A DNA stretch of 64,000 nucleotides from assembly GCA_964527715.1 (NCBI GenBank), contig CAZGOD010000006.1, forward strand, positions 8,060 through 72,059. The letters run 5' to 3'. Within the stretch, counting starts at the first letter, position 1, and every line of letters starts with the position of its first letter. This DNA comes from an uncultured Thermoplasmatales archaeon (GTDB lineage Archaea; Thermoplasmatota; E2; DHVEG-1). A program made the position numbers and the translations under genes. Positions 1-64,000 of this stretch are shown piece by piece. Under the pieces are notes generated by a model. The model was not told the DNA's origin and did not search any database. It was given only the letters and a program-made list of their open reading frames with translations.

Positions 1-587
1 ATGTAGACGCAGCCTTCGGAGGATATGTTATTCCCTTTTTGAAACAACTAGGCTACGATATACCAGATTTTGATTTCAAACTAAAAGGAGTTAGCACAAT
101 ATCAATAGATGCACACAAAATGGGATGCTCCGCGATACCACTTGGAACCCTAGCGATACGAGACATGAAATGGCTTGATAAAATCAGCGTAGAAGCACAT
201 TGTGTAAGCAATGGGAAACAAACAGGAATCCTTGGAACCCGATCTGGTGGACCAATCGCTGCAGCCTGGGCAGTATCAGAAAATCTAGGAAACAATGGTT
301 ACAAAAAAATAGTTCAGCAGTGCATGGATACAACACATCATCTAATGAAACGAGTAGATGAAATAGGGCTGCAAATGCTAGTTAAACCCACCATGAACGT
401 AGTAGGAATCAGAGTTAAAAAACCATCAGAGATCATAAAAAAACTAACTAAAAAAGGTTGGAAAGTAAATAAAATGGACCGGATATCCTGTCTACGCATT
501 GTAGTAATGCCACATGTAACAAAAAAGATAATAGATGAATTTATTCCCAATCTAGAAAAAACATGTAAGGAAGTTGGAGAGATATGA
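1..587 (+). CDS. mfnA: PLP-dependent L-tyrosine/L-aspartate decarboxylase (MfnA-like), 5'-truncated by window edge
   Basis: Reading frame is open from nt 3 (VDAAFGGYVIPF...). SIDAHKMG matches the PLP-lysine region of group II decarboxylases. Similar to archaeal MfnA C-terminal half. Confidence 0.75.
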   Translation, partial: VDAAFGGYVIPFLKQLGYDIPDFDFKLKGVSTISIDAHKMGCSAIPLGTLAIRDMKWLDKISVEAHCVSNGKQTGILGTRSGGPIAAAWAVSENLGNNGYKKIVQQCMDTTHHLMKRVDEIGLQMLVKPTMNVVGIRVKKPSEIIKKLTKKGWKVNKMDRISCLRIVVMPHVTKKIIDEFIPNLEKTCKEVGEI

Positions 588-1150
588 ATCTGGAGTTGTT
601 AAAACAATCCCTACTCGAAGCACCAGTTGTTAAAAAAAAGGATTACTGGTATGTTATACATCCTATAACAGATGGCGTACCAAAAATAAACCCAGATCTT
701 TTATCAGAAATAGTCGATGAAATGTATAATAGGATAACAAAATGCGGTGAAATCGATAAAATCGTCACCATAGAAGCAATGGGGATACCACTTGCAACCG
801 CTTTATCACAGAAAATGAACCTTCCATTTAATATCATCCGGAAAAGATCATATGGTCTACCTGGCGAAATCAACGTAGAACAAGTAACAGGGTATTCAAA
901 ATCAGAATTATTCATAAATGGTTTAAACAAGGGAGACCAGATTGTAATCGTCGATGATGTTCTCAGCACAGGTGGAACTCTTAAAGCAGTAGTGTCACAA
1001 CTAAAAAAAATGGGCGTCAATATAAAAGGAGTTTTCATAGCTGTAAACAAAGGAGACACTATAAAAACCATCATGGAAGAGTTCAAAGTAAACATCGACT
1101 CTCTTGTCACAATAGAAGTAGAAGATGGAAAAGTCAAAATAATATCATAA
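584..1150 (+). CDS. type I purine phosphoribosyltransferase (Hpt/Apt-like)
   Basis: PRPP-binding motif VIVDDVLSTGGTL. About 190 aa. ATGA overlap with the upstream gene. Confidence 0.7.
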   Translation: MNLELLKQSLLEAPVVKKKDYWYVIHPITDGVPKINPDLLSEIVDEMYNRITKCGEIDKIVTIEAMGIPLATALSQKMNLPFNIIRKRSYGLPGEINVEQVTGYSKSELFINGLNKGDQIVIVDDVLSTGGTLKAVVSQLKKMGVNIKGVFIAVNKGDTIKTIMEEFKVNIDSLVTIEVEDGKVKIIS

Positions 1151-1185
1151 TAGGAAAAATATTATAAAGAGAAACGTATCGGAGT

Positions 1186-1395
1186 TTGATTAATATGGCT
1201 GAAAAAATACAGCAGCATACACATTGTCAGATGTGTGGAAAAGCAATACCTGTTAAAGAAGCACTCTGCTCAGAGGACTGTAAAGAAAAATACCAAAACC
1301 TCTTAAAGAAACGTAAAAAAACCCTATACCTACTTTATGGCATGATACTAATTTTCTTCATAGTAATCATAGCTAGCGTAATACTTGGAGTATAA
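1186..1395 (+). CDS. small zinc-ribbon protein with C-terminal TM helix (DUF2116-like)
   Basis: CxxC...C..C pattern followed by a hydrophobic tail. Confidence 0.4.
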   Translation: MINMAEKIQQHTHCQMCGKAIPVKEALCSEDCKEKYQNLLKKRKKTLYLLYGMILIFFIVIIASVILGV

Positions 1396-1447
1396 TCCTA
1401 ATAAAAACGAAAGGTTAAACTAAGAGTATAGTTTCTTCACTTTTTAT

Positions 1448-2773
1448 ATGATTGATGTCATATCTGTATTGATAACCCTAGGAGTAATAATGACCCTAGG
1501 TTTCATAGGTAACTACATTTTCAACAGGACACAAATTCCTAGCATAATCTGGCTTTTACTCTTTGGTTTAATAGTAGGATTTGTTTTCAATATTAGAGCA
1601 GACATAAGCGAAGTTACATTAACTAGAATCTCAGAATTATTCGCAGCAGTAGCAATAGTAATAATACTATTTGATGGCGGTATAAACACTGATCTACATC
1701 AAATGTTCAGAGGCGCACCAAGGGGTCTATTACTCACAGTATCTGCTTTTTGTTTAAGCCTAATTGGTACAATGGCAATTGTGATACTACTTTCTTTAAC
1801 AGGGATCCTTCCAATACCCCCTGAGAACAGCGTAATAACAGGTATAATACTAGGAGCAATAGTAGGTGGTACAAGCAGCCCGATAGTCATACCCTTAGCA
1901 TCCAGACTTAAAAACTTACAAGAAAAAACTAAAATGGCATTGTCAATAGAAAGCATAATCACTGACCCTTTATGCATCATTGTAGTCCTTGCCATAGCCC
2001 ACATGTTAATCTACGCAGGAGCACTGGATTTAACCCTCGGAATAAGAAACCTGATCACCACATTCTCAGTTGGAATAGTAATAGGGGCATTACTAGGATT
2101 TGTATGGCTACCTATAATGCATAAAGTTAGAAAACAACAATTCTCCTACGTTTTAACACTAGCAGTAGTATTCCTAGTATATTCTCTAACAACTAGATTA
2201 ATAGGTGAAGAACAAGGTGGAACCGGAGCAGGAGCAATAGCCTGTCTAGTATTTGGACTAGTACTAGGCAACGGTAAAAAAGTACTAAAAATGGTAAACT
2301 ACCAAGGAGAAGGCTTTGAAATGGACGAGGAAACAAAACAATTCCACTCACTCACATCATTTGTAATTAGAACCTTCTTCTTCGTATACCTGGGCATAAT
2401 GGTAAGCTTCCAAAAAACCGAATTCATCATAGTAGGAATAATAGTACTACTAGCACTACTCTTACTAAGATATCTATCAGTAGAAATAGCAACATACAGA
2501 GGCAAATTCGAAAAAGACGACAAACAAACAATGACTATTATGATGCCACGTGGACTAGCAGCAGCAATATTAGCAATTAATTTCGGAGGAATCTTCGCCA
2601 ACAAATTAATGCCTAACTTAGACATGGATAGTTTCTTCCAAGACGTCGCATTCGTAATAATACTAGGAACAGCAATAGTTACAACAGTTGGCGTATCAAT
2701 AATATCACATTATGAAAGAAAAAAACTAGATGAACCAAAAGTAACAGTACAAACAGATGAAGAAAAAAAATAG
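1448..2773 (+). CDS. Na+/H+ (cation:proton) antiporter, CPA1/NhaP-type
   Basis: About 12 predicted TM segments. Overall resemblance to NhaP-family exchangers. Confidence 0.7.
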   Translation: MIDVISVLITLGVIMTLGFIGNYIFNRTQIPSIIWLLLFGLIVGFVFNIRADISEVTLTRISELFAAVAIVIILFDGGINTDLHQMFRGAPRGLLLTVSAFCLSLIGTMAIVILLSLTGILPIPPENSVITGIILGAIVGGTSSPIVIPLASRLKNLQEKTKMALSIESIITDPLCIIVVLAIAHMLIYAGALDLTLGIRNLITTFSVGIVIGALLGFVWLPIMHKVRKQQFSYVLTLAVVFLVYSLTTRLIGEEQGGTGAGAIACLVFGLVLGNGKKVLKMVNYQGEGFEMDEETKQFHSLTSFVIRTFFFVYLGIMVSFQKTEFIIVGIIVLLALLLLRYLSVEIATYRGKFEKDDKQTMTIMMPRGLAAAILAINFGGIFANKLMPNLDMDSFFQDVAFVIILGTAIVTTVGVSIISHYERKKLDEPKVTVQTDEEKK

Positions 2774-2778
2774 TTATT

Positions 2779-2976
2779 TTACTCTGCTAATTCTTCCTGT
2801 AAATCTATAACCATTTCTGTAAGAACATCTTCGAAAACCTGATGCCGATATTCTTTGATGGAACCATTTGCCATATGCGCACGAGCAACAAAATCCCGTC
2901 CATCTTTAATAATCTCAATGTGACATACCGTTTCCATAGGTAACACTAGCCCAATCTGCAATCCCGAATTCATCAA
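2779..2976 (-). CDS. small hypothetical protein (possibly HicB/UPF0150-like)
   Basis: 65-aa ORF in a gap between convergent genes. Weak resemblance only. Confidence 0.25.
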   Translation of the reverse strand: MMNSGLQIGLVLPMETVCHIEIIKDGRDFVARAHMANGSIKEYRHQVFEDVLTEMVIDLQEELAE

Positions 2977-3050
2977 ATGTATTTATATTTTTTGTGACCA
3001 AAAATTAATCAAACCCTTCACCATTATCAACTCAAAACAGGGGGATAATA

Positions 3051-3932
3051 ATGGTAAAAATAAGGAGACCAGCAGTAGCAGGACAATTCTACGATGCATC
3101 AGATACAAACCTAATACAAACACTAAAAGAAAGCTTCCTAGACAACCGCGGACCAAAAACCCTACCTGAAATCAAAAAAGGAAACAAAAACATCAAAGGA
3201 GTAGTCGTACCACATGCAGGCTACATATACTCAGGCGCAATAGCCGCCCACTCATACCACACAATAGCAGATAACGGATTCGCTGACACATTCATCATAC
3301 TAGGACCAAACCACACCGGTATCGGATCAGGAGTATCTATAATGACAGAAGGAGTCTGGCAAACACCACTAGGCGAAACACCAATAAACAACGAACTAGC
3401 AGAACTACTATGCACCGGCATGATAAACAAAGACGAAAAAGCACATAGATACGAACACAGCATCGAAGTACAAATACCCTTCCTACAATACTCAGCTAAC
3501 AACAAAGCATTCGACTTCGTACCAATATGCATGGGAATACAAGACTACTACACCTCAATAAAAGTAGGAGAAATCATAGCAGAAGCAATCAAAAAAACAA
3601 ATAAAAAAACCATAATAGTAGCAAGCAGCGACTTCTCCCACGCTGGTTTCAACTACACGAGCATGCCACCACCAGGTATGAGAGTCGACCGATACGCAGA
3701 AAAACAAGACCAACTCGCCATCGAAGAAATACTTAGACTAGACCCCAAAGGACTAATAGATACAGTCCAACAAAAAAACATCACAATGTGCGGATACGGA
3801 CCAGTAGCAGCCATGATCACAGCAACTAAACTACAAGGAGCAAAAACAGCAGAACTCCTTAAATACAGCACATCATACGACGTACAACCAAGCGACTCAT
3901 GCGTAGGATACGGATCAATAATAATATACTAA
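3051..3932 (+). CDS. MEMO1-family protein (AmmeMemoRadiSam system protein B)
   Basis: N-terminus RRPAVAGQFY, VVPHAGY.YSG, ILGPNH and C-terminal Cys/His typical of the Memo/UPF0103 family. Confidence 0.8.
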   Translation: MVKIRRPAVAGQFYDASDTNLIQTLKESFLDNRGPKTLPEIKKGNKNIKGVVVPHAGYIYSGAIAAHSYHTIADNGFADTFIILGPNHTGIGSGVSIMTEGVWQTPLGETPINNELAELLCTGMINKDEKAHRYEHSIEVQIPFLQYSANNKAFDFVPICMGIQDYYTSIKVGEIIAEAIKKTNKKTIIVASSDFSHAGFNYTSMPPPGMRVDRYAEKQDQLAIEEILRLDPKGLIDTVQQKNITMCGYGPVAAMITATKLQGAKTAELLKYSTSYDVQPSDSCVGYGSIIIY

Positions 3933-3953
3933 AAAAAATGGGGAAAACATTTT

Positions 3954-4898
3954 ATGGAAAAAAAAATAGTCAGAGACATACAGCTAAAAAAAGGAACAAA
4001 CACCAACCAACTCATCAAAAAAATGCATGAATCCGGTGGTTTCACAGCAAAAAACACAGCACTAGGCGTAGACATCCTTGAAAAAATGATAAAACAAAAA
4101 GAATGCATCAACTTCCTCTCATTCCCAGCCTGTATATGCGCAACAGGTACAAGAGGAATCATAAAAGAACTCTTAAAAAGAAAACTTTTTGACGTTGTTA
4201 TAACAACATGTGGGACACTAGACCATGACCTAGCAAGAATATGGAAACACTACTACCATGGACATTTCATGACAGATGACAAAGAACTACATAAAAAAGG
4301 AATCAACCGCCTAGGCAACATCTTCATACCCAACGAATGCTACGGGAAAATCCTAGAACAAAAAATGCAACCCATGCTACACAAAATCTACAAAACTAAT
4401 CATAAATGGTCAACCCGAGATCTAATCTGGGAATTTGGGAAACACCTAGAGAAAGAAAAAAACCATGATGAATCAATAATCTACTGGTCATACAAAAATA
4501 AGATACCAATATTTGTACCAGGAATAACAGATGGAGCTTTTGGCTCTCAAATATGGACATTCTATCAGGACCACAAGGACTTCACATTTGACCTACTAAA
4601 AGATGAACAACATCTCTCAGATATATTATTCCAAGCAAAAAAAACTGGGGCACTAATCATAGGCGGAGGCATATCAAAACATCACACAATATGGTGGAAC
4701 CAGTTCAAAGACGGTCTTGACCACGCAGTATATATCACAACAGCAGTAGAATACGATGGTAGCCTCAGTGGCGCTCAAACCAGGGAAGCAATATCCTGGG
4801 GGAAAATAAAAGAAAAAGCAGATAACATTACAATAGACGGGGATGCAACAGTGCTACTACCATTAATGATTAATGCACTGTTTGAAAGATTAAAATAA
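3954..4898 (+). CDS. dys: deoxyhypusine synthase
   Basis: GGGISKHH NAD-binding/catalytic motif, ITTCGTLD, and length of about 314 aa. Confidence 0.85.
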   Translation: MEKKIVRDIQLKKGTNTNQLIKKMHESGGFTAKNTALGVDILEKMIKQKECINFLSFPACICATGTRGIIKELLKRKLFDVVITTCGTLDHDLARIWKHYYHGHFMTDDKELHKKGINRLGNIFIPNECYGKILEQKMQPMLHKIYKTNHKWSTRDLIWEFGKHLEKEKNHDESIIYWSYKNKIPIFVPGITDGAFGSQIWTFYQDHKDFTFDLLKDEQHLSDILFQAKKTGALIIGGGISKHHTIWWNQFKDGLDHAVYITTAVEYDGSLSGAQTREAISWGKIKEKADNITIDGDATVLLPLMINALFERLK

Positions 4899-5747
4899 AG
4901 CCTTCATCAAAAGTTTAATATTAGCAGGTAAACTCGGCAACGGTTTTCCCTCATACAACGCAATCGCTGAGTTAACACAAGTATCCACAGTTTCACCAAA
5001 AAACCATCGACCATAATCAGCATCAGCACGAGCAGGACTACCAATATACCCATCATTCAAACCAAGTTGTCTAAACGTTTTACCCAGAGTACGAACAGAT
5101 CTAACATCACGATAAATACTCTGCAGCTTTTTATGTGATTCATCAACAAGATACGGATACTGATATTTCATAAGAGAAGTCTCACGGAAACCACCATGAA
5201 CCTCCTTTTTTGTATCAAAACCTAGTTTAGGCTCACGTTTTTCAACCTCATTATTATAAAAATAGGGACCCCATGGCTCAGCTAGTCTCATATCATACCG
5301 AGATTCAATCTTTTTAATAGCAGAATATATGCCTTTAAGATGAGCAAGGGCCATATGAAAAGAACAAATAACCATGTATTTGAAACCATGATTTGCAAGA
5401 GATTCAGCTGTACTATAAACAATCTCTTTCACAACCTTGCTACTCACTGATATACTACCAGGAAAATCACTAACAAATTTACAACTACCAACAGGTATAG
5501 ACGGCATGAGAACACAGGTTAACTCAGGTTTTTTCCCATTTAAAACACGTATTGCTTCAGTAGCAGCATCCTGAGAGGTTAATAGATCTGTTCCAACTGG
5601 TAGATGCGGGCCATGTTCCTCAAGTGGACTAATTGGTAGAAAAAATATTGTTTTATCTCTATCTAGTTTATCTATTTGTTTCCAACTCAGCTCTTCCATT
5701 TTAAGTATTTTCATAGTATGCTTCTCGTCATTTTTCGTTGTTTTCAA
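4890..5747 (-). CDS. creatininase-family amidohydrolase
   Basis: EEHGPHLPVGTD metal-binding signature of the creatinine amidohydrolase family. Confidence 0.7.
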   Translation of the reverse strand: MKTTKNDEKHTMKILKMEELSWKQIDKLDRDKTIFFLPISPLEEHGPHLPVGTDLLTSQDAATEAIRVLNGKKPELTCVLMPSIPVGSCKFVSDFPGSISVSSKVVKEIVYSTAESLANHGFKYMVICSFHMALAHLKGIYSAIKKIESRYDMRLAEPWGPYFYNNEVEKREPKLGFDTKKEVHGGFRETSLMKYQYPYLVDESHKKLQSIYRDVRSVRTLGKTFRQLGLNDGYIGSPARADADYGRWFFGETVDTCVNSAIALYEGKPLPSLPANIKLLMKALF

Positions 5748-6646
5748 AGAGTGGTCACCTCACATTCATCCTCATGAACGATCAAAGTATGTTCTTTCTG
5801 AGTAACAATACTACCTTTAACCTCAATCAGTTGAGGATAAGATTTTATCACTCTACGAAGAGTAAGACGTCTCAATATTTGATCAAAACCCTTGTTAATA
5901 ATTTTTTTACACCAACGCTGAGCAAATGGCAACGTCTTAAAATTTGATTGAATCTTATTTATTAAAACCTTAGACCGGTTATCTCTAATAAGTCTCTCAT
6001 TGAACACTTTGTTATATATAAATATATTACTAGTATCACCTGAAGTAATATGGCCTCGGCCATCTGTTGCAAAAGGTTCAACTGCTAAGACATCACCCTC
6101 AGCAGCTACTGTTTTAGCAGAGGATTTAACATTGGGGACCTCCAGCCCCGAGTGAAGAGCGTAATGCCCCAACTTATGACCAGAAAGATTAGCTACAGGT
6201 TTACACCCATATGATTTAATGGTCTCCTCAATCTTACCCCCTATTTTTGAAAGATTGACACCTGCTTTCATGTTATCAATTGCAACATCCAAAGCATCAC
6301 TCGATGCACAGATCATATCACCATGATTATTTGTTCCCACCTCCAAAGTTAACGCAGTATCTGCTATATACCCATCAACATGAGCACCAACATCAAGTTT
6401 TACCACATCACCTTTCTTAAAAACTATTTTATCATCATGACGAGGTGTAAAATGAGCAGCAATATCATTTATAGAAAGATTAACAGGGAAAGCAATACCT
6501 GCATTTTTTCCCAGGATTTTTGATTCAACAGACTCTGCGACTTTCAAAAAACTCACACCAGGTCTTATCAAATCTTTACCATAATCCCTTGCTTCAGCGG
6601 CTATTTTACCCGCGAGCAAATACTTCTCATATACCTCATCATCCAT
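5744..6646 (-). CDS. map: methionine aminopeptidase, type II (archaeal)
   Basis: Pita-bread fold motifs (DVGAHVDGYIADTA, HSGLEVPN, EPFATDG) and archaeal-type length. Confidence 0.85.
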   Translation of the reverse strand: MDDEVYEKYLLAGKIAAEARDYGKDLIRPGVSFLKVAESVESKILGKNAGIAFPVNLSINDIAAHFTPRHDDKIVFKKGDVVKLDVGAHVDGYIADTALTLEVGTNNHGDMICASSDALDVAIDNMKAGVNLSKIGGKIEETIKSYGCKPVANLSGHKLGHYALHSGLEVPNVKSSAKTVAAEGDVLAVEPFATDGRGHITSGDTSNIFIYNKVFNERLIRDNRSKVLINKIQSNFKTLPFAQRWCKKIINKGFDQILRRLTLRRVIKSYPQLIEVKGSIVTQKEHTLIVHEDECEVTTL

Positions 6647-6649
6647 AGC

Positions 6650-7240
6650 CTAAATCACACCCAGTATCTTGTCCGTGGGTATCATTCCCTCACGAATAAT
6701 CCTTGGTTTTTCACTTGTTAAATCAACAATAGTAGAAGGTTTACCCTCAAGTCTACCACAATCAAGATAAACACTTACATCCTTGTCTTTAAACTGCATT
6801 CTAATATCATTTATAATACCTAGTGTTTTTTCCCCATGAATATTTGCACTCGTAACAGTTAACGGACCAAAACTTGACAATAACTCGAGAGCGATACCAT
6901 TACCTGGGATTCTCACAGCAATCTTATCAAGACCACCTGTGACAACATCAGATACACAGCTTCTCTTCTTTAAGATCAGAGTCAATGGGCCAGGTAGAAA
7001 AGAATCAGTTAAACACTTTGCAGACTCAGTTGTATAAGCAATTTCTTTCATATTATCAAAACTAGAAACCGCTACAGGCAGAGGATTATCAAATGGGCGA
7101 CGTTTTATCTCAAAAACACGTCTCACAGCATCTTTTTTATAAATATCAGCACCCAGTGCATACAGAGTATCAGTTGGGTACACTACAAGAAAACCTTTTT
7201 GTAACGCTGATACAACATCACTAATCTCTCTTTTAGACAT
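6650..7240 (-). CDS. L-threonylcarbamoyladenylate synthase (Sua5/YrdC/TsaC family)
   Basis: YPTDTLYALGAD signature of the YrdC fold. Confidence 0.8.
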   Translation of the reverse strand: MSKREISDVVSALQKGFLVVYPTDTLYALGADIYKKDAVRRVFEIKRRPFDNPLPVAVSSFDNMKEIAYTTESAKCLTDSFLPGPLTLILKKRSCVSDVVTGGLDKIAVRIPGNGIALELLSSFGPLTVTSANIHGEKTLGIINDIRMQFKDKDVSVYLDCGRLEGKPSTIVDLTSEKPRIIREGMIPTDKILGVI

Positions 7241-7242
7241 GT

Positions 7243-7743
7243 TTATTTTTCTTCTTTTTTAATAAAATCACCAAGAGTAAGACCACGATCCTGATGAGAA
7301 CCGAGAGAAACATTTGAAACATTTTTTACATCTTCGATTAATGTAATGCCCAATTCTTTCTCTAATTTCCCAACAACTTTATCACTAGGGCGTAGATCAC
7401 CATTCTCAATTTTAGCAATAGTAACAGTTCGCTCACCAATACGGAAACCAAGTTCCTCGCGGCTAAGGCTCTTTTTCTGCCTAGCATTTTTAATTATATT
7501 ATTCCAACCAGATACAAGCTCCTTATTCATACCCTCATAGACATCCTTAGTCTTAGGTCTTTTAATCCTGCTTAGAATAGGAACACCCTGTGGGCTACTA
7601 GCTGGTTCTTTAACGCTTTTACCATGTTGTTTCAAACAATCAGGGCATAGCATCATACTTACACTATCAACAGTAGCAGGGTGACAATAACATTTTCGAC
7701 CGCAAAGTTCACATTGCATAGCCAAATCTTCCCTCCTGAACAA
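7243..7743 (-). CDS. archaeal multiprotein-bridging factor 1 (aMBF1), Zn-ribbon plus XRE-type HTH
   Basis: N-terminal CELCGRKC...CPDC zinc ribbon. C-terminal HTH region LSREELGFRIGERTVTIAKIENGDLRPSDKVVGKLEKELGITL. Confidence 0.75.
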   Translation of the reverse strand: MFRREDLAMQCELCGRKCYCHPATVDSVSMMLCPDCLKQHGKSVKEPASSPQGVPILSRIKRPKTKDVYEGMNKELVSGWNNIIKNARQKKSLSREELGFRIGERTVTIAKIENGDLRPSDKVVGKLEKELGITLIEDVKNVSNVSLGSHQDRGLTLGDFIKKEEK

Positions 7744-7747
7744 TAGT

Positions 7748-8617
7748 CTATATTAAACCTGCTTTCTGCAAAGCCATTAAATCCTCAGTACTAAGTTTCT
7801 CACCACTTTTAAACCGCTCAAATATCTCATTTGCCTCCTTATGAGCAGCAGTGGCCTCCTCAGCTTTTTTCTTCTTGTGTGTCGTAGTACGAACTGTGGA
7901 AATCTCACGTTCAAAATTATGAATCGTATCAACACATTCAATGAAATCCTTATGAACCTTATCAGCTTCAATCTTTGTCATAACAATGCTCTCTTGGATC
8001 TCATTAACCTTTTTTACCATATTATCAAGCTGTTTAATTAGAGAGATCATACCTTCATGTTCCTCTTGAGCACGAGTAGCTAGTTTTTCCACAGTATCAT
8101 GTTGTTTCTCAGCTTTCTGTTTAATAATTTTTTCCTCCTCAGTAGCTTTTTTAAGCCGTGGGTCCTTGTTTAATGCTTCCTCTTGTTCCTTAATTTTAGT
8201 ATGAACACCAGAGATAATTTCAATTACTTTTTTCTCTTTCTGCGGTGACATAGGCTGAGTCATCTGCTCATTTTCAAGACTTCTAAGTTGTTTCCTAAGC
8301 TCATTGATATTTGTACCAGATGCTGTAGAACGAGCTCGTTGTAATTCATCGATTTTTCTCTTAAATTCAATCAGGCTTTTGTTAAGCCTATTTCTCTGCT
8401 CTTTCGCATGCTTCACTCGCCCGTTAAGCTCATCTCGTTTCTTTTTATGTTGACTAATTTGATTTCTCATCTCTCTAACTTTAGAGTTAAGTTTATCTCG
8501 TTCCTCAGCTAGTTCTTTTGATTTTTTATGCAACTGATTTCTTTTATCTTTTAAATCATTAGCTCTTTTTTGAAGATCATCTTTTTTCTTTGTTAAACCC
8601 TCTACAGACTCTATCAT
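7748..8617 (-). CDS. K/E/R-rich coiled-coil protein, unknown function
   Basis: 289 aa, heptad-like low-complexity sequence, conserved-looking C-terminal tail (LMALQKAGLI). Confidence 0.4.
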   Translation of the reverse strand: MIESVEGLTKKKDDLQKRANDLKDKRNQLHKKSKELAEERDKLNSKVREMRNQISQHKKKRDELNGRVKHAKEQRNRLNKSLIEFKRKIDELQRARSTASGTNINELRKQLRSLENEQMTQPMSPQKEKKVIEIISGVHTKIKEQEEALNKDPRLKKATEEEKIIKQKAEKQHDTVEKLATRAQEEHEGMISLIKQLDNMVKKVNEIQESIVMTKIEADKVHKDFIECVDTIHNFEREISTVRTTTHKKKKAEEATAAHKEANEIFERFKSGEKLSTEDLMALQKAGLI

Positions 8618-8701
8618 TGAAAACCCCTAAGGCATCAGCCTACAACTAGACCCTAAAATAATAGGTATTTATTAAGCATTTTGGAAATAAAACAGTAAAA
8701 A

Positions 8702-9397
8702 TCAGTCAATTCTCTCTCTAGAACGCTGTTTAAACATTATTATACCATCAACAATAACCGCTAGAATACCTGTTATATATATCATATCAAACACAACTGC
8801 TCCCCCAATAACCGCATTTGTAGGTTTACTAACAGGAGAACTAAGTAACTCCCAAAGATGTAAAAAATCAGCACCTATTAACACACCTAGAGTACCTGAT
8901 ATATACGCCAAAGGGGCAGCCTTTCGAAACTCCTTCCATAACAAAGTAACAGAAGCAATACTAGCAGCAAAAGCAGGGAGCAACCAAAAAGGGAAATGAG
9001 AAATTATACCTTTACTAGGATCAGGAATGGTAACTAAAAAAGCAATTACTGTGACAACAGCCACACCGATAACAACTTTCTTCAGAGAAAGTTTCTTCTC
9101 ATAAATAAGATAAACACTTAACAAAACAGGGAGTATAGCACCGCCCATATTGATACCAACTCTCCAGCTATCATAAGAAAACAAATAGATATTCGAGATG
9201 TTAAAACCATATAACACAATATCGAAACCAAAAATAAACGATACAAAAACAATTATTATGGCCTCTAGAGAAGAAAAACCCATGTATCTAAATGCTTTTG
9301 TCAAAATAAGATAACCAACATATAAAACAAGAAGGGGGATAAGTATATAGAGAATGTATAAACCAATCTGAGTTAGACCAGAAACTGCTAGAACCAT
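8702..9397 (-). CDS. polytopic integral membrane protein (possibly DUF1614-like)
   Basis: 6-7 hydrophobic segments. No catalytic motif. Confidence 0.4.
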   Translation of the reverse strand: MVLAVSGLTQIGLYILYILIPLLVLYVGYLILTKAFRYMGFSSLEAIIIVFVSFIFGFDIVLYGFNISNIYLFSYDSWRVGINMGGAILPVLLSVYLIYEKKLSLKKVVIGVAVVTVIAFLVTIPDPSKGIISHFPFWLLPAFAASIASVTLLWKEFRKAAPLAYISGTLGVLIGADFLHLWELLSSPVSKPTNAVIGGAVVFDMIYITGILAVIVDGIIMFKQRSRERID

Positions 9398-9503
9398 ATT
9401 TAAGCCTCTGATAGATATATTATTTATAAACTTTAGCTTAATAATATTGAATCATTCGATGATTGAGCTATAAAATATATATACTAGGGGTAAGAAAAGT
9501 ATT

Positions 9504-10412
9504 ATGAATATTCAATTAAAGGATGTAGTTATAATGAATAACAAGAGAGTAACGATTTTAGCTATAACACTAGTATTAATAATGTTAGGCAGTACTATCA
9601 CAGTAGTTTCATCGAAACAAACAGAAAATAATTTGAAAAATCAATCTGAAAACCCAGTGGAATATTATGCTTTGATAATTGGTGTTGAAAAATTCAATGA
9701 ATCATTCAACCAGGAATATGAAGAAGAAGCAATAGAGGACGGTGCAATAGCATTTTACAATCAACTAATACAACATAATTGGACGGAGGGAAACATCAAA
9801 TTATTATTAAATGAAAACGCAACAAAACAGGACATTAAAAACGCGATAACAATATGGCTAGATGAAAAAGAAGATGAAAACGATATAGTAATATATTATT
9901 TCTCAGGACATAGCTGGAAAGTACCAATAACTAAAAGGAAATATGGTAATACATACACATTTCCATATGATATATCTAACAACTTATTTTCAGAGGATAA
10001 AATAACAGATAAAGAACTTGATTCATGGCTTGATGAATTAGAATCTAAACATATGGCTTTGATAATGGATACATGTTACTCTGGTAGAATGAGAGCACTA
10101 GTTCAACCAGGTCGAATACTTTTAGCTGCAGGTGGTAAACGTATTTTATGTCCAGTAAGCGGAGATGTAACTCTGGGTACTGGTATTTTCTCCTTTTTCT
10201 TAATGCAAGGCTTCGATGGTGTAGCAGATATTAACAATGATGGCTGGGTAACAGCTGAAGAAGCTTTTCGCTATGCTCGTTTACCAACATTTCATTTCTC
10301 CGTCTGGAGATGGTTCCCATATACAGAGCATCTACCCTTCTTCATTGGAATTCAGATACCCTATATGTATGATAGACACCTTGGGCAACTACCATTAATC
10401 AAATACGCTTAA
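9504..10412 (+). CDS. secreted or membrane-anchored caspase-like (C13/legumain-like) cysteine peptidase
   Basis: N-terminal TM/signal anchor. His in YYFSGHS and Cys in MDTCYSG are spaced like the legumain/caspase His-Cys dyad. Confidence 0.5.
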   Translation: MNIQLKDVVIMNNKRVTILAITLVLIMLGSTITVVSSKQTENNLKNQSENPVEYYALIIGVEKFNESFNQEYEEEAIEDGAIAFYNQLIQHNWTEGNIKLLLNENATKQDIKNAITIWLDEKEDENDIVIYYFSGHSWKVPITKRKYGNTYTFPYDISNNLFSEDKITDKELDSWLDELESKHMALIMDTCYSGRMRALVQPGRILLAAGGKRILCPVSGDVTLGTGIFSFFLMQGFDGVADINNDGWVTAEEAFRYARLPTFHFSVWRWFPYTEHLPFFIGIQIPYMYDRHLGQLPLIKYA

Positions 10413-10498
10413 AAAACTGGTGATAATGGACCGGAACATAAATCAATTAATATTTTTATACTACCGTTATATTCCGGTTCCAAAGTAGTGAGAAAAAA

Positions 10499-13216
10499 AT
10501 GTCTTCTTTCCTAGAAAAAGAATGTAATCTCAAATTCTTCCATAAAAATGGTTACACACGTAAAAAATGCTCAAAATGTGGAGACTATTTTTGGACTTTA
10601 AATAAAGACGAAGATATCTGTGGTGATCAACCATGTGTACCATTTAGTTTCATAGGTGAACCTTATGGTAAAAAACCAATGTCCCTAACGGAAGTACGTG
10701 AAAGTTTCCTCAGTTTTTTTGAAAAAAACAAACATTCAAGGCTCTGTTACCCTGAAACAGGTGAACGTTGCCCTGTGGTAGCTAGGTGGAGAAGTGATAT
10801 ATATCTCACCATTGCATCTATCGCTGATTTCCAACCACATGTAACCTCAGGTGAAGTACCACCACCAGCAAACCCTCTTGTTATATCTCAGCCATGTATA
10901 CGGCTAAATGATCTTGAGAGTGTTGGTATAAGTGGTCGTCATCTAACAATGTTTGAAATGATGGGGCATCATGCGTTCAACAAAAAAGTCGATGAAATAT
11001 ATTTCAAAGAAGACACCATAAGGTTTTGTAATGATTATTTTGTAAACCATGTTGGTATACCACGCGAAGCAATAAACTACAAGGAACAGTTATGGTTTGG
11101 TGGTGGAAACGCTGGTCCATGTTTAGAGGTTCTTGCCGGTGGACTTGAGATAGCGACTCTTGTTTTTATGAACATGAGAGAAGATGAGAAAGGTAGTTTT
11201 GAAATTGAGGGGAAAAATTATTCACCTAACCCGTTGAACATTGTTGACACAGGTTATGGACTGGAGCGTATCGCATGGATAACACAGGGCACAGAAACAG
11301 TTTATGATACTGTTTTCCCAGACGTAGTAAACTGGTTAAAGGGAAACGCGAAAAACAAATCTGATATGACTAGCATCTACTCACTTGCAGATCACTCAAA
11401 ATGCCTAGCTTTCATGCTTGGTGATGGGATTGTTCCATCAAATGTTAAAGCTGGTTATTTAGCCCGGTTGATAATTAGAAGAGCGCTTCGTTTCATGGAA
11501 AAATTAGAGTTAAAAACTCCTCTGAAAAAACTTGTCAGCATGCAGCTAGAGTATCTCGAAAAAGATTTTCCATCATTGAAAACTAGGAAAAAACAAGTTG
11601 AAGAAATACTTGACATAGAAACAAAAAGATACTATGATACACTCTCCAAAGGAAAAAACCTAGTTAAAAGAATAATAAAAGAAAAGAAAACAATTGATAC
11701 AAATGAGCTCACAAAGTTATATGACACACATGGTATGCCACCAGATATCGTAAAAAACATAGCCGAAACAGAAGGGGTAAAAGTTGACATCCCTGAAACC
11801 TTTGATTCCATGATCGCTGAGCTACATTCACATGAAGAAAAAGAGGAACACGGAGAAAAAACAAAATCTAAACTACCATGCACAGAAAAACTCTATTACA
11901 CGGACCATTACACCAGAGAATTCAATGCAAAAGTCCTTTGGAAAAACAAAACAAAACATGGAACTAAAATCATCCTAGATAAAACCGCTTTCTACCCTGA
12001 AGGAGGAGGGCAACCCGGTGACATTGGAACATTAAACAACATCGAAGTTAAACAAGTCAGTAAAGAAGGAGACTCAATAATTCATCTGATAGACGGAGAT
12101 TTAAACATAGGTGACAAAGTACATGGACTCATAGACTGGGACCACCGATACACACTAATGAAACATCACACAGGTACACATCTAGTAAACGGAGCTCTTA
12201 GACAACTACTAGGGGAACACATCTGGCAAGCAGGCTCACAACTTGGAATAGACGAGGCACGTTTTGATTTTTCACATTATAAATCAGTAACCGAAGAAGA
12301 ACAAAAACAAATAGAACAACAAGCAAACAAGTTCATCAAACAAGGAGTCAACGTTGAGAAAAAAACCCTAGATAGAAACACCGCTGAGAAAAACTTTGGT
12401 TTCAGACTCTACCAAGGGGGAGTACCGCCCGGGAACTGCATCAGAGTCTTAAACATACCAGGTATAGATGTCGAAGCATGCGGTGGGACACATCTTAATA
12501 ACACAAAAGAAGTAGAAAAAATTAGGATAATCAAAATTGAGAGAATACAGGATGGTGTAAACCGAGTTATTTTTGCAGCTGGTAAAATGGCAGATGCATA
12601 TCAAAAAGAGGAAAACGAGCTCTACAACCAGATCATCGACATCCTTGGCTCTCGTTATGAAATTAAAAACCAGGATAATATTTCTGAACAACTAAGAGAG
12701 GTTTCAAAAATATTCTCAGTACCAGTTGGTCAACTTGATAAAACAATAAAACGGTTTTTAAAAGAAACCAAAAAATTAGAGAAAGAAACAGTTAAAGACC
12801 TTATTGAGGCTTGTTCACATCTATTCCAGGAATGGAAGAACTCCCAAAAAGATAAAAAGAAGGTATCCACTGGTGAAATTGAGGAATTAAAAAATAAATC
12901 TGAACAGATATCTGGAACAAATGTGAAAGTAATAGCAGAAGTAACAACATATGAATCAACAGCAACATCAGGAGCAATAACTAAAGAGGACAACTATGTC
13001 GCACATATATATGATGGTAAAAAACTAACATCTACTGCCTCAGGAAATGTTGCCATTGATTTAACAGAAATTGCTCCAGAGATTGGTAAAATCCTTGGCG
13101 GCAGTGGTGGTGGACGACCAAAGATGACTCAATGTGGTGGACCTAACAAAGACAAGGTTGATGAGGCATTAGAAACAGCTAAAAAGTTAACGATAAAAAA
13201 ATTAAAGAAAAACTAA
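10499..13216 (+). CDS. alaS: alanyl-tRNA synthetase, archaeal type
   Basis: 905 aa. Archaeal N-terminal zinc ribbon (CSKCGDYFWT). HxxxH editing motif (HTGTHL) and CGGTH motif. Confidence 0.95.
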   Translation: MSSFLEKECNLKFFHKNGYTRKKCSKCGDYFWTLNKDEDICGDQPCVPFSFIGEPYGKKPMSLTEVRESFLSFFEKNKHSRLCYPETGERCPVVARWRSDIYLTIASIADFQPHVTSGEVPPPANPLVISQPCIRLNDLESVGISGRHLTMFEMMGHHAFNKKVDEIYFKEDTIRFCNDYFVNHVGIPREAINYKEQLWFGGGNAGPCLEVLAGGLEIATLVFMNMREDEKGSFEIEGKNYSPNPLNIVDTGYGLERIAWITQGTETVYDTVFPDVVNWLKGNAKNKSDMTSIYSLADHSKCLAFMLGDGIVPSNVKAGYLARLIIRRALRFMEKLELKTPLKKLVSMQLEYLEKDFPSLKTRKKQVEEILDIETKRYYDTLSKGKNLVKRIIKEKKTIDTNELTKLYDTHGMPPDIVKNIAETEGVKVDIPETFDSMIAELHSHEEKEEHGEKTKSKLPCTEKLYYTDHYTREFNAKVLWKNKTKHGTKIILDKTAFYPEGGGQPGDIGTLNNIEVKQVSKEGDSIIHLIDGDLNIGDKVHGLIDWDHRYTLMKHHTGTHLVNGALRQLLGEHIWQAGSQLGIDEARFDFSHYKSVTEEEQKQIEQQANKFIKQGVNVEKKTLDRNTAEKNFGFRLYQGGVPPGNCIRVLNIPGIDVEACGGTHLNNTKEVEKIRIIKIERIQDGVNRVIFAAGKMADAYQKEENELYNQIIDILGSRYEIKNQDNISEQLREVSKIFSVPVGQLDKTIKRFLKETKKLEKETVKDLIEACSHLFQEWKNSQKDKKKVSTGEIEELKNKSEQISGTNVKVIAEVTTYESTATSGAITKEDNYVAHIYDGKKLTSTASGNVAIDLTEIAPEIGKILGGSGGGRPKMTQCGGPNKDKVDEALETAKKLTIKKLKKN

Positions 13217-13237
13217 TTTTTTTCTAACTATCGGAGT

Positions 13238-13420
13238 CTAGGTTCTTACTAGTATATGAACTGCTGATACTATTAGGATAGTAGCTATACACATTACTAT
13301 CACAAACCAGGGTGGTACACGGAGTGATGTTTTTTCTTCTGCATCAAAATAACGAATAAGTCCCGCTGCGGAATGAAATCCTTCACCTTTTTTTTGTTTA
13401 GCCATAGTTTTAGTCCTCAA
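13238..13420 (-). CDS. secG: preprotein translocase subunit Sec61-beta (archaeal SecG)
   Basis: 60 aa, GLIRYFDAEE motif plus a single C-terminal TM helix. Confidence 0.7.
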   Translation of the reverse strand: MRTKTMAKQKKGEGFHSAAGLIRYFDAEEKTSLRVPPWFVIVMCIATILIVSAVHILVRT

Positions 13421-13509
13421 ACATGAGATTCTATAAGAATAGCATACTTTTTTGATATTTAGGTTTTACTATCAACTCTTTTATTGTAGGAAAACATCTA
13501 AATATTGAG

Positions 13510-13517
13510 TTTATATA
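13510..13517 (+). promoter_or_regulatory. candidate archaeal TATA box for the GfcR-like gene (leaderless arrangement)
   Basis: TTTATATA lies 23 nt upstream of the ATG at 13541. Confidence 0.3.
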
Positions 13518-13540
13518 CGTAGTTTCAAGGGTGTAATTGT

Positions 13541-14113
13541 ATGAAGGAAATAGAGGGGCTCATTAAAAAAGCGTTGAAGTATAAAGATGGCGGACTTACT
13601 GAGCATGAGATCGCCGATGAGTTAAATGTTTCTAAAGAAACAGCTGCATGGCTTCTTAGTAAAGGTAAAGAGAAAAAACCAAGTGGTGGCGATATCAAAG
13701 CGGGTTGGCGCTCCATTGGCGTTTATCCTTCAAGAATGAGTTTTATTTCAGATGCTTTATGTGACATTATACTAGAGGACTGTGAAGAAGTTGATACCGT
13801 AACGGGTATCGCAATAAATGGTATACCATATGCTACTTTTGTTGCTGATAGCCTTGGCTTGGAGCTAGCGATTTTTAGACCACATTATGAGAAATCTGGA
13901 GCGTTTTCTTCAAATTATGCTAGTGTAAAAGGTAAAAAAGTTGTCATAGTCGATGACGTAGTTGGAACCGGTAACACATTCAGAGGCGCTATCAAAGCGA
14001 TAAAAGGAGAGAAAGGTAACCCAGTGTTATGTTTATCTGTTTTAAATAAAACACCCAGAAACAAGATAAGTGATGTACCACTAAGGGCACTTATAAGAGC
14101 AAGGTTAATATAA
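13541..14113 (+). CDS. gfcR: GfcR-family regulator (N-terminal HTH fused to PyrE-like phosphoribosyltransferase domain)
   Basis: N-terminal HTH (LTEHEIADELNVSKETAAWLL) followed by a PRTase fold with VVIVDDVVGTGNT. Confidence 0.65.
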   Translation: MKEIEGLIKKALKYKDGGLTEHEIADELNVSKETAAWLLSKGKEKKPSGGDIKAGWRSIGVYPSRMSFISDALCDIILEDCEEVDTVTGIAINGIPYATFVADSLGLELAIFRPHYEKSGAFSSNYASVKGKKVVIVDDVVGTGNTFRGAIKAIKGEKGNPVLCLSVLNKTPRNKISDVPLRALIRARLI

Positions 14114-14134
14114 TAACCTTCTAAGGTCTCATAT

Positions 14135-15700
14135 TTGGAGAGTTCTATTATGCACTGGGCAGATGTTTTAGCAGATGAGTTAATCAAAGAAGATAGAAAA
14201 CATGTTTTAGCCACAGGTATCACTCCCTCAGGACCTATACATATTGGTAACATGCGGGAGATACTTACCACTGATGCAGTATATAGATGCCTAGTTAACA
14301 AAGGTGGAAAAGCAGAGCTCATTTATGTTGCAGATGACTATGACCACCTACGGAAAGTTTACCCGTATCTACCTAAATCATATGAGAAATATGTTGGAAT
14401 GCCCATATCTGAGATACCCTGCCCCTGTGGAGAACATAAAAGCTACGCAGATCACTACTTAATACCATTCTTAAACTCGCTGGAAGAAATCGGAGTTAAA
14501 CCACATGTGTACCGCGCTAATGAGATGTATAAAAACGGTGATTATAACGAAGCAATTAAAATAGCATTAGAAAACACAGATTGGATAAGAGACATCATAG
14601 AAAAAATATCTAAGAGACAACTCCCAAAAAATTGGCTTCCATTTAACATACGTTGTGAAAAATGCAATAAGATAACAACTGCGAAACCAACCCTATATGA
14701 TTACCCAACAATAGAGTACAAATGTGAATGTGGATACAAAGGAGAAGTAGACATCAGAAAAGGAGGAGCGGGAAAACTACCATGGCGTGTTGACTGGCCT
14801 GCTAGATGGAAAATACTAGGTGTAACATTTGAACCATTTGGGAAAGACCTTGGAACAGTTGGAGGAGCAAGAGACACTGGTGAAAAAATATGTCAGGAAA
14901 TATATGATTACCCAGCGCCTAAATACACAGTTTATGAGTTCATCCTACTCAAAGGCAAAGGTGCTATGCATAGTTCCAAAGGAACAGCACTTAGCTCCGA
15001 GGAAATGCTAAGGATAACGCCCCCAGAGGTACTAAGGTTCCTATTGATGAATAACCAGCCAAATAAACACATGGCCTTCGACTCAGGACTAGGCCTGTTG
15101 AATCTTGTAGATGAATATGATAAAATAGAGAGAGTATACTTTGGAAAAGAAAAAGAAGCCAAAGGGATGAAAGACCTGGAGAAAACCTACGAACTTTCAC
15201 AGCCATATAACATCCCAAAAAAAATACCATTTCAACTACCATACCGGCATCTAGTCACAATTGTTCAAATAGGTGAAAAATGGAACAATATGAAAAAAAT
15301 CCTAATTAGAACAAATCAAGTCCCTGAGAAACTAAGTAAAGAAGACGAAGAGCATCTTAAACAACGAGCTGAACATGCAAAATACTGGCTTGAAAAACAT
15401 GCTCCCGATATGATAAAATTTGAAGTTAAAAAACAGATTCCAAAGCTTAAACCAATGGGGGAGCAGAAAAAATTTCTCATACAACTCAATGAAACATTAT
15501 CCTCCACAGAGTGGGATGCAGAGAGCATACATAACGCGATATACAAGGTATCAGAAGAACAAAAACTTCAGATAAAAACAGCTTTCAAAACTATTTATCA
15601 GATACTACTTGGACAGGAAAAAGGACCACGCGCGGGATATTTCCTTTCAAACTTGGATAAAGATTTTGTTTTAAAAAGGATAAAAGAAGCAGTTAAATAG
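14135..15700 (+). CDS. lysK: lysyl-tRNA synthetase, class I
   Basis: PSGPIHIGN (HIGH-type) motif, zinc-binding Cys cluster, KMSKS-like AMHSSKG. About 520 aa, typical of archaeal LysK. Confidence 0.85.
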   Translation: MESSIMHWADVLADELIKEDRKHVLATGITPSGPIHIGNMREILTTDAVYRCLVNKGGKAELIYVADDYDHLRKVYPYLPKSYEKYVGMPISEIPCPCGEHKSYADHYLIPFLNSLEEIGVKPHVYRANEMYKNGDYNEAIKIALENTDWIRDIIEKISKRQLPKNWLPFNIRCEKCNKITTAKPTLYDYPTIEYKCECGYKGEVDIRKGGAGKLPWRVDWPARWKILGVTFEPFGKDLGTVGGARDTGEKICQEIYDYPAPKYTVYEFILLKGKGAMHSSKGTALSSEEMLRITPPEVLRFLLMNNQPNKHMAFDSGLGLLNLVDEYDKIERVYFGKEKEAKGMKDLEKTYELSQPYNIPKKIPFQLPYRHLVTIVQIGEKWNNMKKILIRTNQVPEKLSKEDEEHLKQRAEHAKYWLEKHAPDMIKFEVKKQIPKLKPMGEQKKFLIQLNETLSSTEWDAESIHNAIYKVSEEQKLQIKTAFKTIYQILLGQEKGPRAGYFLSNLDKDFVLKRIKEAVK

Positions 15701-15727
15701 AGAAAGTTGTCTTAACGGTTTTAACTT

Positions 15728-16978
15728 ATGAAGATTTACTTGGAAGTATATGGTTGTACGGCGAACAAAAGCGATGCTAGCCTAATGAGAGGTCTAATAA
15801 AAGAAAGCAACCATGAAATAACTAGTGAGATTAGTGACGCGGATGTTTTAATCCTGCTCACATGCACAGTTATAGGAACAACAGAGCAACGTATGCTATC
15901 ACGTCTTAAAACTTTCAAAAAGACAGGTAAAAAAATAATTGTCGCAGGTTGTATGGCATCCATTCAAGCAGATCTAATCAGATCCATCTTACCAGATACA
16001 CAGCTAATACCCCCACAATATGCACATAACATCATTAGGATACTGGATGGAGAAAAAAACTCTTTTTCAGAGAAGAATAAAACATTATTCACGAAACATT
16101 ACGAAGACATAACCGCTCCCATATTAATCTCAGAAGGATGCGATTTCTCCTGTGCATATTGCATTACATCGCTCGCGAGAGGGAAGCTTAAAAGCTACCC
16201 GATAGACGAAATAACAGAGGATGTTTGCTCAGCGATAAGACAAGGATGTAAAGAAATACAACTCACTGCACAGGATACCGCCTCATACGGGTTGGGCAAG
16301 GGGCAGAACCTTGGCAAGCTCTTAATAAATGTTTCCAAAATAAAAGGCGTATATCGGATTAGAGTTGGAATGATGAATCCATATACCGCTCTGAAAAATC
16401 TCAACTCAATCCTTAATGGATATGATGATCCAAAAATTTACAAGTTTTTACATTTACCAGTTCAATCAGGAGACAATAGTATACTAGAGAAGATGGATAG
16501 AAAATACACAGTGGAGGATTTTTTAGAAATAATTAGAAGATTCAGAGAGAAATATCCTAATATAACAATTTCAACAGATATCATCACTGGTTTCCCAACT
16601 GAAACAGAACAGCAATTTCAACATACCATCGACTTACTTGAAAAAGTAAAACCAGATATTACAAACATCACGAGGTACTCAGCGCGCCCCTATACAAAAG
16701 CAAAAACAATGAGTGGACGTATACCAACAAATATTGTAAAAAACAGGTCAAAAAAATTAACAGAGCTATGCAGCAGTATTTCAAAGGATAATAACATAAG
16801 ACATGTTGGAAAGAAATATACTATCTTGGTCACGGAGAAAGGAAAAGAAAACACACTGGTAGGTAGATCTGAGAACTATAAACCCGTGGTAATAAAAGAA
16901 AAAACCCGGCTAGGAGATATTGTATCCATGGAAATCACGGATGCTTTTCATACCTATCTTGTAGGAAATCTTATATAG
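15728..16978 (+). CDS. radical-SAM methylthiotransferase (MiaB/RimO/MtaB family; likely tRNA t6A37 methylthiotransferase)
   Basis: N-terminal MTTase domain. CxxxCxxC (CDFSCAYC) radical-SAM motif. C-terminal TRAM domain. Confidence 0.8.
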   Translation: MKIYLEVYGCTANKSDASLMRGLIKESNHEITSEISDADVLILLTCTVIGTTEQRMLSRLKTFKKTGKKIIVAGCMASIQADLIRSILPDTQLIPPQYAHNIIRILDGEKNSFSEKNKTLFTKHYEDITAPILISEGCDFSCAYCITSLARGKLKSYPIDEITEDVCSAIRQGCKEIQLTAQDTASYGLGKGQNLGKLLINVSKIKGVYRIRVGMMNPYTALKNLNSILNGYDDPKIYKFLHLPVQSGDNSILEKMDRKYTVEDFLEIIRRFREKYPNITISTDIITGFPTETEQQFQHTIDLLEKVKPDITNITRYSARPYTKAKTMSGRIPTNIVKNRSKKLTELCSSISKDNNIRHVGKKYTILVTEKGKENTLVGRSENYKPVVIKEKTRLGDIVSMEITDAFHTYLVGNLI

Positions 16979-16997
16979 AAAAACTATCATTTGTTAA

Positions 16998-18068
<1,071 letters not shown>

Positions 18069-18124
18069 AAACTATATCTTTAAATAACAATTTTTAATAT
18101 CGATTTCTAGGGAGGATTTAATTT

Positions 18125-19351
18125 ATGAAGGAATATAATACGCTTGATGATTTTGATCCTGAAAACAAAACCGTTTTATTAAGAGTAGATTTCAACCTAC
18201 CACTTGATAAAAACACTCTTGAAATAATAGATACAACCCGGATAAAAAGAGCGATACCAACAATAAAAGAACTAATAGAAAAAAACGCAAAAACAGTGAT
18301 AATAGCACACCAAGGACGGCAAGGAAGCTGGGATTTCACCAACCTTGGAAAACACGCCAGAGCATTACAACAACTCCTAGGAAAACCTATAAAATTTGTC
18401 GATGACATATACGGTGAAAAAGCAAAAAACATGATACAAAACATGCAAAAAGGAGAAGTAATACTACTTGACAATGTTCGGAAATACAATGGAGAGACAG
18501 AGAAAAAAACCGTGGAGGAGCACGCCCAATCAGAACTAGTTCAAAACCTATACCCCCTCGCTGACCTATTTGTAAATGATGCATTCGCAGCAGCACATAG
18601 AGCACAGTGCTCACTCATTGGTTTCACAGCAGTCCTACCATCCTGTGCTGGTCGTCTTATGGAGGAAGAACTAACAACTCTTGCAAAAATAGTTGCAAGC
18701 CCTGAGAAACCCTCAGTTTTCCTTTTCGGAGGCGCTAAATTCTCAGATGTAATAGTCACAATAGAACGATTACTAGATAACAGAACCGCGGATAAAATAA
18801 TACTAACAGGTCTACCAGCTAACGCGTTCCTCAAAGCAGAAGGAATCAATCTAGGATCAGGTAACGAAGAAATGTTATCCAAAGAGGGTACACCTGAGAA
18901 CTACGAAGAGATCAAAAAACTCCTCAGCAAATACAAAGACAACATATACTTACCAATGGATTTTGCTTTTCAACAAAACACAAACAGAGACGAGATAGAT
19001 GTCTCAGAGCTACCAATTAACTACAACCTATATGACATTGGTGAAAAATCCATTGAGAACTTCAAAAACATAATAGCAGATGCTAAAACAGTTTTCTTAT
19101 CAGGGCCCTGTGGTGTATTTGAAAAACCAGAGTTCATGAAAGGAACCCGGGAGATATTCACCTATGTCGCAAACTCAGATGTTTTCTCCATCGTAGGCGG
19201 GGGTCATACTGTTGCAGCAGTTGAAAAACTAGGTCTTGATACTAAGATATCACATATTAGCACTGGTGGTGGCTCACTTGAGAAATTCATGATGGGTGAA
19301 AAACTACCTGTTGTTGAAGCTCTTAAAGCAGCTAAGAATAGAACGCAATAA
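18125..19351 (+). CDS. pgk: phosphoglycerate kinase
   Basis: N-terminus LLRVDFNLP, GGA.F hinge, GGG C-terminal domain motifs. 408 aa. Confidence 0.9.
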   Translation: MKEYNTLDDFDPENKTVLLRVDFNLPLDKNTLEIIDTTRIKRAIPTIKELIEKNAKTVIIAHQGRQGSWDFTNLGKHARALQQLLGKPIKFVDDIYGEKAKNMIQNMQKGEVILLDNVRKYNGETEKKTVEEHAQSELVQNLYPLADLFVNDAFAAAHRAQCSLIGFTAVLPSCAGRLMEEELTTLAKIVASPEKPSVFLFGGAKFSDVIVTIERLLDNRTADKIILTGLPANAFLKAEGINLGSGNEEMLSKEGTPENYEEIKKLLSKYKDNIYLPMDFAFQQNTNRDEIDVSELPINYNLYDIGEKSIENFKNIIADAKTVFLSGPCGVFEKPEFMKGTREIFTYVANSDVFSIVGGGHTVAAVEKLGLDTKISHISTGGGSLEKFMMGEKLPVVEALKAAKNRTQ

Positions 19352-19412
19352 ACTCATTTGTTGTGGTAGAAATTGTCAAATATATTCTTTTCTTTACACC
19401 TAACTAGTCCAA

Positions 19413-19484
19413 GGGCTGGTAGATCAGTGGAAGATCGCCACCTTCGCAAGGTGGAGGCCGTGGGTTCAAATCCCACCCAGTCCA
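19413..19484 (+). tRNA. tRNA-Ala (anticodon CGC)
   Basis: Cloverleaf folded by hand. Acceptor GGGCTGG/CCAGTCC with G3:U70, the tRNA-Ala identity pair. Anticodon loop TTCGCAA, T-loop TTCAAAT. No encoded CCA. Confidence 0.9.
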
Positions 19485-19578
19485 TAAAAACAAGGATGCA
19501 TTAACCTTTAAGAACTGGTTATTGATATATGATTATTAAATAATTAGAGTTCTAACTGGGAAATGGTGAGATGATAAT

Positions 19579-19980
19579 ATGAAGAAAATAATGGTTGTTG
19601 ATAACGAGCCAGATATAGTTGATCTTACAAGAACCGTTCTAGAGCTTGGTGGTTATAATGTTGTCACAGCACGAAGTGGTGAAGAATGCCTGAGGAAACT
19701 CGAGGAAGAAGAAATAGATCTCGTGTTGTTAGATATTATGATGCCAGGTATGAGCGGTTGGGATGTTTTCAACAGAATTAACAAGAGATCGCCTAGCATC
19801 AAAGTAGCCTTCATGAGTGTCCTTGAGATCTCAGAAAAAAGAAAACAAGTACTACTAGAGGAAGGACTCGCAGATTACATAATGAAACCCTTTGACAAAG
19901 ATACCCTCCTAGACAGAGTAGATAAAATCCTGGCTGAAGCAGAAAACGAAAAACAGGAAACAAAGGAAGAATATGCGTAG
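19579..19980 (+). CDS. stand-alone response-regulator receiver (CheY-like REC) protein
   Basis: VVDNEPD...LLDIMMPGMSGW...K REC motifs. No output domain. Confidence 0.8.
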   Translation: MKKIMVVDNEPDIVDLTRTVLELGGYNVVTARSGEECLRKLEEEEIDLVLLDIMMPGMSGWDVFNRINKRSPSIKVAFMSVLEISEKRKQVLLEEGLADYIMKPFDKDTLLDRVDKILAEAENEKQETKEEYA

Positions 19981-20338
19981 AAAAATAATGGTCGTGGATG
20001 ACGAACCTGATATACTTTTTACTGTTGGACAAATGTTAGAACTCAATGGTTACGAAGTAATCAAAGCAGTTGATGGGAAAGAATGCCTACAAAAACTGAA
20101 CGAACAAACCCCAGACCTCGTTCTACTAGATATTATGATGCCTGAGATGAGCGGATGGGATGTAGCAGCAAAAATAAAAGAAAACCCGAGTTGGAATAAT
20201 ATACCTATAATCTTTCTAACTGCTAAAGGTGATACCATGAGCGTAGGCATGGGCGGGCTAGCTGCTGAGGATTACATTGTGAAACCTTTTAACGTTAAAG
20301 ACCTGAAAAACAGAGTTGAACAGGTTCTAAACAGATAA
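19973..20338 (+). CDS. stand-alone response-regulator receiver (CheY-like REC) protein
   Basis: VVDDEPD...LLDIMMPEMSGW REC motifs. Its start codon overlaps the stop of the upstream REC gene. Confidence 0.8.
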   Translation: MRRKIMVVDDEPDILFTVGQMLELNGYEVIKAVDGKECLQKLNEQTPDLVLLDIMMPEMSGWDVAAKIKENPSWNNIPIIFLTAKGDTMSVGMGGLAAEDYIVKPFNVKDLKNRVEQVLNR

Positions 20339-20531
20339 AAAAAGTCTACAACATCTTTTTTGACAATACTTGTACAATAAAGCATTTATAACTAAAGTTA
20401 ACAAAAATTTATACTAATAAACTGGGGAGATTAACAGTGATATGTGAAAAATGTAAAAGACGATTCGGCGAAAAAGGGGTCAACTACTGGAGTGTTAGAT
20501 TAGGACTCTGTTCAGTTTGTAATAATAATTA

Positions 20532-20604
20532 AGCCGCCGGAGGGATTTGAACCCCCGACCTGCTGATTACGAATCAGCCGCTCCACCAGCTAAGCTACGG
20601 CGGC
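20532..20604 (-). tRNA. tRNA-Thr (anticodon CGT)
   Basis: Reverse complement folds as GCCGCCG-TA-GCTT..GAGC-G-GCTGA-TTCGTAA-TCAGC-AGGTC-GGGGG-TTCAAAT-CCCTC-CGGCGGC-T. Discriminator U. Confidence 0.85.
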
Positions 20605-20732
20605 ATAATTGGAGTTGAATACTATCTTCCAATATGAAAGTTTTGTTAGATACTTTTTAATGATAATCAACTGTTGGTTTTATAAAACAAAAAAACCATA
20701 CCAGCCATTAATAAAACAGGGATGAAAGAAAT

Positions 20733-20876
20733 ATGACTGAGTATTGTGAAATCTGTGGTGAAGAATTAACTTCTGAAGAGGAAGATGAAGGCATCTGTGA
20801 AAAATGTAAAATTGCTAAGCAATCAAAAGAAGCATATAAAGAAGATAAAGAGTATATAGATCCTGGAATTACTTAA
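20733..20876 (+). CDS. small zinc-ribbon protein (47 aa)
   Basis: MTEYCEICGEE...ICEKCK with two CxxC pairs. Below the ORF-track length cutoff. Confidence 0.3.
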   Translation: MTEYCEICGEELTSEEEDEGICEKCKIAKQSKEAYKEDKEYIDPGIT

Positions 20877-21234
20877 ATAAAAGTTTAATTAATTATCTTC
20901 TGAACTACCACTATAGTAATCATCGCTGGAAGAAGAACCGTAAGATCTAGGTTTTTTATTGACAAAACCTTGCTCAGTAGTTATAACGGATGATTTCCTT
21001 TTTTCTACAAGTTTTTGTAATTTTTTTGTTGCTTCATTCTTATTCATTAATAGCTCTGCCCCTCCAACATTTTATTAATAACAGTAGTCGACATTTCTAG
21101 TTTATATCCCTTTTGCGGTGGAATAGCAAATAGTATATTTTTACAAGTTTTAAATAACGTGAATAAAAAAACTGCATGTCCTCTTATTATATATAGCAAC
21201 ATCTTTTAATCTAGCATATGTTACATCAAATATT

Positions 21235-21891
21235 ATGATTAGTGGTGTTGATGAAGCAGGCCGCGGACCAGTTATCGGACCCCTTGTGGTAGCCGGTGTC
21301 ACAGTAAAAGATGATTCAGAGTTAATTGCAAACAGGGTCCGTGATTCAAAAAAACTATCTCCAAATAGAAGAGAGATCCTGGCAAGGAAAATTAAAGACA
21401 TCGCGGTAAAATATGAAATAGTTGTTATCCCCGCTGAAGATATTGATAATATGCGGGAAGTTATGACATTAAATGAAATTGAGGTAAACGCTTTTGTTAA
21501 AGTTATTAGTAAACTAGAACCACATATATGCTATGTTGATTCCGCTGATGTGAACGATAAACGCTTTGGTAATGATATCTTGTCTCAATTATCTTTTAAA
21601 CCAGATATTATTTCGGAGCATAAAGCTGATGATATTTATCCTATAGTGGGAGCTGCTTCAATTCTTGCAAAAACTAGACGAGATGAAGAAGTTCGAAAAA
21701 TTGAACAAGTGTTGATCAAAAAGTTAGATTTACCACTTGGTAGCGGGTACCCTGCAGATCTAATTACGCAAAAATTTTTGAACGCATGGGTAAATCAGTT
21801 TGGAGACTTACCACCTTATACTAGACATTCTTGGAAAACCGCTAAAAACATAATCGGTCAGAGGAATACCAAAAAACTGGATGATTTTTGA
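21235..21891 (+). CDS. rnhB: ribonuclease HII
   Basis: N-terminal GVDEAGRGPVIGPLVVAG catalytic motif. 218 aa. Confidence 0.85.
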   Translation: MISGVDEAGRGPVIGPLVVAGVTVKDDSELIANRVRDSKKLSPNRREILARKIKDIAVKYEIVVIPAEDIDNMREVMTLNEIEVNAFVKVISKLEPHICYVDSADVNDKRFGNDILSQLSFKPDIISEHKADDIYPIVGAASILAKTRRDEEVRKIEQVLIKKLDLPLGSGYPADLITQKFLNAWVNQFGDLPPYTRHSWKTAKNIIGQRNTKKLDDF

Positions 21892-22237
21892 TTTTATGTT
21901 GGCAGAAATGCCAGCATATGATGGGGTGCTGGCACGTCCCCCGTATCTTACATCTATCTAGTAATATAATTGTTGTTTTTGGTTTATATATGTGTATGCA
22001 GGGTTATTGAAAGTATTAAATATATTCAAATAGACTTACAAAAATATATATTTATTGTTTGTTTAGGAAGAAATCAAAAAAGCAGGATAGAGATAAAAAA
22101 GGGTCTGGACCAATTAAAAGCAGGGAATTGGTGAATGAGCCTAGATGTTTTTTTATCTTGGACATTCGTCCAGACCCGCCCTATTTAGGATGGGATGTTA
22201 AAAACCAGGACGCGTGACATTATACTTAAAGATAACT

Positions 22238-22270
22238 TGTCAAAATGTCAAAATGTCAAAATGTCAAAAG
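22238..22270. repeat. short tandem repeat, (GTCAAAAT)x4
   Basis: Read directly: ttgtcaaaatgtcaaaatgtcaaaatgtcaaaag, in a 400-nt convergent intergenic region. Confidence 0.8.
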
Positions 22271-22295
22271 TGAAAAATTACAATAAAAAATAAAA

Positions 22296-22694
22296 TTAGC
22301 TAGCGCTAGCGCTGAAAAACTTAAAGCATTTTTCAATACTCGCAATCAACTCATTTATGTCAAGTGGTTTACACAAATAATCATAGATATAGGATCCAAG
22401 TGCTCCCATTCTTTCATGATTTTTTGTACCCTTACCGGTTATTATGTTTATGGCTACGTTTCTCATTAATCCTCTTTCCACTATCTCGTGAATCGTATCC
22501 CAACCATCCATTTCTGGCATCATTAGATCCATTAATATTACGCCTTTGAACCCATCTTCTATTTCGCCGATACATTCGAATCCGCTTTCTACTGTTATTA
22601 CTTCATAGTTGTGTTTTTCTAGAAGGGTTTTTAATGAGTTTAATATGTCTGGTTCATCATCTACAATCATTACTTTTCCATTCATTTTTACCAA
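22296..22694 (-). CDS. stand-alone response-regulator receiver (CheY-like REC) protein
   Basis: IVDDEPD...LMDLMMPEMDGW...K REC motifs. Confidence 0.8.
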   Translation of the reverse strand: MVKMNGKVMIVDDEPDILNSLKTLLEKHNYEVITVESGFECIGEIEDGFKGVILMDLMMPEMDGWDTIHEIVERGLMRNVAINIITGKGTKNHERMGALGSYIYDYLCKPLDINELIASIEKCFKFFSASAS

Positions 22695-22805
22695 CCACCT
22701 TACAATGATATATTATAACATGTCATTCTTTAGCATTGATGTTATATAAAACTAATCCGCTAGAATGCCAAAATGAAAAAAAATCACAAAAAAAGAAAAA
22801 GAAAA

Positions 22806-23891
22806 CTATTGATTATTCTCCTGAAACTCTTTCAAAAACCCGACGAGCATCTCCACACCCTCCAAAGACATCGCATTATAAATAGAAGCCCTCATACCAC
22901 CAACAGACCTATGACCCTTCAAACCAACAAGACCCCTCTCAAGAGCCTCTTTCACACATTTCTCCTCAAGCTCAGGTGTGGGCAAATTAAACGTAACATT
23001 CATAAGAGAACGAGAATCAGATCTAGCATGACCGCGATAGAAACCACCAGATTTATCAATTACATCATACAAAATCTTAGCCTTTTTCCTATTACGTTTC
23101 TCAATCTCAGGAATACCACCAAGATTCTTCAAATACTCAAGAGAAAGCTTACACATATATATCGCCCAACAAGGACCAGTATTGAAAAGAGAATCTTTAT
23201 CTGCATGAGTTTTCCATTTCTGCATAGTAGGTGTATTCTCAGGAACACGATCTAAAAGATCCCCCCTCACAATAACAAGAGTAACACCAGCAGGCCCAAT
23301 ATTCTTCTGAGCACCCGCATAAATAACCCCAAACTGTTTAGGATCAACTACTTTATCCATCATATTAGAAGACATATCACACACTAATGGAACACTACTC
23401 GTAGCCTTTGGCCATTCATGAAATTCAGTACCATAAATCGTATTATTACCTGTTATATGAGCAAAAGCCGCATCATCACTAAGTACGATATCTTTTGGTA
23501 TATACGAAAACTTTTCATCCTCAGAGCTAGCAACAACTTTAACCTCGCCATAAAAACCAGCCTCTTTGACAGCTTTCTTCGACCAAGTACCAGTGTTCAC
23601 ATATTCCATAGGTTTACCCTTAACCTGAAGGTTCACTGGGACCATATAAAACTGAGACGATGCACCACCCTGAAGCCACAAAACCCTATACTCCTCAGGT
23701 AGACCCATGAGTTCCTTAACAAGAGAAGATGCTTCTTTATGCATCGCATCATATTCCTTTGATCTATGAGAGATCTCCATAAGGCTCATACCTGTACCAG
23801 CGAAATCTAAAAGCTCGTCCTTAGCTCTTTTAAGAACTGAGGGAGGAAGCGTCGCTGGACCAGCATAGAAATTGTAAACACGTTTTGTCAT
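22806..23891 (-). CDS. serC: phosphoserine aminotransferase
   Basis: N-terminus NFYAGPATLP (class V aminotransferase SerC signature). About 361 aa from the internal Met start MTKRVYNF. The longer ORF start is probably not used. Confidence 0.85.
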   Translation of the reverse strand: MTKRVYNFYAGPATLPPSVLKRAKDELLDFAGTGMSLMEISHRSKEYDAMHKEASSLVKELMGLPEEYRVLWLQGGASSQFYMVPVNLQVKGKPMEYVNTGTWSKKAVKEAGFYGEVKVVASSEDEKFSYIPKDIVLSDDAAFAHITGNNTIYGTEFHEWPKATSSVPLVCDMSSNMMDKVVDPKQFGVIYAGAQKNIGPAGVTLVIVRGDLLDRVPENTPTMQKWKTHADKDSLFNTGPCWAIYMCKLSLEYLKNLGGIPEIEKRNRKKAKILYDVIDKSGGFYRGHARSDSRSLMNVTFNLPTPELEEKCVKEALERGLVGLKGHRSVGGMRASIYNAMSLEGVEMLVGFLKEFQENNQ

Positions 23892-24040
23892 AAACCAAAT
23901 CGACTCCTTTAGTTGAAGCACTGAATAATCAAAAGGAATTTAAAGAATTCGGAGCGAAAAAACAGGCTTTCGACAACACTTGTACAACAAGTCATTTATA
24001 AGGAGAACAACAGAAAAAAGAGTGTAGTGGGGAATAAATC

Positions 24041-24391
24041 ATGAAACGATTACTAGCAAAAGCACTGAAAAACAGGTTTAACATGGAAAAAGAAGACGCT
24101 ATAACACTCACCAAAACAGTGGAGGGGATTTTTAATGGCGAGGAAGAAGTAGAAGACATGTCCATGGATAAACATGCGCGAGCACTTTTCTACGAGCTAC
24201 AAAGAGAAAAATTACTCAAATTAAGAAGAGAAGAATTCAAAGAAAACGGAAAAATCATACGAAAATACTACTGGTCTTTCAACAATGACATAATAAAAGA
24301 AGCAGCTTACGAGAAAACCAAAAGAGAAGCATATAAAATATACAAGAAAATACCAGAAAGCGCCTGGTTAGCTCATCAATATTGTAACTAA
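24041..24391 (+). CDS. hypothetical K/E-rich protein
   Basis: 116-aa ORF, no recognisable motif. Confidence 0.3.
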   Translation: MKRLLAKALKNRFNMEKEDAITLTKTVEGIFNGEEEVEDMSMDKHARALFYELQREKLLKLRREEFKENGKIIRKYYWSFNNDIIKEAAYEKTKREAYKIYKKIPESAWLAHQYCN

Positions 24392-24672
24392 TTATCCATC
24401 TCCGGTGGATCTAAAAGCTGAGTATATTGATAAAAATCTCTGACATTTTTTTCCTTACGATTTATAATTTTTTTATCATGTTTAACATCAATCATGAGTT
24501 TACGAATAGAAATAATAGCTACAACAAAATTCAGCAACGCAATAACAAAAACAAAATCATAAATGAGCTTTTTAGAGATCATATTAACATTAAAAAAAAG
24601 TATCAAAAATGAAACTAGCGCGATAGGTAAAGAAAGAAGGAAAGTTAACATCATTGTCATTCGTTCTCGCAT
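24388..24672 (-). CDS. small hypothetical membrane protein
   Basis: 94 aa, two hydrophobic helices. Confidence 0.3.
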   Translation of the reverse strand: MRERMTMMLTFLLSLPIALVSFLILFFNVNMISKKLIYDFVFVIALLNFVVAIISIRKLMIDVKHDKKIINRKEKNVRDFYQYTQLLDPPEMDN

Positions 24673-24703
24673 CTTTTAATCAATCTTTGTTGTTGTTTTG
24701 TGA

Positions 24704-25291
24704 CTACTTAAGCATTTCCTTTAATTTATCTTCAAATCTAATCAGTTTCACACGTGATTTACTTAGGACATCATTAGAAATATCAACCAACATTTGAAGA
24801 TATTCATCTTTACAAAACAACTCACCATTTCTCCCTACAGGGGAGTCAAGACGCTCTGTGCTACAAACCTCAACCACAGTTTTATTGCCTAGGGATTTCA
24901 AACCAGAATTTTTAAAACCACAAGATACCGCGGTTTTTAACATTTTATCAGCAAAATACTCTGCCCTAGCGGAGATATGAATTATCGGTGATTGAGCTAG
25001 TAACCACAGCTGACCAGATTTTGATTTTCCCAATGTTGATAAAATATCACTGGGCTTAATACTCTCATGCCATTTACCAAGGAATCTAGCCTCTTTTTTA
25101 TCACCAATACTTGGTATCTCGAGTAAGACGATTCGTCCAGCACAACTACTAGATGTATAATAATCTTCAGACTTATTTATAATATTGAGAACCTGTAAGA
25201 TATCACTGTCAACCTTGTTTTCACTACTAGCTTTCGAAAGTTTCTCAAGAGCAACCTTTTTACCACCGAGAAAATCTCTTTCCGGATTCAT
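24704..25291 (-). CDS. taw3: tRNA wybutosine-synthesizing protein 3 homologue (Taw3/TYW3 family)
   Basis: SSSCAGRI motif characteristic of TYW3. About 195 aa. Confidence 0.6.
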   Translation of the reverse strand: MNPERDFLGGKKVALEKLSKASSENKVDSDILQVLNIINKSEDYYTSSSCAGRIVLLEIPSIGDKKEARFLGKWHESIKPSDILSTLGKSKSGQLWLLAQSPIIHISARAEYFADKMLKTAVSCGFKNSGLKSLGNKTVVEVCSTERLDSPVGRNGELFCKDEYLQMLVDISNDVLSKSRVKLIRFEDKLKEMLK

Positions 25292-25407
25292 AATTTCTCC
25301 AGTTCCTTAGAGATACTAATATCACGTTTTTCAAGCTCATTAAAGAAAGACTTATGTCCATTAAATGTATCCCCCAATTAGAAGAAATAGTAAAAGGAAT
25401 TATTGTA

Positions 25408-27315
25408 TTAAATGTTTTCAAATGCTTTTTGCATGGTTTGTGTTTCGGCTTTATCCTGTTTTACTATTTTACTAACGACAAAAGTTAAAAAGAACGATAA
25501 TGGTAATCCTATGAAAATTGGATCTAACATGTTAATCATATAGTTACTTGTTATAGAAGATCCTATTATCTGTGGTGCTGTCTTAAAGTAAACAAGAGCA
25601 TACCAAAGCATAGTAAATATGAATCCACCCAACATCCCTACCCATGCTCCGGCTCTACTTGTTTTCTTCCAATAAAGCATGAGCGTATATGGTGCAAGAA
25701 ATGTAACTGCCATCAATCCAAAGAAAAATGCAGTCATAATAGCTACAACTTCAGGTGGATTTAAAGAAATTATCAATGTAGCACAGACTATTCCTAATGT
25801 AGCTACTCTTGTAATCAAAAGTGATTTCTTTTCAGAACCCCCTCTCTTAAGCCCTTTTTCATATACGTCTCTCCCAATAGATGCTCCTGCAGTATGAAAT
25901 AAGGCACTTGCCGTTGACATGGCAGCAGCTAAGACCGCGAATAAGAAGAGAAATACGAACCATTGTGGGAATAACTCATCTACCACTAGTGGTACTACCT
26001 TATCCGGTGATCCAGGATAGAACAACCCATTATTTGCCATTAGTACGTTACATAGTGGACCTATGCTAAAAGCAGTAAATGTCATTAGAAGAATAAAAAC
26101 ACCCCCATAGGGTATTGCGCGGCGGAGTGCTTTTTCATTTTTAGCAGAGAGGTATCTTACTATCAGTTGAGGCTGAGCTAATACACCAATACCTACCCCA
26201 AAAATAAGTGTTAATATCATCAAAAACGATGGTGATAATAATGGAGGCATTGAAGTTAAACCACTAGGTGCTAGTTCTCCTGCAGGTGATCCTATCCCAC
26301 TTGTTGCAGCTGTTACTTCAAATGTATAAATTGCTTCTTGCTCAAAATCATCACGTGAAAGAGTTACTTGTGTGTAACCCTCATTCCATTCTTCCGACCA
26401 TCCGCCAGGATCAGGATCACAAGAATAAATAAAAGTGCTAGGTGCTACTTTATGATTAAAAACAATGACAATATCAACATTTAATGGCACACCAATTTCT
26501 CCAGGCGGCGGAGATATAGATTTTATTACAAAACCATCATCAATAAATAATTGTTCTAAAGGATACAATGTAATAACTACCGTCTGATTACCTGTTGTAA
26601 AATTCCAAGGATTAGGAGCCATACCCCTATGTAATGGGACACCTAAATCTTCAGGAGTCATATCTGCTGCCGCTTCGTGAGCAGGGCCAACGCCCCCAAG
26701 CATCCCATAAATACCAACAGTTAGAATAAGCATACCTACAACCATTAAAACTCCTTGAATTGCATGGGTCCACATAACCGCATACAAACCACCGACTATC
26801 AGATAAACACCAACGACAATTGTGAAAATAACTACACAAACCTCATAAGGAACCCCAAATGTTACCACAAACAGTGAAGATACTGCAAGAAACACTGCAG
26901 AAGTATATGCAACCATGAAAACTGCAATTATCAATCCTGAAACTGCCTGTAACCTAGTTGAATTAAACCTGTTACCTAGCAGCTCTGGTAATGTAACTGC
27001 TTTAAGCGAAAGCCCCATTTTTCGAGTTCTAAAACCATAAACAATAAACGCTATTAGAATACCCACAAGAATATTAAGAAGCGCAAGCCAAAGAATTGCA
27101 TGACCATAAAGCGACGCAATACCAGAAAAACCTATCAGAGCAACTGCACTAATGAATGTTGCACCATAAGAGAACGCTATAACTATTGAGCCCATTTTTC
27201 TACCAGCAACAAAGTAATCCTCTGCTGTTTTCGTCTTCATATATCCAAAAAAACCAATTATTGAAAACATCCCTACAAAAAGAGCCATGAATACAATGAA
27301 AAAGATGACATCCAT
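25408..27315 (-). CDS. sodium:solute symporter (SSS) family transporter with a large extracytoplasmic insertion
   Basis: SSS-like N-terminal helices (DYFVAGRKMG). About 150 non-hydrophobic residues inserted mid-protein (residues ~200-350). C-terminal TM bundle. Confidence 0.7.
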   Translation of the reverse strand: MDVIFFIVFMALFVGMFSIIGFFGYMKTKTAEDYFVAGRKMGSIVIAFSYGATFISAVALIGFSGIASLYGHAILWLALLNILVGILIAFIVYGFRTRKMGLSLKAVTLPELLGNRFNSTRLQAVSGLIIAVFMVAYTSAVFLAVSSLFVVTFGVPYEVCVVIFTIVVGVYLIVGGLYAVMWTHAIQGVLMVVGMLILTVGIYGMLGGVGPAHEAAADMTPEDLGVPLHRGMAPNPWNFTTGNQTVVITLYPLEQLFIDDGFVIKSISPPPGEIGVPLNVDIVIVFNHKVAPSTFIYSCDPDPGGWSEEWNEGYTQVTLSRDDFEQEAIYTFEVTAATSGIGSPAGELAPSGLTSMPPLLSPSFLMILTLIFGVGIGVLAQPQLIVRYLSAKNEKALRRAIPYGGVFILLMTFTAFSIGPLCNVLMANNGLFYPGSPDKVVPLVVDELFPQWFVFLFLFAVLAAAMSTASALFHTAGASIGRDVYEKGLKRGGSEKKSLLITRVATLGIVCATLIISLNPPEVVAIMTAFFFGLMAVTFLAPYTLMLYWKKTSRAGAWVGMLGGFIFTMLWYALVYFKTAPQIIGSSITSNYMINMLDPIFIGLPLSFFLTFVVSKIVKQDKAETQTMQKAFENI

Positions 27316-27317
27316 AC

Positions 27318-27488
27318 TTACTTAACCACCTTTTTTTGTTTTTGTTTCTTTTTTACTTTCGATGACTCTTTTTCATTAGATTTAAAATATTCATAATAAA
27401 TCCCATAAAGTACACAAAATATCGCTACAAGTATTGTTCCAATCCATGCAAGAAATACCCATATATCCATACCTAATATTAAACTCAT
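27318..27488 (-). CDS. small membrane protein co-transcribed with the SSS transporter
   Basis: GGAGG lies 6 nt upstream of the internal ATG (MSLILGMDIW...). Single TM helix plus Lys-rich tail. Sits 3 nt upstream of the symporter. Confidence 0.4.
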   Translation of the reverse strand: MSLILGMDIWVFLAWIGTILVAIFCVLYGIYYEYFKSNEKESSKVKKKQKQKKVVK

Positions 27489-27623
27489 ATTTTTCCTCCC
27501 CAAATAAACAGGATATGTAATAACTAGATGGAAAACTGACAATGTAATTTATATCTTTCTTTATTTTTTGCAAAATCATTATATTACAAAAGCATATTCA
27601 AGCCGAAAGAAGGGAGGTTATCC

Positions 27624-28916
27624 ATGTCAAAAGAACTCTGGGACCCAAAAATTGAAACAAAACCTCTGAACGAGCTAAAAGAATTACAATTAGTGAGATT
27701 AAAGAAACTGATTCAATATGTTTATAACAATAACAAATTCTATAACAAAAAACTTAAAGATGTAAATGTAAAAACCGATGGCATTAAAACCCTTAGAGAT
27801 ATACAAAAACTTCCTTTTTTAACAAAACAAGAGCTAAGGGAGTATTACCCGTTTGGTCTTGTTTGTACTGAAATTGATGAAATTGTAGAGGTCCACGCTT
27901 CTTCAGGTACTACTGGTAAACCCGTGGTTGGCTCCTATACCAGAAACGACTTAGAACTATGGGGTGACGTTATGGCTCGATCATTATGGGCTAATGGGCT
28001 ACGGAAAAAAGATGTCCTCCAGAACTCATATGGATATGGACTGTTCACTGGCGCTCATGGATTTGAAAAAGGTGCTCAGAAAATAGGCGCAATGGTAGTA
28101 AGCATAAGCTCTGGTAACAGCAAGAGACAGATTAATGCAATGAAGGATTTTAACTCCACTGCTTTAGCATGTACCCCTTCTTATTCAATGTATATGGCTG
28201 AAGTAGCAGAGGAAATGGGATTTGATCCAATTAAGGATTTTAAACTCAAAATCGGCTGCTTCGGAGCTGAAGCTTGGAGTGAAGAAATGAGGAATAATAT
28301 CGAGAAACGATGGGATATCATTGCTCATGAACATTATGGTCTAACAGAAATCATTGGACCTGGCGTAGTTACCGAGTGCAAAGAAAAAAAATTACATATT
28401 AACGCAGATCATTTCCTAACTGAAGTTATCGATCCAAGCACTGGTGAAACATTACCACCTGGAGAAGAAGGAGAACTTGTTTTTACCACATTAACTAAAG
28501 AAGCTTTTCCAGCAATTAGATTCAGAACAAGAGATCTAGCAGTATATTACGAAGATAAATGTGAATGCGGAAGGACACTTCCATTCCAATCACGTATCAA
28601 AGGACGAAGCGATGACATGATGAAAGTAAAAGGAGTCATTGTTTTCCCATCACAAATAGAAGCAGCACTAATGCAAGTCGACGGAGTAAGTGATAACTAC
28701 CAGATCATTAAAACCAAAAAAGGCAATATTACATCCTTATCAGTAGAGGTTGAACCAACTGAAAGCCGATATAAAGACGGACATCTCGATGATCTTGAGA
28801 GACAAGCTGAGGACGAGATCTACAGTGTATTAAATCTACATGTACCTGTTAAAGCTATATCTCCTAAAACAATACCACGGAGTACAGGAAAAGCCAAGAG
28901 AGTAATTGAGAGATAA
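27624..28916 (+). CDS. phenylacetate-CoA ligase family adenylate-forming enzyme (PaaK / coenzyme F390 synthetase-like)
   Basis: SSGTTGKP AMP-binding motif. About 430 aa, typical of PaaK-like ligases. Confidence 0.75.
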   Translation: MSKELWDPKIETKPLNELKELQLVRLKKLIQYVYNNNKFYNKKLKDVNVKTDGIKTLRDIQKLPFLTKQELREYYPFGLVCTEIDEIVEVHASSGTTGKPVVGSYTRNDLELWGDVMARSLWANGLRKKDVLQNSYGYGLFTGAHGFEKGAQKIGAMVVSISSGNSKRQINAMKDFNSTALACTPSYSMYMAEVAEEMGFDPIKDFKLKIGCFGAEAWSEEMRNNIEKRWDIIAHEHYGLTEIIGPGVVTECKEKKLHINADHFLTEVIDPSTGETLPPGEEGELVFTTLTKEAFPAIRFRTRDLAVYYEDKCECGRTLPFQSRIKGRSDDMMKVKGVIVFPSQIEAALMQVDGVSDNYQIIKTKKGNITSLSVEVEPTESRYKDGHLDDLERQAEDEIYSVLNLHVPVKAISPKTIPRSTGKAKRVIER

Positions 28917-28938
28917 GATTTTTAAAAGGTAAATATCA

Positions 28939-30003
28939 ATGATTGAAATCCTAGAAGCAACTTTACCATATATTACGGGTCTTTGGACACTTCCATGGAT
29001 ACTTATTGGTTTTCTTGTTACCTTATTGCTATCACATGCTATTGGAGAACAAAAAGTAAATAGAGGAATGAAAAAGATCGGACTTGTTTTATTATACGTT
29101 TTCGTCCCACTTTTACTTTTTCGGATATTTTTGAGTGTTGATTTTCGTCAAAACGAGATTACATTTACTATTATTTGCTTCATAACCTTATCATCGATAT
29201 ATGCTCTTTCCTACTTTTTCGCAACATCTAAAGCAAATAAGATGAACATAAAAAGAACCGAAAGAAGACATTTCATCAAAACTGTTTTAACAAACCAGGG
29301 TAGAAGCTCAGCATTTGTTGGTGGAGCTATGCTAGCTATTCCTGAATGGCGGGTTATGGCTGCAATTTATATGAGTATTGGTGCAATCTTTCTATTTGCA
29401 ATTGTCCCATATATCCTTGCATACTTACATAAAAAAGATTTAAAAGATAAAGAAAAAGACTCGGAAATTCAAGCTTTACCATGGTATCTGAAAATATTTC
29501 CATGGTATCTTATTATTTTTGCTTTTACAGGGATTATTTTACACGAAACAAAGAATGTAAACGTAGACAGTCTTGGAGCAGATTTTGGTATGTTTTTCAC
29601 GTTTTTTACTCAAATAACAATACCTGCTGCACTTTACTATGTCGGTGCAGGTATCCGCCCACATGATTTAAAAATAAACGAACTGAAAAAAATGTTTAGC
29701 CTTAACTTTGAAAAAACAAAGGATCATTGGTCATGGGTTAGAAATATTTTCTTTTTAACAGTAATAATCACACCAATTCTAACAACTATATTTTTTATCA
29801 TATTCTTAGCTCTTGATTTAATACCAAAACCATGGTTCGCTGTTATTGTCATAAACTCAATTCTACCAATAACAAGTACAAATATGTTCCTTGTCCCATA
29901 TGGAATAGACAAAAAGGTGACAGCATTATCAGTAACATGGACAACAATTGTTTGTGTACCACTCGTCGTTGCATTAATTACTCTGTTTGAAATATACCTC
30001 TAG
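28939..30003 (+). CDS. polytopic membrane protein, possibly AEC-family permease
   Basis: About 10 hydrophobic segments in 354 aa. No diagnostic motif. Confidence 0.35.
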   Translation: MIEILEATLPYITGLWTLPWILIGFLVTLLLSHAIGEQKVNRGMKKIGLVLLYVFVPLLLFRIFLSVDFRQNEITFTIICFITLSSIYALSYFFATSKANKMNIKRTERRHFIKTVLTNQGRSSAFVGGAMLAIPEWRVMAAIYMSIGAIFLFAIVPYILAYLHKKDLKDKEKDSEIQALPWYLKIFPWYLIIFAFTGIILHETKNVNVDSLGADFGMFFTFFTQITIPAALYYVGAGIRPHDLKINELKKMFSLNFEKTKDHWSWVRNIFFLTVIITPILTTIFFIIFLALDLIPKPWFAVIVINSILPITSTNMFLVPYGIDKKVTALSVTWTTIVCVPLVVALITLFEIYL

Positions 30004-30014
30004 ACTACTACTAT

Positions 30015-30788
30015 TTAGAGTTTCTTCAAAATAAGATCTGCTGCTTTTTTACCGGAGAGAAGCATACCTCCAAAAATTGGACCCATACGTGGGGCACCAT
30101 AAACCGCATTAGCACCCATACCTACGATAAACAGACCAGGGTAGACTTCTTTGGTGTTTTCAACAACGGTTTTTTCACCAATCTCAGCAATCATTGATTT
30201 CTCTTTTTCAAGGTCACCACTAGGTGTATTAAGTGGTCCTACTTTGTTTTTCACAATATGACAAACCTCTGCTGCATGACCTGTTGCATCTATACAGTAC
30301 TTTGCACGGATGCTAAGCGGATCAACGTGCAAACCAGCTATTTCCACAGCACTCCAATTAATCACAAAACCATTAACTCTTCTTTTTTTATCCAGGAGGA
30401 CATCCTCAACACTAATAGTGTTAAAAACATGTACACCTGCATCAATTGCCCATGAACAAAGCTTAGTTATTGACTCAATTGAATCAGCGCTAAAATAACC
30501 ATCTCCCTCATCCTTGAGTTTAACACCTGCGTCTTCTAAAATCGGAGTGGATGCTTTTTGCATAACAATCACGGGGAAAGTCATACCGCCACCCCACATA
30601 CCGCCACCAATTGAAAGTTTCCTTTCAAAAACAGCTACTTTTTTACCAGCCTCAGCAAGATATTTAGCTGCTGTTAAACCAGCAGGACCCGCACCAGCAA
30701 CTGCTACATCAACCTCAAAATGATTCTTGAACTCCTCAGAAAAACGATTAAAAATAGTTCGCGTAACAACAACATCATCAATGCTCAT
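30015..30788 (-). CDS. thi4: thiazole synthase Thi4 (archaeal/eukaryal type)
   Basis: VAVAGAGPAGLTAA FAD/NAD fold. Thi4 family length and conserved Cys/His region. Confidence 0.85.
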   Translation of the reverse strand: MSIDDVVVTRTIFNRFSEEFKNHFEVDVAVAGAGPAGLTAAKYLAEAGKKVAVFERKLSIGGGMWGGGMTFPVIVMQKASTPILEDAGVKLKDEGDGYFSADSIESITKLCSWAIDAGVHVFNTISVEDVLLDKKRRVNGFVINWSAVEIAGLHVDPLSIRAKYCIDATGHAAEVCHIVKNKVGPLNTPSGDLEKEKSMIAEIGEKTVVENTKEVYPGLFIVGMGANAVYGAPRMGPIFGGMLLSGKKAADLILKKL

Positions 30789-30813
30789 AATACCAAGGCC
30801 TCTGCAAGAAACT

Positions 30814-31320
30814 ATGAATCAAACTAGACTTATTAAACATAACGCTAAAAAATATTATACCCTACAAAACTGTTACAAGTCTGTGCTCACAATAAGAAAA
30901 TTCCAACCAGATGACATGTTCTCAATCATAAAAATAGCACACGAGACATTAACTGAACGATACAACCCCACTTTCTTCAACTATTTCTATGAATCATTCC
31001 CAGAGGGATTCTGGATAGCTGAAAAACACCATAAACCAATAGCTTTCATAGCAGGTACAATAACAGATAATGAAAACGCAAAAATACTAATGCTATCTGT
31101 AACAAAACAATACAGACAACAAAACATAGGTGCAAACCTACTAAAACAATTCCTAAAAGAAACAACTCTTAAAAAAATAAAACAAATAGAACTAGAAGTT
31201 AAAACAGACAATCAAAAAGCCATAGAATTCTACAAAAAACACGGATTTGATATTATAAAAATTATACCAAAATTTTACCAAAACGGAGAAGACGCATATT
31301 TGATGAGAAAAAAAATTTAG
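30814..31320 (+). CDS. GNAT-family N-acetyltransferase
   Basis: Acetyl-CoA-binding region QQNIGANLL...HGF. Start moved to the internal Met to avoid overlap with thi4. Confidence 0.6.
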   Translation: MNQTRLIKHNAKKYYTLQNCYKSVLTIRKFQPDDMFSIIKIAHETLTERYNPTFFNYFYESFPEGFWIAEKHHKPIAFIAGTITDNENAKILMLSVTKQYRQQNIGANLLKQFLKETTLKKIKQIELEVKTDNQKAIEFYKKHGFDIIKIIPKFYQNGEDAYLMRKKI

Positions 31321-31619
31321 ACACGAACGAGCTCTTTTTCTTTCTCAGTCATAAAACGCTCAGACATCTGATTAAGCCTACCAGATATCTTTTCCAGGCC
31401 TGGGAAACTATTATTAGATAGAAGATCAGCTATTCCACGGCTAAGAGTGAAAACTGCTAGTTTATGCTCCCTTTTAGATTTGTAAACCTGATAAGGTGTA
31501 ACGTTAAGTTTAACATATGGTTTAAACTCTAAACCACCATTGTTTTCAACTATGTCTTCTAAATGTGTTTTCAACTGAAGCAAGAACGTATGGAGTTGTA
31601 TTAGCTCATCTTTCTGCAT
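31317..31619 (-). CDS. UPF0058-family small protein
   Basis: N-terminus MQKDELIQLHTFLLQL resembles archaeal UPF0058 proteins. Confidence 0.45.
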   Translation of the reverse strand: MQKDELIQLHTFLLQLKTHLEDIVENNGGLEFKPYVKLNVTPYQVYKSKREHKLAVFTLSRGIADLLSNNSFPGLEKISGRLNQMSERFMTEKEKELVRV

Positions 31620-31753
31620 TATAATATTCCCACCATTAAAACAATGGATTGAAATAATAAATGGGCTTTTTATGATTTTCTGCGAACCATTTAAATATGA
31701 GAACTATCTAGCAAATTATAAAAAATAAAAAATTAAAAAAATGATGAGAAGGA

Positions 31754-33022
31754 TCACTCGAGATCCTTTTTAGTTAACACTTTAACTGAGGTAGGTTTTT
31801 TAACAACGTTACCCATTTTTATGCCAACAATCTCCTTAACATTTTTGTTATTAGCAATATCTAAAAGACGCTGTGTTATAATACCATCGAATACCACTGT
31901 GGAAATATTACCACTTTTCTTCAACGCATCTGTTAACTCTCTCACAGGTATTTTCTTTAATTCTTTTTCGTTTTTATCGAAGAGCACTGCTTTTAAAGAA
32001 CCGGAGATGTTCTCTAATATTTTACCGTAATTTTTCTGTTTTTCAGTTATGATACTTTCTTCTTCTTTAGGTTTTTCTTCATTTTTTTGTTTTTCTTCAG
32101 TCCTTGGTTTTTCTGTAGTTTTTGATTTCGTAGATATAGAAGGAGGCTCTGGTTCTCCTAGAGTTTTTGCTTTTACTTTTTTATCTATTTTTATATCGTA
32201 CATTTCAGCGTATTGCTCAGCGGGGATTTTATTTTTCAAAGCCTTCATGATAAGTTTCTGTGGTATTTCCTCAACCTCACGGGTAGCTGGTGCACGTGCT
32301 ACGAAGTCAACATCGGCCGTCTGTAATAGTTCTCTAAGGATTAATTCTCCACCGCGATCTCCATCAACAAAAACAGTGGATATTCTTTCTTTGGTAAGGT
32401 TTGTAACTGTCTTTGGAATGTTTGTACCACCAACAGCTATAACGTTTTTAATACCATATTTTAAAAGATTTAGTACGTCTCGTCTTCCTTCAACAATGAT
32501 TATTGCATCACTTTTTTCAATGTTGGGACCTGCAGGGCAATGATCTTGACCAAAGTTCGTTATTTCTTCAACTTGAACAGCCTGCCTAACATTATCTGCA
32601 ATGCTTTCTCCCCCCATTTTTCCTTCTTCCATCACCTTGTTAAGCAGTTCCTTTGCACGTTCTATAACTTTTTTTCTTCGAACAACTCGTACATCTTCAA
32701 CTTCATCAGCGGTAATAGTAGCTTTACATGGTCCAACGCGATCTATACTTTCAAAAGCAGCTGCGAGTATAACTGTTTCAACTTTGTCTAAAGATGTTGG
32801 TAGAGTGATTATTCCTTCACTTTTACCATTCTTTGACTCAAGTTCTACTTCTATTCTTCCAACTCTTGCAGATCTCTGTAGTTCACGTAGGTCTAATTCA
32901 TCGCCGAGAAGACCCTCGGTTTGGCCAAAAATAGCACCTACTACATCAGATTTCTCAATGACACCATCAGCCTTAATATGTGCTTTAATCAAATATTTCG
33001 TAGTTGCGGGATCGATTACCAT
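31754..33022 (-). CDS. dnaG: archaeal DnaG-type primase (TOPRIM)
   Basis: N-terminus TTKYLIKAHI. TOPRIM acidic motifs (IIVEGRRD, VDGDRGG). 422 aa. Confidence 0.85.
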   Translation of the reverse strand: MVIDPATTKYLIKAHIKADGVIEKSDVVGAIFGQTEGLLGDELDLRELQRSARVGRIEVELESKNGKSEGIITLPTSLDKVETVILAAAFESIDRVGPCKATITADEVEDVRVVRRKKVIERAKELLNKVMEEGKMGGESIADNVRQAVQVEEITNFGQDHCPAGPNIEKSDAIIIVEGRRDVLNLLKYGIKNVIAVGGTNIPKTVTNLTKERISTVFVDGDRGGELILRELLQTADVDFVARAPATREVEEIPQKLIMKALKNKIPAEQYAEMYDIKIDKKVKAKTLGEPEPPSISTKSKTTEKPRTEEKQKNEEKPKEEESIITEKQKNYGKILENISGSLKAVLFDKNEKELKKIPVRELTDALKKSGNISTVVFDGIITQRLLDIANNKNVKEIVGIKMGNVVKKPTSVKVLTKKDLE

Positions 33023-33278
33023 TAATCATCACCTCATTTTTTGATATCTTTTTGAAAAATAGCACCTTTATCCACTCTTTAGCAAATAATAGGTGTTAAA
33101 CCTCATCTTTTGCTTTTAATTTGATACGATTTTTAAATGTTAAGCGGTTAAGCATAAATTAATCCTAGTAGATTAACACACGAATGTGCTATTTTTCATC
33201 ATTTATTTTCTAAATTCTTACAATTATATATGAGTCATGCACCATATTTAAATGTTGTGCCTATATTCAGCATAAGAA

Positions 33279-35423
33279 GTGCCTAAGATGAAAGAAAAAA
33301 TATACATCGGTGTAGCATGGCCCTATGCAAACGGGTCACTTCATCTTGGACATATCGCAGGATGTTATCTACCAGCAGACATCTTCGCACGATACAACAG
33401 GATGAAAGGCAATGACGTTTTGATGGTTTCCGGTAGCGACGAGCATGGCACGCCTATTACAATCACTGCAGAGAAAGAAAACACAACTCCGCAAGTTATA
33501 GTAGATAGATACAACAAAGAGCACACAGAGAACATGAAACAATTTGGTATTTCTTTTGATTTATTTACTAGGACATCAACGGATAACCATGCAAAAGTAG
33601 TACAGGATCTTTTTTCAACTCTTTACACTAAAGGATATATCTACAAAAAAAGTGTTGAGTCTTTTTACTGTAAAGAATGCAACCGTTTTTTACCTGATCG
33701 TTACATTGAAGGAACCTGTCCATATTGTAGTAATGAAAAAGCAAGAGGAGATCAATGCGATGAATGCGGTAAAATACTCGATTCGCAGGAACTACAGAAT
33801 GTGAAATGTAAAATTTGTGGTAGCACTCCTGAAATACGAACAAGTGAACATCTATTTCTTGCGTTAAGTAAATTTGAAACAAAATTGCTTGATTGGATAA
33901 GTGATAAAAGACATTGGAAATCAAGCGTGATGAAATTTACCCAGAACTGGTTGAAGAACGGACTGAAAGATAAAGCAATAACAAGAGACATGGAATGGGG
34001 TATAAAAGTCCCGGTTGAAGGTTTTGAAGATAAACGAATCTATGTATGGTTTGATGCAGTAACAGGATACCTATCTGCTAGTAAAGAATGGTCACAAAAT
34101 TTAGGAAATCCTGATAAATGGGAAGAATGGTGGAAAAACAAGCAGGCAAAGCACTACTATTTTCTTGCAAAGGACAACATTCCATTTCACAGTTTAATCT
34201 GGCCCTCTATGCTCATGGGTTATGATAAATCCCTAGAGTTGCCATATGACATACCTGCAAATGAATATCTGCGGCTCAAAGGCGAGCAGTTTTCTAAAAG
34301 CAGGGGCGTGGCTGTTTGGGTTCCAGATATTCTTGAAAAATTTGATGCTGATGCTGTGCGATATTACCTATCTATTAATATGCCTGAGAACAAGGATACT
34401 AATTGGACCTGGGATGATTTTGTTGCCAAGAATAATGATGAACTTGTAGGAACATATGGTAATTTTATCCACAGAGTCATTACATTCACTCAGAAAAATT
34501 TTGGTGAAATTCCAAAACAAGGAAAGTTAGATGATTTAGACAAAAAAGCGATCAAGAAAATAAAAGAAAGTTCCAAAGAAGTTGACACGTCCTTAGGTAA
34601 ATGCAATTTCAAAAAAGGATTACGAGCATCAATGAATCTTGCACAATTTGGTAATTATTATTTTGATCAAAAACAACCGTGGGCTCTTATAAAATCTGAT
34701 AAAGAAGCATGTGGAACTGTATTACATATCTGCTTGAAAATTGTAAATGCTCTCGCAGTTTTAACAGCACCCTATTTACCATTTTCTTCAGATGCAATTT
34801 GGAAAGGTCTAGGTAATAACACCTCTATACATATTACAAGCTGGGATGGCACCCAGAAAGAACTAAATGTAGGATTTAAACTGGAAAAACCAAAACCATT
34901 ATTCAAAAAACTTGCATTAACAGATTTCATAACAGAGGAAGACCCATTTTCAAAACTTGATCTACGTGTCGCAAAAATAATAGATGTAAAAGATCATCCT
35001 AATGCTGACACGCTCTATATGATGCATCTAGACCTTGGGGCTCTTGGTAAAAGGGTTATAGTAGCAGGTATGAAACCCTACTATTCAAAAGACGAACTTA
35101 AGGGTAAAAACATTGTAATTGTTGCTAATCTTAAACCTGCAAATATTCGTGGTGTAAAATCTAATGGTATGCTGCTCGCTGCAGAAGATGGAAAAGAAAT
35201 TTGTTCTCTTCTAAAACCTGGTGACGCCGGCCCAGGTTCAGAAGTATTCATAGAAGGCATTCCACGTGAACCTAAAAAAATCCTTGAATTTGAGGATTTC
35301 AAAAAAGTAAATATGGCGATAAACGAGAAACAGGAAGCAGCATATGATGACAAAATATTAATGGGTAAAAAAGGAAAAATTGTTTCTGACAAAAAAATTA
35401 AAAAAGGAGCTAAGATTCTGTAA
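33279..35423 (+). CDS. metG: methionyl-tRNA synthetase with C-terminal EMAPII/Trbp111-like tRNA-binding domain
   Basis: HLGH, zinc knuckles (CKEC...CPYC...CDEC...CKIC), KFSKSRG (KMSKS). Confidence 0.95.
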   Translation: MPKMKEKIYIGVAWPYANGSLHLGHIAGCYLPADIFARYNRMKGNDVLMVSGSDEHGTPITITAEKENTTPQVIVDRYNKEHTENMKQFGISFDLFTRTSTDNHAKVVQDLFSTLYTKGYIYKKSVESFYCKECNRFLPDRYIEGTCPYCSNEKARGDQCDECGKILDSQELQNVKCKICGSTPEIRTSEHLFLALSKFETKLLDWISDKRHWKSSVMKFTQNWLKNGLKDKAITRDMEWGIKVPVEGFEDKRIYVWFDAVTGYLSASKEWSQNLGNPDKWEEWWKNKQAKHYYFLAKDNIPFHSLIWPSMLMGYDKSLELPYDIPANEYLRLKGEQFSKSRGVAVWVPDILEKFDADAVRYYLSINMPENKDTNWTWDDFVAKNNDELVGTYGNFIHRVITFTQKNFGEIPKQGKLDDLDKKAIKKIKESSKEVDTSLGKCNFKKGLRASMNLAQFGNYYFDQKQPWALIKSDKEACGTVLHICLKIVNALAVLTAPYLPFSSDAIWKGLGNNTSIHITSWDGTQKELNVGFKLEKPKPLFKKLALTDFITEEDPFSKLDLRVAKIIDVKDHPNADTLYMMHLDLGALGKRVIVAGMKPYYSKDELKGKNIVIVANLKPANIRGVKSNGMLLAAEDGKEICSLLKPGDAGPGSEVFIEGIPREPKKILEFEDFKKVNMAINEKQEAAYDDKILMGKKGKIVSDKKIKKGAKIL

Positions 35424-35452
35424 AAAAACTTTATTCAGGGAGGTAAAACTAG

Positions 35453-36343
35453 ATGGCAATTGTGAGAGAGACAAATCTACCATTGAAATCTTTTAAAAAA
35501 GGAAAAGTTAGGGATGTTTACGAGGTTGATGACAGCCTCTTGCTCATTGTAACTGATCGCATTTCTGCTTTTGACTATGTCCTTCATGAGCCTATACCGT
35601 ATAAGGGTGTCTGTCTTACTCAGATATCTAAATTCTGGTTTGATTTCTTCAGAGATTCTGTACCAAGTCATATGATTTCATCAGATGTCTCTAAGTTTCC
35701 AGGCGATCTAGGAGAACATGAAGAGGTTCTATCTGGTCGTAGTATGATAGTGAAAAAAGCAAGAGTATTCCCAGTTGAATGTATTGTTCGTGGTTATATT
35801 TCTGGATCAGCTTGGAAATCTTATCAGAAAGATGGAACTGTCTGTGGGATAAAATTACTAGAGGGTATGCGGGAATCTGATAAATTTGATGAGCCGCTTT
35901 TTACTCCATCTACAAAAGCAGAATCTGGTCATGATATAAATATTTCTTTTGAGGAAATGAAGAAATTAATTGGTGAAGAGGATGCAGAGAAGATTAAAGA
36001 ATTATCTCTAAGTATTTACAACAAAGGCGCGGAGTATGCGCGTAAAAAAGGTATTATTATCGCTGATACTAAATTCGAGTTTGGTAAACTAGATGATGAG
36101 ATAATTCTTGTTGATGAAATTCTTACACCTGATTCTTCACGTTTTTGGCCTGCGGATCTTTATGAGCCGGGAAGATCTCAACCTAGTTTTGATAAACAGT
36201 ATGTACGTGATTATTTGAGTGGTACTGGTTGGGATAAAAATAGTGATCCACCTCATTTGCCGGAGAATGTTATCGAGGAGACTAAGAACAAGTATATCGA
36301 GGCTTTTGAGAGGATTACAGGTGAAAAGTTCACATTTGTATAA
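35453..36343 (+). CDS. purC: phosphoribosylaminoimidazole-succinocarboxamide synthase
   Basis: GKVRDVYEV...LIVTDRISAFD signature of SAICAR synthetase. Confidence 0.9.
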   Translation: MAIVRETNLPLKSFKKGKVRDVYEVDDSLLLIVTDRISAFDYVLHEPIPYKGVCLTQISKFWFDFFRDSVPSHMISSDVSKFPGDLGEHEEVLSGRSMIVKKARVFPVECIVRGYISGSAWKSYQKDGTVCGIKLLEGMRESDKFDEPLFTPSTKAESGHDINISFEEMKKLIGEEDAEKIKELSLSIYNKGAEYARKKGIIIADTKFEFGKLDDEIILVDEILTPDSSRFWPADLYEPGRSQPSFDKQYVRDYLSGTGWDKNSDPPHLPENVIEETKNKYIEAFERITGEKFTFV

Positions 36344-36378
36344 CAAGGCATAAATAATATATGTCCTGATATAAATAT

Positions 36379-37365
36379 TTGATGAAAAGTACATATCTGC
36401 AGTTATTTACATTATTACTAGGTTCTATTGTTATCGTTAGTGGGATTACTGTTGCAGATTCAAAACAAAAAAATCTGTCAACCAAAGTAACTATTTGTTC
36501 TGATGATTTTTATTTTGTTCATATTACTGACACACATGTTATGCATAAAATATTTGATAGAAATGAGGTTTTCAAAAATAGATTGGAATCTGTATTAGAC
36601 AAGGTTAGATCTTTTGATAGGGAACCCGCTTTCGTTGTTGTAACTGGTGATCTTGTAGAATGGGGTGGTTTTGGATTAACTGGTGCTCTTAACTGTATAA
36701 CATTTAGTGATTGTTTTTATGAAAAAGATGAGCAGCTGTATCTAGATTCAGATTACACTATACCTGTTTATACCACACCAGGTAACCATGATTATCGCTG
36801 GGGGACAAAACTCAATAATTATCATCGGTTCATTAATCCAAATCATGTTGAAGATGAAGATCGATATATCATCGAGTATGAGAACCTGAGCTTATTTTTC
36901 TTGGATTCAGGGCATGATTATCTCCTAAATCCGCTTGGATGGGTTCGCTCGGATGGTCTACATGTTAAAGGAAGTGGGCTCTATGATGATGATATTATAT
37001 GGCTCAATGACTCTTTAAATAGTTGTGAATCCAATCATAAAATTGTTTTAATGCATCATCCTGCCATCAGTGAACGCGATAGTTTTGGTAAAATGTTAGA
37101 TGTTTTAGCCCGTAATAGGGAAGAATTCATTGAATTATGTAAATATCATGATGTAGATATGGTTCTTACTGGTCACACACATAGAGAAATGGTTTTTGAT
37201 AGTGAAGAAAACATGTATGATGGTCTTCTAAATTGTAGCTTGTGTTCAACACTGTATGTTAATACTAATGATTGTAAGTATGACTGTGCATATAGAAATA
37301 TCACAATTTTAGGTGATGACATCTGGTTGGAACCAGGTGAAACATTATTTTGTGGTTTTAGCTAA
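36379..37365 (+). CDS. secreted calcineurin-like metallophosphoesterase
   Basis: N-terminal signal/TM. Motifs DTHV, GDLVE, GNHD, GHTHRE. Confidence 0.7.
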   Translation: MMKSTYLQLFTLLLGSIVIVSGITVADSKQKNLSTKVTICSDDFYFVHITDTHVMHKIFDRNEVFKNRLESVLDKVRSFDREPAFVVVTGDLVEWGGFGLTGALNCITFSDCFYEKDEQLYLDSDYTIPVYTTPGNHDYRWGTKLNNYHRFINPNHVEDEDRYIIEYENLSLFFLDSGHDYLLNPLGWVRSDGLHVKGSGLYDDDIIWLNDSLNSCESNHKIVLMHHPAISERDSFGKMLDVLARNREEFIELCKYHDVDMVLTGHTHREMVFDSEENMYDGLLNCSLCSTLYVNTNDCKYDCAYRNITILGDDIWLEPGETLFCGFS

Positions 37366-37582
37366 GAAAAATGACATATATCATTTAATATATCTTTTTA
37401 GAAATCTTTTTTAAGGCTTTGCACACAAACTATAGGGTTTATGTGCATAATACAATTTTGCACATAAAGTTGTTTATTTAAGACATACAAAAACAATTAC
37501 AAAAATATATATAAATATAGCACTTTGATTTCACGTAATAGTTATTAATATTAACTCAAATATAGTTAGTGAGGTTTAGAAC

Positions 37583-37939
37583 ATGCCATCATATTCTGCT
37601 CATATAAGATTAGGAGATCATCCTGGAGATTTACATTTGCATTTTTACTATAATAAAAAAAACAGTAGAAAGTTAATAGGTAAATATCGAATACCATCAT
37701 TAACACCTTTGCCAGGAACGGAACATGATTTAAATAATAATGAAATAGAGTTTCTAAATGAATGGTTAATTCAAAAAAAACAAATTAATAAATTACAGCA
37801 TGCACTGGAAGAAACACTTTTTAATATGGATGAAGTCGGGAAAAAAGTAATAGAAAACATCAAAGAAGGTACTGTTGAAAAACGTAAAGGAACTACTTTT
37901 GTCACAGTACGTTTTCCAGTCATTAAACGACTAAAGTAA
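37583..37939 (+). CDS. hypothetical protein (first gene inside the island)
   Basis: 118-aa ORF, no recognisable domain. Confidence 0.3.
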   Translation: MPSYSAHIRLGDHPGDLHLHFYYNKKNSRKLIGKYRIPSLTPLPGTEHDLNNNEIEFLNEWLIQKKQINKLQHALEETLFNMDEVGKKVIENIKEGTVEKRKGTTFVTVRFPVIKRLK

Positions 37940-37944
37940 ATCAA

Positions 37945-38475
37945 TCATTTAAATCCTAATACAACCATTGTTTTATCTAAAATAAAACAACAATTTACTA
38001 AAACTTCCTTATTTCCGCTATGATCCATCATATATGTTTTAGAACCATGAAAAAGCCTATTACGGACTTTTTCTATTAAAAGAATAAGTTCAATAAACGC
38101 AGATTTATATTTTTCTTCTCTGATGTACTTCTGGTATCTCTTTATCTTATTTCCATAATATTCTAAACTCATATTATTTATTATTTTATCAATTTGTTTT
38201 TTATTATTTTTTAAAAATAATTCTGCCTTTTTTTCTCCAAATTCCTCTCTTTTTAAATGACTTAAAACAGATTTCACTTTTGCAGGTTCTCCAGCATTAA
38301 CATCTTTTTTTCCAGTTTTAGGATTTATATACCTTTTTCCATAGTATACATTAAAAGCAATCCAATAAAAAATCATTTTATTAAAATATTTTTTTTCATC
38401 TCTTGCAGCTTTTAACCAACTGTTAACTCTATTTTTATCTTCGTTTAATAGATTATCAAGTGGCATTTTTCTCAC
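37945..38475 (-). CDS. HEPN-like protein (Rx4H motif), putative RNase/abortive-infection partner of the RM enzyme
   Basis: C-terminal RNRLFHG fits the HEPN Rx4-6H motif. Start overlaps the stop of the upstream RM gene (ATGA at 38472-38475). Confidence 0.4.
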   Translation of the reverse strand: MRKMPLDNLLNEDKNRVNSWLKAARDEKKYFNKMIFYWIAFNVYYGKRYINPKTGKKDVNAGEPAKVKSVLSHLKREEFGEKKAELFLKNNKKQIDKIINNMSLEYYGNKIKRYQKYIREEKYKSAFIELILLIEKVRNRLFHGSKTYMMDHSGNKEVLVNCCFILDKTMVVLGFK

Positions 38476-41400
38476 ACATTATCTATTATGTCCTCAAAAA
38501 TTCTTATTTCTTCGTTTGTTAAGTCATATAATTTGTATGTGGCCATATTGATCTCTTTATCAATATCCAATATTCGGTCTTTTAGAAAAATTAACTCTTT
38601 TTTATATTCATCAAAATAATCTTCCCATTCATCTTGTTCTTTCAATGTTAATGTTATTTTTTGTTTAGATAACTCTTTTAAAAATTCGTCAAAGTTTAAC
38701 TCATAAAAATTCTCTAATCTTTTTGTTATTTTTTCTAAATTTAAATTAGAGAAGACTCTTGCAATAAATCTATTTATCTTTTCATGAAATTCTTTATTTA
38801 ACTTAGTGATTTCAGTTACTTTATTTGCTAATGTATCACTATTACTAATATTTGGTAATGGAATAGGATTTAGGTATATCTCTTTAAATCTTAAATTTGA
38901 ATGAGTTCTTGTCGACTCATAGAGAAGACTGTAAATTTTGTCGAATATTTTTGAATTAAAAAATGCAGCAAATGACTTAACATTAATATTATCCGACTTT
39001 GATTCTACAATTGTGACAGAATTTAATAAGCCAATTTTTTTATAATTAAGTATAATATTCGCTCTATTTTTTGTTGACAATTCTCTTACTAATACAATTT
39101 TATCAGTATCAAAAACTTTTATTTCTAAGGGGTCAATCCAATATTCTGGAGGTTTATCATAATAACACCATATAGACTTACCTGTAAAAACAGGGATGCG
39201 GCCTGAGATCTTTTCATCTTTTAATTTGTTCCTAATTCCTGTTATACCTGCCCCAGCTGTAAATTTAAAAAAGTTATCAATTTTTGTATCTATTTTTTTT
39301 AATTTATCTAAAGCAATCTCTTCTTTCTTATCCTTTGGAAAAAAGAAAATATTGGCAGGTAACAAATTATAATCATTGATTTCGATTTTTTTATCTACTA
39401 ATAATCTTGAAATCTTTTTTATTTTTAAATAATTCCCATATTTTATTGTATTATTATTTGATTTTTTATCTATAATTATTATCGATGTTTCAACTGGAGT
39501 ATCCTCAAAAACACCCGAACCAAAATTAATAATATTATTGATTAATTTTGTATCAATTAAATATTTTCTAATAAGTTTTCCATAGCTTGCTGAAAAGAAT
39601 TTATTTGATGAGATAAAACCTAAAATACCTTTATCATGTAGTAATGATAATCCTTTTTCAATAAATAGTGTTGATAAATCAAATCCAGATTTTACTAAAT
39701 CAAATTGATTATTTATGAAAGCTGTTTCTTCTTCTGAAAATTCTCTACTACGGACATAAGGAGGGTTTCCAATAATTATATCAAATTTAAATGGAAATTC
39801 TGATTCCCAGCTAAAAGACTTGTCTCCTCCAACTTCTTTCTCATGTATTAATGAATTACCACATTTTATATTACTTGAAAGATCGATTAACTTTTTGTTC
39901 TTTTTTGCTATTTTAAAAAATAAACTTAATTTTGTTATTTCAACAGATTCTTCATTAATATCGACTCCATATATGTTATTCTCAATGATTTCTCTTGCTT
40001 CGTCTTCTTCTATAAATTTTGTAAAAGTTAATTGTTCTTTTCTTATTTTTTTAGATTTTCTTTTTGCTAAAGGAGATACTTGTTTCTGAGAATATTCTCC
40101 TATTGATTCCTTAAAAATTTGAACTTCTTTATGAATTTCAAGTAATATCTCAACAGCTTTTATTAGGAAAGATCCTGAGCCGCAAGCAGGATCAAGTATT
40201 TTTAAATTATTGAATTTTTCTTCAAGTTCTTCGATATTATTCGAATATTCTTTAATTAATTTATCAACATTATTTACTCCCTTTTTAGATAAGTAAGGTA
40301 TTATTGTATTTCTACAAATATAATCGGTTACAAAATCTGGTGTATAAAAAACTCCTTCTTTTCTTCTTCTTGAGGGTCTTTGTTCCTGTAGTTCTTCTAA
40401 ATCTGAGATAGACTGTTCAAAGATATGGCCAAGAATATTAACACTTACTTCTGTATTAAAATCAAATGAAGCCATATACAATAAATTCAAAACAATTGGG
40501 TTAACATTGCCATTATGAATTTTTAAAATTGCTTTAGATTTTTCATCGAGTTCAATTTCTTTTTTAATTTTTGAATTTTGATAAATTTCATTAAAATAAG
40601 ATTTTTTTCTAAAATCTTTAAAATAAATTGAAGTCGGTATCGTTTCTTTGAAAAGCCCTCCATTAAAACCAAAAATATTATGTCTTTTTGAACCTTCATT
40701 TAGGTTTTGGAAAATACTTTTAATAAGATTACAAACAAGATTTGTATTCTCTGAGAAAATACTATCTACATTCATTAGGTTTAAAACTTTATCTTCAAAG
40801 AGTCTTTGTTTGAGTTTATCTGTATCTTCTGCAAAAAATACAAACATTAATCTATTTAGAAAAATCTGTGCATAGTGAATTGATTCTTCTTTATTTGCAC
40901 CATTATCCTGAAATTCCCTGATAAGCATCAGTCGTGTTTCATGAAACAACTTATAAAATTCCTTAGTGAACTCTCTTTCTTCAATAACTGACTTATCATA
41001 TAGGGTTTCAATAAATTCTTTATCAATTATACTTTCTTTAGAAAAAATTGCTATAAATTCCTTTAATTTTTCTGCATCATCTTTAATACTTAAAAAATCA
41101 AAAAAATGATATTTGCTATATCCTTTTGATTTATCAATAAGTACAAAATCTCGATAATTTGTACATATTCCATATTTGATAGTATCAATTCGACCCATGT
41201 TGTCCCAGGTTTGTTTAAAAGGAGTGCTTTGTTCTGCTCTATATCCTGTTTGTTTGCTAAAAAGATCTTTTGATTCGCCTTTTACTTCTATACATAGAAT
41301 TGTTTTACCAATTGAATCTTTAAAAGTAAACTCTATATTTGCTTTTTCGTAATCAAGATCTTCTCTTATAGAATATCCAAGAATGTCTCTTAATACATAA

Positions 41401-41555
41401 ATTGCAAATTTGAAATAATTAGATCTCTCTTTTTCAAGAGCACCTGATTCTAATAATTGAATCCATTCGTTAGCATTCTTCTTTTGTTTTTGACTTATTT
41501 TAACATTAGAACATAAACGTTTAATTGTCCTTTCATTGAAAAGTTCAGTATCCAT
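38472..41555 (-). CDS. Type IIG restriction endonuclease/N6-adenine methyltransferase fusion (MmeI-like)
   Basis: 1027 aa. N-terminal PD-(D/E)xK nuclease domain with D-x9-E-x-K spacing (FKDSIGKTILCIEVK), as in MmeI. MTase motif I LDPACGSGSFL, motif IV GNPPY. C-terminal target-recognition region. Confidence 0.8.
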   Translation of the reverse strand: MDTELFNERTIKRLCSNVKISQKQKKNANEWIQLLESGALEKERSNYFKFAIYVLRDILGYSIREDLDYEKANIEFTFKDSIGKTILCIEVKGESKDLFSKQTGYRAEQSTPFKQTWDNMGRIDTIKYGICTNYRDFVLIDKSKGYSKYHFFDFLSIKDDAEKLKEFIAIFSKESIIDKEFIETLYDKSVIEEREFTKEFYKLFHETRLMLIREFQDNGANKEESIHYAQIFLNRLMFVFFAEDTDKLKQRLFEDKVLNLMNVDSIFSENTNLVCNLIKSIFQNLNEGSKRHNIFGFNGGLFKETIPTSIYFKDFRKKSYFNEIYQNSKIKKEIELDEKSKAILKIHNGNVNPIVLNLLYMASFDFNTEVSVNILGHIFEQSISDLEELQEQRPSRRRKEGVFYTPDFVTDYICRNTIIPYLSKKGVNNVDKLIKEYSNNIEELEEKFNNLKILDPACGSGSFLIKAVEILLEIHKEVQIFKESIGEYSQKQVSPLAKRKSKKIRKEQLTFTKFIEEDEAREIIENNIYGVDINEESVEITKLSLFFKIAKKNKKLIDLSSNIKCGNSLIHEKEVGGDKSFSWESEFPFKFDIIIGNPPYVRSREFSEEETAFINNQFDLVKSGFDLSTLFIEKGLSLLHDKGILGFISSNKFFSASYGKLIRKYLIDTKLINNIINFGSGVFEDTPVETSIIIIDKKSNNNTIKYGNYLKIKKISRLLVDKKIEINDYNLLPANIFFFPKDKKEEIALDKLKKIDTKIDNFFKFTAGAGITGIRNKLKDEKISGRIPVFTGKSIWCYYDKPPEYWIDPLEIKVFDTDKIVLVRELSTKNRANIILNYKKIGLLNSVTIVESKSDNINVKSFAAFFNSKIFDKIYSLLYESTRTHSNLRFKEIYLNPIPLPNISNSDTLANKVTEITKLNKEFHEKINRFIARVFSNLNLEKITKRLENFYELNFDEFLKELSKQKITLTLKEQDEWEDYFDEYKKELIFLKDRILDIDKEINMATYKLYDLTNEEIRIFEDIIDNV

Positions 41556-41663
41556 TTTTTCTGTATTCTAAAAGCAAAATGCTTCATTTATACATTTCTT
41601 TTTTGGATACAAAACTTTAAATTATTATAAATTATACCAATGGTATAACCAATGGTGTAATAA

Positions 41664-41894
41664 ATGAAAGTTTTAGATAAACGTTGGGGCGAAGTTACAA
41701 TTAAGCAACAAGGAGAAAAAAAGAATAAATTTGATAAAACAAAATCATTTAGTATAGCAAAAACAAATAATGAATATTCTATAGAAGAATTAAAAGACAT
41801 ACTTGAGATTACGGTCAACCTAACAGAAAAATATAATTACATTGGGTTAAAAAACATATTAAATTCCATAAAAAACAAGGAGAAAGAATTATGA
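41664..41894 (+). CDS. small hypothetical protein (first gene of the divergent operon)
   Basis: 76-aa ORF whose stop overlaps the next gene's start. Confidence 0.25.
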   Translation: MKVLDKRWGEVTIKQQGEKKNKFDKTKSFSIAKTNNEYSIEELKDILEITVNLTEKYNYIGLKNILNSIKNKEKEL

Positions 41895-42436
41895 GTTATG
41901 CTGAAGACATCGAAATAATTGAAAAATATCTAATCTTACTACTTGGGGTAGTAGATAGACCAATTCCATCAAAAATCCATTTACAAAAAGAATTATTTTT
42001 ATTGTCTAAAGCCAATCCGAAAATTGCAGATTTTATTGACTATGAAAAACATTACAAAGGCCCCTACTCTGCTGAATTAGATGATGTTTCTAAAGAACCA
42101 TTGTTCTATACAAATGCATTTGAGTTTGATAAATATCAAAGACTTTTTTTAACTTCTGAAGGAAAAAAAATATTCAATAAAATAATTGAAGAAAATTCAG
42201 ATAACACGAAATTCAAGGAGTTATTAAAATTAATTAAGATGACTCGTGAACTTTACGATAAATTAAGCAAGAATGAATTGTTATTTTTAGTATATGCAAC
42301 TTATAATGATTATACGGAAAAATCTGATATATCTGAGCATCTCCTTTCAAAAATTAGTCGAAAAAAATTTTCAAAGAAATTACTTGAAAAAGGACTAATA
42401 TCTGAGAGAAGAGCAAAAGAACTGGTAGGAGCATAA
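41891..42436 (+). CDS. Panacea (DUF4065) domain protein, putative PanA-type antitoxin
   Basis: IHLQKELFLLSKA and YEKHYKGPYSAEL match the two conserved Panacea blocks (..KLQKLLYY.. and F.AW..GPV.P.LY). Confidence 0.6.
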   Translation: MSYAEDIEIIEKYLILLLGVVDRPIPSKIHLQKELFLLSKANPKIADFIDYEKHYKGPYSAELDDVSKEPLFYTNAFEFDKYQRLFLTSEGKKIFNKIIEENSDNTKFKELLKLIKMTRELYDKLSKNELLFLVYATYNDYTEKSDISEHLLSKISRKKFSKKLLEKGLISERRAKELVGA

Positions 42437-42981
42437 TGTACACATATTCACTGATACCTGATAGTACATTCTTTATTTGTTATCTTGATGACATTGAAAA
42501 ACCTGAATATTTAAAGAAAATAATTAAAAACAATAAATTTAATATTTTTATAGGTCAGATCATCAACAATGAAATTAAAAAATCCAACAATTACAAATCA
42601 TTGGAAAAAGACTTCGGATCTAAAATAAAAATATTTGAATATTACCAATATGGTGAAATTCTTCGACCATTATTTTCGAGAGAAGAGATTATAAAAGGAG
42701 AACATGAGGTTATTGTAATTGCATTTATTTTATTTTCAGAAGATGAAAAATTTATTGCCATTTTAGATGATATAGCTCCAAGGAAATTTATTAAAAACAA
42801 TTTTCCTCAAATATATGAATCTATAGAATGGACTGTGGGATTTACAAAAAATTGTTATTATAAACATAAAATTTTTTCAAAAGAGGAAACATTAATTATT
42901 TTAGAATTGATACAAAATTCTAAGTTCAGAATAGATCCTGAAGTAATCTGTGGATTAATATATGAGGTAAGGTGTAGTTGA
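42436..42981 (+). CDS. uncharacterised 181-aa protein overlapping the Panacea gene (candidate toxin, possibly PIN-like)
   Basis: Start ATG overlaps the Panacea gene stop (TAATG). Acidic residues (D9, E, DD) spaced loosely like a PIN fold. No confident family assignment. Confidence 0.3.
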   Translation: MYTYSLIPDSTFFICYLDDIEKPEYLKKIIKNNKFNIFIGQIINNEIKKSNNYKSLEKDFGSKIKIFEYYQYGEILRPLFSREEIIKGEHEVIVIAFILFSEDEKFIAILDDIAPRKFIKNNFPQIYESIEWTVGFTKNCYYKHKIFSKEETLIILELIQNSKFRIDPEVICGLIYEVRCS

Positions 42982-42982
42982 T

Positions 42983-44197
42983 TTGGGAAAAAATATACCT
43001 GTAAAAGAGTCGATAAGAGATAAAGACTCAGAGTATAATATTAAGAGATTTAAATTTGGCCATATAGATGTTGAAAGACCAATAAAAGTATTAGATGCGG
43101 GTAGCGGAAAAATAAACAAAAAAATATTTGAAGGACAGAAAAAAAACTTTGAAAATGTTATTTTCGAATCTTCAAAATTTTTAAAACCAGATTCAATAAA
43201 AAAAGTCTTAGAAGAATCTGATGATTCAACAATAAAAAAACGAATGGGATTAAGAGAGTGGATAACCGAATATCCATATACTATAACTCATACTTTTGAT
43301 TTTAATCCGTATGATTATTTTAAAAATTTAGAAAAAATTGCAGGCTATTTTTATTACTATTATCAATTTTCAGATACCATACTTTTAGTTCCAAACATTA
43401 AACTGGAAAAGGAAGGAAAACAAATTATTTCAATCGAAGAATATCTTAGATATATTGAAGAAGCTTATTCAATATTAAATCGTAAAAATCATAAAAAAAT
43501 ATTTGTCCCTCTATCTTTGAGATTTGGTATGAACGACATAGAAAATCTTGCAAGGAAATATGAAAAAAATGATTTTTTTAATATTTGGATAGATTTTGAA
43601 GGTAGTTCTGTAGGCAGTAGAACAAAGATAGCCAGAATAAGAAGATTTTTTTCTGTTTTTGATGAATTGGAAAAAGTTGATGATATTATTACTTATTCAA
43701 CTAATATGAGACGTGAAATAACTTCCAATACTAAAAGTAATGAAAGTCCCTCATCAGATGTTTTAACATCTGTTATTGGCGCTAATATTATTGGAGTTAA
43801 TAGAGAACCTCAGGGGTTTGGAGAAAAAATAGATAAAAATCTTCCTGAAGAAGAAATACAAAAGATAAAAGAAAAGAGAAAAAAGAAAATGGAAGAGATG
43901 AAAAAACATAAAGCAAGATATTTTGATCCTGAATCATATTATTATTATAAAATCATTAATTCAAAGTTAAAACAAGAAGAGAAAAATAGACTCATGAACA
44001 TGCAACAAAATATCGTAAATAACTCTTTTTTACTTGATAATGAATTTAATTCTCAAGCTGAACATTTTCTTGAAAAAGGTGATTATTCAATAAAGAAATA
44101 TATCTGTGATAAATCGATGATAAAGGAATATAAGAAGGGTTATTTAATCGATGATTTGTTTGGAGAAAAATCTAAAAAGAAACTTAATTGGTTTTAA
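42983..44197 (+). CDS. uncharacterised 404-aa protein (third gene of the Panacea operon)
   Basis: Begins 2 nt after the preceding stop. No P-loop, no Cys cluster, no recognisable catalytic motif. Lys/Glu-rich linker in the middle. Confidence 0.3.
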   Translation: MGKNIPVKESIRDKDSEYNIKRFKFGHIDVERPIKVLDAGSGKINKKIFEGQKKNFENVIFESSKFLKPDSIKKVLEESDDSTIKKRMGLREWITEYPYTITHTFDFNPYDYFKNLEKIAGYFYYYYQFSDTILLVPNIKLEKEGKQIISIEEYLRYIEEAYSILNRKNHKKIFVPLSLRFGMNDIENLARKYEKNDFFNIWIDFEGSSVGSRTKIARIRRFFSVFDELEKVDDIITYSTNMRREITSNTKSNESPSSDVLTSVIGANIIGVNREPQGFGEKIDKNLPEEEIQKIKEKRKKKMEEMKKHKARYFDPESYYYYKIINSKLKQEEKNRLMNMQQNIVNNSFLLDNEFNSQAEHFLEKGDYSIKKYICDKSMIKEYKKGYLIDDLFGEKSKKKLNWF

Positions 44198-44199
44198 TC

Positions 44200-44394
44200 T
44201 TATTTTTTTGTAATTGGTTTAACATTGATTACAAGTTCACCGTTTTCTGCTTTTAAAGTCCAATCAAGCTTGTCTCCTTCTTTAAGATTAAAATGACTCA
44301 TAATCCCTGCAGGAACGGTTGTTCTATAGGAGTTTACTATTGTTGAGGCTTTTGCAATAGTTGTTGTAAAACCCATATTTATCATAATGTGCAT
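44200..44394 (-). CDS. AbrB/MazE/SpoVT-family swapped-hairpin DNA-binding protein
   Basis: TTVPAGIMSHFNLKEGDKLDW matches the AbrB/SpoVT looped-hinge-helix consensus. 64 aa. Confidence 0.55.
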   Translation of the reverse strand: MHIMINMGFTTTIAKASTIVNSYRTTVPAGIMSHFNLKEGDKLDWTLKAENGELVINVKPITKK

Positions 44395-44647
44395 GTTATT
44401 TGTTGTATATATTTCTTACTACTTTTTATACTATCTTCTATCCTACCTAAAAGTTTATATACTAAGATGCATTTACCCTTATAAAGGTAGATTAAAAGGT
44501 AGTAAATAAACAAAAGAAATATAAAACAAATATTTGCTGCACCCCCTCTTGATGGAGGGATAATCCAATTACATCAATAAGTTTATTAAAAGCCACCTGC
44601 AGCAAACTACCTTAGATACCTACTTAGAGTTAAATGGAAAAGGTAGT

Positions 44648-45658
44648 ATGGAAAATATTTCTCCAGAAGACCCAATAATAAAAATTTCATACCCTCAAGA
44701 CTGGGTTTCATACAACAGTGCACAAACCCAAGAGAAAATTCTATTTTTAGAATTATTATATGAAATAACCTCCCAAGTACCACAACCAAAATACAAAGGA
44801 AATGGTCGCCCACCTGCAAATATTGGAGAAATGATTTTTTCATGTTGCTTAAAACATTATCTTGATTTTAGCAGTAGGCGAAGCCAATCAGATATTAAAT
44901 TAGCACAACAACTTGGATATTTAGATCATGCTCCACATTTCAACACCGTTTTAAAATATCTCAGAAAACCTGAATTAAAATTAATATTAACCAAATTGAT
45001 TCAAATATCTGCCTTACCTCTAAAAGAAATCGAGCAAGATTTCGCATCAGATGCATCTGGATTTAGTACTGTTATGACCTTTGCTTGGAATAAATGCAAC
45101 AGAAGCCACTTTGATAGGAAGAAATTCAAAAAAGCTCATGTAATGTGCGGTGTTAAAACCAATGTTATAACCCATATTGAAGTTACTGATGGTTATGTTC
45201 ACGATACTTTGATGTTCGAAAATTTAGTTAAAAAAACTGCAATAAATTTTGATATGAGAGAGGTTAGTGCAGATAAAGGATATTCAACTGAGAAGAATTT
45301 AGATATAGTTACTAAACATGGTGCCATCCCTTTTATTGTTTTTAAAAAGAATGCAAGAATATCAGAAGATAAAATGTTAATTTGGAGAATAATGCTTAGA
45401 TATTTTAAGAACCATAAAGAAGATTTTATGGAGCATTATCATAAACGCTCAAACGTTGAAACTGTTTTTAGTATGATGAAACGAAAATTTGGTTCTCATG
45501 TTAGAGCTAAAAACTCTATCGCTCAAGAAAATGAAGTTTTATGTAAGGCTCTTTGTCATAACATTGTTGTCCTTATTCATGAGATGTTTGAGCTCGGAAT
45601 TACTTTAGATCTATCAAAATTGATGGAACAGGAGTTTATGTGCAAAATTAAAGAGTAA
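44648..45658 (+). CDS. IS5-family DDE transposase
   Basis: GNGRPP motif and a D..D..E triad context (ASDASGF, SADKGYS, NVETVFSMMKRKFG) typical of DDE_Tnp_1/IS5-group transposases. Confidence 0.85.
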   Translation: MENISPEDPIIKISYPQDWVSYNSAQTQEKILFLELLYEITSQVPQPKYKGNGRPPANIGEMIFSCCLKHYLDFSSRRSQSDIKLAQQLGYLDHAPHFNTVLKYLRKPELKLILTKLIQISALPLKEIEQDFASDASGFSTVMTFAWNKCNRSHFDRKKFKKAHVMCGVKTNVITHIEVTDGYVHDTLMFENLVKKTAINFDMREVSADKGYSTEKNLDIVTKHGAIPFIVFKKNARISEDKMLIWRIMLRYFKNHKEDFMEHYHKRSNVETVFSMMKRKFGSHVRAKNSIAQENEVLCKALCHNIVVLIHEMFELGITLDLSKLMEQEFMCKIKE

Positions 45659-45692
45659 ATACTTTATGTGCAAAGCCCTTTTTTAATATATT

Positions 45693-46520
45693 TTATCCTT
45701 CTTGAACAGGGGAACGCCAATCAAGACCCAGAGTCCTCAGACCAATTTTTGGAATCAAAGGAGACCTACGTTTATGTTGGCTTGTTACACGCATCTTTTT
45801 AACACGATCAACATCAGACTTATCTAAACCAACAATCTCAGCTATATCACTTATTTCCATCTTTTGTTCTAAACCCACTAAAATCTTATCAAGAACACTA
45901 TAACTAAGTCGTAGTTCTTTCTCATCAGTTTGATCTTTCCACAAGCCTGCAGTAGGAGGCTTCGAAACAATCTCCTTAGGGATTTTCAAATACTTAGCAA
46001 GTTCCAAAACCTGAGTCTTGTAAAGATCACCAAGGGGCTGAATATCAACACCACCGTCACCATATTTTGTGAAATAACCAATCAACAACTCAGATTTATT
46101 GGAGGTACCACAAACAAGACTACGTGTCATATTCGCATATTCAAAAAGAAGTATCATCCTAGCCCGGGCTTTAATATTCGCAAGTGCGTACTTATCTGGC
46201 TTAACAACACATTGCTTAGTTATCTGTTGCACAATAGGAGCGATATTCTTTCGTTCACAGAATAAACCAAATTTTTTCACAATGAGTCCATGATGTTCAA
46301 AATCCAACTTTGGAGTGGTTTCATCTGGTAGAAAAACACATCTAGTACTCTCCTTACCGAGAGCCTTTTTACATAGAAATGCGGTAACCGCTGAGTCAAC
46401 TCCACCAGAAAGACCTATAACAACACTTTTACAACCTGAATTTTTCACATAAATCTTTATGAAATCCTCTATAACCGTTGTAACCTCTTCAGGGTTTATT
46501 GATAGGTTAATATCCAACAC
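45693..46520 (-). CDS. nadE: NH3-dependent NAD+ synthetase
   Basis: PP-loop SGGVDSAV. 275 aa. Confidence 0.85.
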   Translation of the reverse strand: MLDINLSINPEEVTTVIEDFIKIYVKNSGCKSVVIGLSGGVDSAVTAFLCKKALGKESTRCVFLPDETTPKLDFEHHGLIVKKFGLFCERKNIAPIVQQITKQCVVKPDKYALANIKARARMILLFEYANMTRSLVCGTSNKSELLIGYFTKYGDGGVDIQPLGDLYKTQVLELAKYLKIPKEIVSKPPTAGLWKDQTDEKELRLSYSVLDKILVGLEQKMEISDIAEIVGLDKSDVDRVKKMRVTSQHKRRSPLIPKIGLRTLGLDWRSPVQEG

Positions 46521-46523
46521 ATA

Positions 46524-47069
46524 TCACCCTTTCTTAAGATGCTCATATATGGATTTCCCATGTGAATCCATCGCTACGACAAGTGGTCCGAATTCTTTAA
46601 CTTTGAATACCCAAACTGCTTCAGGCATGCCAAGCTTATCTAGCCAATACACTCCTTCTACTTTTTCTACTTTGTCAGCGGCGAGGGCGCCAGCACCACC
46701 AGTATAAGATGTATACACACATATATATTTTTGTAATGCTTTCTTAGTTCTCCCCCCCATACCACCTTTACCGATGATAATATTTGTACTAAATTTCTCA
46801 AGGAATTTATCCTCAAAAATCTCCATCCTGCTACTAGTCGTTGGACCTGCAGATACAACTTGCCATTTACCATTTTCCTCTTTCATTAAAGGACCACAAT
46901 GATATAATGCCATCTCAGATGGATCAAATGGAATCTCCTCTTTTTCAAGCATCATATGATGAGCTTCATCACGAGCAGTAAACATCTTACCAGTGACATA
47001 CAATATGTCACCAACCTCCAATTTTTTAATTTCATCTTTATCAGCCGGGATGTTTATGTGATACTCCAC
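46524..47069 (-). CDS. fumB: class I fumarate hydratase (Fe-S hydro-lyase), beta subunit
   Basis: Tartrate/fumarate hydro-lyase beta-type swivel domain (GKGGMGGRT). About 180 aa. Confidence 0.75.
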   Translation of the reverse strand: MEYHINIPADKDEIKKLEVGDILYVTGKMFTARDEAHHMMLEKEEIPFDPSEMALYHCGPLMKEENGKWQVVSAGPTTSSRMEIFEDKFLEKFSTNIIIGKGGMGGRTKKALQKYICVYTSYTGGAGALAADKVEKVEGVYWLDKLGMPEAVWVFKVKEFGPLVVAMDSHGKSIYEHLKKG

Positions 47070-47930
47070 TCATTTCACCTCCCAGCTACCATCGCTATGA
47101 ATAACCATTTTCGCCCGGCGATCAGCCCAACACTGAACCGCGATACCCACCGGGAGACTAGCCGGGTGACGATGAGCCTTTTCAACATGAACATCTAAAA
47201 CCGTAGTCTTCCCACCAAGACCCATAGGACCAATACCACTAGCATTAATACGTTTAATCAATTCCTCCTCAACAGCAGCAATATTTTTATCCTTGTGACG
47301 ATCATCAACAGGTCTTAGAAGAGCTCGTTTACCAAGTTTCAAAGAAAGATCAGCACCACCACCAATACCCACACCAACAACAGTAGGTGGGCATGGGTTA
47401 CCAGCAGACTTTATCATCTCTTCAACTACAAAATCCTTAACACCCTCAATGCCAACACCGGGTTTCAACATACCAAGTTTACTCATGTTTTCGCTACCAC
47501 CACCCTTAGGCAACGCAGTAATATGAACATCATTTCCATCAACGAAATCCCAAGTAATATATGGCAGGTGATCACCTGTGTTGTCCTTATGATTCTCACC
47601 AGTGAACGGGTCAACCGTATTGGGACGAAGAGGAACCTCTAGAGTAGCCTTTTTCACAGCATTATTCATTAAATCCTTAAGTCGATTAATGAAGGAGAAA
47701 TCTATACCTACTTCTATAAAAAAAGTTTGAATACCAGTATCTTGACACATAGGTCTACCTGATTTTTTGGCAAGATCGATATTTTTCAAAATAGCATCAA
47801 TCTGAGTTTTTGCAACACCATCTTCGATTTCATAAGCATGTTCTAGTGACTTTACTACATCATCTGGTAACTCAGTTTCTGCTTTTCTGATGAGTTCAAC
47901 TATGCCATCTTCAATGTTTTTGAGATTCAT
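47070..47930 (-). CDS. fumA: class I fumarate hydratase (Fe-S hydro-lyase), alpha subunit
   Basis: Fe-S hydro-lyase alpha domain with Cys ligands (PMCQDTG). Start set at the internal MNLKNIED. Confidence 0.75.
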   Translation of the reverse strand: MNLKNIEDGIVELIRKAETELPDDVVKSLEHAYEIEDGVAKTQIDAILKNIDLAKKSGRPMCQDTGIQTFFIEVGIDFSFINRLKDLMNNAVKKATLEVPLRPNTVDPFTGENHKDNTGDHLPYITWDFVDGNDVHITALPKGGGSENMSKLGMLKPGVGIEGVKDFVVEEMIKSAGNPCPPTVVGVGIGGGADLSLKLGKRALLRPVDDRHKDKNIAAVEEELIKRINASGIGPMGLGGKTTVLDVHVEKAHRHPASLPVGIAVQCWADRRAKMVIHSDGSWEVK

Positions 47931-48051
47931 CTTGTATACCTCTTTCTTGAATTTAAAATTGATTTTTCCTCCCTTAATCTCGCGAGTAAAACAATTAGGC
48001 ATTATTTAACAGTTATCAAGAAAAAAGGAGAAAAAAAGAGATTTATTTGTT

Positions 48052-50007
48052 TTATTTTGCTTTACCGATTTCTTCTACAGCTTCAGGGTTGGCAAGAGTT
48101 GATATATCACCGACATCTTTGCCAAGGGCTTTTGAACGTATGACACGTCTCATGATTTTTCCACTACGCGTCTTTGGTACATCATTGACAAACCAGATTT
48201 CATCTGGGCGAGCGATTTTACCCATTTCATTGCCAACATGTTCACGTAGCTGTTTACGAAGATCATCATTAGGCGTAGTGTTCTTTTTCAAAACTACATA
48301 AGACGTTATTGATTCGCCTTTTAATGAGTGTGGTTTACCAATAACTGCTGCCTCTGCAACAAGTGGATGGCTAACTAACGCGGATTCTACTTCTGAGTTG
48401 CCGATACGGTGACCAGATACATTAAGAACGTCATCTGCTCGACCCTGTATCCAAAAGTAGCCTTCACTATCTTTACGTGTCACATCACCAGCGAGATATT
48501 GTCCTTCAAATTTGTCCCAATAAGTTTTTTGGTACCGCTCTGGGTTTTTATAGATGCCTCTTAGCATACCTGGCCATGGATGAGTCAAGACTAGGTTACC
48601 ACCAGCATTCTGCACGGGTTCCCCTTTGTCATTTAAAACATCAGCAAATAGACCGGGGAGTGGACGAGTTGCACTACCAGGTTTCAAAGGTGTAAGCGGA
48701 AGAGGCGATATAACGAAATGACCAGTCTCAGTTTGCCACCAGGTATCCATAATAGGGCAGTTCTCATCACCAATATGTTTGTAATACCATATCCATGCCT
48801 CAGGGTTAATTGGTTCACCAACAGACCCAAGAAGACGTAGTGTACTAAGATCATGTTTCTTAACCCAGTCCTCACCATATTTCATAAAAAATCGAATACT
48901 AGTTGGCGAAGTATACAATAATGTAACATTATATTTCTCAATAATCTCCCACCACCTATCAGGTTGTGGAAAATTTGGAGCACCCTCATAAAGTACAGAT
49001 GTCGCACCAAGAATCAACGGAGCGTACACAATATAGGAATGACCAGTAATCCAACCAATATCAGCAACACACCACCAAATATCAGTATCCTTCAAATCAA
49101 AAACCCATTTCAGAGTATAAGATGTTCCAACAGCGTAACCACCATGAGCATGAATAATACCCTTAGGCTTACCAGTAGTACCCGAAGTATATAGGAAAAA
49201 CAATGGATCATTGGCATCTAGTTTCTCAGTTTCACATTCCTTAGAAGCATCAAAAACAAGGTCATGCCACCAGACATCACGACCAGCATTCCATGGTACA
49301 CCATCACCGGTACGTTTAACAACAATACAATGTTTAACACTAGGTGCGTCTTCAAGAGCAACATCCGCTTGCTCCTTAAGATAAACCTTTCTACCACGTC
49401 GCCAGAAACCATCACAAGTAATAACAACTTTCGCCTCACAATCATTAACCCTATCACGAAAAGCTAAAGAACTAAAACCAGAGAACACAACAGAATGTAC
49501 CGCGCCAATCTTAGCACAAGCAAGCATAGCAATTGGAAGTTCAGAAATCATCGGCAGATAAATACCAACACGATCACCTTTTTTGACACCAAGTTTCTTC
49601 AAAGAATTAGCAAGTTTGTTAACCTCAATATAAAGATCATTAAAAGTCAGTTTTTTAACATCACCAGGCTCACCCTCAAAAATAAAAGCAACCTTATTCT
49701 TCCGCCAACTCTTAACATGTCTATCAAGTGCATCATGAACAATATTATACTTGGCACCTACAAACCATTTAACCCAAGGAACATCCCATTCAACAACTTT
49801 TTTATAAGGCTCGTACCACTCAACAAGATCTTTAGAGACTTCTCCCCAGAACCATTTCCAGTTCTCAGCTTTCTTGTAAAGCTCATCAACAGTTTTTATC
49901 CCCTGTTTGCCCATCCACTCCTTAACATTAGTCTGACTAACTAACTCATCTTTAGGTTTGAAAACACGTGTTTCATCCAGTAATACTGAAATATCTTCTC
50001 CAGCCAT
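48052..50007 (-). CDS. acs: acetyl-CoA synthetase (AMP-forming)
   Basis: [14 protein letters not shown]-binding motif. 651 aa. Acs-type N-terminal region. Confidence 0.95.
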
Positions 50008-50062
50008 ACTTTTTTCACCTATTTATTTTTCATCGAGCTTGGTCTTTTAGATGGCTAATCAT

Positions 50063-50857
50063 CTAAATATCCTGAGGAAAAGCACCAGTCAACATTGCGT
50101 ACTGCTCAAAATCTTCAACGAAGTCGAATTCTTTATCCATTTCAGTATCAGGGATTTCCTTGGCTTTTTCAGATAGATGCTCTTTCTGACGTTTTATTAA
50201 ATCTGCAAGTGACGCGAATCTTTTTGCTTTGACAACTGGATAAAACGACGAAGAATCAACCCCATCCATTGTTCTAATTTTTTCTCTTAAGAAATTGTTC
50301 ACAGTTTGAGCAGAGTCAGCTGCAACGTTCACGACGATATCTTCATCGCCTAGAGAATATGATACATAGATTGGGAACAAATTGAAAGGATATCTATAAT
50401 TAAGTAAGTAGTTGTAGATGGTCTTGTAATTACGTGGGTGGGTAAAGATCCTTATAATAAACCGTTGAATATTCTCAGGTTTCTTCTTTGGAATTGGGAA
50501 AAACATTGGTTTCATGAGTGAAATTGTCTTCGTATGATGACATTCATCAAATTTTGAAAGAGTTTCTGTTAGAAAATGTGCAATGTTATCAGGATCTTTT
50601 ACATCAAATATAACGCCGACGTTCATCATTCCCTCTGCTTGAGTCGCATAAAGCGGCATAACCATTTCTGAGGATTCTTTTGCAATTACATTTTCTACAT
50701 AATTCCATACTTTATTTAGATCTGTTTTTGGAAACAATCTTACTATCATCATCATAGGCTTTTTCCTCCCCATAAAATCATATATTTGGGGTTGCCTGAA
50801 TATGCTGTTAGTATAAGAATTTTTGTACAATTTTACATGGACTCCATATAGAGGCAA
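50063..50857 (-). CDS. protein with two RAM/ACT-like (Lrp/AsnC C-terminal-like) domains, no HTH
   Basis: Two beta-alpha-beta-beta-alpha-beta-like repeats. The second ends ...REKIRTMDGVDSSSFYPVV, like Lrp/AsnC ligand-binding domains. Confidence 0.3.
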   Translation of the reverse strand: MPLYGVHVKLYKNSYTNSIFRQPQIYDFMGRKKPMMMIVRLFPKTDLNKVWNYVENVIAKESSEMVMPLYATQAEGMMNVGVIFDVKDPDNIAHFLTETLSKFDECHHTKTISLMKPMFFPIPKKKPENIQRFIIRIFTHPRNYKTIYNYLLNYRYPFNLFPIYVSYSLGDEDIVVNVAADSAQTVNNFLREKIRTMDGVDSSSFYPVVKAKRFASLADLIKRQKEHLSEKAKEIPDTEMDKEFDFVEDFEQYAMLTGAFPQDI

Positions 50858-50947
50858 AAGGCATTGCTTTTACAAATAATTTAAGTATTAAGCCTATATT
50901 ACCGTGATTACCCTATATCTATCGATTAACGGGGAGGTTTTATTCAA

Positions 50948-52894
50948 ATGGGAAAAGGTATAGTTCAAAAGGTTTTAGAAGGACATATTGTAGAAGGTAA
51001 ATGGGAACCTGGTAAAGAAATCGCAATACAAATTGATCAAACTTTAACTCAGGATGCCACAGGCACTATGGCTTATCTTCAATTTGAAGCAATGGGTGCT
51101 CCACGTGTTAAAACCAAATTGTCGGTAAGTTATGTTGATCATAACACTGTTCAAATAGGATTTGAAAACGCGGATGACCATAAATATTTGCAGAGTGTAG
51201 CCACGAAATATGGTATTGTCTATTCGCGTGCGGGTAATGGTATCTGTCATCAGGTAAATCTGGAGCGTTTTGGCAGACCTGATTGGACTTTGCTTGGAAG
51301 TGATTCTCATACACCAACTGGTGGTGGAATTGGTATGGTCGCAATTGGTGCAGGTGGTCTTGATGTTGCTGTTGCGATGGCAGGTGGTCCGTTTTATTTA
51401 ACATGTCCAAAAGTCATAAAAGTTAATCTAAAAGGAAAGCTCAAACCATGGTGCGCTGCAAAAGATGTTGTACTTAAAATGCTTGAGATTTTTACAACCA
51501 AGGGTAACGTTGGTTGTGTTTTTGAATATGGTGGCGAAGGAGTAGAGACACTATCCGTTCCTGAGCGAGCTACAATTACTAATATGGGTGCAGAATGTGG
51601 CGTCACAACTTCTGTTTTTCCAAGTGATGAGACAACTAGAACTTTTTTAAAAGCTCAAAAACGTGAGAAAGACTGGGTTGAACTCAAGGCTGACCCAGAT
51701 GCAGAATATGAAAAAGTAATCGATCTTGATTTAAGTGAAATCGTTCCTCTAACAGCTTATCCGCATAGTCCAGGAAATATCAAAACTGTTAAAGAACTGG
51801 ATGGAATGGAAGTAGATCAGGTATGTCTGGGCAGTTGTACGAATTCTTCTTATAAGGATTTGATGACTGTTGCAAAAATTCTGAAGGGTAAAAAAGCCCA
51901 TCCGAATGTTAGCTTTGTTATTGCTCCAGGATCAAAACAAGTTCTAGAGAATATTGCCCGGGATGGAGGACTGACAGATCTTATATCTGCTGGTGCACGT
52001 ATTGCTGAGTCAGCATGTGGTTTTTGTATTGGAAATAGCCAGTCGCCTAAAACTGATGCAGTATCATTACGGACAAGTAATAGAAACTTTTTAGGACGAT
52101 CTGGGACAAAAAGTGCACAGGCTTATCTTGTTAGTCCTGAAACTGCTGCAGCCGCAGTAATAACTGGTAAGATGACTGACCCACGCGATCTTGAAAAAAT
52201 AGGAATATCTTATCCAGATGTGCAGATGCCTGAGAGTTTCTATATCGATGACAGCATGTTCATCTATCCACCTGAACACCCTGAACGTATAGAGATTTAT
52301 CGTGGACCGAATATTGGTGATCCGCCCGCTAGTTTACCACTGCCAAATACAATAACTGGGGAGGTGACAATCAAAGTAGAGGATCAAATCACCACTGATC
52401 ACATTATTCCTGCAGGTAGCAAAATGAAATACAGATCAAATGTACCAAAATACTCAGAATTTCTATTCGAGGTTGTTGATTCTAAATTCTACGAACGCGC
52501 AAAGAAGATACGCGACAGCGGAAAATCAAACATTTTTGTTGCTGGACTAAGTTACGGTCAAGGCTCATCTAGAGAACACGCAGCACTTTGTCCAATGTTC
52601 ATGGGGACAAGAGCAGTGATTGCTAAATCATTTGAGAGAATTCACACGGCGAATCTCATTAATTTTGGCATAATTCCATTGACATTCAAAAACGAAGGTG
52701 ATTACAACAAAATAGACCAAGGGGATGATATTGAAATACCAGATGTCAAAAATATCATTGGAAAAGGCGAAGGTTTGAAGGTGAAGAACAAGACAAAAGG
52801 AACTGAGTTTGAGGTTGATTATAATCTCTCAGATAGACAGCGAGAGATTATCCTTGCAGGTGGTACACTTGCATATATGAAAAATAAATCTTAA
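50948..52894 (+). CDS. acn: aconitate hydratase (aconitase family, catalytic plus swivel domains in one chain)
   Basis: TQDATGTMAYLQF and GSDSHTPTGGGIG aconitase motifs. Fe-S Cys ligands. 648 aa. Confidence 0.85.
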   Translation: MGKGIVQKVLEGHIVEGKWEPGKEIAIQIDQTLTQDATGTMAYLQFEAMGAPRVKTKLSVSYVDHNTVQIGFENADDHKYLQSVATKYGIVYSRAGNGICHQVNLERFGRPDWTLLGSDSHTPTGGGIGMVAIGAGGLDVAVAMAGGPFYLTCPKVIKVNLKGKLKPWCAAKDVVLKMLEIFTTKGNVGCVFEYGGEGVETLSVPERATITNMGAECGVTTSVFPSDETTRTFLKAQKREKDWVELKADPDAEYEKVIDLDLSEIVPLTAYPHSPGNIKTVKELDGMEVDQVCLGSCTNSSYKDLMTVAKILKGKKAHPNVSFVIAPGSKQVLENIARDGGLTDLISAGARIAESACGFCIGNSQSPKTDAVSLRTSNRNFLGRSGTKSAQAYLVSPETAAAAVITGKMTDPRDLEKIGISYPDVQMPESFYIDDSMFIYPPEHPERIEIYRGPNIGDPPASLPLPNTITGEVTIKVEDQITTDHIIPAGSKMKYRSNVPKYSEFLFEVVDSKFYERAKKIRDSGKSNIFVAGLSYGQGSSREHAALCPMFMGTRAVIAKSFERIHTANLINFGIIPLTFKNEGDYNKIDQGDDIEIPDVKNIIGKGEGLKVKNKTKGTEFEVDYNLSDRQREIILAGGTLAYMKNKS

Positions 52895-52919
52895 TGATGA
52901 GTTAGGGGGAAAATAGAAC

Positions 52920-54194
52920 ATGGCGCAAAGAGGAATAAGAGAATATGATGGGAAAAAAATGCTTGCAAAATATTGGTCTGAATATATTAGCAAGGATTTC
53001 AGTTTCCCAGGCAAAGTCGTCTTAGTTGATCCTAAGACAAAATTAGATGATTTACCAAAGAAACATAATTGGTTGAATACTGAGAAGCTAGTTGTAAAAC
53101 CTGATCAACTTTTTGGTAAACGAGGGAAGCACGGGCTCATAAAAGCTAATGTATCGTTTGCTGAGGTAAAGAAATGGATAAAAGAGCGGATGAATAAAGA
53201 TACAAAAGTTGGTAAAGTAACTGGCAAACTCACTCATTTTCTAATTGAACCATATGTGCTACATAAGGGGGAATTTTATGTGGCTATCAAAAGCAATCGC
53301 GATGGAGATGCTATTTATTTCTCAAATCATGGCGGCGTTGACATTGAGTCAGTATGGGACACAGTAGCAGAAATCCAGATTGGTGTTGAAGAAGATATTG
53401 GCAAGGTTAATGTTGAAAGCAAACTTCCTAAGGATACTCCAAAAGATAAAAAGAAGATGTTCGCTGATTTTATCAAGGGATTGTTTAAATTCTACAGAGA
53501 TCTTAATTATGCATATCTTGAAATTAACCCATTTGTTGTATCAGATAAAGACATAGTACCATTAGATCTTGTAGCGAGAATTGATGACACAGGGCATTTT
53601 GAAAGCAGTGATAAATGGGGCGACTTGCCGTTCCCTGCGCCATTTGGAAGAAAGTTATCAAAAGAAGAAAAATTCATTAAGATGATGGATGAAAAAAGCG
53701 GCGCTTCGTTAAAACTTACAGTTCTCAACCCAAAAGGTCGTGTTTGGACTATGGTCGCAGGCGGTGGAGGTAGTGTGATTTACACGGATACGATTGTTGA
53801 TCTGGGCTACCGAGATGAGCTCGCAAACTATGGAGAATACAGTGGAAACCCAACAACAGATCTTACATATGAGTATGCAAAAACCATTCTGGATCTTATG
53901 ACGCGAGAAAAAGATCCGAAAGGCCGTCCTAAGTTTCTACTAGTTGGTGGTGGAATTGCAAACTTTACAGATGTTGCAAAAACATTTACAGGTATTACAA
54001 TGGCATTGCGTGATTACAAGAAAAAACTCAAGGATACTAATGTAAAAATTTACGTTCGACGCGGTGGACCAAACTACCAAGAAGGTCTTCGGATTATGAA
54101 AGATCTTGGAAAAGAACTAGGAGTTCCAATTGATGTATATGGTCCAGAAACACATATGACGCGTATTGTTGATATGGCATTAGGGGGAAAATAA
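52920..54194 (+). CDS. aclB: ATP-citrate lyase, beta (small, ATP-grasp) subunit
   Basis: Strong collinearity with the N-terminal part of ACLY (LVVKPDQLFGKRGKHGLI, FLIEPYV.H..EFYV.I). Confidence 0.85.
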   Translation: MAQRGIREYDGKKMLAKYWSEYISKDFSFPGKVVLVDPKTKLDDLPKKHNWLNTEKLVVKPDQLFGKRGKHGLIKANVSFAEVKKWIKERMNKDTKVGKVTGKLTHFLIEPYVLHKGEFYVAIKSNRDGDAIYFSNHGGVDIESVWDTVAEIQIGVEEDIGKVNVESKLPKDTPKDKKKMFADFIKGLFKFYRDLNYAYLEINPFVVSDKDIVPLDLVARIDDTGHFESSDKWGDLPFPAPFGRKLSKEEKFIKMMDEKSGASLKLTVLNPKGRVWTMVAGGGGSVIYTDTIVDLGYRDELANYGEYSGNPTTDLTYEYAKTILDLMTREKDPKGRPKFLLVGGGIANFTDVAKTFTGITMALRDYKKKLKDTNVKIYVRRGGPNYQEGLRIMKDLGKELGVPIDVYGPETHMTRIVDMALGGK

Positions 54195-56089
54195 TGGAGG
54201 CGATTACTGTGACAAAAACTAAATCTCAATCTAAGAAACAAAACAAGGATTATATTATAATGGATAAAAACACCAAAGCAATTGTTTTTGGTTATCAGCA
54301 AAGAGCAATACAGCGGATGCTTGATTTTGACTACATCTGTAGACGTGAAGAACCATCAGTTGCAATAATTGTAAATCCAACCCGTGATGGAATGCATAAA
54401 TGTTTCTGGGGAACTAAAGAAACTCTTATACCAATGGTTCGAACACTATCCGAAGCAACTAAAATGCATCCTGAAGCTGATTTCATGGTTAACTTTGCAA
54501 GTTTCCGATCAGCATATGAAACATCCAAAGAAGCTCTTGAAACAAAATCTATTCGTTCGGTTGCAATAATTGCAGAAGGCGTTCCAGAACGTAGGACAAA
54601 AGAACTTATCAAAATTGCAAAAGAAAAAAATAAATGGATTATTGGCCCTGCGACTGTCGGTGGAATAGCTGCTGGTGGATTTAGAATAGGTAATACTGCT
54701 GGAATGCTTGATAACATTGTTGCATCAAAGCTTCACCGTGCTGGTAGTGTTGCATATGTTTCAAAATCAGGTGGTCTTTCAAATGAATTAAACAACATTA
54801 TTGCTATGAACACTGATGGAGTTTATGAGGGAGTTGCAATAGGTGGAGATCGATACCCAGGTTCAACGTTTATAGATCATATTATGCGTTATGAAGCAAA
54901 CCCAGATATTAAAATGATAGTTCTACTTGGCGAAGTCGGTGGGGGAGATGAATACGTAGTAGTAGATGCTATGAAGAAAGGAAAAATCAAAAAACCAATA
55001 GTTGCCTGGTGTATAGGAACTTGTTCGAAAGTGTTCCCTGCCGAAGTTCAGTTTGGACATGCTGGTGCACGGGCAGGTGCTGACCGGGAAACAGCTGATG
55101 CCAAAAACAAAGCACTCAAAGACGCGGGTGCTTATGTTCCAACTAGTTTTGATGATTTCGATGAACAAATCAAAAAAGCATATACTAAACTAGTAAAATC
55201 CGGTAAACACAAACCTATACCTGATGTAGAACCACCAACAATACCACTTGATTATGCCGTTGCTTTAAAACAAGGAATAATAAGAAAGCCTGCACAATTC
55301 ATAAGCACAATTTCTGATGATCGTGGCGAAGAACTAAGATACTGTGGAGTTAAAATAAGCAAAATCTTTGAAGAAAAATGGGGTCTTGGTGGAGTAATTG
55401 GACTTCTGTGGTTTAAGAAAAACCTTCCACCATGGGCTAGAGAGTTTATCGAAAGAGTAGTTCTACTCACAGCTGACCATGGCCCAGCAGTATCTGGTGC
55501 ACATAACAGTATTGTTGCATCACGTGCAGGTAAAGATCTTATATCATCACTTGTAAGTGGACTTCTAACAATTGGCCCTCGTTTTGGAGGAGCTGTACAA
55601 GGAAGTGCAGAGCATTTTACAAAATATCTATACGCAGGTGAAGAACCGAGCTTCATGGTAAAAGACATGAAGAGCAAAAACGTAAACATCCAAGGAATAG
55701 GTCACAGGATTAAATCAGTTACAAACCCTGATGTTCGAGTGACAATTATGGTAGATTTTGCAAAGAAAAACTTCCCGGTGACAGAAACTCTTGACTACGC
55801 GCTTTCAGTAGAAAAACTTACAACATCCAAGAGAAACAACCTAATTTTAAATGTTGATGGATGTATCGGTGTTTTATGTTGTGATATGTTACGTGGAATA
55901 GGATACACTCGTGAGGAAGTCCGGGAATTTGTTCAGCTTGGAATTCTTAACGCGTTTTTCGTTCTTGGACGAAGTATTGGTTTTATGGGACATATAATGG
56001 ATCAGAAACGTTTGAAATCCGGGCTGTATAGACATCCATGGGATGATATACAATATATGATGCCTGATAAACCTGAGGTGGTGAAATAA
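54194..56089 (+). CDS. aclA: ATP-citrate lyase, alpha (large; CoA-binding plus citrate-synthase-like) subunit
   Basis: TKAIVFGYQQRAIQRMLDFDYIC and catalytic His segment QFGHAGA match ACLY. ATG overlaps the aclB stop (TAATG). Confidence 0.85.
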   Translation: MEAITVTKTKSQSKKQNKDYIIMDKNTKAIVFGYQQRAIQRMLDFDYICRREEPSVAIIVNPTRDGMHKCFWGTKETLIPMVRTLSEATKMHPEADFMVNFASFRSAYETSKEALETKSIRSVAIIAEGVPERRTKELIKIAKEKNKWIIGPATVGGIAAGGFRIGNTAGMLDNIVASKLHRAGSVAYVSKSGGLSNELNNIIAMNTDGVYEGVAIGGDRYPGSTFIDHIMRYEANPDIKMIVLLGEVGGGDEYVVVDAMKKGKIKKPIVAWCIGTCSKVFPAEVQFGHAGARAGADRETADAKNKALKDAGAYVPTSFDDFDEQIKKAYTKLVKSGKHKPIPDVEPPTIPLDYAVALKQGIIRKPAQFISTISDDRGEELRYCGVKISKIFEEKWGLGGVIGLLWFKKNLPPWAREFIERVVLLTADHGPAVSGAHNSIVASRAGKDLISSLVSGLLTIGPRFGGAVQGSAEHFTKYLYAGEEPSFMVKDMKSKNVNIQGIGHRIKSVTNPDVRVTIMVDFAKKNFPVTETLDYALSVEKLTTSKRNNLILNVDGCIGVLCCDMLRGIGYTREEVREFVQLGILNAFFVLGRSIGFMGHIMDQKRLKSGLYRHPWDDIQYMMPDKPEVVK

Positions 56090-56092
56090 GAT

Positions 56093-57313
56093 ATGATGGA
56101 AGGGGTAAGTATGGTAGATACAAAATCTATTGAAAATGCAAAAGAACATTTTGGCAAAATAGTTACCGAACAGCTTGAACGTGTAGAACGTATGAAAGCT
56201 GGGGACGATTGGATAGATTACAATCAGTTGAAACCGATCATAATAGGCGTAGTTGGTGGAGATGGCATAGGTCCATTTATTTGTAAACACGCCCATCGGA
56301 TCCTAGAGTTTCTCCTTGATGACGAAGTGAAAAATGGCAAGATTGAGTTCCGTGTGATCGAAGGTCTTACTATTGAGAATCGGGCTAAAGTGATGAAGGC
56401 AATACCTGATGACGTTCTTGAAGAAATCAAGAAATGCCATGTGTTACTGAAAGGACCAACTACAACTCCAAAGAAAGGAGATCCGTGGCCGAATATTGAG
56501 AGCGCAAATGTGTTTATGAGGCGGGCGCTTGACTTATTTGCAAATGTTAGACCAGTAAGAGTTCCTGAGCATAATATAGACTGGATTTTCTTCAGAGAGA
56601 ATACTGAAGGGGCATATGTTCTAGGTAGCAGGGGTGTTAATGTCACTGATGATCTAGCAGTGGATTTCAAAGTGATTACAACACAGGGCGCAGATCGTAT
56701 CATTCGTCTGGCTTTTGACTATGCAAAAAAGAATGCTATAAACAAAGTAACTGTGGTTACAAAAGCAAACGTGGTCAAAACCACCGATGGAAAATTCCTT
56801 AACATGGCTGAACAAGTTGCCAAGGAATATCCTAGTGTAGAATGGGATGACTGGTTCATCGACATAATGACCGCGAAACTCATTGATCCTGCACGCCGAT
56901 CTCAGTTTAGAGTAATTGTGCTTCCAAATCTCTATGGCGACATATGCACTGATGAGGCAGCACAGATTCAGGGTGGAGTCGGAACTGCAGGTAGTGCTAA
57001 CATCGGGAAGAGGTATGCAATGTTTGAAGCCATACATGGTTCAGCACCAAGAATGGTTAATGAAGGTCGAGCAAAATATGCTGACCCTTCAAGTATTATC
57101 AAAGGTGCAGCAATGCTTCTAAACCATGTTGGTTACCCTGAGAAATCCAAGAAACTTGAGATGGCACTTGATGTCTGCAGTCAGTTTGAAAAGAAAATAA
57201 AACTAACCGGGCGAGATGATGGCGCTACTGGTGAAGAATACGCCAAGTATATCATGGATACCGTAACAGATCCAGATCTAGAAAATAAGTGGAATAGCTA
57301 CCAAAAAAAGTAG
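56093..57313 (+). CDS. icd: isocitrate dehydrogenase (isocitrate/isopropylmalate dehydrogenase family)
   Basis: GGDGIGP, LKGPTTTP, RPV, FRENTEG and NLYGDI.TD motifs collinear with prokaryotic NADP-IDH. Confidence 0.8.
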   Translation: MMEGVSMVDTKSIENAKEHFGKIVTEQLERVERMKAGDDWIDYNQLKPIIIGVVGGDGIGPFICKHAHRILEFLLDDEVKNGKIEFRVIEGLTIENRAKVMKAIPDDVLEEIKKCHVLLKGPTTTPKKGDPWPNIESANVFMRRALDLFANVRPVRVPEHNIDWIFFRENTEGAYVLGSRGVNVTDDLAVDFKVITTQGADRIIRLAFDYAKKNAINKVTVVTKANVVKTTDGKFLNMAEQVAKEYPSVEWDDWFIDIMTAKLIDPARRSQFRVIVLPNLYGDICTDEAAQIQGGVGTAGSANIGKRYAMFEAIHGSAPRMVNEGRAKYADPSSIIKGAAMLLNHVGYPEKSKKLEMALDVCSQFEKKIKLTGRDDGATGEEYAKYIMDTVTDPDLENKWNSYQKK

Positions 57314-57353
57314 AATAAAAACTATAAATATATAAACCATATAGAAGCATCAG

Positions 57354-57677
57354 ATGGGTAAGCTTAAAAGTGCTGTAAAAAAGAGCCTAGATGGTGCTAC
57401 TCTTAATCTTTTTATTACGCCAAATGCCGATACTACCATTTTTCCAGCAGGTTTTAACGAATGGCGTAGCAGAATAGAGGTAAAGATCCGTTCACCTGCG
57501 AAAGATAACCTGGCAAACCTTGAGGTTATTAAAAAAGTTGCAAAATTCTTCAACAAACCCATAAAAAATGTATATGTTATATCTGGTAAAAAAACCAAGG
57601 AGAAAACTGTTTTAGTTAAAGATGTCACTGTGAGTATAGTGGTTAAAAAGTTGAGGGAATCATTAGATGGATTATGA
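57354..57677 (+). CDS. DUF167/YggU-family protein
   Basis: 107 aa. Pattern LNLFITPNA...IEVKIRSPAKDNLAN...ISGKKTKEK resembles DUF167. Confidence 0.5.
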   Translation: MGKLKSAVKKSLDGATLNLFITPNADTTIFPAGFNEWRSRIEVKIRSPAKDNLANLEVIKKVAKFFNKPIKNVYVISGKKTKEKTVLVKDVTVSIVVKKLRESLDGL

Positions 57678-58068
57678 AAAATCCTTGGAAGAGCTAGAGA
57701 AAATAATTCTAGAGCTTTATGAGGAGAATAAAAAGGTTCCTATCGTTGTTGAGGGTGATAAAGATGTACAGGCTCTACGTAAACTGGGTATAGATGGTAG
57801 GATTATTAGTGCTAATATGGGTGTTTCTATTACTGGTTTTTGTGATAAACTTGCTAAAGATTTCAAGGAGATTATTATTTTAACTGATTGGGATAGGAGA
57901 GGTGGGTTTCTTTGTCATGCTATTAAGAAAAATCTTGAAGGGCGTGTGAGTTGTAATACGCGTTATAGGAAGTTTTTTGCTAAGAATTCAATGATCAGGA
58001 CTCTTGAGGGTTTGCCTTCTTGGATTGATACTATGAAAGAGAGAACGATGAATAGGTCAAAGAAATAA
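57667..58068 (+). CDS. small Toprim-like domain protein
   Basis: VVEGDKD...ILTDWDRRG acidic motifs spaced like a Toprim fold. 133 aa. Confidence 0.35.
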   Translation: MDYEKSLEELEKIILELYEENKKVPIVVEGDKDVQALRKLGIDGRIISANMGVSITGFCDKLAKDFKEIIILTDWDRRGGFLCHAIKKNLEGRVSCNTRYRKFFAKNSMIRTLEGLPSWIDTMKERTMNRSKK

Positions 58069-58304
58069 TAAAAAAAAGTTTGTAGGATGGGGTGTTTCGA
58101 TGAAGCCCAGTGAGGAATCTTCAGAATTATATCTATCATCCCATCCGTATTTTGAATAGGAGGTAATATATGTATTTAAATTTTGCCTTAAAATGTATAG
58201 ACAATTGACGAAGATATATGTTGTAGATTTTAGACTATATATTTAATAACAAGATAAGAGAATATTTGAAACTAAGGTTATATTTCCGACTAGAAACAAA
58301 GGTT

Positions 58305-58712
58305 TTATTTTAACCCATATTTAGTCTGTGGTTTCTTGGGTTTTTCTTTTTTCGCGTTTATTTTTCCTTCCCTAGCAAGCCATCCAATAGCACAATTACC
58401 CTCGTTATCAGAAACACCTGCTAATTTTGGGACATATGGTGCATCAACGTATCCTATTTTATCAAGTGTCTTCCAGATTTTACCAGCAGTTCTACCAATT
58501 TCGTTTTCTAAGTTAGTTTCACCAAGATAGTATCGGCCACCTGTTTTATAGATCTTATTTTCCTTTGCTAACCAACCAACAGCTACATAGAAATCTTCCT
58601 CATCGAGTTTTGTATTTTTCATAATTTTATTTGGCGTTAGCGGACCATGTGTATCAAGCATTTCCCATATTTTACCAGCGTTTCGACCAAAATTATCGAT
58701 AACTTTACTCAT
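58305..58712 (-). CDS. tandem winged-helix protein (DUF2582-like)
   Basis: Internal duplication: NAGKIWEML...VAVGWLAKENKI and TAGKIWKTL...CAIGWLAREGKI. Confidence 0.5.
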   Translation of the reverse strand: MSKVIDNFGRNAGKIWEMLDTHGPLTPNKIMKNTKLDEEDFYVAVGWLAKENKIYKTGGRYYLGETNLENEIGRTAGKIWKTLDKIGYVDAPYVPKLAGVSDNEGNCAIGWLAREGKINAKKEKPKKPQTKYGLK

Positions 58713-59085
58713 ATCATTCCCATCCTCAAAATAGCTGTATAGAATTAAATCGTTATATAGATTATGCTAATAGTTTAAGATCATGGTGAAAGGAAATCTT
58801 AATTACATGCTTTTTAGATTTTTATTATGAGGAGTGAAAGAAGATTGAGTCTGTTATCAGTGATGTGCCCAACATGTGGGCGGAAGGTTAAAAAAACAGA
58901 TTTAATGTTAGTTGAAACTAAAGCTAGAACTAGGGTTAAATGCTGTGAAAATTGTAGAAAATATTTTGTAATAGTAAAAGTGATAAAATAATAATATTGG
59001 AATGGTGAATGTTTTATGATTATTAATCGTATAGATGAGATTATTTATCTAGACTAATGTCCAAAAAACTAGATATCTAATTTTT

Positions 59086-61059
59086 TTATACAGTTTCATC
59101 AACCATTGGAATAAGTTGTTTATCTTTGAAACCACGTTGTTGCATAGCACCAGAGGGACAAGTACATACACATGCTCCGCAACCCATACAAAGAGCCTCA
59201 TTTACCTTGGCATGAGATTTATCCTTTTCTTTAACAAGGTCTATCGCGTTATAGGCACAAACTGATATACAGGTAGCACAACCAGAACACAAGTCCTCAT
59301 CAACACATGAAACAAGTGGCTCAGCCTCAAGTTCCTTCTTAGAGAGAATGTTCGCTGCACGAGCTGATGCACCGCTAGCCTGAGCAACACTATCCTGGAT
59401 ATCCTTCGGAGCTTGGCAACAACCCGCAATAAATATCCCACCAGTGAATGTATCCATCGGACGTAACTTCGGATGAGCCTCAAGTAGGAACCCATCAGCG
59501 CTCTGTGAAATACGTAAAATACGGGCGAATTCATCTGCATCAGCACGTGGTACAAGTGCTGGAACAAGAACAACTAGGTCAGTGTTAATCTCAAAGAGTT
59601 TATTCGTAGTAGTATCAAAAATATCAATAGTTAGATGATCGCCAGCGTTTCTCACCTCAGATGGGCGACCTCTGAAAAAGTTCGTCTTCATCCCACGGAT
59701 CCTCCTATAAAATTCTTCATATCCTTTACCGAAACTACGGATATCAGTGTAACAAATATTTATCTCAACATCATCACCAAGGTTCTCCTTAAGCAAATAA
59801 ACATGTTTAAGAGCGCTCATACAACCTATACGGCAGCACCAATCATGTTCTGTTTCATCCCGTGAGCCAACACATAGAACATATGTAATACTCTTAGGTT
59901 TCTCACCATTAGAAGGTCTAAGAATCTCACCATCAGTGGGACCTGAGGAGCTAATAAGTCGCTCCATTTCAAGCGTTGTAATAACATCAGGTGAACGAGC
60001 GTAACCATACTCATACATAGCAGAGGTATCCATCACATCATAACCAGTAGCAACAACTATAGCCCCAACCTTAAGTTCAACTTCCTTATCTTTTTGTTTA
60101 AAATCAATGGCACCAGCTTCACATGCCTCTACACAGAGAGGCCCTGTACCACATTTACCACGAGTAAGCATAAGACAATGATCCCGGTCAACAGTACATT
60201 TAAGTGGAACAGCCTGTGGAAACGGCATATATATCGCACTACGTTTCCCCATACCCATGTCAAACTCACTAGTAACACGATCTTTAAGCCTGCAAGCATC
60301 AACACAGTCACCACAACCAGTACATTTATCCATATCAACATAACGAGCTTTCTTCTTCACCTTAACAACATAGTTACCAATACTACCATCAACACCCATA
60401 ACCTCCGAATAAGCCAGAAGCTCAATATTTGGATGATTCGCAACTTCCATCATCTTCGGCGTCAAAATACAACTAGAGCAATCAAGCGTTGGAAAAGTCT
60501 TATCAAGCTGAGCCATTCGCCCACCAATACTCGGGGTTTTCTCAACGAGATACACTTTATGACCCTGCTCAGCGAGATCCAAAGCAGACTGAATACCAGC
60601 AATACCACCACCAACAACCATAGCCGCTGGTGTCACCTTAATCTTTGATGTCTGAAGAGGCTCTAAAAACTTAGCCTTAGCAACAGCACCACGAACTATA
60701 ACCTCAGCTTTACAAGTCGCACGCTCCTTATCATCATGCACCCAGGAACATTGCTCACGAATATTAGCAATCTCAAGATTAAAAGCATTCACACCTCCAG
60801 ACTCTACAACACCACGGAAAGTATGCTCATGCATCCTAGGGCTACAACATGCGACAACAACACCATCAAGCTTATGCTTCTTAATAGACTCCTTAATAAG
60901 ATTAGCACCCACATCAGAGCACATATACTTGTAATCCTTACTAACAACCATCCCATCCAAAGTCTTAGCATAATCAATAAGATGCTTCACATCAACAACA
61001 GAAGCAATATTAATACCACAATGACAAACAAAAACACCAATCCGTCTACTCATAATCAC
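59086..61059 (-). CDS. hdrA: heterodisulfide reductase subunit A (flavin/Fe-S; HdrA)
   Basis: N-terminus IGVFVCHCGINIA. FAD-binding VVGGGIAG. Multiple 4Fe-4S ferredoxin CxxCxxCxxxC motifs. 657 aa. Confidence 0.9.
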   Translation of the reverse strand: MIMSRRIGVFVCHCGINIASVVDVKHLIDYAKTLDGMVVSKDYKYMCSDVGANLIKESIKKHKLDGVVVACCSPRMHEHTFRGVVESGGVNAFNLEIANIREQCSWVHDDKERATCKAEVIVRGAVAKAKFLEPLQTSKIKVTPAAMVVGGGIAGIQSALDLAEQGHKVYLVEKTPSIGGRMAQLDKTFPTLDCSSCILTPKMMEVANHPNIELLAYSEVMGVDGSIGNYVVKVKKKARYVDMDKCTGCGDCVDACRLKDRVTSEFDMGMGKRSAIYMPFPQAVPLKCTVDRDHCLMLTRGKCGTGPLCVEACEAGAIDFKQKDKEVELKVGAIVVATGYDVMDTSAMYEYGYARSPDVITTLEMERLISSSGPTDGEILRPSNGEKPKSITYVLCVGSRDETEHDWCCRIGCMSALKHVYLLKENLGDDVEINICYTDIRSFGKGYEEFYRRIRGMKTNFFRGRPSEVRNAGDHLTIDIFDTTTNKLFEINTDLVVLVPALVPRADADEFARILRISQSADGFLLEAHPKLRPMDTFTGGIFIAGCCQAPKDIQDSVAQASGASARAANILSKKELEAEPLVSCVDEDLCSGCATCISVCAYNAIDLVKEKDKSHAKVNEALCMGCGACVCTCPSGAMQQRGFKDKQLIPMVDETV

Positions 61060-61928
61060 TTGCCCCCTAGTTTTAGCTTGTCAACAGGGCTAAGATTCAA
61101 ATCAAAACCCAACTTCTCATGGTTAACACCAAAAGCAACACCCAGTAGCTGCGTAAGATAAACCACAGGTACATCCAGCTTCGCTGCAACCGTCTCACCA
61201 GCTTTCACCTGCCTAGCATCATACTGTTTATGGCACCATGGACAAGTATCAACAAAAACATCAAAACCATACTCCTGAACCTTCTGAAGCTTCTGACCAG
61301 TTTTAGTAAGAGCAGACTCAGGGAGATTAGCATTAAGAAGCGCACCACAACAATCAAGTTTCTCAGGGTAATACTCTGGGTTCGCACCAATAGCTTTCAA
61401 AAGCTCCTCCATCTTCTGAGGATTCTCAGAATCATCAGAACGCCCAATTTCACTCGGCCGGATAAGATGACAACCATAATGAGTAGCTACTTTCAAATCC
61501 TTCAACGGCTTCTTCACGAGCTCCTTAATCTTATCAACACCAACAACATCATACAATAAATCAAGAATACTCATCACACTAGAAGTACCAGTGTACTTAA
61601 GTCCTTCATCAACGAGATTTTTATTAACACGCTCACTCATCTTAGGGTCGGTATCTAAAACACGTTTACACTCTGTAAAAGCCAGATGACAGAGAGGACA
61701 CGGTGCAAAAACATCTAAACCCTCCTTTTCAGCTATCGCAAGATTACGAGCAGCAAGGGTAAGTGTAAGAAACTGATTAACACTTTTTATAGGTTCACCA
61801 CAACAAGAAAAACCTTTCAAATCAACTAACTCAACACCAAGTTTTGGAAAGATCTCACGAATTGACATCTCATAAGCATACTGCTCAGTTGACATCACGC
61901 AACCAGGATAAAGCGCATATTTCGTCAT
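61056..61928 (-). CDS. hdrB: heterodisulfide reductase subunit B (CCG domains; HdrB)
   Basis: Two cysteine-rich CCG-type domains (YPGC...CCG..., C..C). Start set at MTKYALYPGC. Confidence 0.85.
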   Translation of the reverse strand: MTKYALYPGCVMSTEQYAYEMSIREIFPKLGVELVDLKGFSCCGEPIKSVNQFLTLTLAARNLAIAEKEGLDVFAPCPLCHLAFTECKRVLDTDPKMSERVNKNLVDEGLKYTGTSSVMSILDLLYDVVGVDKIKELVKKPLKDLKVATHYGCHLIRPSEIGRSDDSENPQKMEELLKAIGANPEYYPEKLDCCGALLNANLPESALTKTGQKLQKVQEYGFDVFVDTCPWCHKQYDARQVKAGETVAAKLDVPVVYLTQLLGVAFGVNHEKLGFDLNLSPVDKLKLGGK

Positions 61929-61941
61929 CTTAAAAACCCCA

Positions 61942-62469
61942 TCACACTTTCTCCACAGCAATTTTCGAAAGCATCATTTGAAACTTAGATGGGTCAACGG
62001 GTTTCGAAAGCTCAGGTAGACCAAGATCAGAGCGAGTCTTTGTTTTGTTATCACGAGTTGAAACACTTTTAACATCCTGAAGAAGACCTATGGAAAGAAC
62101 TGATTGAAGCATAGCTGTATAGTTACCAGGTATTTGCTTACCACTAGCAACAGCCATATTCTTCAAAGCAAATAAAATCTCAACAGGTGCAACCTTCTGT
62201 GGGCATCTCTCCCTGCATTTAAAACAACTCATACAAGTCCAGATGATATCGGAGTTGATCATTTCATCAATAAGTCCGCGTTTAAGAAGGGCAACTATTT
62301 TATGGGGTTCAAGTTCAAGGAGTTTATGTGCCTCACATCCTGAGGTACATTTAGCACATTGGAAACAATAATCTGAGATTTCATCCTGGAGTCTGGATAG
62401 TCTTTCGTTGATTTCTTTCTTCAATTCAGCCTGTGACTCCGCCATAGAAGTCAGATCTACGATACTCAT
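61942..62469 (-). CDS. hdrC: heterodisulfide reductase subunit C (2x[4Fe-4S]; HdrC)
   Basis: CFQCAKCTSGC and CMSCFKCRERCP ferredoxin-type cluster motifs. Confidence 0.75.
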   Translation of the reverse strand: MSIVDLTSMAESQAELKKEINERLSRLQDEISDYCFQCAKCTSGCEAHKLLELEPHKIVALLKRGLIDEMINSDIIWTCMSCFKCRERCPQKVAPVEILFALKNMAVASGKQIPGNYTAMLQSVLSIGLLQDVKSVSTRDNKTKTRSDLGLPELSKPVDPSKFQMMLSKIAVEKV

Positions 62470-62572
62470 AGATATCAACTCTAAGATTAACATGTGTTAA
62501 TAGTTTATGGTTCTGCAAGTTTTGTATCTTATATCCCTATTTAAAATCTGCTAAAAACATCTATTTTTAACC

Positions 62573-62947
62573 TTATATTTGTAATATTTTTACTGATTTC
62601 GTCGCAACAATATCAATACCGGTATTCTCAATGTTCTTGATAATTTTTTGACCCAGTTTAACAGGTGCTCGCACTCTAGCCCCCTTAATACTATTCAAAA
62701 CTTGAACAATCTTATCTTTTGGAATTAGTTTAGTAGTTTTAACACTAACGAGAGGCCACTCACCCTTCTCCACAAATACTGAAGATGTTAAAAACCGTCT
62801 AGGATCCAAAGCCTCAGATTTGGCATATTCAACACCGCGTTTACATTTACTGCCATCCAAAAGCTCAAAACGTGTACCATCAGTTCTAACCAGCATCTTG
62901 CAACCAATAGGGCAAACAATGCAAGTAATCTCTCTCTCATCCATCAA
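62573..62947 (-). CDS. DUF1667-domain protein (small Cys-containing partner of flavoprotein oxidoreductases)
   Basis: N-terminal CIVCPIGC. About 124 aa. Immediately downstream of and overlapping the FAD oxidoreductase, the usual arrangement for DUF1667. Confidence 0.55.
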   Translation of the reverse strand: MMDEREITCIVCPIGCKMLVRTDGTRFELLDGSKCKRGVEYAKSEALDPRRFLTSSVFVEKGEWPLVSVKTTKLIPKDKIVQVLNSIKGARVRAPVKLGQKIIKNIENTGIDIVATKSVKILQI

Positions 62948-64000
62948 TAGTTACCTCCAGCTCACTTTTGGATCTAATTATTTCATCGGGGATATCAATA
63001 TCTATCTCTACCATGTTAGCTGGGTTAATCCAGAGCAATTTTTTTATAAAGATCTCTTTACCATCCACGGTTAAATGTAATTTAGCTGTTTGCTGAGGTT
63101 TTTCAACTCGTAGAGTAAAACTAATTTTTCCATCTTTGCATATACGCTGGGGGATAACATGTCTTATCCCTTCACCAGCAACAACTTGTATATGTTTTTG
63201 TATATCTTTTCTTTGTTTCATAGCATGCCTTGCAGCATACCAACCAGCAAGTTTTGCACCCTTTGCAAGAACATCAACAGTATCATAGACCTGAAGACAA
63301 TTACCACAGGCAAAAACACCAGGAACTGATGTTTCAAAGAACTGATCAACTATTGGACCACCAGTCACATTATCAATCTCGACACCAGTAGTTTTTGAAA
63401 GCTCATTCTCAGGTATAAGACCAAGTGAGAGGAGAAGAGTATCACATTCAATTTTTTCCTCGCTACCAGGTACAACCTCCAGGTTTTCATCAACCCGTGC
63501 AATAGTAACACTCTTCAACCTATCACATCCCTCAATATATGTAATTGTATGATTCAAATAAAGAGGAATATCATAATCATCAAGACATTGCACTACATTC
63601 CTCGTTAGACCACTAGCATACGGTAAAATTTCAACAACACCCTTTACATTGGCACCCTCAAATTTTAAACGACGAGCCATAATAAGCCCAACATCGCCAG
63701 AACCAAGAATCACAATATTACGACCAGGCATTATATTATAAAGATTTATGAAAGACTGTGCAACACCAGCGGTATAAATCCCACTAGGACGATCGCCAGG
63801 AATCATAACATTCCAACGAGTTTTCTCACGGCATCCCATAGCAAGAACAACTGATTTAGCCTTAATCCTATGTAAACCCTCTCTGTTAACCGCTGTTATT
63901 TCAAGTTTTTTATCGAAATCAAGAACCATTGTCTCATTCATAAAAGATATTTTTTGTTTCTTAGCCATATCAATATACATCTCAGCGTACTCAGGGCCAG
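62937..64000 (-). CDS. FAD/NAD(P)-dependent pyridine-nucleotide-disulfide-family oxidoreductase (N-terminus beyond window)
   Basis: Second dinucleotide-binding fold ILGSGDVGLIMA. Frame is open to the window edge. First gene of an operon continuing into DUF1667-hdrCBA. Confidence 0.65.
   Translation of the reverse strand, partial: GPEYAEMYIDMAKKQKISFMNETMVLDFDKKLEITAVNREGLHRIKAKSVVLAMGCREKTRWNVMIPGDRPSGIYTAGVAQSFINLYNIMPGRNIVILGSGDVGLIMARRLKFEGANVKGVVEILPYASGLTRNVVQCLDDYDIPLYLNHTITYIEGCDRLKSVTIARVDENLEVVPGSEEKIECDTLLLSLGLIPENELSKTTGVEIDNVTGGPIVDQFFETSVPGVFACGNCLQVYDTVDVLAKGAKLAGWYAARHAMKQRKDIQKHIQVVAGEGIRHVIPQRICKDGKISFTLRVEKPQQTAKLHLTVDGKEIFIKKLLWINPANMVEIDIDIPDEIIRSKSELEVTIDG

Follow-up and report, generated by a model that had tools for sequence, protein, structure and literature searches.

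The window analysed here, 64,000 nucleotides of a contig from an uncultured Thermoplasmatales archaeon, carries an AT-rich island in what was a spacer of 55 nt. Its neighbours are a metallophosphoesterase gene and nadE, both already named in a sequence-only reading of the window. The element extends from 37415 to 45677 (8,263 bp) and contains nine ORFs, the transposase and eight others, with about 6.6 kb of passenger genes placed between the left end and a module made up of an abrB-like gene and the transposase gene. As had been remarked before, the island is AT-richer than its surroundings: its GC content is 26.5% compared with 35-39% in the flanks. Within it, the cargo shows 25-26% GC and the abrB-like gene and transposase 31-32%.

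The first passenger gene from the left (37583-37939, plus strand) encodes a 118-aa protein that is 98% identical in contigs L102/L103 and has no match in Pfam, PADLOC or NCBIfam. It is followed by an ORF on the minus strand (37945-38475) that overlaps the stop of the restriction-modification (RM) gene by 4 nt and encodes an all-helical protein of 176 aa, its helices being predicted. This protein is possibly HEPN-like, judging from an RNxxxH motif in the segment VRNRLFHG; HEPN proteins are recognised by an all-alpha fold with an Rx4-6H motif, an RNRLFH motif is present here, and PADLOC returned a weak match to Cas13d (E 0.004). There was no HEPN match in Pfam or NCBIfam, a homologue search retrieved nothing beyond the protein itself and its L102/L103 copy, and a single-sequence AlphaFold (AF2) model was unusable (pLDDT 40). 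The largest protein of the island, of 1,027 aa, is encoded on the minus strand at 38472-41555 and its prediction as a type IIG (MmeI/Eco57I-like) RM enzyme is solid. Its Pfam matches are Eco57I (3.6e-39), N6_Mtase, MmeI_Mtase, MmeI_hel and TaqI_C, PADLOC identified it as REase_MTase_IIG (1.6e-74), and NPPY and D-x9-EVK motifs can be read in the translation. One polypeptide combines, as in type IIG enzymes, the N-terminal nuclease with a helical spacer of MmeI type, an N6-adenine methyltransferase of the gamma class (NPPY) and a domain for target recognition.

The remaining cargo consists of four overlapping genes on the plus strand that form an operon. The first (41664-41894) encodes a 76-aa protein with a faint ArsR-like match (E 0.027). 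The second (41891-42436) encodes a 181-aa antitoxin-like protein with a region resembling the C-terminus of DarG, based on PADLOC matches to PDC-M19A (1.3e-7) and DarG (1.8e-6) and on a family profile that matched the DarG chain 7yk3_B in PDB (4e-5); the protein alone gave a negative PDB sequence search. The antitoxin domain UPF0175 (Pfam) was found in 29 of the 63 members of this family and SocA_Panacea in one of the 63 (9e-4), and the protein itself did not match Panacea PF13274 (SocA/DUF4065) in Pfam even at E<=10. The third gene (42436-42981) encodes a candidate toxin partner, also of 181 aa, with a weak PADLOC match to PDC-S70 (2e-4), an N-terminal LIPDSTFF sequence that looks PIN-like, and a distant syntenic homologue in locus L007 (E 6e-5). 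The fourth (42983-44197) encodes a 404-aa protein that also has a distant syntenic homologue in L007 (E 0.002) and no family match in Pfam, PADLOC or NCBIfam. The description of these genes as an RM/HEPN/Panacea block holds for its type IIG RM component; for the HEPN and Panacea labels the support is weak and indirect, and neither was recovered by Pfam.

At the right end lies the sole transposase of the segment (44648-45658, plus strand), an IS5-family protein as previously identified. It is a DDE transposase of 336 aa, IS903-like, with a match to Pfam DDE_Tnp_1 (PF01609, 5.2e-20) and intact D135, D209 and E271 residues and Y-2-R-3-E-6-K signature; D135, D209, E271, Y264, R267 and K278 are invariant in an alignment of 42 sequences (A1). 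The best NCBIfam model was NF033579 (transpos_IS5_2), matched over positions 3-288 of 289 with 130.2 bits, just below the curated cut-off of 140 bits; by this score the transposase is a divergent relative. Divergent from it is a gene of AbrB/MazE fold (44200-44394, minus strand, 64 aa; Pfam MazE_antitoxin 1.2e-6). The same position and orientation were observed in about 16 related loci, and the gene falls within a block 85% identical at the nucleotide level to L007. On this conservation we regard it as an accessory part of the element in the clade of this transposase and not as cargo, and its product is probably a regulator. The earlier statement that the island holds only defence, toxin-like and unknown genes needs correction on this point, as the AbrB/MazE-like gene belongs to the element. 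The intergenic region between both genes (44395-44647) includes a TATA-box-like AAAGTTTATATA and is conserved with L007 and in part with L008. A motif search of this region was negative, in agreement with the observation that the transposase has no left repeat of its own.

The element is bounded by GGCTTTGCACA at 37415-37425 and its reverse complement at 45667-45677, with no other exact copies in the window. These inverted termini are real and their match extends to 17 of 19 nt, GGCTTTGCACACAAACTAT compared with GGCTTTGCACATAAAGTAT, defining a left repeat (IRL, 37415-37433, plus strand) and a right repeat (IRR, 45659-45677, minus strand; ATACTTTATGTGCAAAGCC on the plus strand). Homology to L007 stops exactly at 45677. 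The direct repeat had been described as 8 bp long. It is indeed present at both borders but measures 9 bp: TTTTTTAA is flush with the left tip but 1 nt off the right tip, whereas CTTTTTTAA, at 37406-37414 and 45678-45686, abuts both. In Logan sample SRR9710702, contigs break exactly at the 45678-45686 duplication and at 37414. Besides the termini, subterminal copies of the motif TTTGCACAyAAA occur at each end. One copy, AATTTTGCACATAAAsT, is shared by both ends, at 37454-37470 (AATTTTGCACATAAAGT, direct) and on the opposite strand at 45633-45649 (AATTTTGCACATAAACT), and a third, inverted copy (TTTATGTGCA) is located at the left end, at 37438-37447. The left repeats (37438-37470) are probable additional binding sites for the transposase, and their three-repeat layout is also found in L012, L009, L034, L076, L021 and other loci. 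The right copy lies within the last transposase codons (conserved F-M-C-K-I), of which M331, C332 and I334 are nearly invariant. A further copy of the end motif, with one mismatch and no subterminal repeats, was located at 7765-7775 and was taken as a chance occurrence.

Given a compact transposase at one edge of the island, one could propose a simple IS of about 1.3 kb beside an older AT-rich defence island, with the left repeat and the direct repeat being coincidental. Exact 11-nt inverted pairs are in fact common by chance, with 685 within 12 kb of each other in the window and about 410 in Markov simulations, and for this reason the inverted pair is not significant by itself. However, only one of the 685 pairs (37415/45677) is flanked by flush identical 9-mers, which did not occur in any of 200 simulated windows, and the subterminal repeats common to both ends would be a further coincidence. 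Nor is a left repeat placed where a simple IS would have it: no left-end motif was found less than 845 nt from the transposase in any of the 75 related loci for which 300 nt or more of upstream sequence was available, and neither here nor in these loci does a canonical repeat directly precede the gene. Scanning a genome collection with the transposase yielded one locus, L007, which informs on the right boundary and is cut on the left; its homology runs leftwards through the abrB-like gene without meeting a left end.

Two comparisons with other contigs also speak against a simple IS. The first is an empty site. Metagenome contig L101, about 86% identical at the nucleotide level, matches the window on both sides of the island (L101 6-1996 with 35414-37408 at 87.7%; L101 2000-4354 with 45686-48041 at 85.4%) and lacks the entire 8.27 kb, not 1.3 kb. 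Its gene order is purC, metallophosphoesterase, nadE and fumarase, the metallophosphoesterase gene being directly followed by nadE, and its target reads TTCTTATGA instead of CTTTTTTAA. The empty site sought on the basis of the earlier reading therefore exists, in a relative at that level of identity. Within the same species the search for an empty site was negative: the insertion is present in each of the five contigs that are identical to the window. Exact-protein queries (nadE, the transposase, the 118-aa protein, P0122, P0143) retrieved nothing but insertion-bearing contigs at 100% identity, neither purC nor the metallophosphoesterase with its TTG start had a record, and an exact 27-mer of the predicted empty site had no matches in the JGI metagenomes.

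The second comparison concerns another site. Contigs L102/L103 match the window from 40630 to 37415 without gaps at 97.0%, a stretch that corresponds to the left 3.2 kb of the element and comprises IRL and the 118-aa, 176-aa and type IIG genes. The homology stops exactly at the IRL tip (37415) and gives way to a lplA/lipA/metK neighbourhood. This alignment shows at least two genomic sites for the element and its cargo, the second one represented by the left 3.2 kb; since these contigs lack the right half, the joint move is shown for IRL and the RM-side cargo. No relative carried the same genes at the original locus without the repeats; instead, the cargo was found elsewhere together with the IRL boundary. 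Taken with the end structure, we consider a simple IS at this locus extremely improbable.

The same organization is found across a widespread archaeal family. Of 80 transposase relatives, 27 are insertions with IRL, IRR and a perfect 9-bp duplication, which ties the end motif to this transposase family. These insertions span 1,840-10,644 bp; the transposase is always at the right end, the cargo to its left, and the matching left end 0.85-9.6 kb upstream. The right-end architecture is kept in relatives at 54-86% amino acid identity. The family tips read GGCTTTGCACA, with an AGC start in a few relatives. In locus L008, from a complete Thermoplasmatales genome, a candidate IRL was located 8.5 kb upstream of the transposase, but the 9-mers on the two flanks disagree at 4 positions and the locus was left out of the count. 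No IRL was found within 10 kb upstream in L029, L052, L067, L077, L078 and L088, where the element may be longer than 10 kb, its left end decayed, or the repeat missed by our criteria. The lineage is abundant, with more than 6,000 transposase clusters retrieved at E<=1e-10; the few named members or hosts are Thermoplasmatales, Thermoplasmatota and Hermodarchaeota MAGs. The label of defence-cargo transposon suits the RM gene found here and is too narrow for the family, whose cargo also includes surface or secreted proteins.

Whole cargo-bearing units demonstrably move in this family, judging from pairs of copies. A 1,928-bp element (L034/L035) is 100% identical at two sites, each with its own duplication, and an 8.8-kb element (L076/L095) occurs at two sites with 97.3% identity between its two tips. 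These pairs bear on a different scenario, in which a small IS arrived before the cargo, which was then added in situ between its left end and its transposase, the 8.26-kb unit never having moved as a whole. The GC difference between cargo and abrB-transposase module would be consistent with such a history, as would transposase modules 90-94% identical found beside unrelated cargo in other elements, and the nested left ends of L021. Together these three features do show that cargo is acquired secondarily at some stage. In spite of this, other family members move whole, no cargo-free form of the family was seen among the loci examined, and the presence of IRL and 3.2 kb at another locus with the same boundary (L102/L103) indicates that this cargo was aboard in at least one transposition. 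We therefore regard in situ assembly as very unlikely, if slightly less so than a simple IS.

Foreign composition and direct repeats at the borders are also what a site-specific integrative element or a composite transposon would leave, the former moved by an integrase and the latter by two IS copies. Pfam and NCBIfam searches revealed no integrase, recombinase or second transposase among the nine island ORFs. The nearest tRNAs lie at 19.4 and 20.5 kb, with none within 17 kb of the island, and Rfam and tRNA scans gave no match in or near it. Moreover, the direct repeats abut the inverted termini without a gap, as DDE transposition would leave them, and the family insertions occupy many unrelated AT-rich sites. 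An origin of either kind is barely conceivable.

We conclude with high confidence that 37415-45677 is a unit transposon of the non-composite kind (transporter IS) and belongs to an archaeal family whose DDE transposase is IS5/IS903-like. One transposase and its cargo lie inside a single repeat pair and a single duplication, and cargo moving together with the ends is seen in L102/L103 (left 3.2 kb), L076/L095 and the L101 empty site. The evidence thus supports the earlier proposal, in which an outer inverted repeat mobilised the entire block together and no simple IS insertion was involved. That proposal had come with four observations that would tell against it (an end motif unrelated to this IS family elsewhere, lack of an empty-site homologue, the same genes in place without repeats in related strains, and a left repeat with duplication directly upstream of the transposase); we looked for all four and found none. 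The transposon reading fully accounts for the AT-rich island in the window.

The element inserted between the metallophosphoesterase gene and nadE of a Thermoplasmatales-like archaeon, duplicating CTTTTTTAA, and a plausible mechanism can be outlined. In IS903-type elements the repeat-bound transposase is described as cleaving at the GGC tips, which are then joined to an AT-centred target with a 9-bp stagger; the transposase described here would bind the terminal and subterminal repeats at both ends, and would cut and join in the same manner. The AbrB-like protein could control the divergent promoter. The passenger genes are that of the type IIG RM enzyme, presumably transcribed together with that of the helical protein, and the four-gene operon with its antitoxin-like protein and candidate toxin; they may give the host defence and the element an addiction-type stability. 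Cargo turnover would take place by recombination or by accretion of left-end-plus-cargo modules beside the conserved transposase module. Swapping beside the abrB-transposase module possibly proceeds by stacking such modules, as in L021.

In bacteria, cargo-carrying transposons are central to gene flow, spreading resistance and defence islands. Whether the family described here is the first recognised non-composite cargo-carrying DDE transposon family native to archaea, of IS903-like ancestry and with an obligatory passenger compartment, is to our judgement an evenly balanced matter. Between genomes, this compartment may carry large secreted or surface proteins as well as defence genes of the RM, toxin-antitoxin and Fic types. 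The finding shows that in sediment archaea defence systems and cell-surface proteins ride a simple one-transposase vehicle. The family boundaries are defined by sequence (the GGCTTTGCACA tip, the three-repeat left end and the 9-bp duplication) and, being exact, could therefore allow thousands of archaeal islands with an IS5-like transposase to be delimited automatically. The 336-aa transposase and its ends of about 60 nt are also a compact candidate genetic tool for archaea.

Among known systems, IS903-type IS5 elements resemble this one in several respects: the transposase is a DDE_Tnp_1 protein of about 310-340 aa carrying the Y-2-R-3-E-6-K signature, the target duplication measures 9 bp, and the repeats begin with GGCTTTG (GGCTTTGTTGCACAAAC in ISAha1, GGCTTTGCACACAAAC here). 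ISAha1 is the nearest named relative, and a copy of it is flanked by the 9-bp duplication GATAGAAGG. Amino acid identity to the IS903-type group is only about 24%, and whereas IS903-type elements measure about 1.04 kb with one gene, members of the family here hold from 1 to about 12 passenger genes in 1.8-10.6 kb; a simple IS of about 1-1.1 kb would hold the transposase gene alone, while this element has 8,263 bp and eight other ORFs. Unlike IS903-type elements, the family also shows two to three motif copies per end, a transposase gene pressed to the right end with its last codons overlapping a repeat, archaeal hosts and, in one clade, the divergent AbrB-like gene. The concept of transporter IS (tIS) or unit transposon follows ISfinder usage and is illustrated in PMC9330008. 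Such bacterial elements have, as here, one transposase, inverted repeats, a target duplication and enclosed passengers; they were described for bacteria, whereas the members of this archaeal family carry cargo as a rule, and this cargo is large and varies greatly.

Krupovic et al. 2019 (PMC6563490) reported that passenger-gene transposons were undetected in archaea, and a search of the literature, with ISfinder and TnCentral outside its coverage, gave no earlier description of this family. The later archaeal reports that we found differ in nature: they describe a composite of two IS copies and the aloposons, which are specific for tRNA genes. Tn7-like transposons with defence cargo (Benler et al. 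2021, PMC8649781) likewise carry an RM- and defence-rich cargo between one end and the transposition genes; however, they use TnsA/B/C/D and attachment sites and produce a 5-bp duplication, whereas the element has a single IS5-like DDE transposase, many AT-rich sites and a 9-bp duplication. The aloposons of Heimdallarchaeia (Wu et al. 2022, PMC8813620) are likewise archaeal and described as cargo-bearing transposons, but their insertion sites are tRNA genes and their content includes giant genes in tandem (3,000-6,000 aa) as well as a ParA-like ATPase, none of which is present here; the main text of that report mentions neither 'inverted repeat' nor 'target site' for them. The archaeal MIC transposon (PMC12667266) resembles the element in its multi-gene cargo, DDE transposition and target duplication around the whole unit. 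It is formed by two ISM1-like elements with an 8-bp duplication, whereas the element described here has one transposase ORF and a dedicated left end in which about 60 nt of repeats are followed directly by cargo.

The only exact copies of GGCTTTGCACA in the 64-kb window are at 37415-37425 and, in reverse complement, at 45667-45677, which confirms the inverted termini claimed in the sequence-only reading. The direct repeat of that reading was also present, but its length had to be corrected: the 8-bp TTTTTTAA abuts the left tip and leaves one base unaccounted for at the right, whereas a flush 9-bp repeat, CTTTTTTAA, located at 37406-37414 and 45678-45686, touches both tips. The terminal 19 nt of the left and right inverted repeats (IRL and IRR) agree at 17 of 19 positions, each end carries a subterminal copy of AATTTTGCACATAAAsT, and a third, inverted copy of the repeat lies at the left end. 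The inner right repeat (45633-45649) sits within the reading frame of the transposase, where it encodes a nearly invariant C-terminal F-M-C-K-I, and its bases appear to be constrained twice, as protein and as probable binding site. An 11-nt inverted pair by itself means little in AT-rich DNA such as the window: 685 such pairs within 12 kb were counted here and about 410 in Markov simulations. Identical flush 9-mers flank just one of the 685, the 37415/45677 pair, and none in 200 simulated windows.

The composition of the island (37415-45677, 8,263 bp) is foreign. Its GC content is 26.5% overall, with 25-26% in the cargo and 31-32% in the abrB/transposase module, versus 35-39% in the flanks, in agreement with the AT-richness noted earlier. 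Further short low-GC stretches (0.30-0.32 versus about 0.37 for the window) occur at 9001-10000, 29001-30000, 31001-32000 and 58001-59000, and the transposon end motif is absent from all four.

An empty-site homologue, suggested earlier as a check, was found in a JGI contig (L101) of a related organism, other than the species of the window. This contig carries purC, the metallophosphoesterase gene (85% amino acid identity), nadE, fumarase beta and fumarase alpha in order, and its alignment to the window jumps straight from 35414-37408 (87.7%) to 45686-48041 (85.4%). Its spacer reads AGAATTC--TTATGATATATTTT, the spacer predicted from the window being AGAAATCTTTTTTAATATATTTT. Every recorded contig of the window's own species has the insertion rather than an empty site, and an exact search of JGI metagenomes for the predicted empty site (...AGAAATCTTTTTTAATATATTTTATCC...) gave no match. 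In the Logan sample SRR9710702, the left-flank contig stops exactly at 37414 and the right-flank contig begins exactly at 45678 (L100, L003 and L005), and the contig leaving the element shares exactly 30 nt with the right-flank contig, an overlap from which an assembly k of 31 was inferred. Breaks at these two positions are the expectation for a k=31 assembly graph in which filled and empty alleles coexist, and suggest that the two are mixed in this population.

A second copy was located in two Logan contigs from other samples (L102 and L103), among them SRR28370467_156700, which bear the genes for the 118-aa, 176-aa and type IIG proteins and are 97.0% identical to window 40630-37415 at the nucleotide level, with no gaps. 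The homology ends at the first base of IRL, beyond which lie lplA, lipA, Fe-ADH and metK; the flank at this left junction is CATATTTGT (reverse complement ACAAATATG), and in the window the right half of the element ends in ...TGTGCAAAGCC. Such an abrupt stop beside different genes indicates that the IRL tip functions as a boundary and that the cargo, or its left 3.2 kb at the least, was aboard when a transposition took place; this copy's right half falls beyond those contigs. At the other end, the closest relative in the genome collection (L007, CAYYEC010000334.1) is 85% identical to window 44195-45677, which comprises the abrB-like gene, the transposase gene and IRR, and the similarity breaks off precisely at the tip of IRR. 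It is labelled 'uncultured Eubacteriales bacterium', while the named family members are archaeal, and the label could reflect mis-binning or cross-domain transfer.

The leftmost gene of the element encodes a 118-aa protein with no assigned function. It is followed by a 176-aa helical protein with an RNxxxH motif, whose gene overlaps the stop of the type IIG gene and for which a homologue search found none. The third gene encodes a complete type IIG restriction-modification (RM) enzyme of 1,027 aa (Eco57I, 3.6e-39; PADLOC REase_MTase_IIG, 1.6e-74), and to its right lies an overlapping operon of four genes (76, 181, 181 and 404 aa). Then come the 64-aa AbrB/MazE-fold gene on the opposite strand (44200-44394) and, at the right end, the 336-aa DDE_Tnp_1 transposase gene, the last codons of which overlap the inner right repeat. 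Of the defence labels proposed from the sequence, type IIG RM stood, the HEPN label of the 176-aa protein relies on the motif and a weak Cas13d-profile match, its structure model being unusable, and the Panacea model gave a marginal match in one of 63 sampled members of the family of the first 181-aa protein. That family has at least 251 representatives, its profile matches a DarG structure, and 29 of the 63 sampled members contain a UPF0175 antitoxin domain. The second 181-aa and the 404-aa proteins (42436-44197) have syntenic but highly diverged counterparts (23-29% identity) in L007, where they precede the abrB-like gene, and may form an uncharacterised two-gene system. Domain searches found neither an integrase nor a second transposase in the island, the sole transposase lying at the right end as first described, and a composite transposon and an integrase island were rejected for this reason. 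Nor is the element Tn7-like. The aloposons of Heimdallarchaeia are tRNA-specific and carry giant genes (PMC8813620); this identity was rejected as well, as a tRNA scan found no tRNA nearby.

Relatives of the transposase number 6,275 at E<=1e-10, and the few named ones belong to Thermoplasmatales and Hermodarchaeota MAGs; the window itself probably comes from a Thermoplasmatales-like archaeon. We surveyed 80 metagenome loci and several more from exact-protein look-ups, searching upstream for the reverse complement of each right tip. IRL, IRR and a perfect 9-bp duplication were found in 27 insertions (26 distinct elements) of 1,840 to 10,644 bp, all with the transposase at the right end and the same three-repeat left end; A/T accounts for 93-100% of the bases at the three central positions of the duplication. 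No family member free of cargo was seen: in the 75 loci where 300 nt or more of upstream sequence was available, the left-end motif never came nearer than 845 nt to the transposase, which extends to the family the earlier observation that the window transposase has no left repeat directly upstream. A 1,928-bp element occupies two sites with 100% identity and a separate duplication at each (L034 and L035), and an 8.8-kb element occurs at two sites with 97.3% identity from tip to tip (L076 and L095), which shows that whole cargo-bearing units of this family move. Together with the empty site and the IRL boundary of the second copy, this supports the original proposal that the whole block was mobilised by its outer inverted repeat. 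About 16 loci have the abrB-like gene in the same position; it is part of the core of one family clade, not of the cargo. A solitary right-end-like TTTGTTTGCAAAGCC in L009 (11065-11078; also L010, L011 and L019), 37 nt past the IRR of a 4.7-kb element, could be what is left of an older insertion there.

The cargo of 25 family elements (86 ORFs) fell into three groups: RM and other defence genes (N6_Mtase, Methylase_S, Eco57I, Mrr_cat, NA-iREase1, Fic/SoFic, AAA_14-DUF4143), secreted or surface proteins (NosD/beta-helix, PKD, subtilase, FG-GAP) and winged-helix regulators. Three comparisons indicate that it turns over fast. Transposase-IRR modules 90-94% identical adjoin unrelated cargo. L090 (128-9779) and L095 (2192-10994) have in common the insertion site and the duplication GGAAAAACC, the right-hand copy of which has a 1-nt deletion in L095, but their interiors differ, that of L095 being 97% identical to the L076 element at another site. 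Apparently, one cargo took the place of another while the site stayed fixed. Finally, the 10.6-kb element of L021 (366-11009) has three further left ends inside it (1654, 2052 and 4540), all facing the same way, one with all three repeats altered (GCACA to GTACA/TACA). This arrangement suggests left-end-plus-cargo modules stacked before one transposase and hints at a route of cargo accumulation.

With the boundaries, the duplication, the unit missing at the orthologous site, the same element at a second site, the family-wide architecture and the intact catalytic residues established, a mechanism can be proposed. The transposase would bind the repeated TTTGCACAyAAA motifs and pair the ends, then cut at the GGC tips and insert at an AT-centred target with a 9-bp stagger. 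Control of the divergent promoter region would fall to the AbrB-like protein, the RM and toxin-antitoxin-like cargo could both serve host defence and stabilise the element, and cargo may be exchanged via recombination or module stacking.

Passenger-carrying transposons have been listed as undetected in archaea (Krupovic et al. 2019, PMC6563490). Our literature search found no published description of this family, and the later archaeal reports it returned concern different elements; a curated entry in ISfinder or TnCentral may exist. The nearest named plasmid relatives of the transposase are those of ISAha1, ISRhba5 and ISGNB1-1, at about 24% identity. The ISAha1 copy is 1,039 bp long with ends GGCTTTGTTGCACAAAC and a 9-bp duplication; the archaeal family has the same GGCTTTG tip and the same length of duplication. 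The best NCBIfam model, IS5_2, matches over its full length, and every sequence of the transposase alignment retains the catalytic D, D, E and the Y-2-R-3-E-6-K signature. These likenesses indicate that the family has IS903-type IS5 elements as its ancestors and works in the same way. Its members are not simple insertion sequences, and the IS5_2 score, 130 bits against a cut-off of 140, narrowly misses the curated value. In its structure the family corresponds to a transporter IS or unit transposon, a kind of element well known in bacteria.

What the first reader, a model, noticed from the sequence alone, without database searches (positions are those of the whole stretch)
41664..44197. Divergent four-gene operon around a Panacea (DUF4065) protein: candidate new PanA-toxin-like system
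Four ORFs on the plus strand are tightly packed: 76 aa, then an overlap into the 181-aa Panacea protein, then a TAATG overlap into a 181-aa unknown, then a 2-nt gap to a 404-aa unknown. The second protein has both conserved Panacea blocks (IHLQKELFLL; YEKHYKGPYSAEL). Panacea domains are known as highly promiscuous antitoxins that pair with unrelated toxin domains. Neither the overlapping 181-aa protein (acidic residues loosely PIN-like) nor the 404-aa protein matches any family I recognise. Either could be a new PanT-type toxin or effector. The operon is transcribed divergently from the RM/HEPN pair inside the same mobile island, typical of defence-island organisation.
Basis: partly seen in the sequence, partly recalled or inferred. 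Interest (0 to 1): 0.7.

Follow-up and report, generated by a model that had tools for sequence, protein, structure and literature searches.

The report
Archaeal PIN, antitoxin-like, TGT-fold gene triad
The flagged operon is one copy of a rare, strictly conserved and apparently undescribed three-gene module of archaea, in which an antitoxin-like protein, a PIN nuclease and a protein with the fold of nucleobase-exchanging enzymes always occur together, probably as a mobile toxin-antitoxin or defence system.

Summary
The four tightly packed plus-strand ORFs are real.

- **ORF3 (181 aa):** a COG2405/DUF3368-type PIN nuclease whose acidic residues are 94-100% conserved.

ORF2, ORF3 and ORF4 lie in the same order, overlapping or abutting, in 95 of 98 judgeable loci. 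These span most archaeal phyla, a few bacterial MAGs and one virus-like contig. The order holds even where ORF4 identity falls to about 25-30%, so the unit is an obligate triad and not a two-gene PanA/PanT pair.

ORF1 is a real gene but specific to this lineage. It fills a variable slot for small DNA-binding proteins. With a convergent AbrB gene it frames cassettes of very different sequence.

The family is rare (248 clusters among 1.84 billion representatives). It lies near RM genes, transposases or integrases in a minority of loci.

Most likely it is a tripartite toxin-antitoxin or defence module. The role of the TGT-fold protein is unresolved. I found no prior description.

The parts
41633..41659 (+). 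Putative operator. It is the palindrome TATACC-AAT-GGTATA (41633-41647) followed by a second partial copy (ACCAATGGTGTA, 41648-41659), and it ends 5 nt upstream of the ORF1 start codon. It lies in the 108-nt divergent intergenic region shared with the RM gene.
   Evidence: The sequence was read. ACCAATGGT occurs twice here, against 0.6 matches expected in the whole window. The same TATACC-N3-GGTATA motif, with a second copy, lies just upstream of the ORF1 homologues in L086 and L074, where the flanks are otherwise unrelated. Binding by any protein is inferred and was not tested.
41664..41894 (+). ORF1, 76 aa. It is a small protein of an uncharacterised family that occupies the variable 'small regulator' slot upstream of the cassette. 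It is translationally coupled to ORF2 through an ATGA overlap.
   Evidence: Homologues lie directly upstream of ORF2 in L086 (70% identity) and L074 (51% identity). It has no significant Pfam, NCBIfam or PHROG match. In the closest cassette relatives, L056 and L057, the reading frame is broken. In other loci the slot holds MazE/AbrB-like, DUF2080, RHH or winged-helix proteins.
41891..42436 (+). ORF2, 181 aa. It is an antitoxin-like protein with a winged-helix core plus a helical C-terminal half, resembling the DarT-binding C-terminal domain of DarG (Panacea-like). It ends in a short SHOCT/UPF0175-like tail.
42436..42981 (+). ORF3, 181 aa. It is a COG2405/DUF3368-type PIN-domain nuclease and the predicted effector or toxin.
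   Evidence: Homologues carry PF11848 and are named 'predicted nucleic acid-binding protein' by their sources. 9 of 35 family members hit DUF3368, best E 8e-5. In 94 sequences D9 is 94% conserved, E46, E89, D111 and D112 are 100% acidic, E91 is 98% acidic and T133 is 96% conserved. The window protein itself gives no Pfam hit. Its fold was not modelled.
42983..44197 (+). ORF4, 404 aa. It is a TGT-superfamily (beta/alpha)8 barrel with an N-terminal beta-sheet lid and a C-terminal helical extension. It has no zinc site and its biochemical role is unknown.
44200..44394 (-). A convergent AbrB/MazE-type small DNA-binding protein of 64 aa, starting 2 nt after the ORF4 stop codon. In this lineage it is part of the conserved frame around the cassette.
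   Evidence: Pfam MazE_antitoxin 1.2e-6 (above the gathering cut-off), with NCBIfam PrlF and AbrB hits. Homologues of 80-85% identity lie in the same convergent position, 5-7 nt after ORF4, in L086, L087 and L083. Each is followed by an IS4-family transposase, as in the window.

Best explanation
The locus is one copy of a horizontally mobile, mostly archaeal, obligate three-gene module that works like a tripartite toxin-antitoxin or abortive-infection system.

- ORF3, a PIN nuclease with an intact acidic active site, is the effector.
- ORF2 is a stand-alone relative of the toxin-binding C-terminal domain of DarG (Panacea-like). It holds the effector, or both enzymes, inactive by direct binding, and may also act as the sensor.
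- ORF4, a TGT-fold protein that has lost the zinc subdomain, is the indispensable third partner. It most plausibly recognises or modifies a nucleobase or nucleic acid (tRNA or DNA), or a partner protein. In that way it would either give the nuclease its specificity or supply the trigger.
- Small DNA-binding proteins that vary between lineages autoregulate transcription. In the window these are ORF1 upstream and the convergent AbrB, probably acting through the conserved palindrome in front of ORF1.

Shown here: the gene content, the folds, the conserved residues, the strict synteny, the patchy distribution and the mobile or defence contexts.

Inferred: toxicity of the PIN protein, neutralisation by ORF2, any activity of ORF4, a defence function, and operator binding.
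For: - **Synteny.** ORF2, ORF3 and ORF4 are on the same strand, overlapping or abutting, in 95 of 98 judgeable loci. This includes 23 of 23 loci of a subfamily whose proteins are only 26-30% identical to the window's.
- **ORF3.** It belongs to the DUF3368/COG2405 PIN family, which is predicted to act as a VapC-like toxin with UPF0175 as its exclusive partner (PMC5499597 and PMC2701414). Distant ORF2 homologues carry UPF0175. The PIN acidic residues are 94-100% conserved.
- **ORF4.** It has the TGT fold, and its conserved polar residues lie on or next to the predicted barrel strands and following loops.
- **Regulator slot.** It holds AbrB/MazE, DUF2080, RHH and winged-helix proteins. An operator-like palindrome is conserved in three loci.
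- **Distribution.** The family is rare and patchy: 248 clusters among 1.84 billion representatives. It spans many archaeal phyla, a few bacterial MAGs and one virus-like contig.
- **Neighbours.** They include type IIG, type I and type II RM genes, MADS components, transposases and integrases.
Against: - No experiment or co-fold supports any of the proposed interactions.
- ORF2 fails the Pfam Panacea model.
- The window's ORF3 gives no Pfam hit itself, and its fold was not modelled.
- ORF4 lacks detectable TGT sequence motifs and the zinc site. Only one near-invariant Asp (D259) and E62 are conserved, and D204 is replaced by N in whole sub-branches. It may therefore not be a transglycosylase at all.
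- Many loci lie among housekeeping genes.
- In L053 an ORF2-like gene and an ORF4-like gene occur without a visible PIN gene. This does not fit a model in which the PIN protein is the central toxin.
- Classical VapBC pairs use the AbrB or RHH protein itself as the antitoxin, so the small upstream proteins could be the real PIN antitoxins.
Confidence: 0.5

Rival explanations
1. A modification-restriction logic, similar to the Dpd system. ORF4 would exchange guanine for a 7-deazaguanine in host DNA or tRNA as a self-mark, for example using preQ0, which archaea already make for archaeosine. The PIN nuclease would cut unmarked nucleic acid. ORF2 would control or assemble the two.
For: The five best structural matches of ORF4 are all TGT-superfamily members, including the DNA-guanine transglycosylase DpdA. 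DpdA acts in an RM-like system (PMC10164549). [quoted passage not shown] The cassette lies next to other RM genes in the window and in 10 of 128 loci.
Against: There is no zinc site, no PF01702 signal and no recognisable set of three conserved Asp residues. No DpdB-like ATPase and no recurrent preQ0-synthesis genes appear among the 136 nearest neighbours; one canonical TGT lies next to the cassette in L027 only. PIN domains of the VapC type are typically RNases. This model does not need an antitoxin-like ORF2.
Confidence: 0.2
2. ORF4 is the real toxin and ORF2 is its direct antitoxin, analogous to DarT and the DarG C-terminal domain. For example, ORF4 could act as a glycosylase or base-exchange enzyme that damages tRNA or DNA. 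The PIN protein would be a second effector or an accessory RNase.
For: ORF2 most resembles the domain of DarG that binds and inhibits the nucleic-acid-modifying toxin DarT (PMC8832971). In the distant locus L053, an ORF2-like protein with a UPF0175 HTH lies divergently next to a remote ORF4 homologue, and no PIN gene is detectable. ORF4 is the most conserved and the largest of the three proteins.
Against: PIN co-occurs in 95 of 98 loci and its active-site residues are strictly conserved. The L053 contig is only 3 kb, so a PIN gene could lie beyond its ends. ORF4 lacks the canonical catalytic signature. ORF4 is last in the operon and separated from ORF2 by the PIN gene.
Confidence: 0.15
3. A protein-directed role similar to that of Cap10. 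ORF4 would bind or process a nucleobase-modified partner protein (ORF2 or the PIN protein) rather than nucleic acid, and so license or restrain the effector.
Against: There is no QueC-like Cap9 or CD-NTase in the operon or among recurrent neighbours. ORF4 scores higher against true TGTs than against Cap10. No conserved N-terminal modification motif was looked for or seen.
Confidence: 0.08
4. One reading: a two-gene PanA/PanT pair, with ORF2 paired to either ORF3 or ORF4, and the remaining gene an unrelated passenger.
For: ORF2 is antitoxin-like. Accessory third genes do occur in some PanAT loci (PMC8832971).
Against: Accessory third genes in PanAT loci are present in only a small fraction of genomes. 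Here all three genes co-occur in 95 of 98 loci across very deep divergence. The Pfam Panacea model does not match ORF2 or its relatives.
Confidence: 0.04
5. A housekeeping RNA-processing or RNA-modification module of archaea, combining a TGT-like modifier, a PIN RNase and an RNA-binding winged-helix protein, with no role in conflict.
For: Many loci lie among housekeeping genes such as tRNA synthetases and ribosomal proteins. TGT and PIN families both act on tRNA or rRNA.
Against: The module is very rare and patchy. It was found in 48 of 185,579 species genomes scanned and forms 248 clusters among 1.84 billion representatives. It occurs in a low-GC island here, next to integrases and transposases, and on a virus-like contig. 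It has TA-type small regulators.
Confidence: 0.03

Closest known systems
VapBC-type PIN toxin-antitoxin modules of the COG2405 (DUF3368) / UPF0175 (COG2886) class
   Same: ORF3 belongs to, or lies next to, the DUF3368/COG2405 PIN family, with conserved acidic residues. Distant ORF2 homologues carry a genuine UPF0175 C-terminus, which is the exclusive partner family of COG2405. The operon is compact, translationally coupled and mobile.
   Different: The protein upstream of the PIN gene is 181 aa with a DarG-CTD/Panacea-like body, not an approximately 80-aa UPF0175 protein. A 400-aa TGT-fold protein is an obligate third member. The DNA-binding function appears to be delegated to separate, variable small proteins.
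PanA/PanT (Panacea, DUF4065) toxin-antitoxin systems
   Same: ORF2 shares the hLQKxxF...GPYS motif pattern with the DarG C-terminal domain. One homologue is labelled Panacea by UniRef. A Panacea-annotated phage protein appears among the weak structural hits. The ORF2 architecture, a globular core plus terminal helices, resembles that of multidomain PanAs.
   Different: The defining Pfam model does not match ORF2 or its relatives. The system has three genes, and the third is invariably present, whereas third genes in PanAT loci are sporadic. The family is almost entirely archaeal.
DarTG (the C-terminal DarT-binding domain of DarG)
   Different: ORF2 has no macrodomain, and the locus has no DarT. 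The NCBIfam DarG score (18.8 bits) is far below the family cut-off of 250.
TGT superfamily: bacterial and archaeal tRNA-guanine transglycosylases and the DNA transglycosylase DpdA of the Dpd system
   Different: There is no sequence-level similarity. There is no CxCxxC...H zinc site, and the three Asp residues that are invariant in TGT and DpdA cannot be recognised. There is no DpdB partner. ORF4 is instead always paired with a PIN protein and an antitoxin-like protein.
Cap10 of type IV CBASS (a TGT-fold protein that binds the deazaguanylated N-terminus of CdnD)
   Same: Both are TGT-fold proteins recruited into a conflict-type operon, and both have lost the zinc site.
   Different: No Cap9/QueC, CD-NTase or CBASS effector is present. 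The structural score is lower than against true TGTs. The partners are entirely different.
Tripartite TA systems with a separate regulator (omega-epsilon-zeta, paaR-paaA-parE)
   Same: A small DNA-binding protein (RHH, AbrB or winged helix) is encoded upstream of an antitoxin-like gene and an effector gene. The paaR-paaA-parE example is cited. The omega-epsilon-zeta comparison comes from my own knowledge.
   Different: The regulator slot is variable and absent in about half of the loci by my criterion. The invariant third component here is a 400-aa TGT-fold protein, which has no counterpart in those systems.

Membership tests
Panacea / DUF4065 (PF13274) PanA antitoxins | A significant match to the Pfam DUF4065 HMM, which is the criterion used to define PanA in PMC8832971. 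| tested here: not met
   ORF2 gives no hit at E<=1. No DUF4065 appears among the families listed for 46 family members. Ten members, including the UniRef 'Panacea'-labelled P0018, give no hit at E<=10.
Panacea / DUF4065 (PF13274) PanA antitoxins | A Panacea-like globular fold. | tested here: inconclusive
   In BFVD, one Panacea-annotated phage protein appears at rank 7 (E 0.78, probability 0.69, TM 0.42/0.56), and no hit reaches E<=0.001. UniRef names the 54%-identical P0018 a 'SocA-like Panacea domain-containing protein'. The AFDB library was unavailable.
Panacea / DUF4065 (PF13274) PanA antitoxins | Encoded within 100 nt of a conserved putative toxin, in an operon of two or at most three genes. 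| tested here: met
   ORF2 overlaps or abuts the PIN gene in 95 of 98 loci. However, the third gene is always present, unlike the sporadic accessory genes of PanAT loci.
Panacea / DUF4065 (PF13274) PanA antitoxins | Neutralises its cognate toxin. | not testable with these tools
   This needs toxicity and neutralisation assays or co-folding.
DarG antitoxin | A C-terminal DarT-binding domain fold. | tested here: met
DarG antitoxin | An N-terminal macrodomain and a DarT partner, with a score above the NCBIfam equivalog cut-off. | tested here: not met
   ORF2 is 181 aa and has no macrodomain. NF048014 scores 18.8 bits against a cut-off of 250. No DarT hit was found for any gene of the operon.
COG2405 / DUF3368 PIN (VapC-like) | A match to PF11848 (DUF3368). 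| tested here: inconclusive
   The window's ORF3 gives no hit at E<=1. 9 of 35 family members match (best E 8e-5), and 3 database homologues carry a precomputed PF11848 annotation.
COG2405 / DUF3368 PIN (VapC-like) | Conserved acidic active-site residues of the PIN fold. | tested here: met
   D9 is 94% conserved. E46, E89, D111 and D112 are 100% acidic, E91 is 98% acidic and T133 is 96% conserved across 94 sequences.
COG2405 / DUF3368 PIN (VapC-like) | Partnered with a UPF0175 (COG2886) protein. | tested here: inconclusive
   Only the distant ORF2 relatives P0093 and P0094 hit UPF0175 (6.7e-8). ORF2's own tail aligns with the first helix of that motif and gives weak SHOCT_2 hits.
TGT / DpdA transglycosylase superfamily | A TGT-type (beta/alpha)8 barrel. 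| tested here: met
TGT / DpdA transglycosylase superfamily | Sequence-profile membership (PF01702). | tested here: not met
   None of 50 family members hit it at E<=10. The PDB profile search found nothing. hhalign against the genuine TGT of L027 gives probability 0.3%.
TGT / DpdA transglycosylase superfamily | Three invariant active-site Asp residues: the general acid/base, the base-recognition residue and the nucleophile (PMC10164549). | tested here: inconclusive
   Only D259 (96%) is a near-invariant Asp. E62 (99%), E245 and E354 are conserved Glu residues. D204 becomes N in whole subfamilies. Residue-by-residue superposition was not possible with these tools.
TGT / DpdA transglycosylase superfamily | A structural Zn2+ site (CxCxxC...H). 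| tested here: not met
   No alignment column reaches 40% Cys/His except 192 (65%) and H309 (92%), so there is no Cys cluster.
Cap10 (type IV CBASS) | Co-encoded with a CD-NTase and the QueC-like Cap9. | tested here: not met
   The operon genes are ORF1-4 only. No such families appear among the recurrent neighbours.

The most novel reading that the evidence does not exclude
The triad is a previously unrecognised class of archaeal immune or addiction system. In it a zinc-less TGT-fold protein uses nucleobase chemistry to control a PIN nuclease through a DarG-CTD/Panacea-like adaptor. The chemistry could be base exchange or excision on tRNA or DNA, or recognition of a 7-deazaguanine-type ligand or adduct. 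This would be a third independent recruitment of the queuosine/archaeosine machinery into conflict systems, after Dpd and type IV CBASS, and the first that is native to archaea.
Probability: 0.2. Interest if true: 0.85.

Novelty: new variant of a known kind. Interest (0 to 1): 0.66.

Why it matters
If the model holds, several things follow.

1. It defines a compact, deeply conserved three-component system. It is found in Asgard archaea, Thermococci, Archaeoglobi, Nitrososphaerota, Bathyarchaeia, methanogens and many DPANN lineages. Defence and TA biology in these groups is barely explored experimentally.
2. It adds a new functional context for the TGT fold. So far that fold is known from tRNA modification, from the Dpd DNA-modification system and from CBASS protein deazaguanylation.
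3. It shows that profile-defined censuses of Panacea antitoxins miss a whole archaeal branch. That branch is related to the DarG toxin-binding domain.
4. The conserved regulatory frame (ORF1 and AbrB) around cassettes that share only 26-30% identity suggests either cassette swapping or very fast effector evolution. Both are features of interest for immune-system evolution.

The system can be tested directly, because the cultured Thermococcus litoralis DSM 5473 carries a complete copy.

Tried and rejected
- **Pfam, NCBIfam, PHROG and PADLOC scans of the four ORFs.**
- **Sequence searches against the PDB.** The single ORF2 sequence and the ORF2, ORF3 and ORF4 profiles were tried. The only relevant match was a weak DarG alignment for ORF2 (E 0.8).
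- **hhalign of the ORF4 profile against a genuine TGT found next to the cassette in L027.** Probability was 0.3%, so active-site residues could not be mapped by sequence.
- **ORF1 as a non-gene.** ORF1 had no phmmer hits in the 48 genome loci and its frame is broken in L056 and L057, so at first I treated it as probably not a gene. I withdrew this when homologues turned up in L086 and L074.
- **ORF3 as a later insertion.** ORF3 had only 15 database hits against about 90-100 for ORF2 and ORF4, so I suspected a later insertion into an ORF2-ORF4 pair. Profile searches of the loci found ORF3 in 95 of 98, so I rejected this. The low hit count came from the word-index search.
- **Rosetta-stone fusions.** I looked for them among 354 retrieved proteins and all locus ORFs and found none.
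- **Terminal inverted repeats delimiting a transposon around the cassette and IS4 gene.** Only AT-rich chance matches appeared.
- **Viral origin.** Only one IMG/VR contig carries a divergent cassette, so the module is mainly cellular.
- **Rfam scan of the window.** It found only two distant tRNAs and no known RNA in the locus.
- **AFDB Foldseek for ORF2.** The library was unavailable.
- **Literature searches.** I searched for YwgA, for DpdA/PIN/archaea, for archaeal dark matter with arCOG terms, for TGT-like/PIN, and for transglycosylase/Panacea. None described this cassette. The held library is incomplete, so this absence is not proof.


Full report
**Observation.** The four plus-strand ORFs exist as described: ORF1 41664-41894 (76 aa), ORF2 41891-42436 (181 aa), ORF3 42436-42981 (181 aa) and ORF4 42983-44197 (404 aa, TTG start). 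ORF1 and ORF2 overlap by 4 nt, ORF2 and ORF3 overlap by 1 nt, and 1 nt separates ORF3 from ORF4. They lie in a low-GC island of about 25% GC, against about 37% in the flanks. The island also contains:
- a divergent type IIG RM gene (38472-41555; Eco57I 3.6e-39, PADLOC REase_MTase_IIG 1.6e-74);
- a small gene overlapping the end of that RM gene (37945-38475);
- a convergent AbrB/MazE-type gene (44200-44394);
- an IS4-family transposase (44648-45658).

**ORF2.** Pfam DUF4065 matches neither ORF2, nor, as far as listed, 46 aligned relatives, nor ten relatives scanned at E<=10.
- The only profile signals are weak matches to the C-terminal part of DarG (PADLOC 1.8e-6; NCBIfam 8e-4, far below the cut-off) and to the candidate PDC-M19A.
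- A profile-to-PDB alignment places the LQKxxF and GPYS motifs on the same DarG segment.
- UniRef labels a 54%-identical homologue as a 'SocA-like Panacea domain-containing protein'. One Panacea-annotated phage protein appears among weak BFVD hits.
- I therefore describe ORF2 as a DarG-CTD-like, Panacea-like antitoxin-type protein that fails formal Panacea membership.
- Its C-terminal tail (LLxKGxITxxRYxEL) aligns with the first helix of the UPF0175 motif. The distant relatives P0093 and P0094 carry that motif in full.

**ORF3.** Its homologues carry PF11848 (DUF3368) and are called 'predicted nucleic acid-binding protein' by their sources. 9 of 35 relatives hit DUF3368.
- Across 94 distinct sequences, D9 is 94% conserved, E46, E89, D111 and D112 are 100% acidic, and T133 is 96% conserved. 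An active PIN nuclease is predicted.
- COG2405/DUF3368 is a predicted VapC-like toxin family, and UPF0175 is found exclusively with it (PMC5499597; PMC2701414).

**ORF4.** It has no sequence-level family. The AF2 model is excellent (pLDDT 92.9, pTM 0.91).
- The model has three N-terminal strands. These are consistent with the beta-sheet lid that TGTs have and DpdA lacks.
- The defining catalytic signature is not evident, however. TGT and DpdA share three invariant Asp residues and a zinc site. In ORF4 relatives no Cys/His cluster is conserved, D204 is replaced by N in whole sub-branches, and the constant polar set is E62, K171, E245, D259, H309, R312, Y319, Y321, E354 and K377.
- hhalign against a genuine TGT gave probability 0.3%, so I could not map residues.
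- Cap10 is a precedent for a zinc-less TGT fold that binds a protein rather than nucleic acid.

**The real unit.**
- A scan of one genome per species found 48 loci.
  - Most are archaeal: Asgard, Thermococci, Archaeoglobi, Thermoplasmata, Methanosarcinales, Methanoregulaceae, Nitrososphaerota, Bathyarchaeia and many DPANN lineages.
  - Three are MAGs labelled bacterial.
- A metagenome scan seeded with a distant 430-460-aa ORF4 subfamily gave 80 more loci.
- Profile searches show ORF2, ORF3 and ORF4 on one strand, overlapping or abutting, in 95 of 98 loci with enough upstream DNA to judge. The breakdown is 40 of 43, 23 of 23 and 32 of 32. The three exceptions are fragmentary ORF4 copies.
- The order holds even where the proteins are only 26-30% identical to the window's.
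- One IMG/VR contig with a terminase-like gene carries a divergent full cassette.
- The ORF4 family is rare: 248 clusters at 50% identity among 1.84 billion representatives.
- This is an obligate triad, not a PanA/PanT pair with an occasional accessory gene (compare).

**Variable periphery.**
- The slot directly upstream of ORF2 holds unrelated small DNA-binding-type proteins. These include MazE/AbrB-like (6), DUF2080 (5), RHH/NikA-like and winged-helix proteins, and about half of the loci have none by my criterion.
- ORF1 belongs to a further family in this slot, with homologues in the same position in L086 (70% identity) and L074 (51%). In the closest cassette relatives its frame is broken.
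- A palindrome, TATACC-N3-GGTATA, with a second partial copy, lies just upstream of the ORF1 start in all three loci. It is a plausible operator.
- The convergent AbrB gene is 80-85% identical in L086, L087 and L083, and lies in the same position. Each time an IS4-family transposase of 43-48% identity follows. So the regulatory frame is far better conserved than the cassette inside it. I could not explain this.

**Context.**
- Homologues of the window's type IIG enzyme lie within the flanks of 10 of 128 loci, and IS4 homologues in another 10.
- The nearest neighbours also include type I and type II methyltransferases, MADS components and integrases. Many other loci are in housekeeping surroundings.
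- No preQ0-synthesis genes, DpdB, Cap9 or CD-NTase recur. One locus, L027, has a canonical TGT next door.

**Mechanism.**
- The best-supported reading is a mobile tripartite TA-like or abortive-infection module (confidence about 0.5).
  - The PIN nuclease is the effector.
  - ORF2 is the neutraliser and possibly the sensor. For comparison, in multidomain PanAs the terminal helices neutralise the toxin and the globular core may sense a trigger.
  - ORF4 is a nucleobase- or nucleic-acid-directed, or partner-directed, third component.
  - Lineage-specific small proteins act as transcriptional regulators.
- The rivals are:
  - a Dpd-like modification-restriction logic;
  - ORF4 as the true toxin with ORF2 as a DarG-like inhibitor, hinted at by locus L053, where an ORF2-like/UPF0175 gene pairs with a remote ORF4 homologue and no PIN gene is visible;
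  - a Cap10-like protein-directed role;
  - a housekeeping role, which the rarity and patchiness make unlikely.
- Every functional step is inferred.

**Novelty.**
- The domains belong to known kinds. The invariant combination of a PIN protein, a DarG-CTD/Panacea-like protein and a zinc-less TGT-fold protein was not found in the papers most likely to describe it or in PADLOC.
- The held library is incomplete, so I class the finding as a new variant of a known kind (a TA or defence module) rather than as categorically new.
- Thermococcus litoralis DSM 5473 carries a full copy (ORF2-like 2e-64, PIN 5e-67, ORF4-like 1e-135). The predictions can therefore be tested in a cultured organism.

Noticed in passing
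window 41664-41894 and 44200-45658, compared with L086 173-4390, L087 4840-8806 and L083 180-2593: ORF1 (70% identity) and the convergent AbrB gene (80-85% identity) are far more conserved between loci than the three core genes they flank (26-30% identity). A related IS4 transposase (43-48% identity) follows each time. This suggests either cassette replacement inside a conserved frame or very fast evolution of the core genes.
   Followed up: partly
window 41633-41659; L086 about 141-170; L074 about 3106-3135: A conserved palindrome, TATACC-N3-GGTATA, with a second partial copy, lies immediately upstream of ORF1 and its homologues. It is a putative operator within the divergent promoter region shared with the RM gene.
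   Followed up: partly
window 37945-38475 (-): A 176-aa gene overlaps the stop of the type IIG RM gene by 4 nt. It contains an R-x4-H-like motif (RNRLFH) and gives only a weak hit to a Cas13d HEPN-region model (E 0.004), with no Pfam HEPN hit.
   Followed up: no
window 37583-37939 (+): A 118-aa ORF at the left edge of the low-GC island has no significant match in any family library.
   Followed up: no
L052 6009-8376 (IMG/VR UViG_3300002733_000190): A 14-kb virus-like contig with a terminase-like gene carries a divergent but complete ORF2-ORF3-ORF4 cassette. Several ORF4 motifs are altered in it (WVDAKG, TNMRN).
   Followed up: partly
L053 414-2221: A distant ORF2 relative with a genuine UPF0175 C-terminus lies divergently next to a remote ORF4 homologue (hhalign probability 94.5%). 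No PIN gene is detectable on this 3-kb contig.
   Followed up: partly
L027 7398-8615 (-): A canonical bacterial-type TGT, with the TDSGGFQ, AFDEC, FDCV and CxCxxC motifs, lies directly upstream of the cassette and divergent from it in a Nanoarchaeota MAG. This is the only such case among 136 neighbours and may be a coincidence.
   Followed up: no
L001 5629-8922 (+): In this archaeal MAG a 1097-aa type IIG RM gene is on the same strand as the cassette and overlaps the ORF2 start by 29 nt. This suggests co-transcription of the RM gene and the triad. In the window the RM gene is divergent.
   Followed up: no
BFVD hits to the ORF2 model: The best viral structural neighbours of ORF2 are uncharacterised proteins of Sulfolobus viruses (SSV4, SEV1, SPV2, SIRV9; probability 0.95-1.0, TM about 0.5). 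This hints that archaeal viruses encode the same fold, possibly as counter-defence proteins or regulators.
   Followed up: no
L138 (Thermococcus litoralis DSM 5473, CP006670.1 1747409-1760674): The complete cassette (L138 4864-7266) lies within a run of small hypothetical genes, next to an IS240-type transposase and an integrase fragment. This is probably an integrated element in a cultured strain.
   Followed up: partly
L050 11-1309 (-): In one of the closest relatives, a phage-type integrase lies immediately upstream of an RHH gene followed by the cassette.
   Followed up: no
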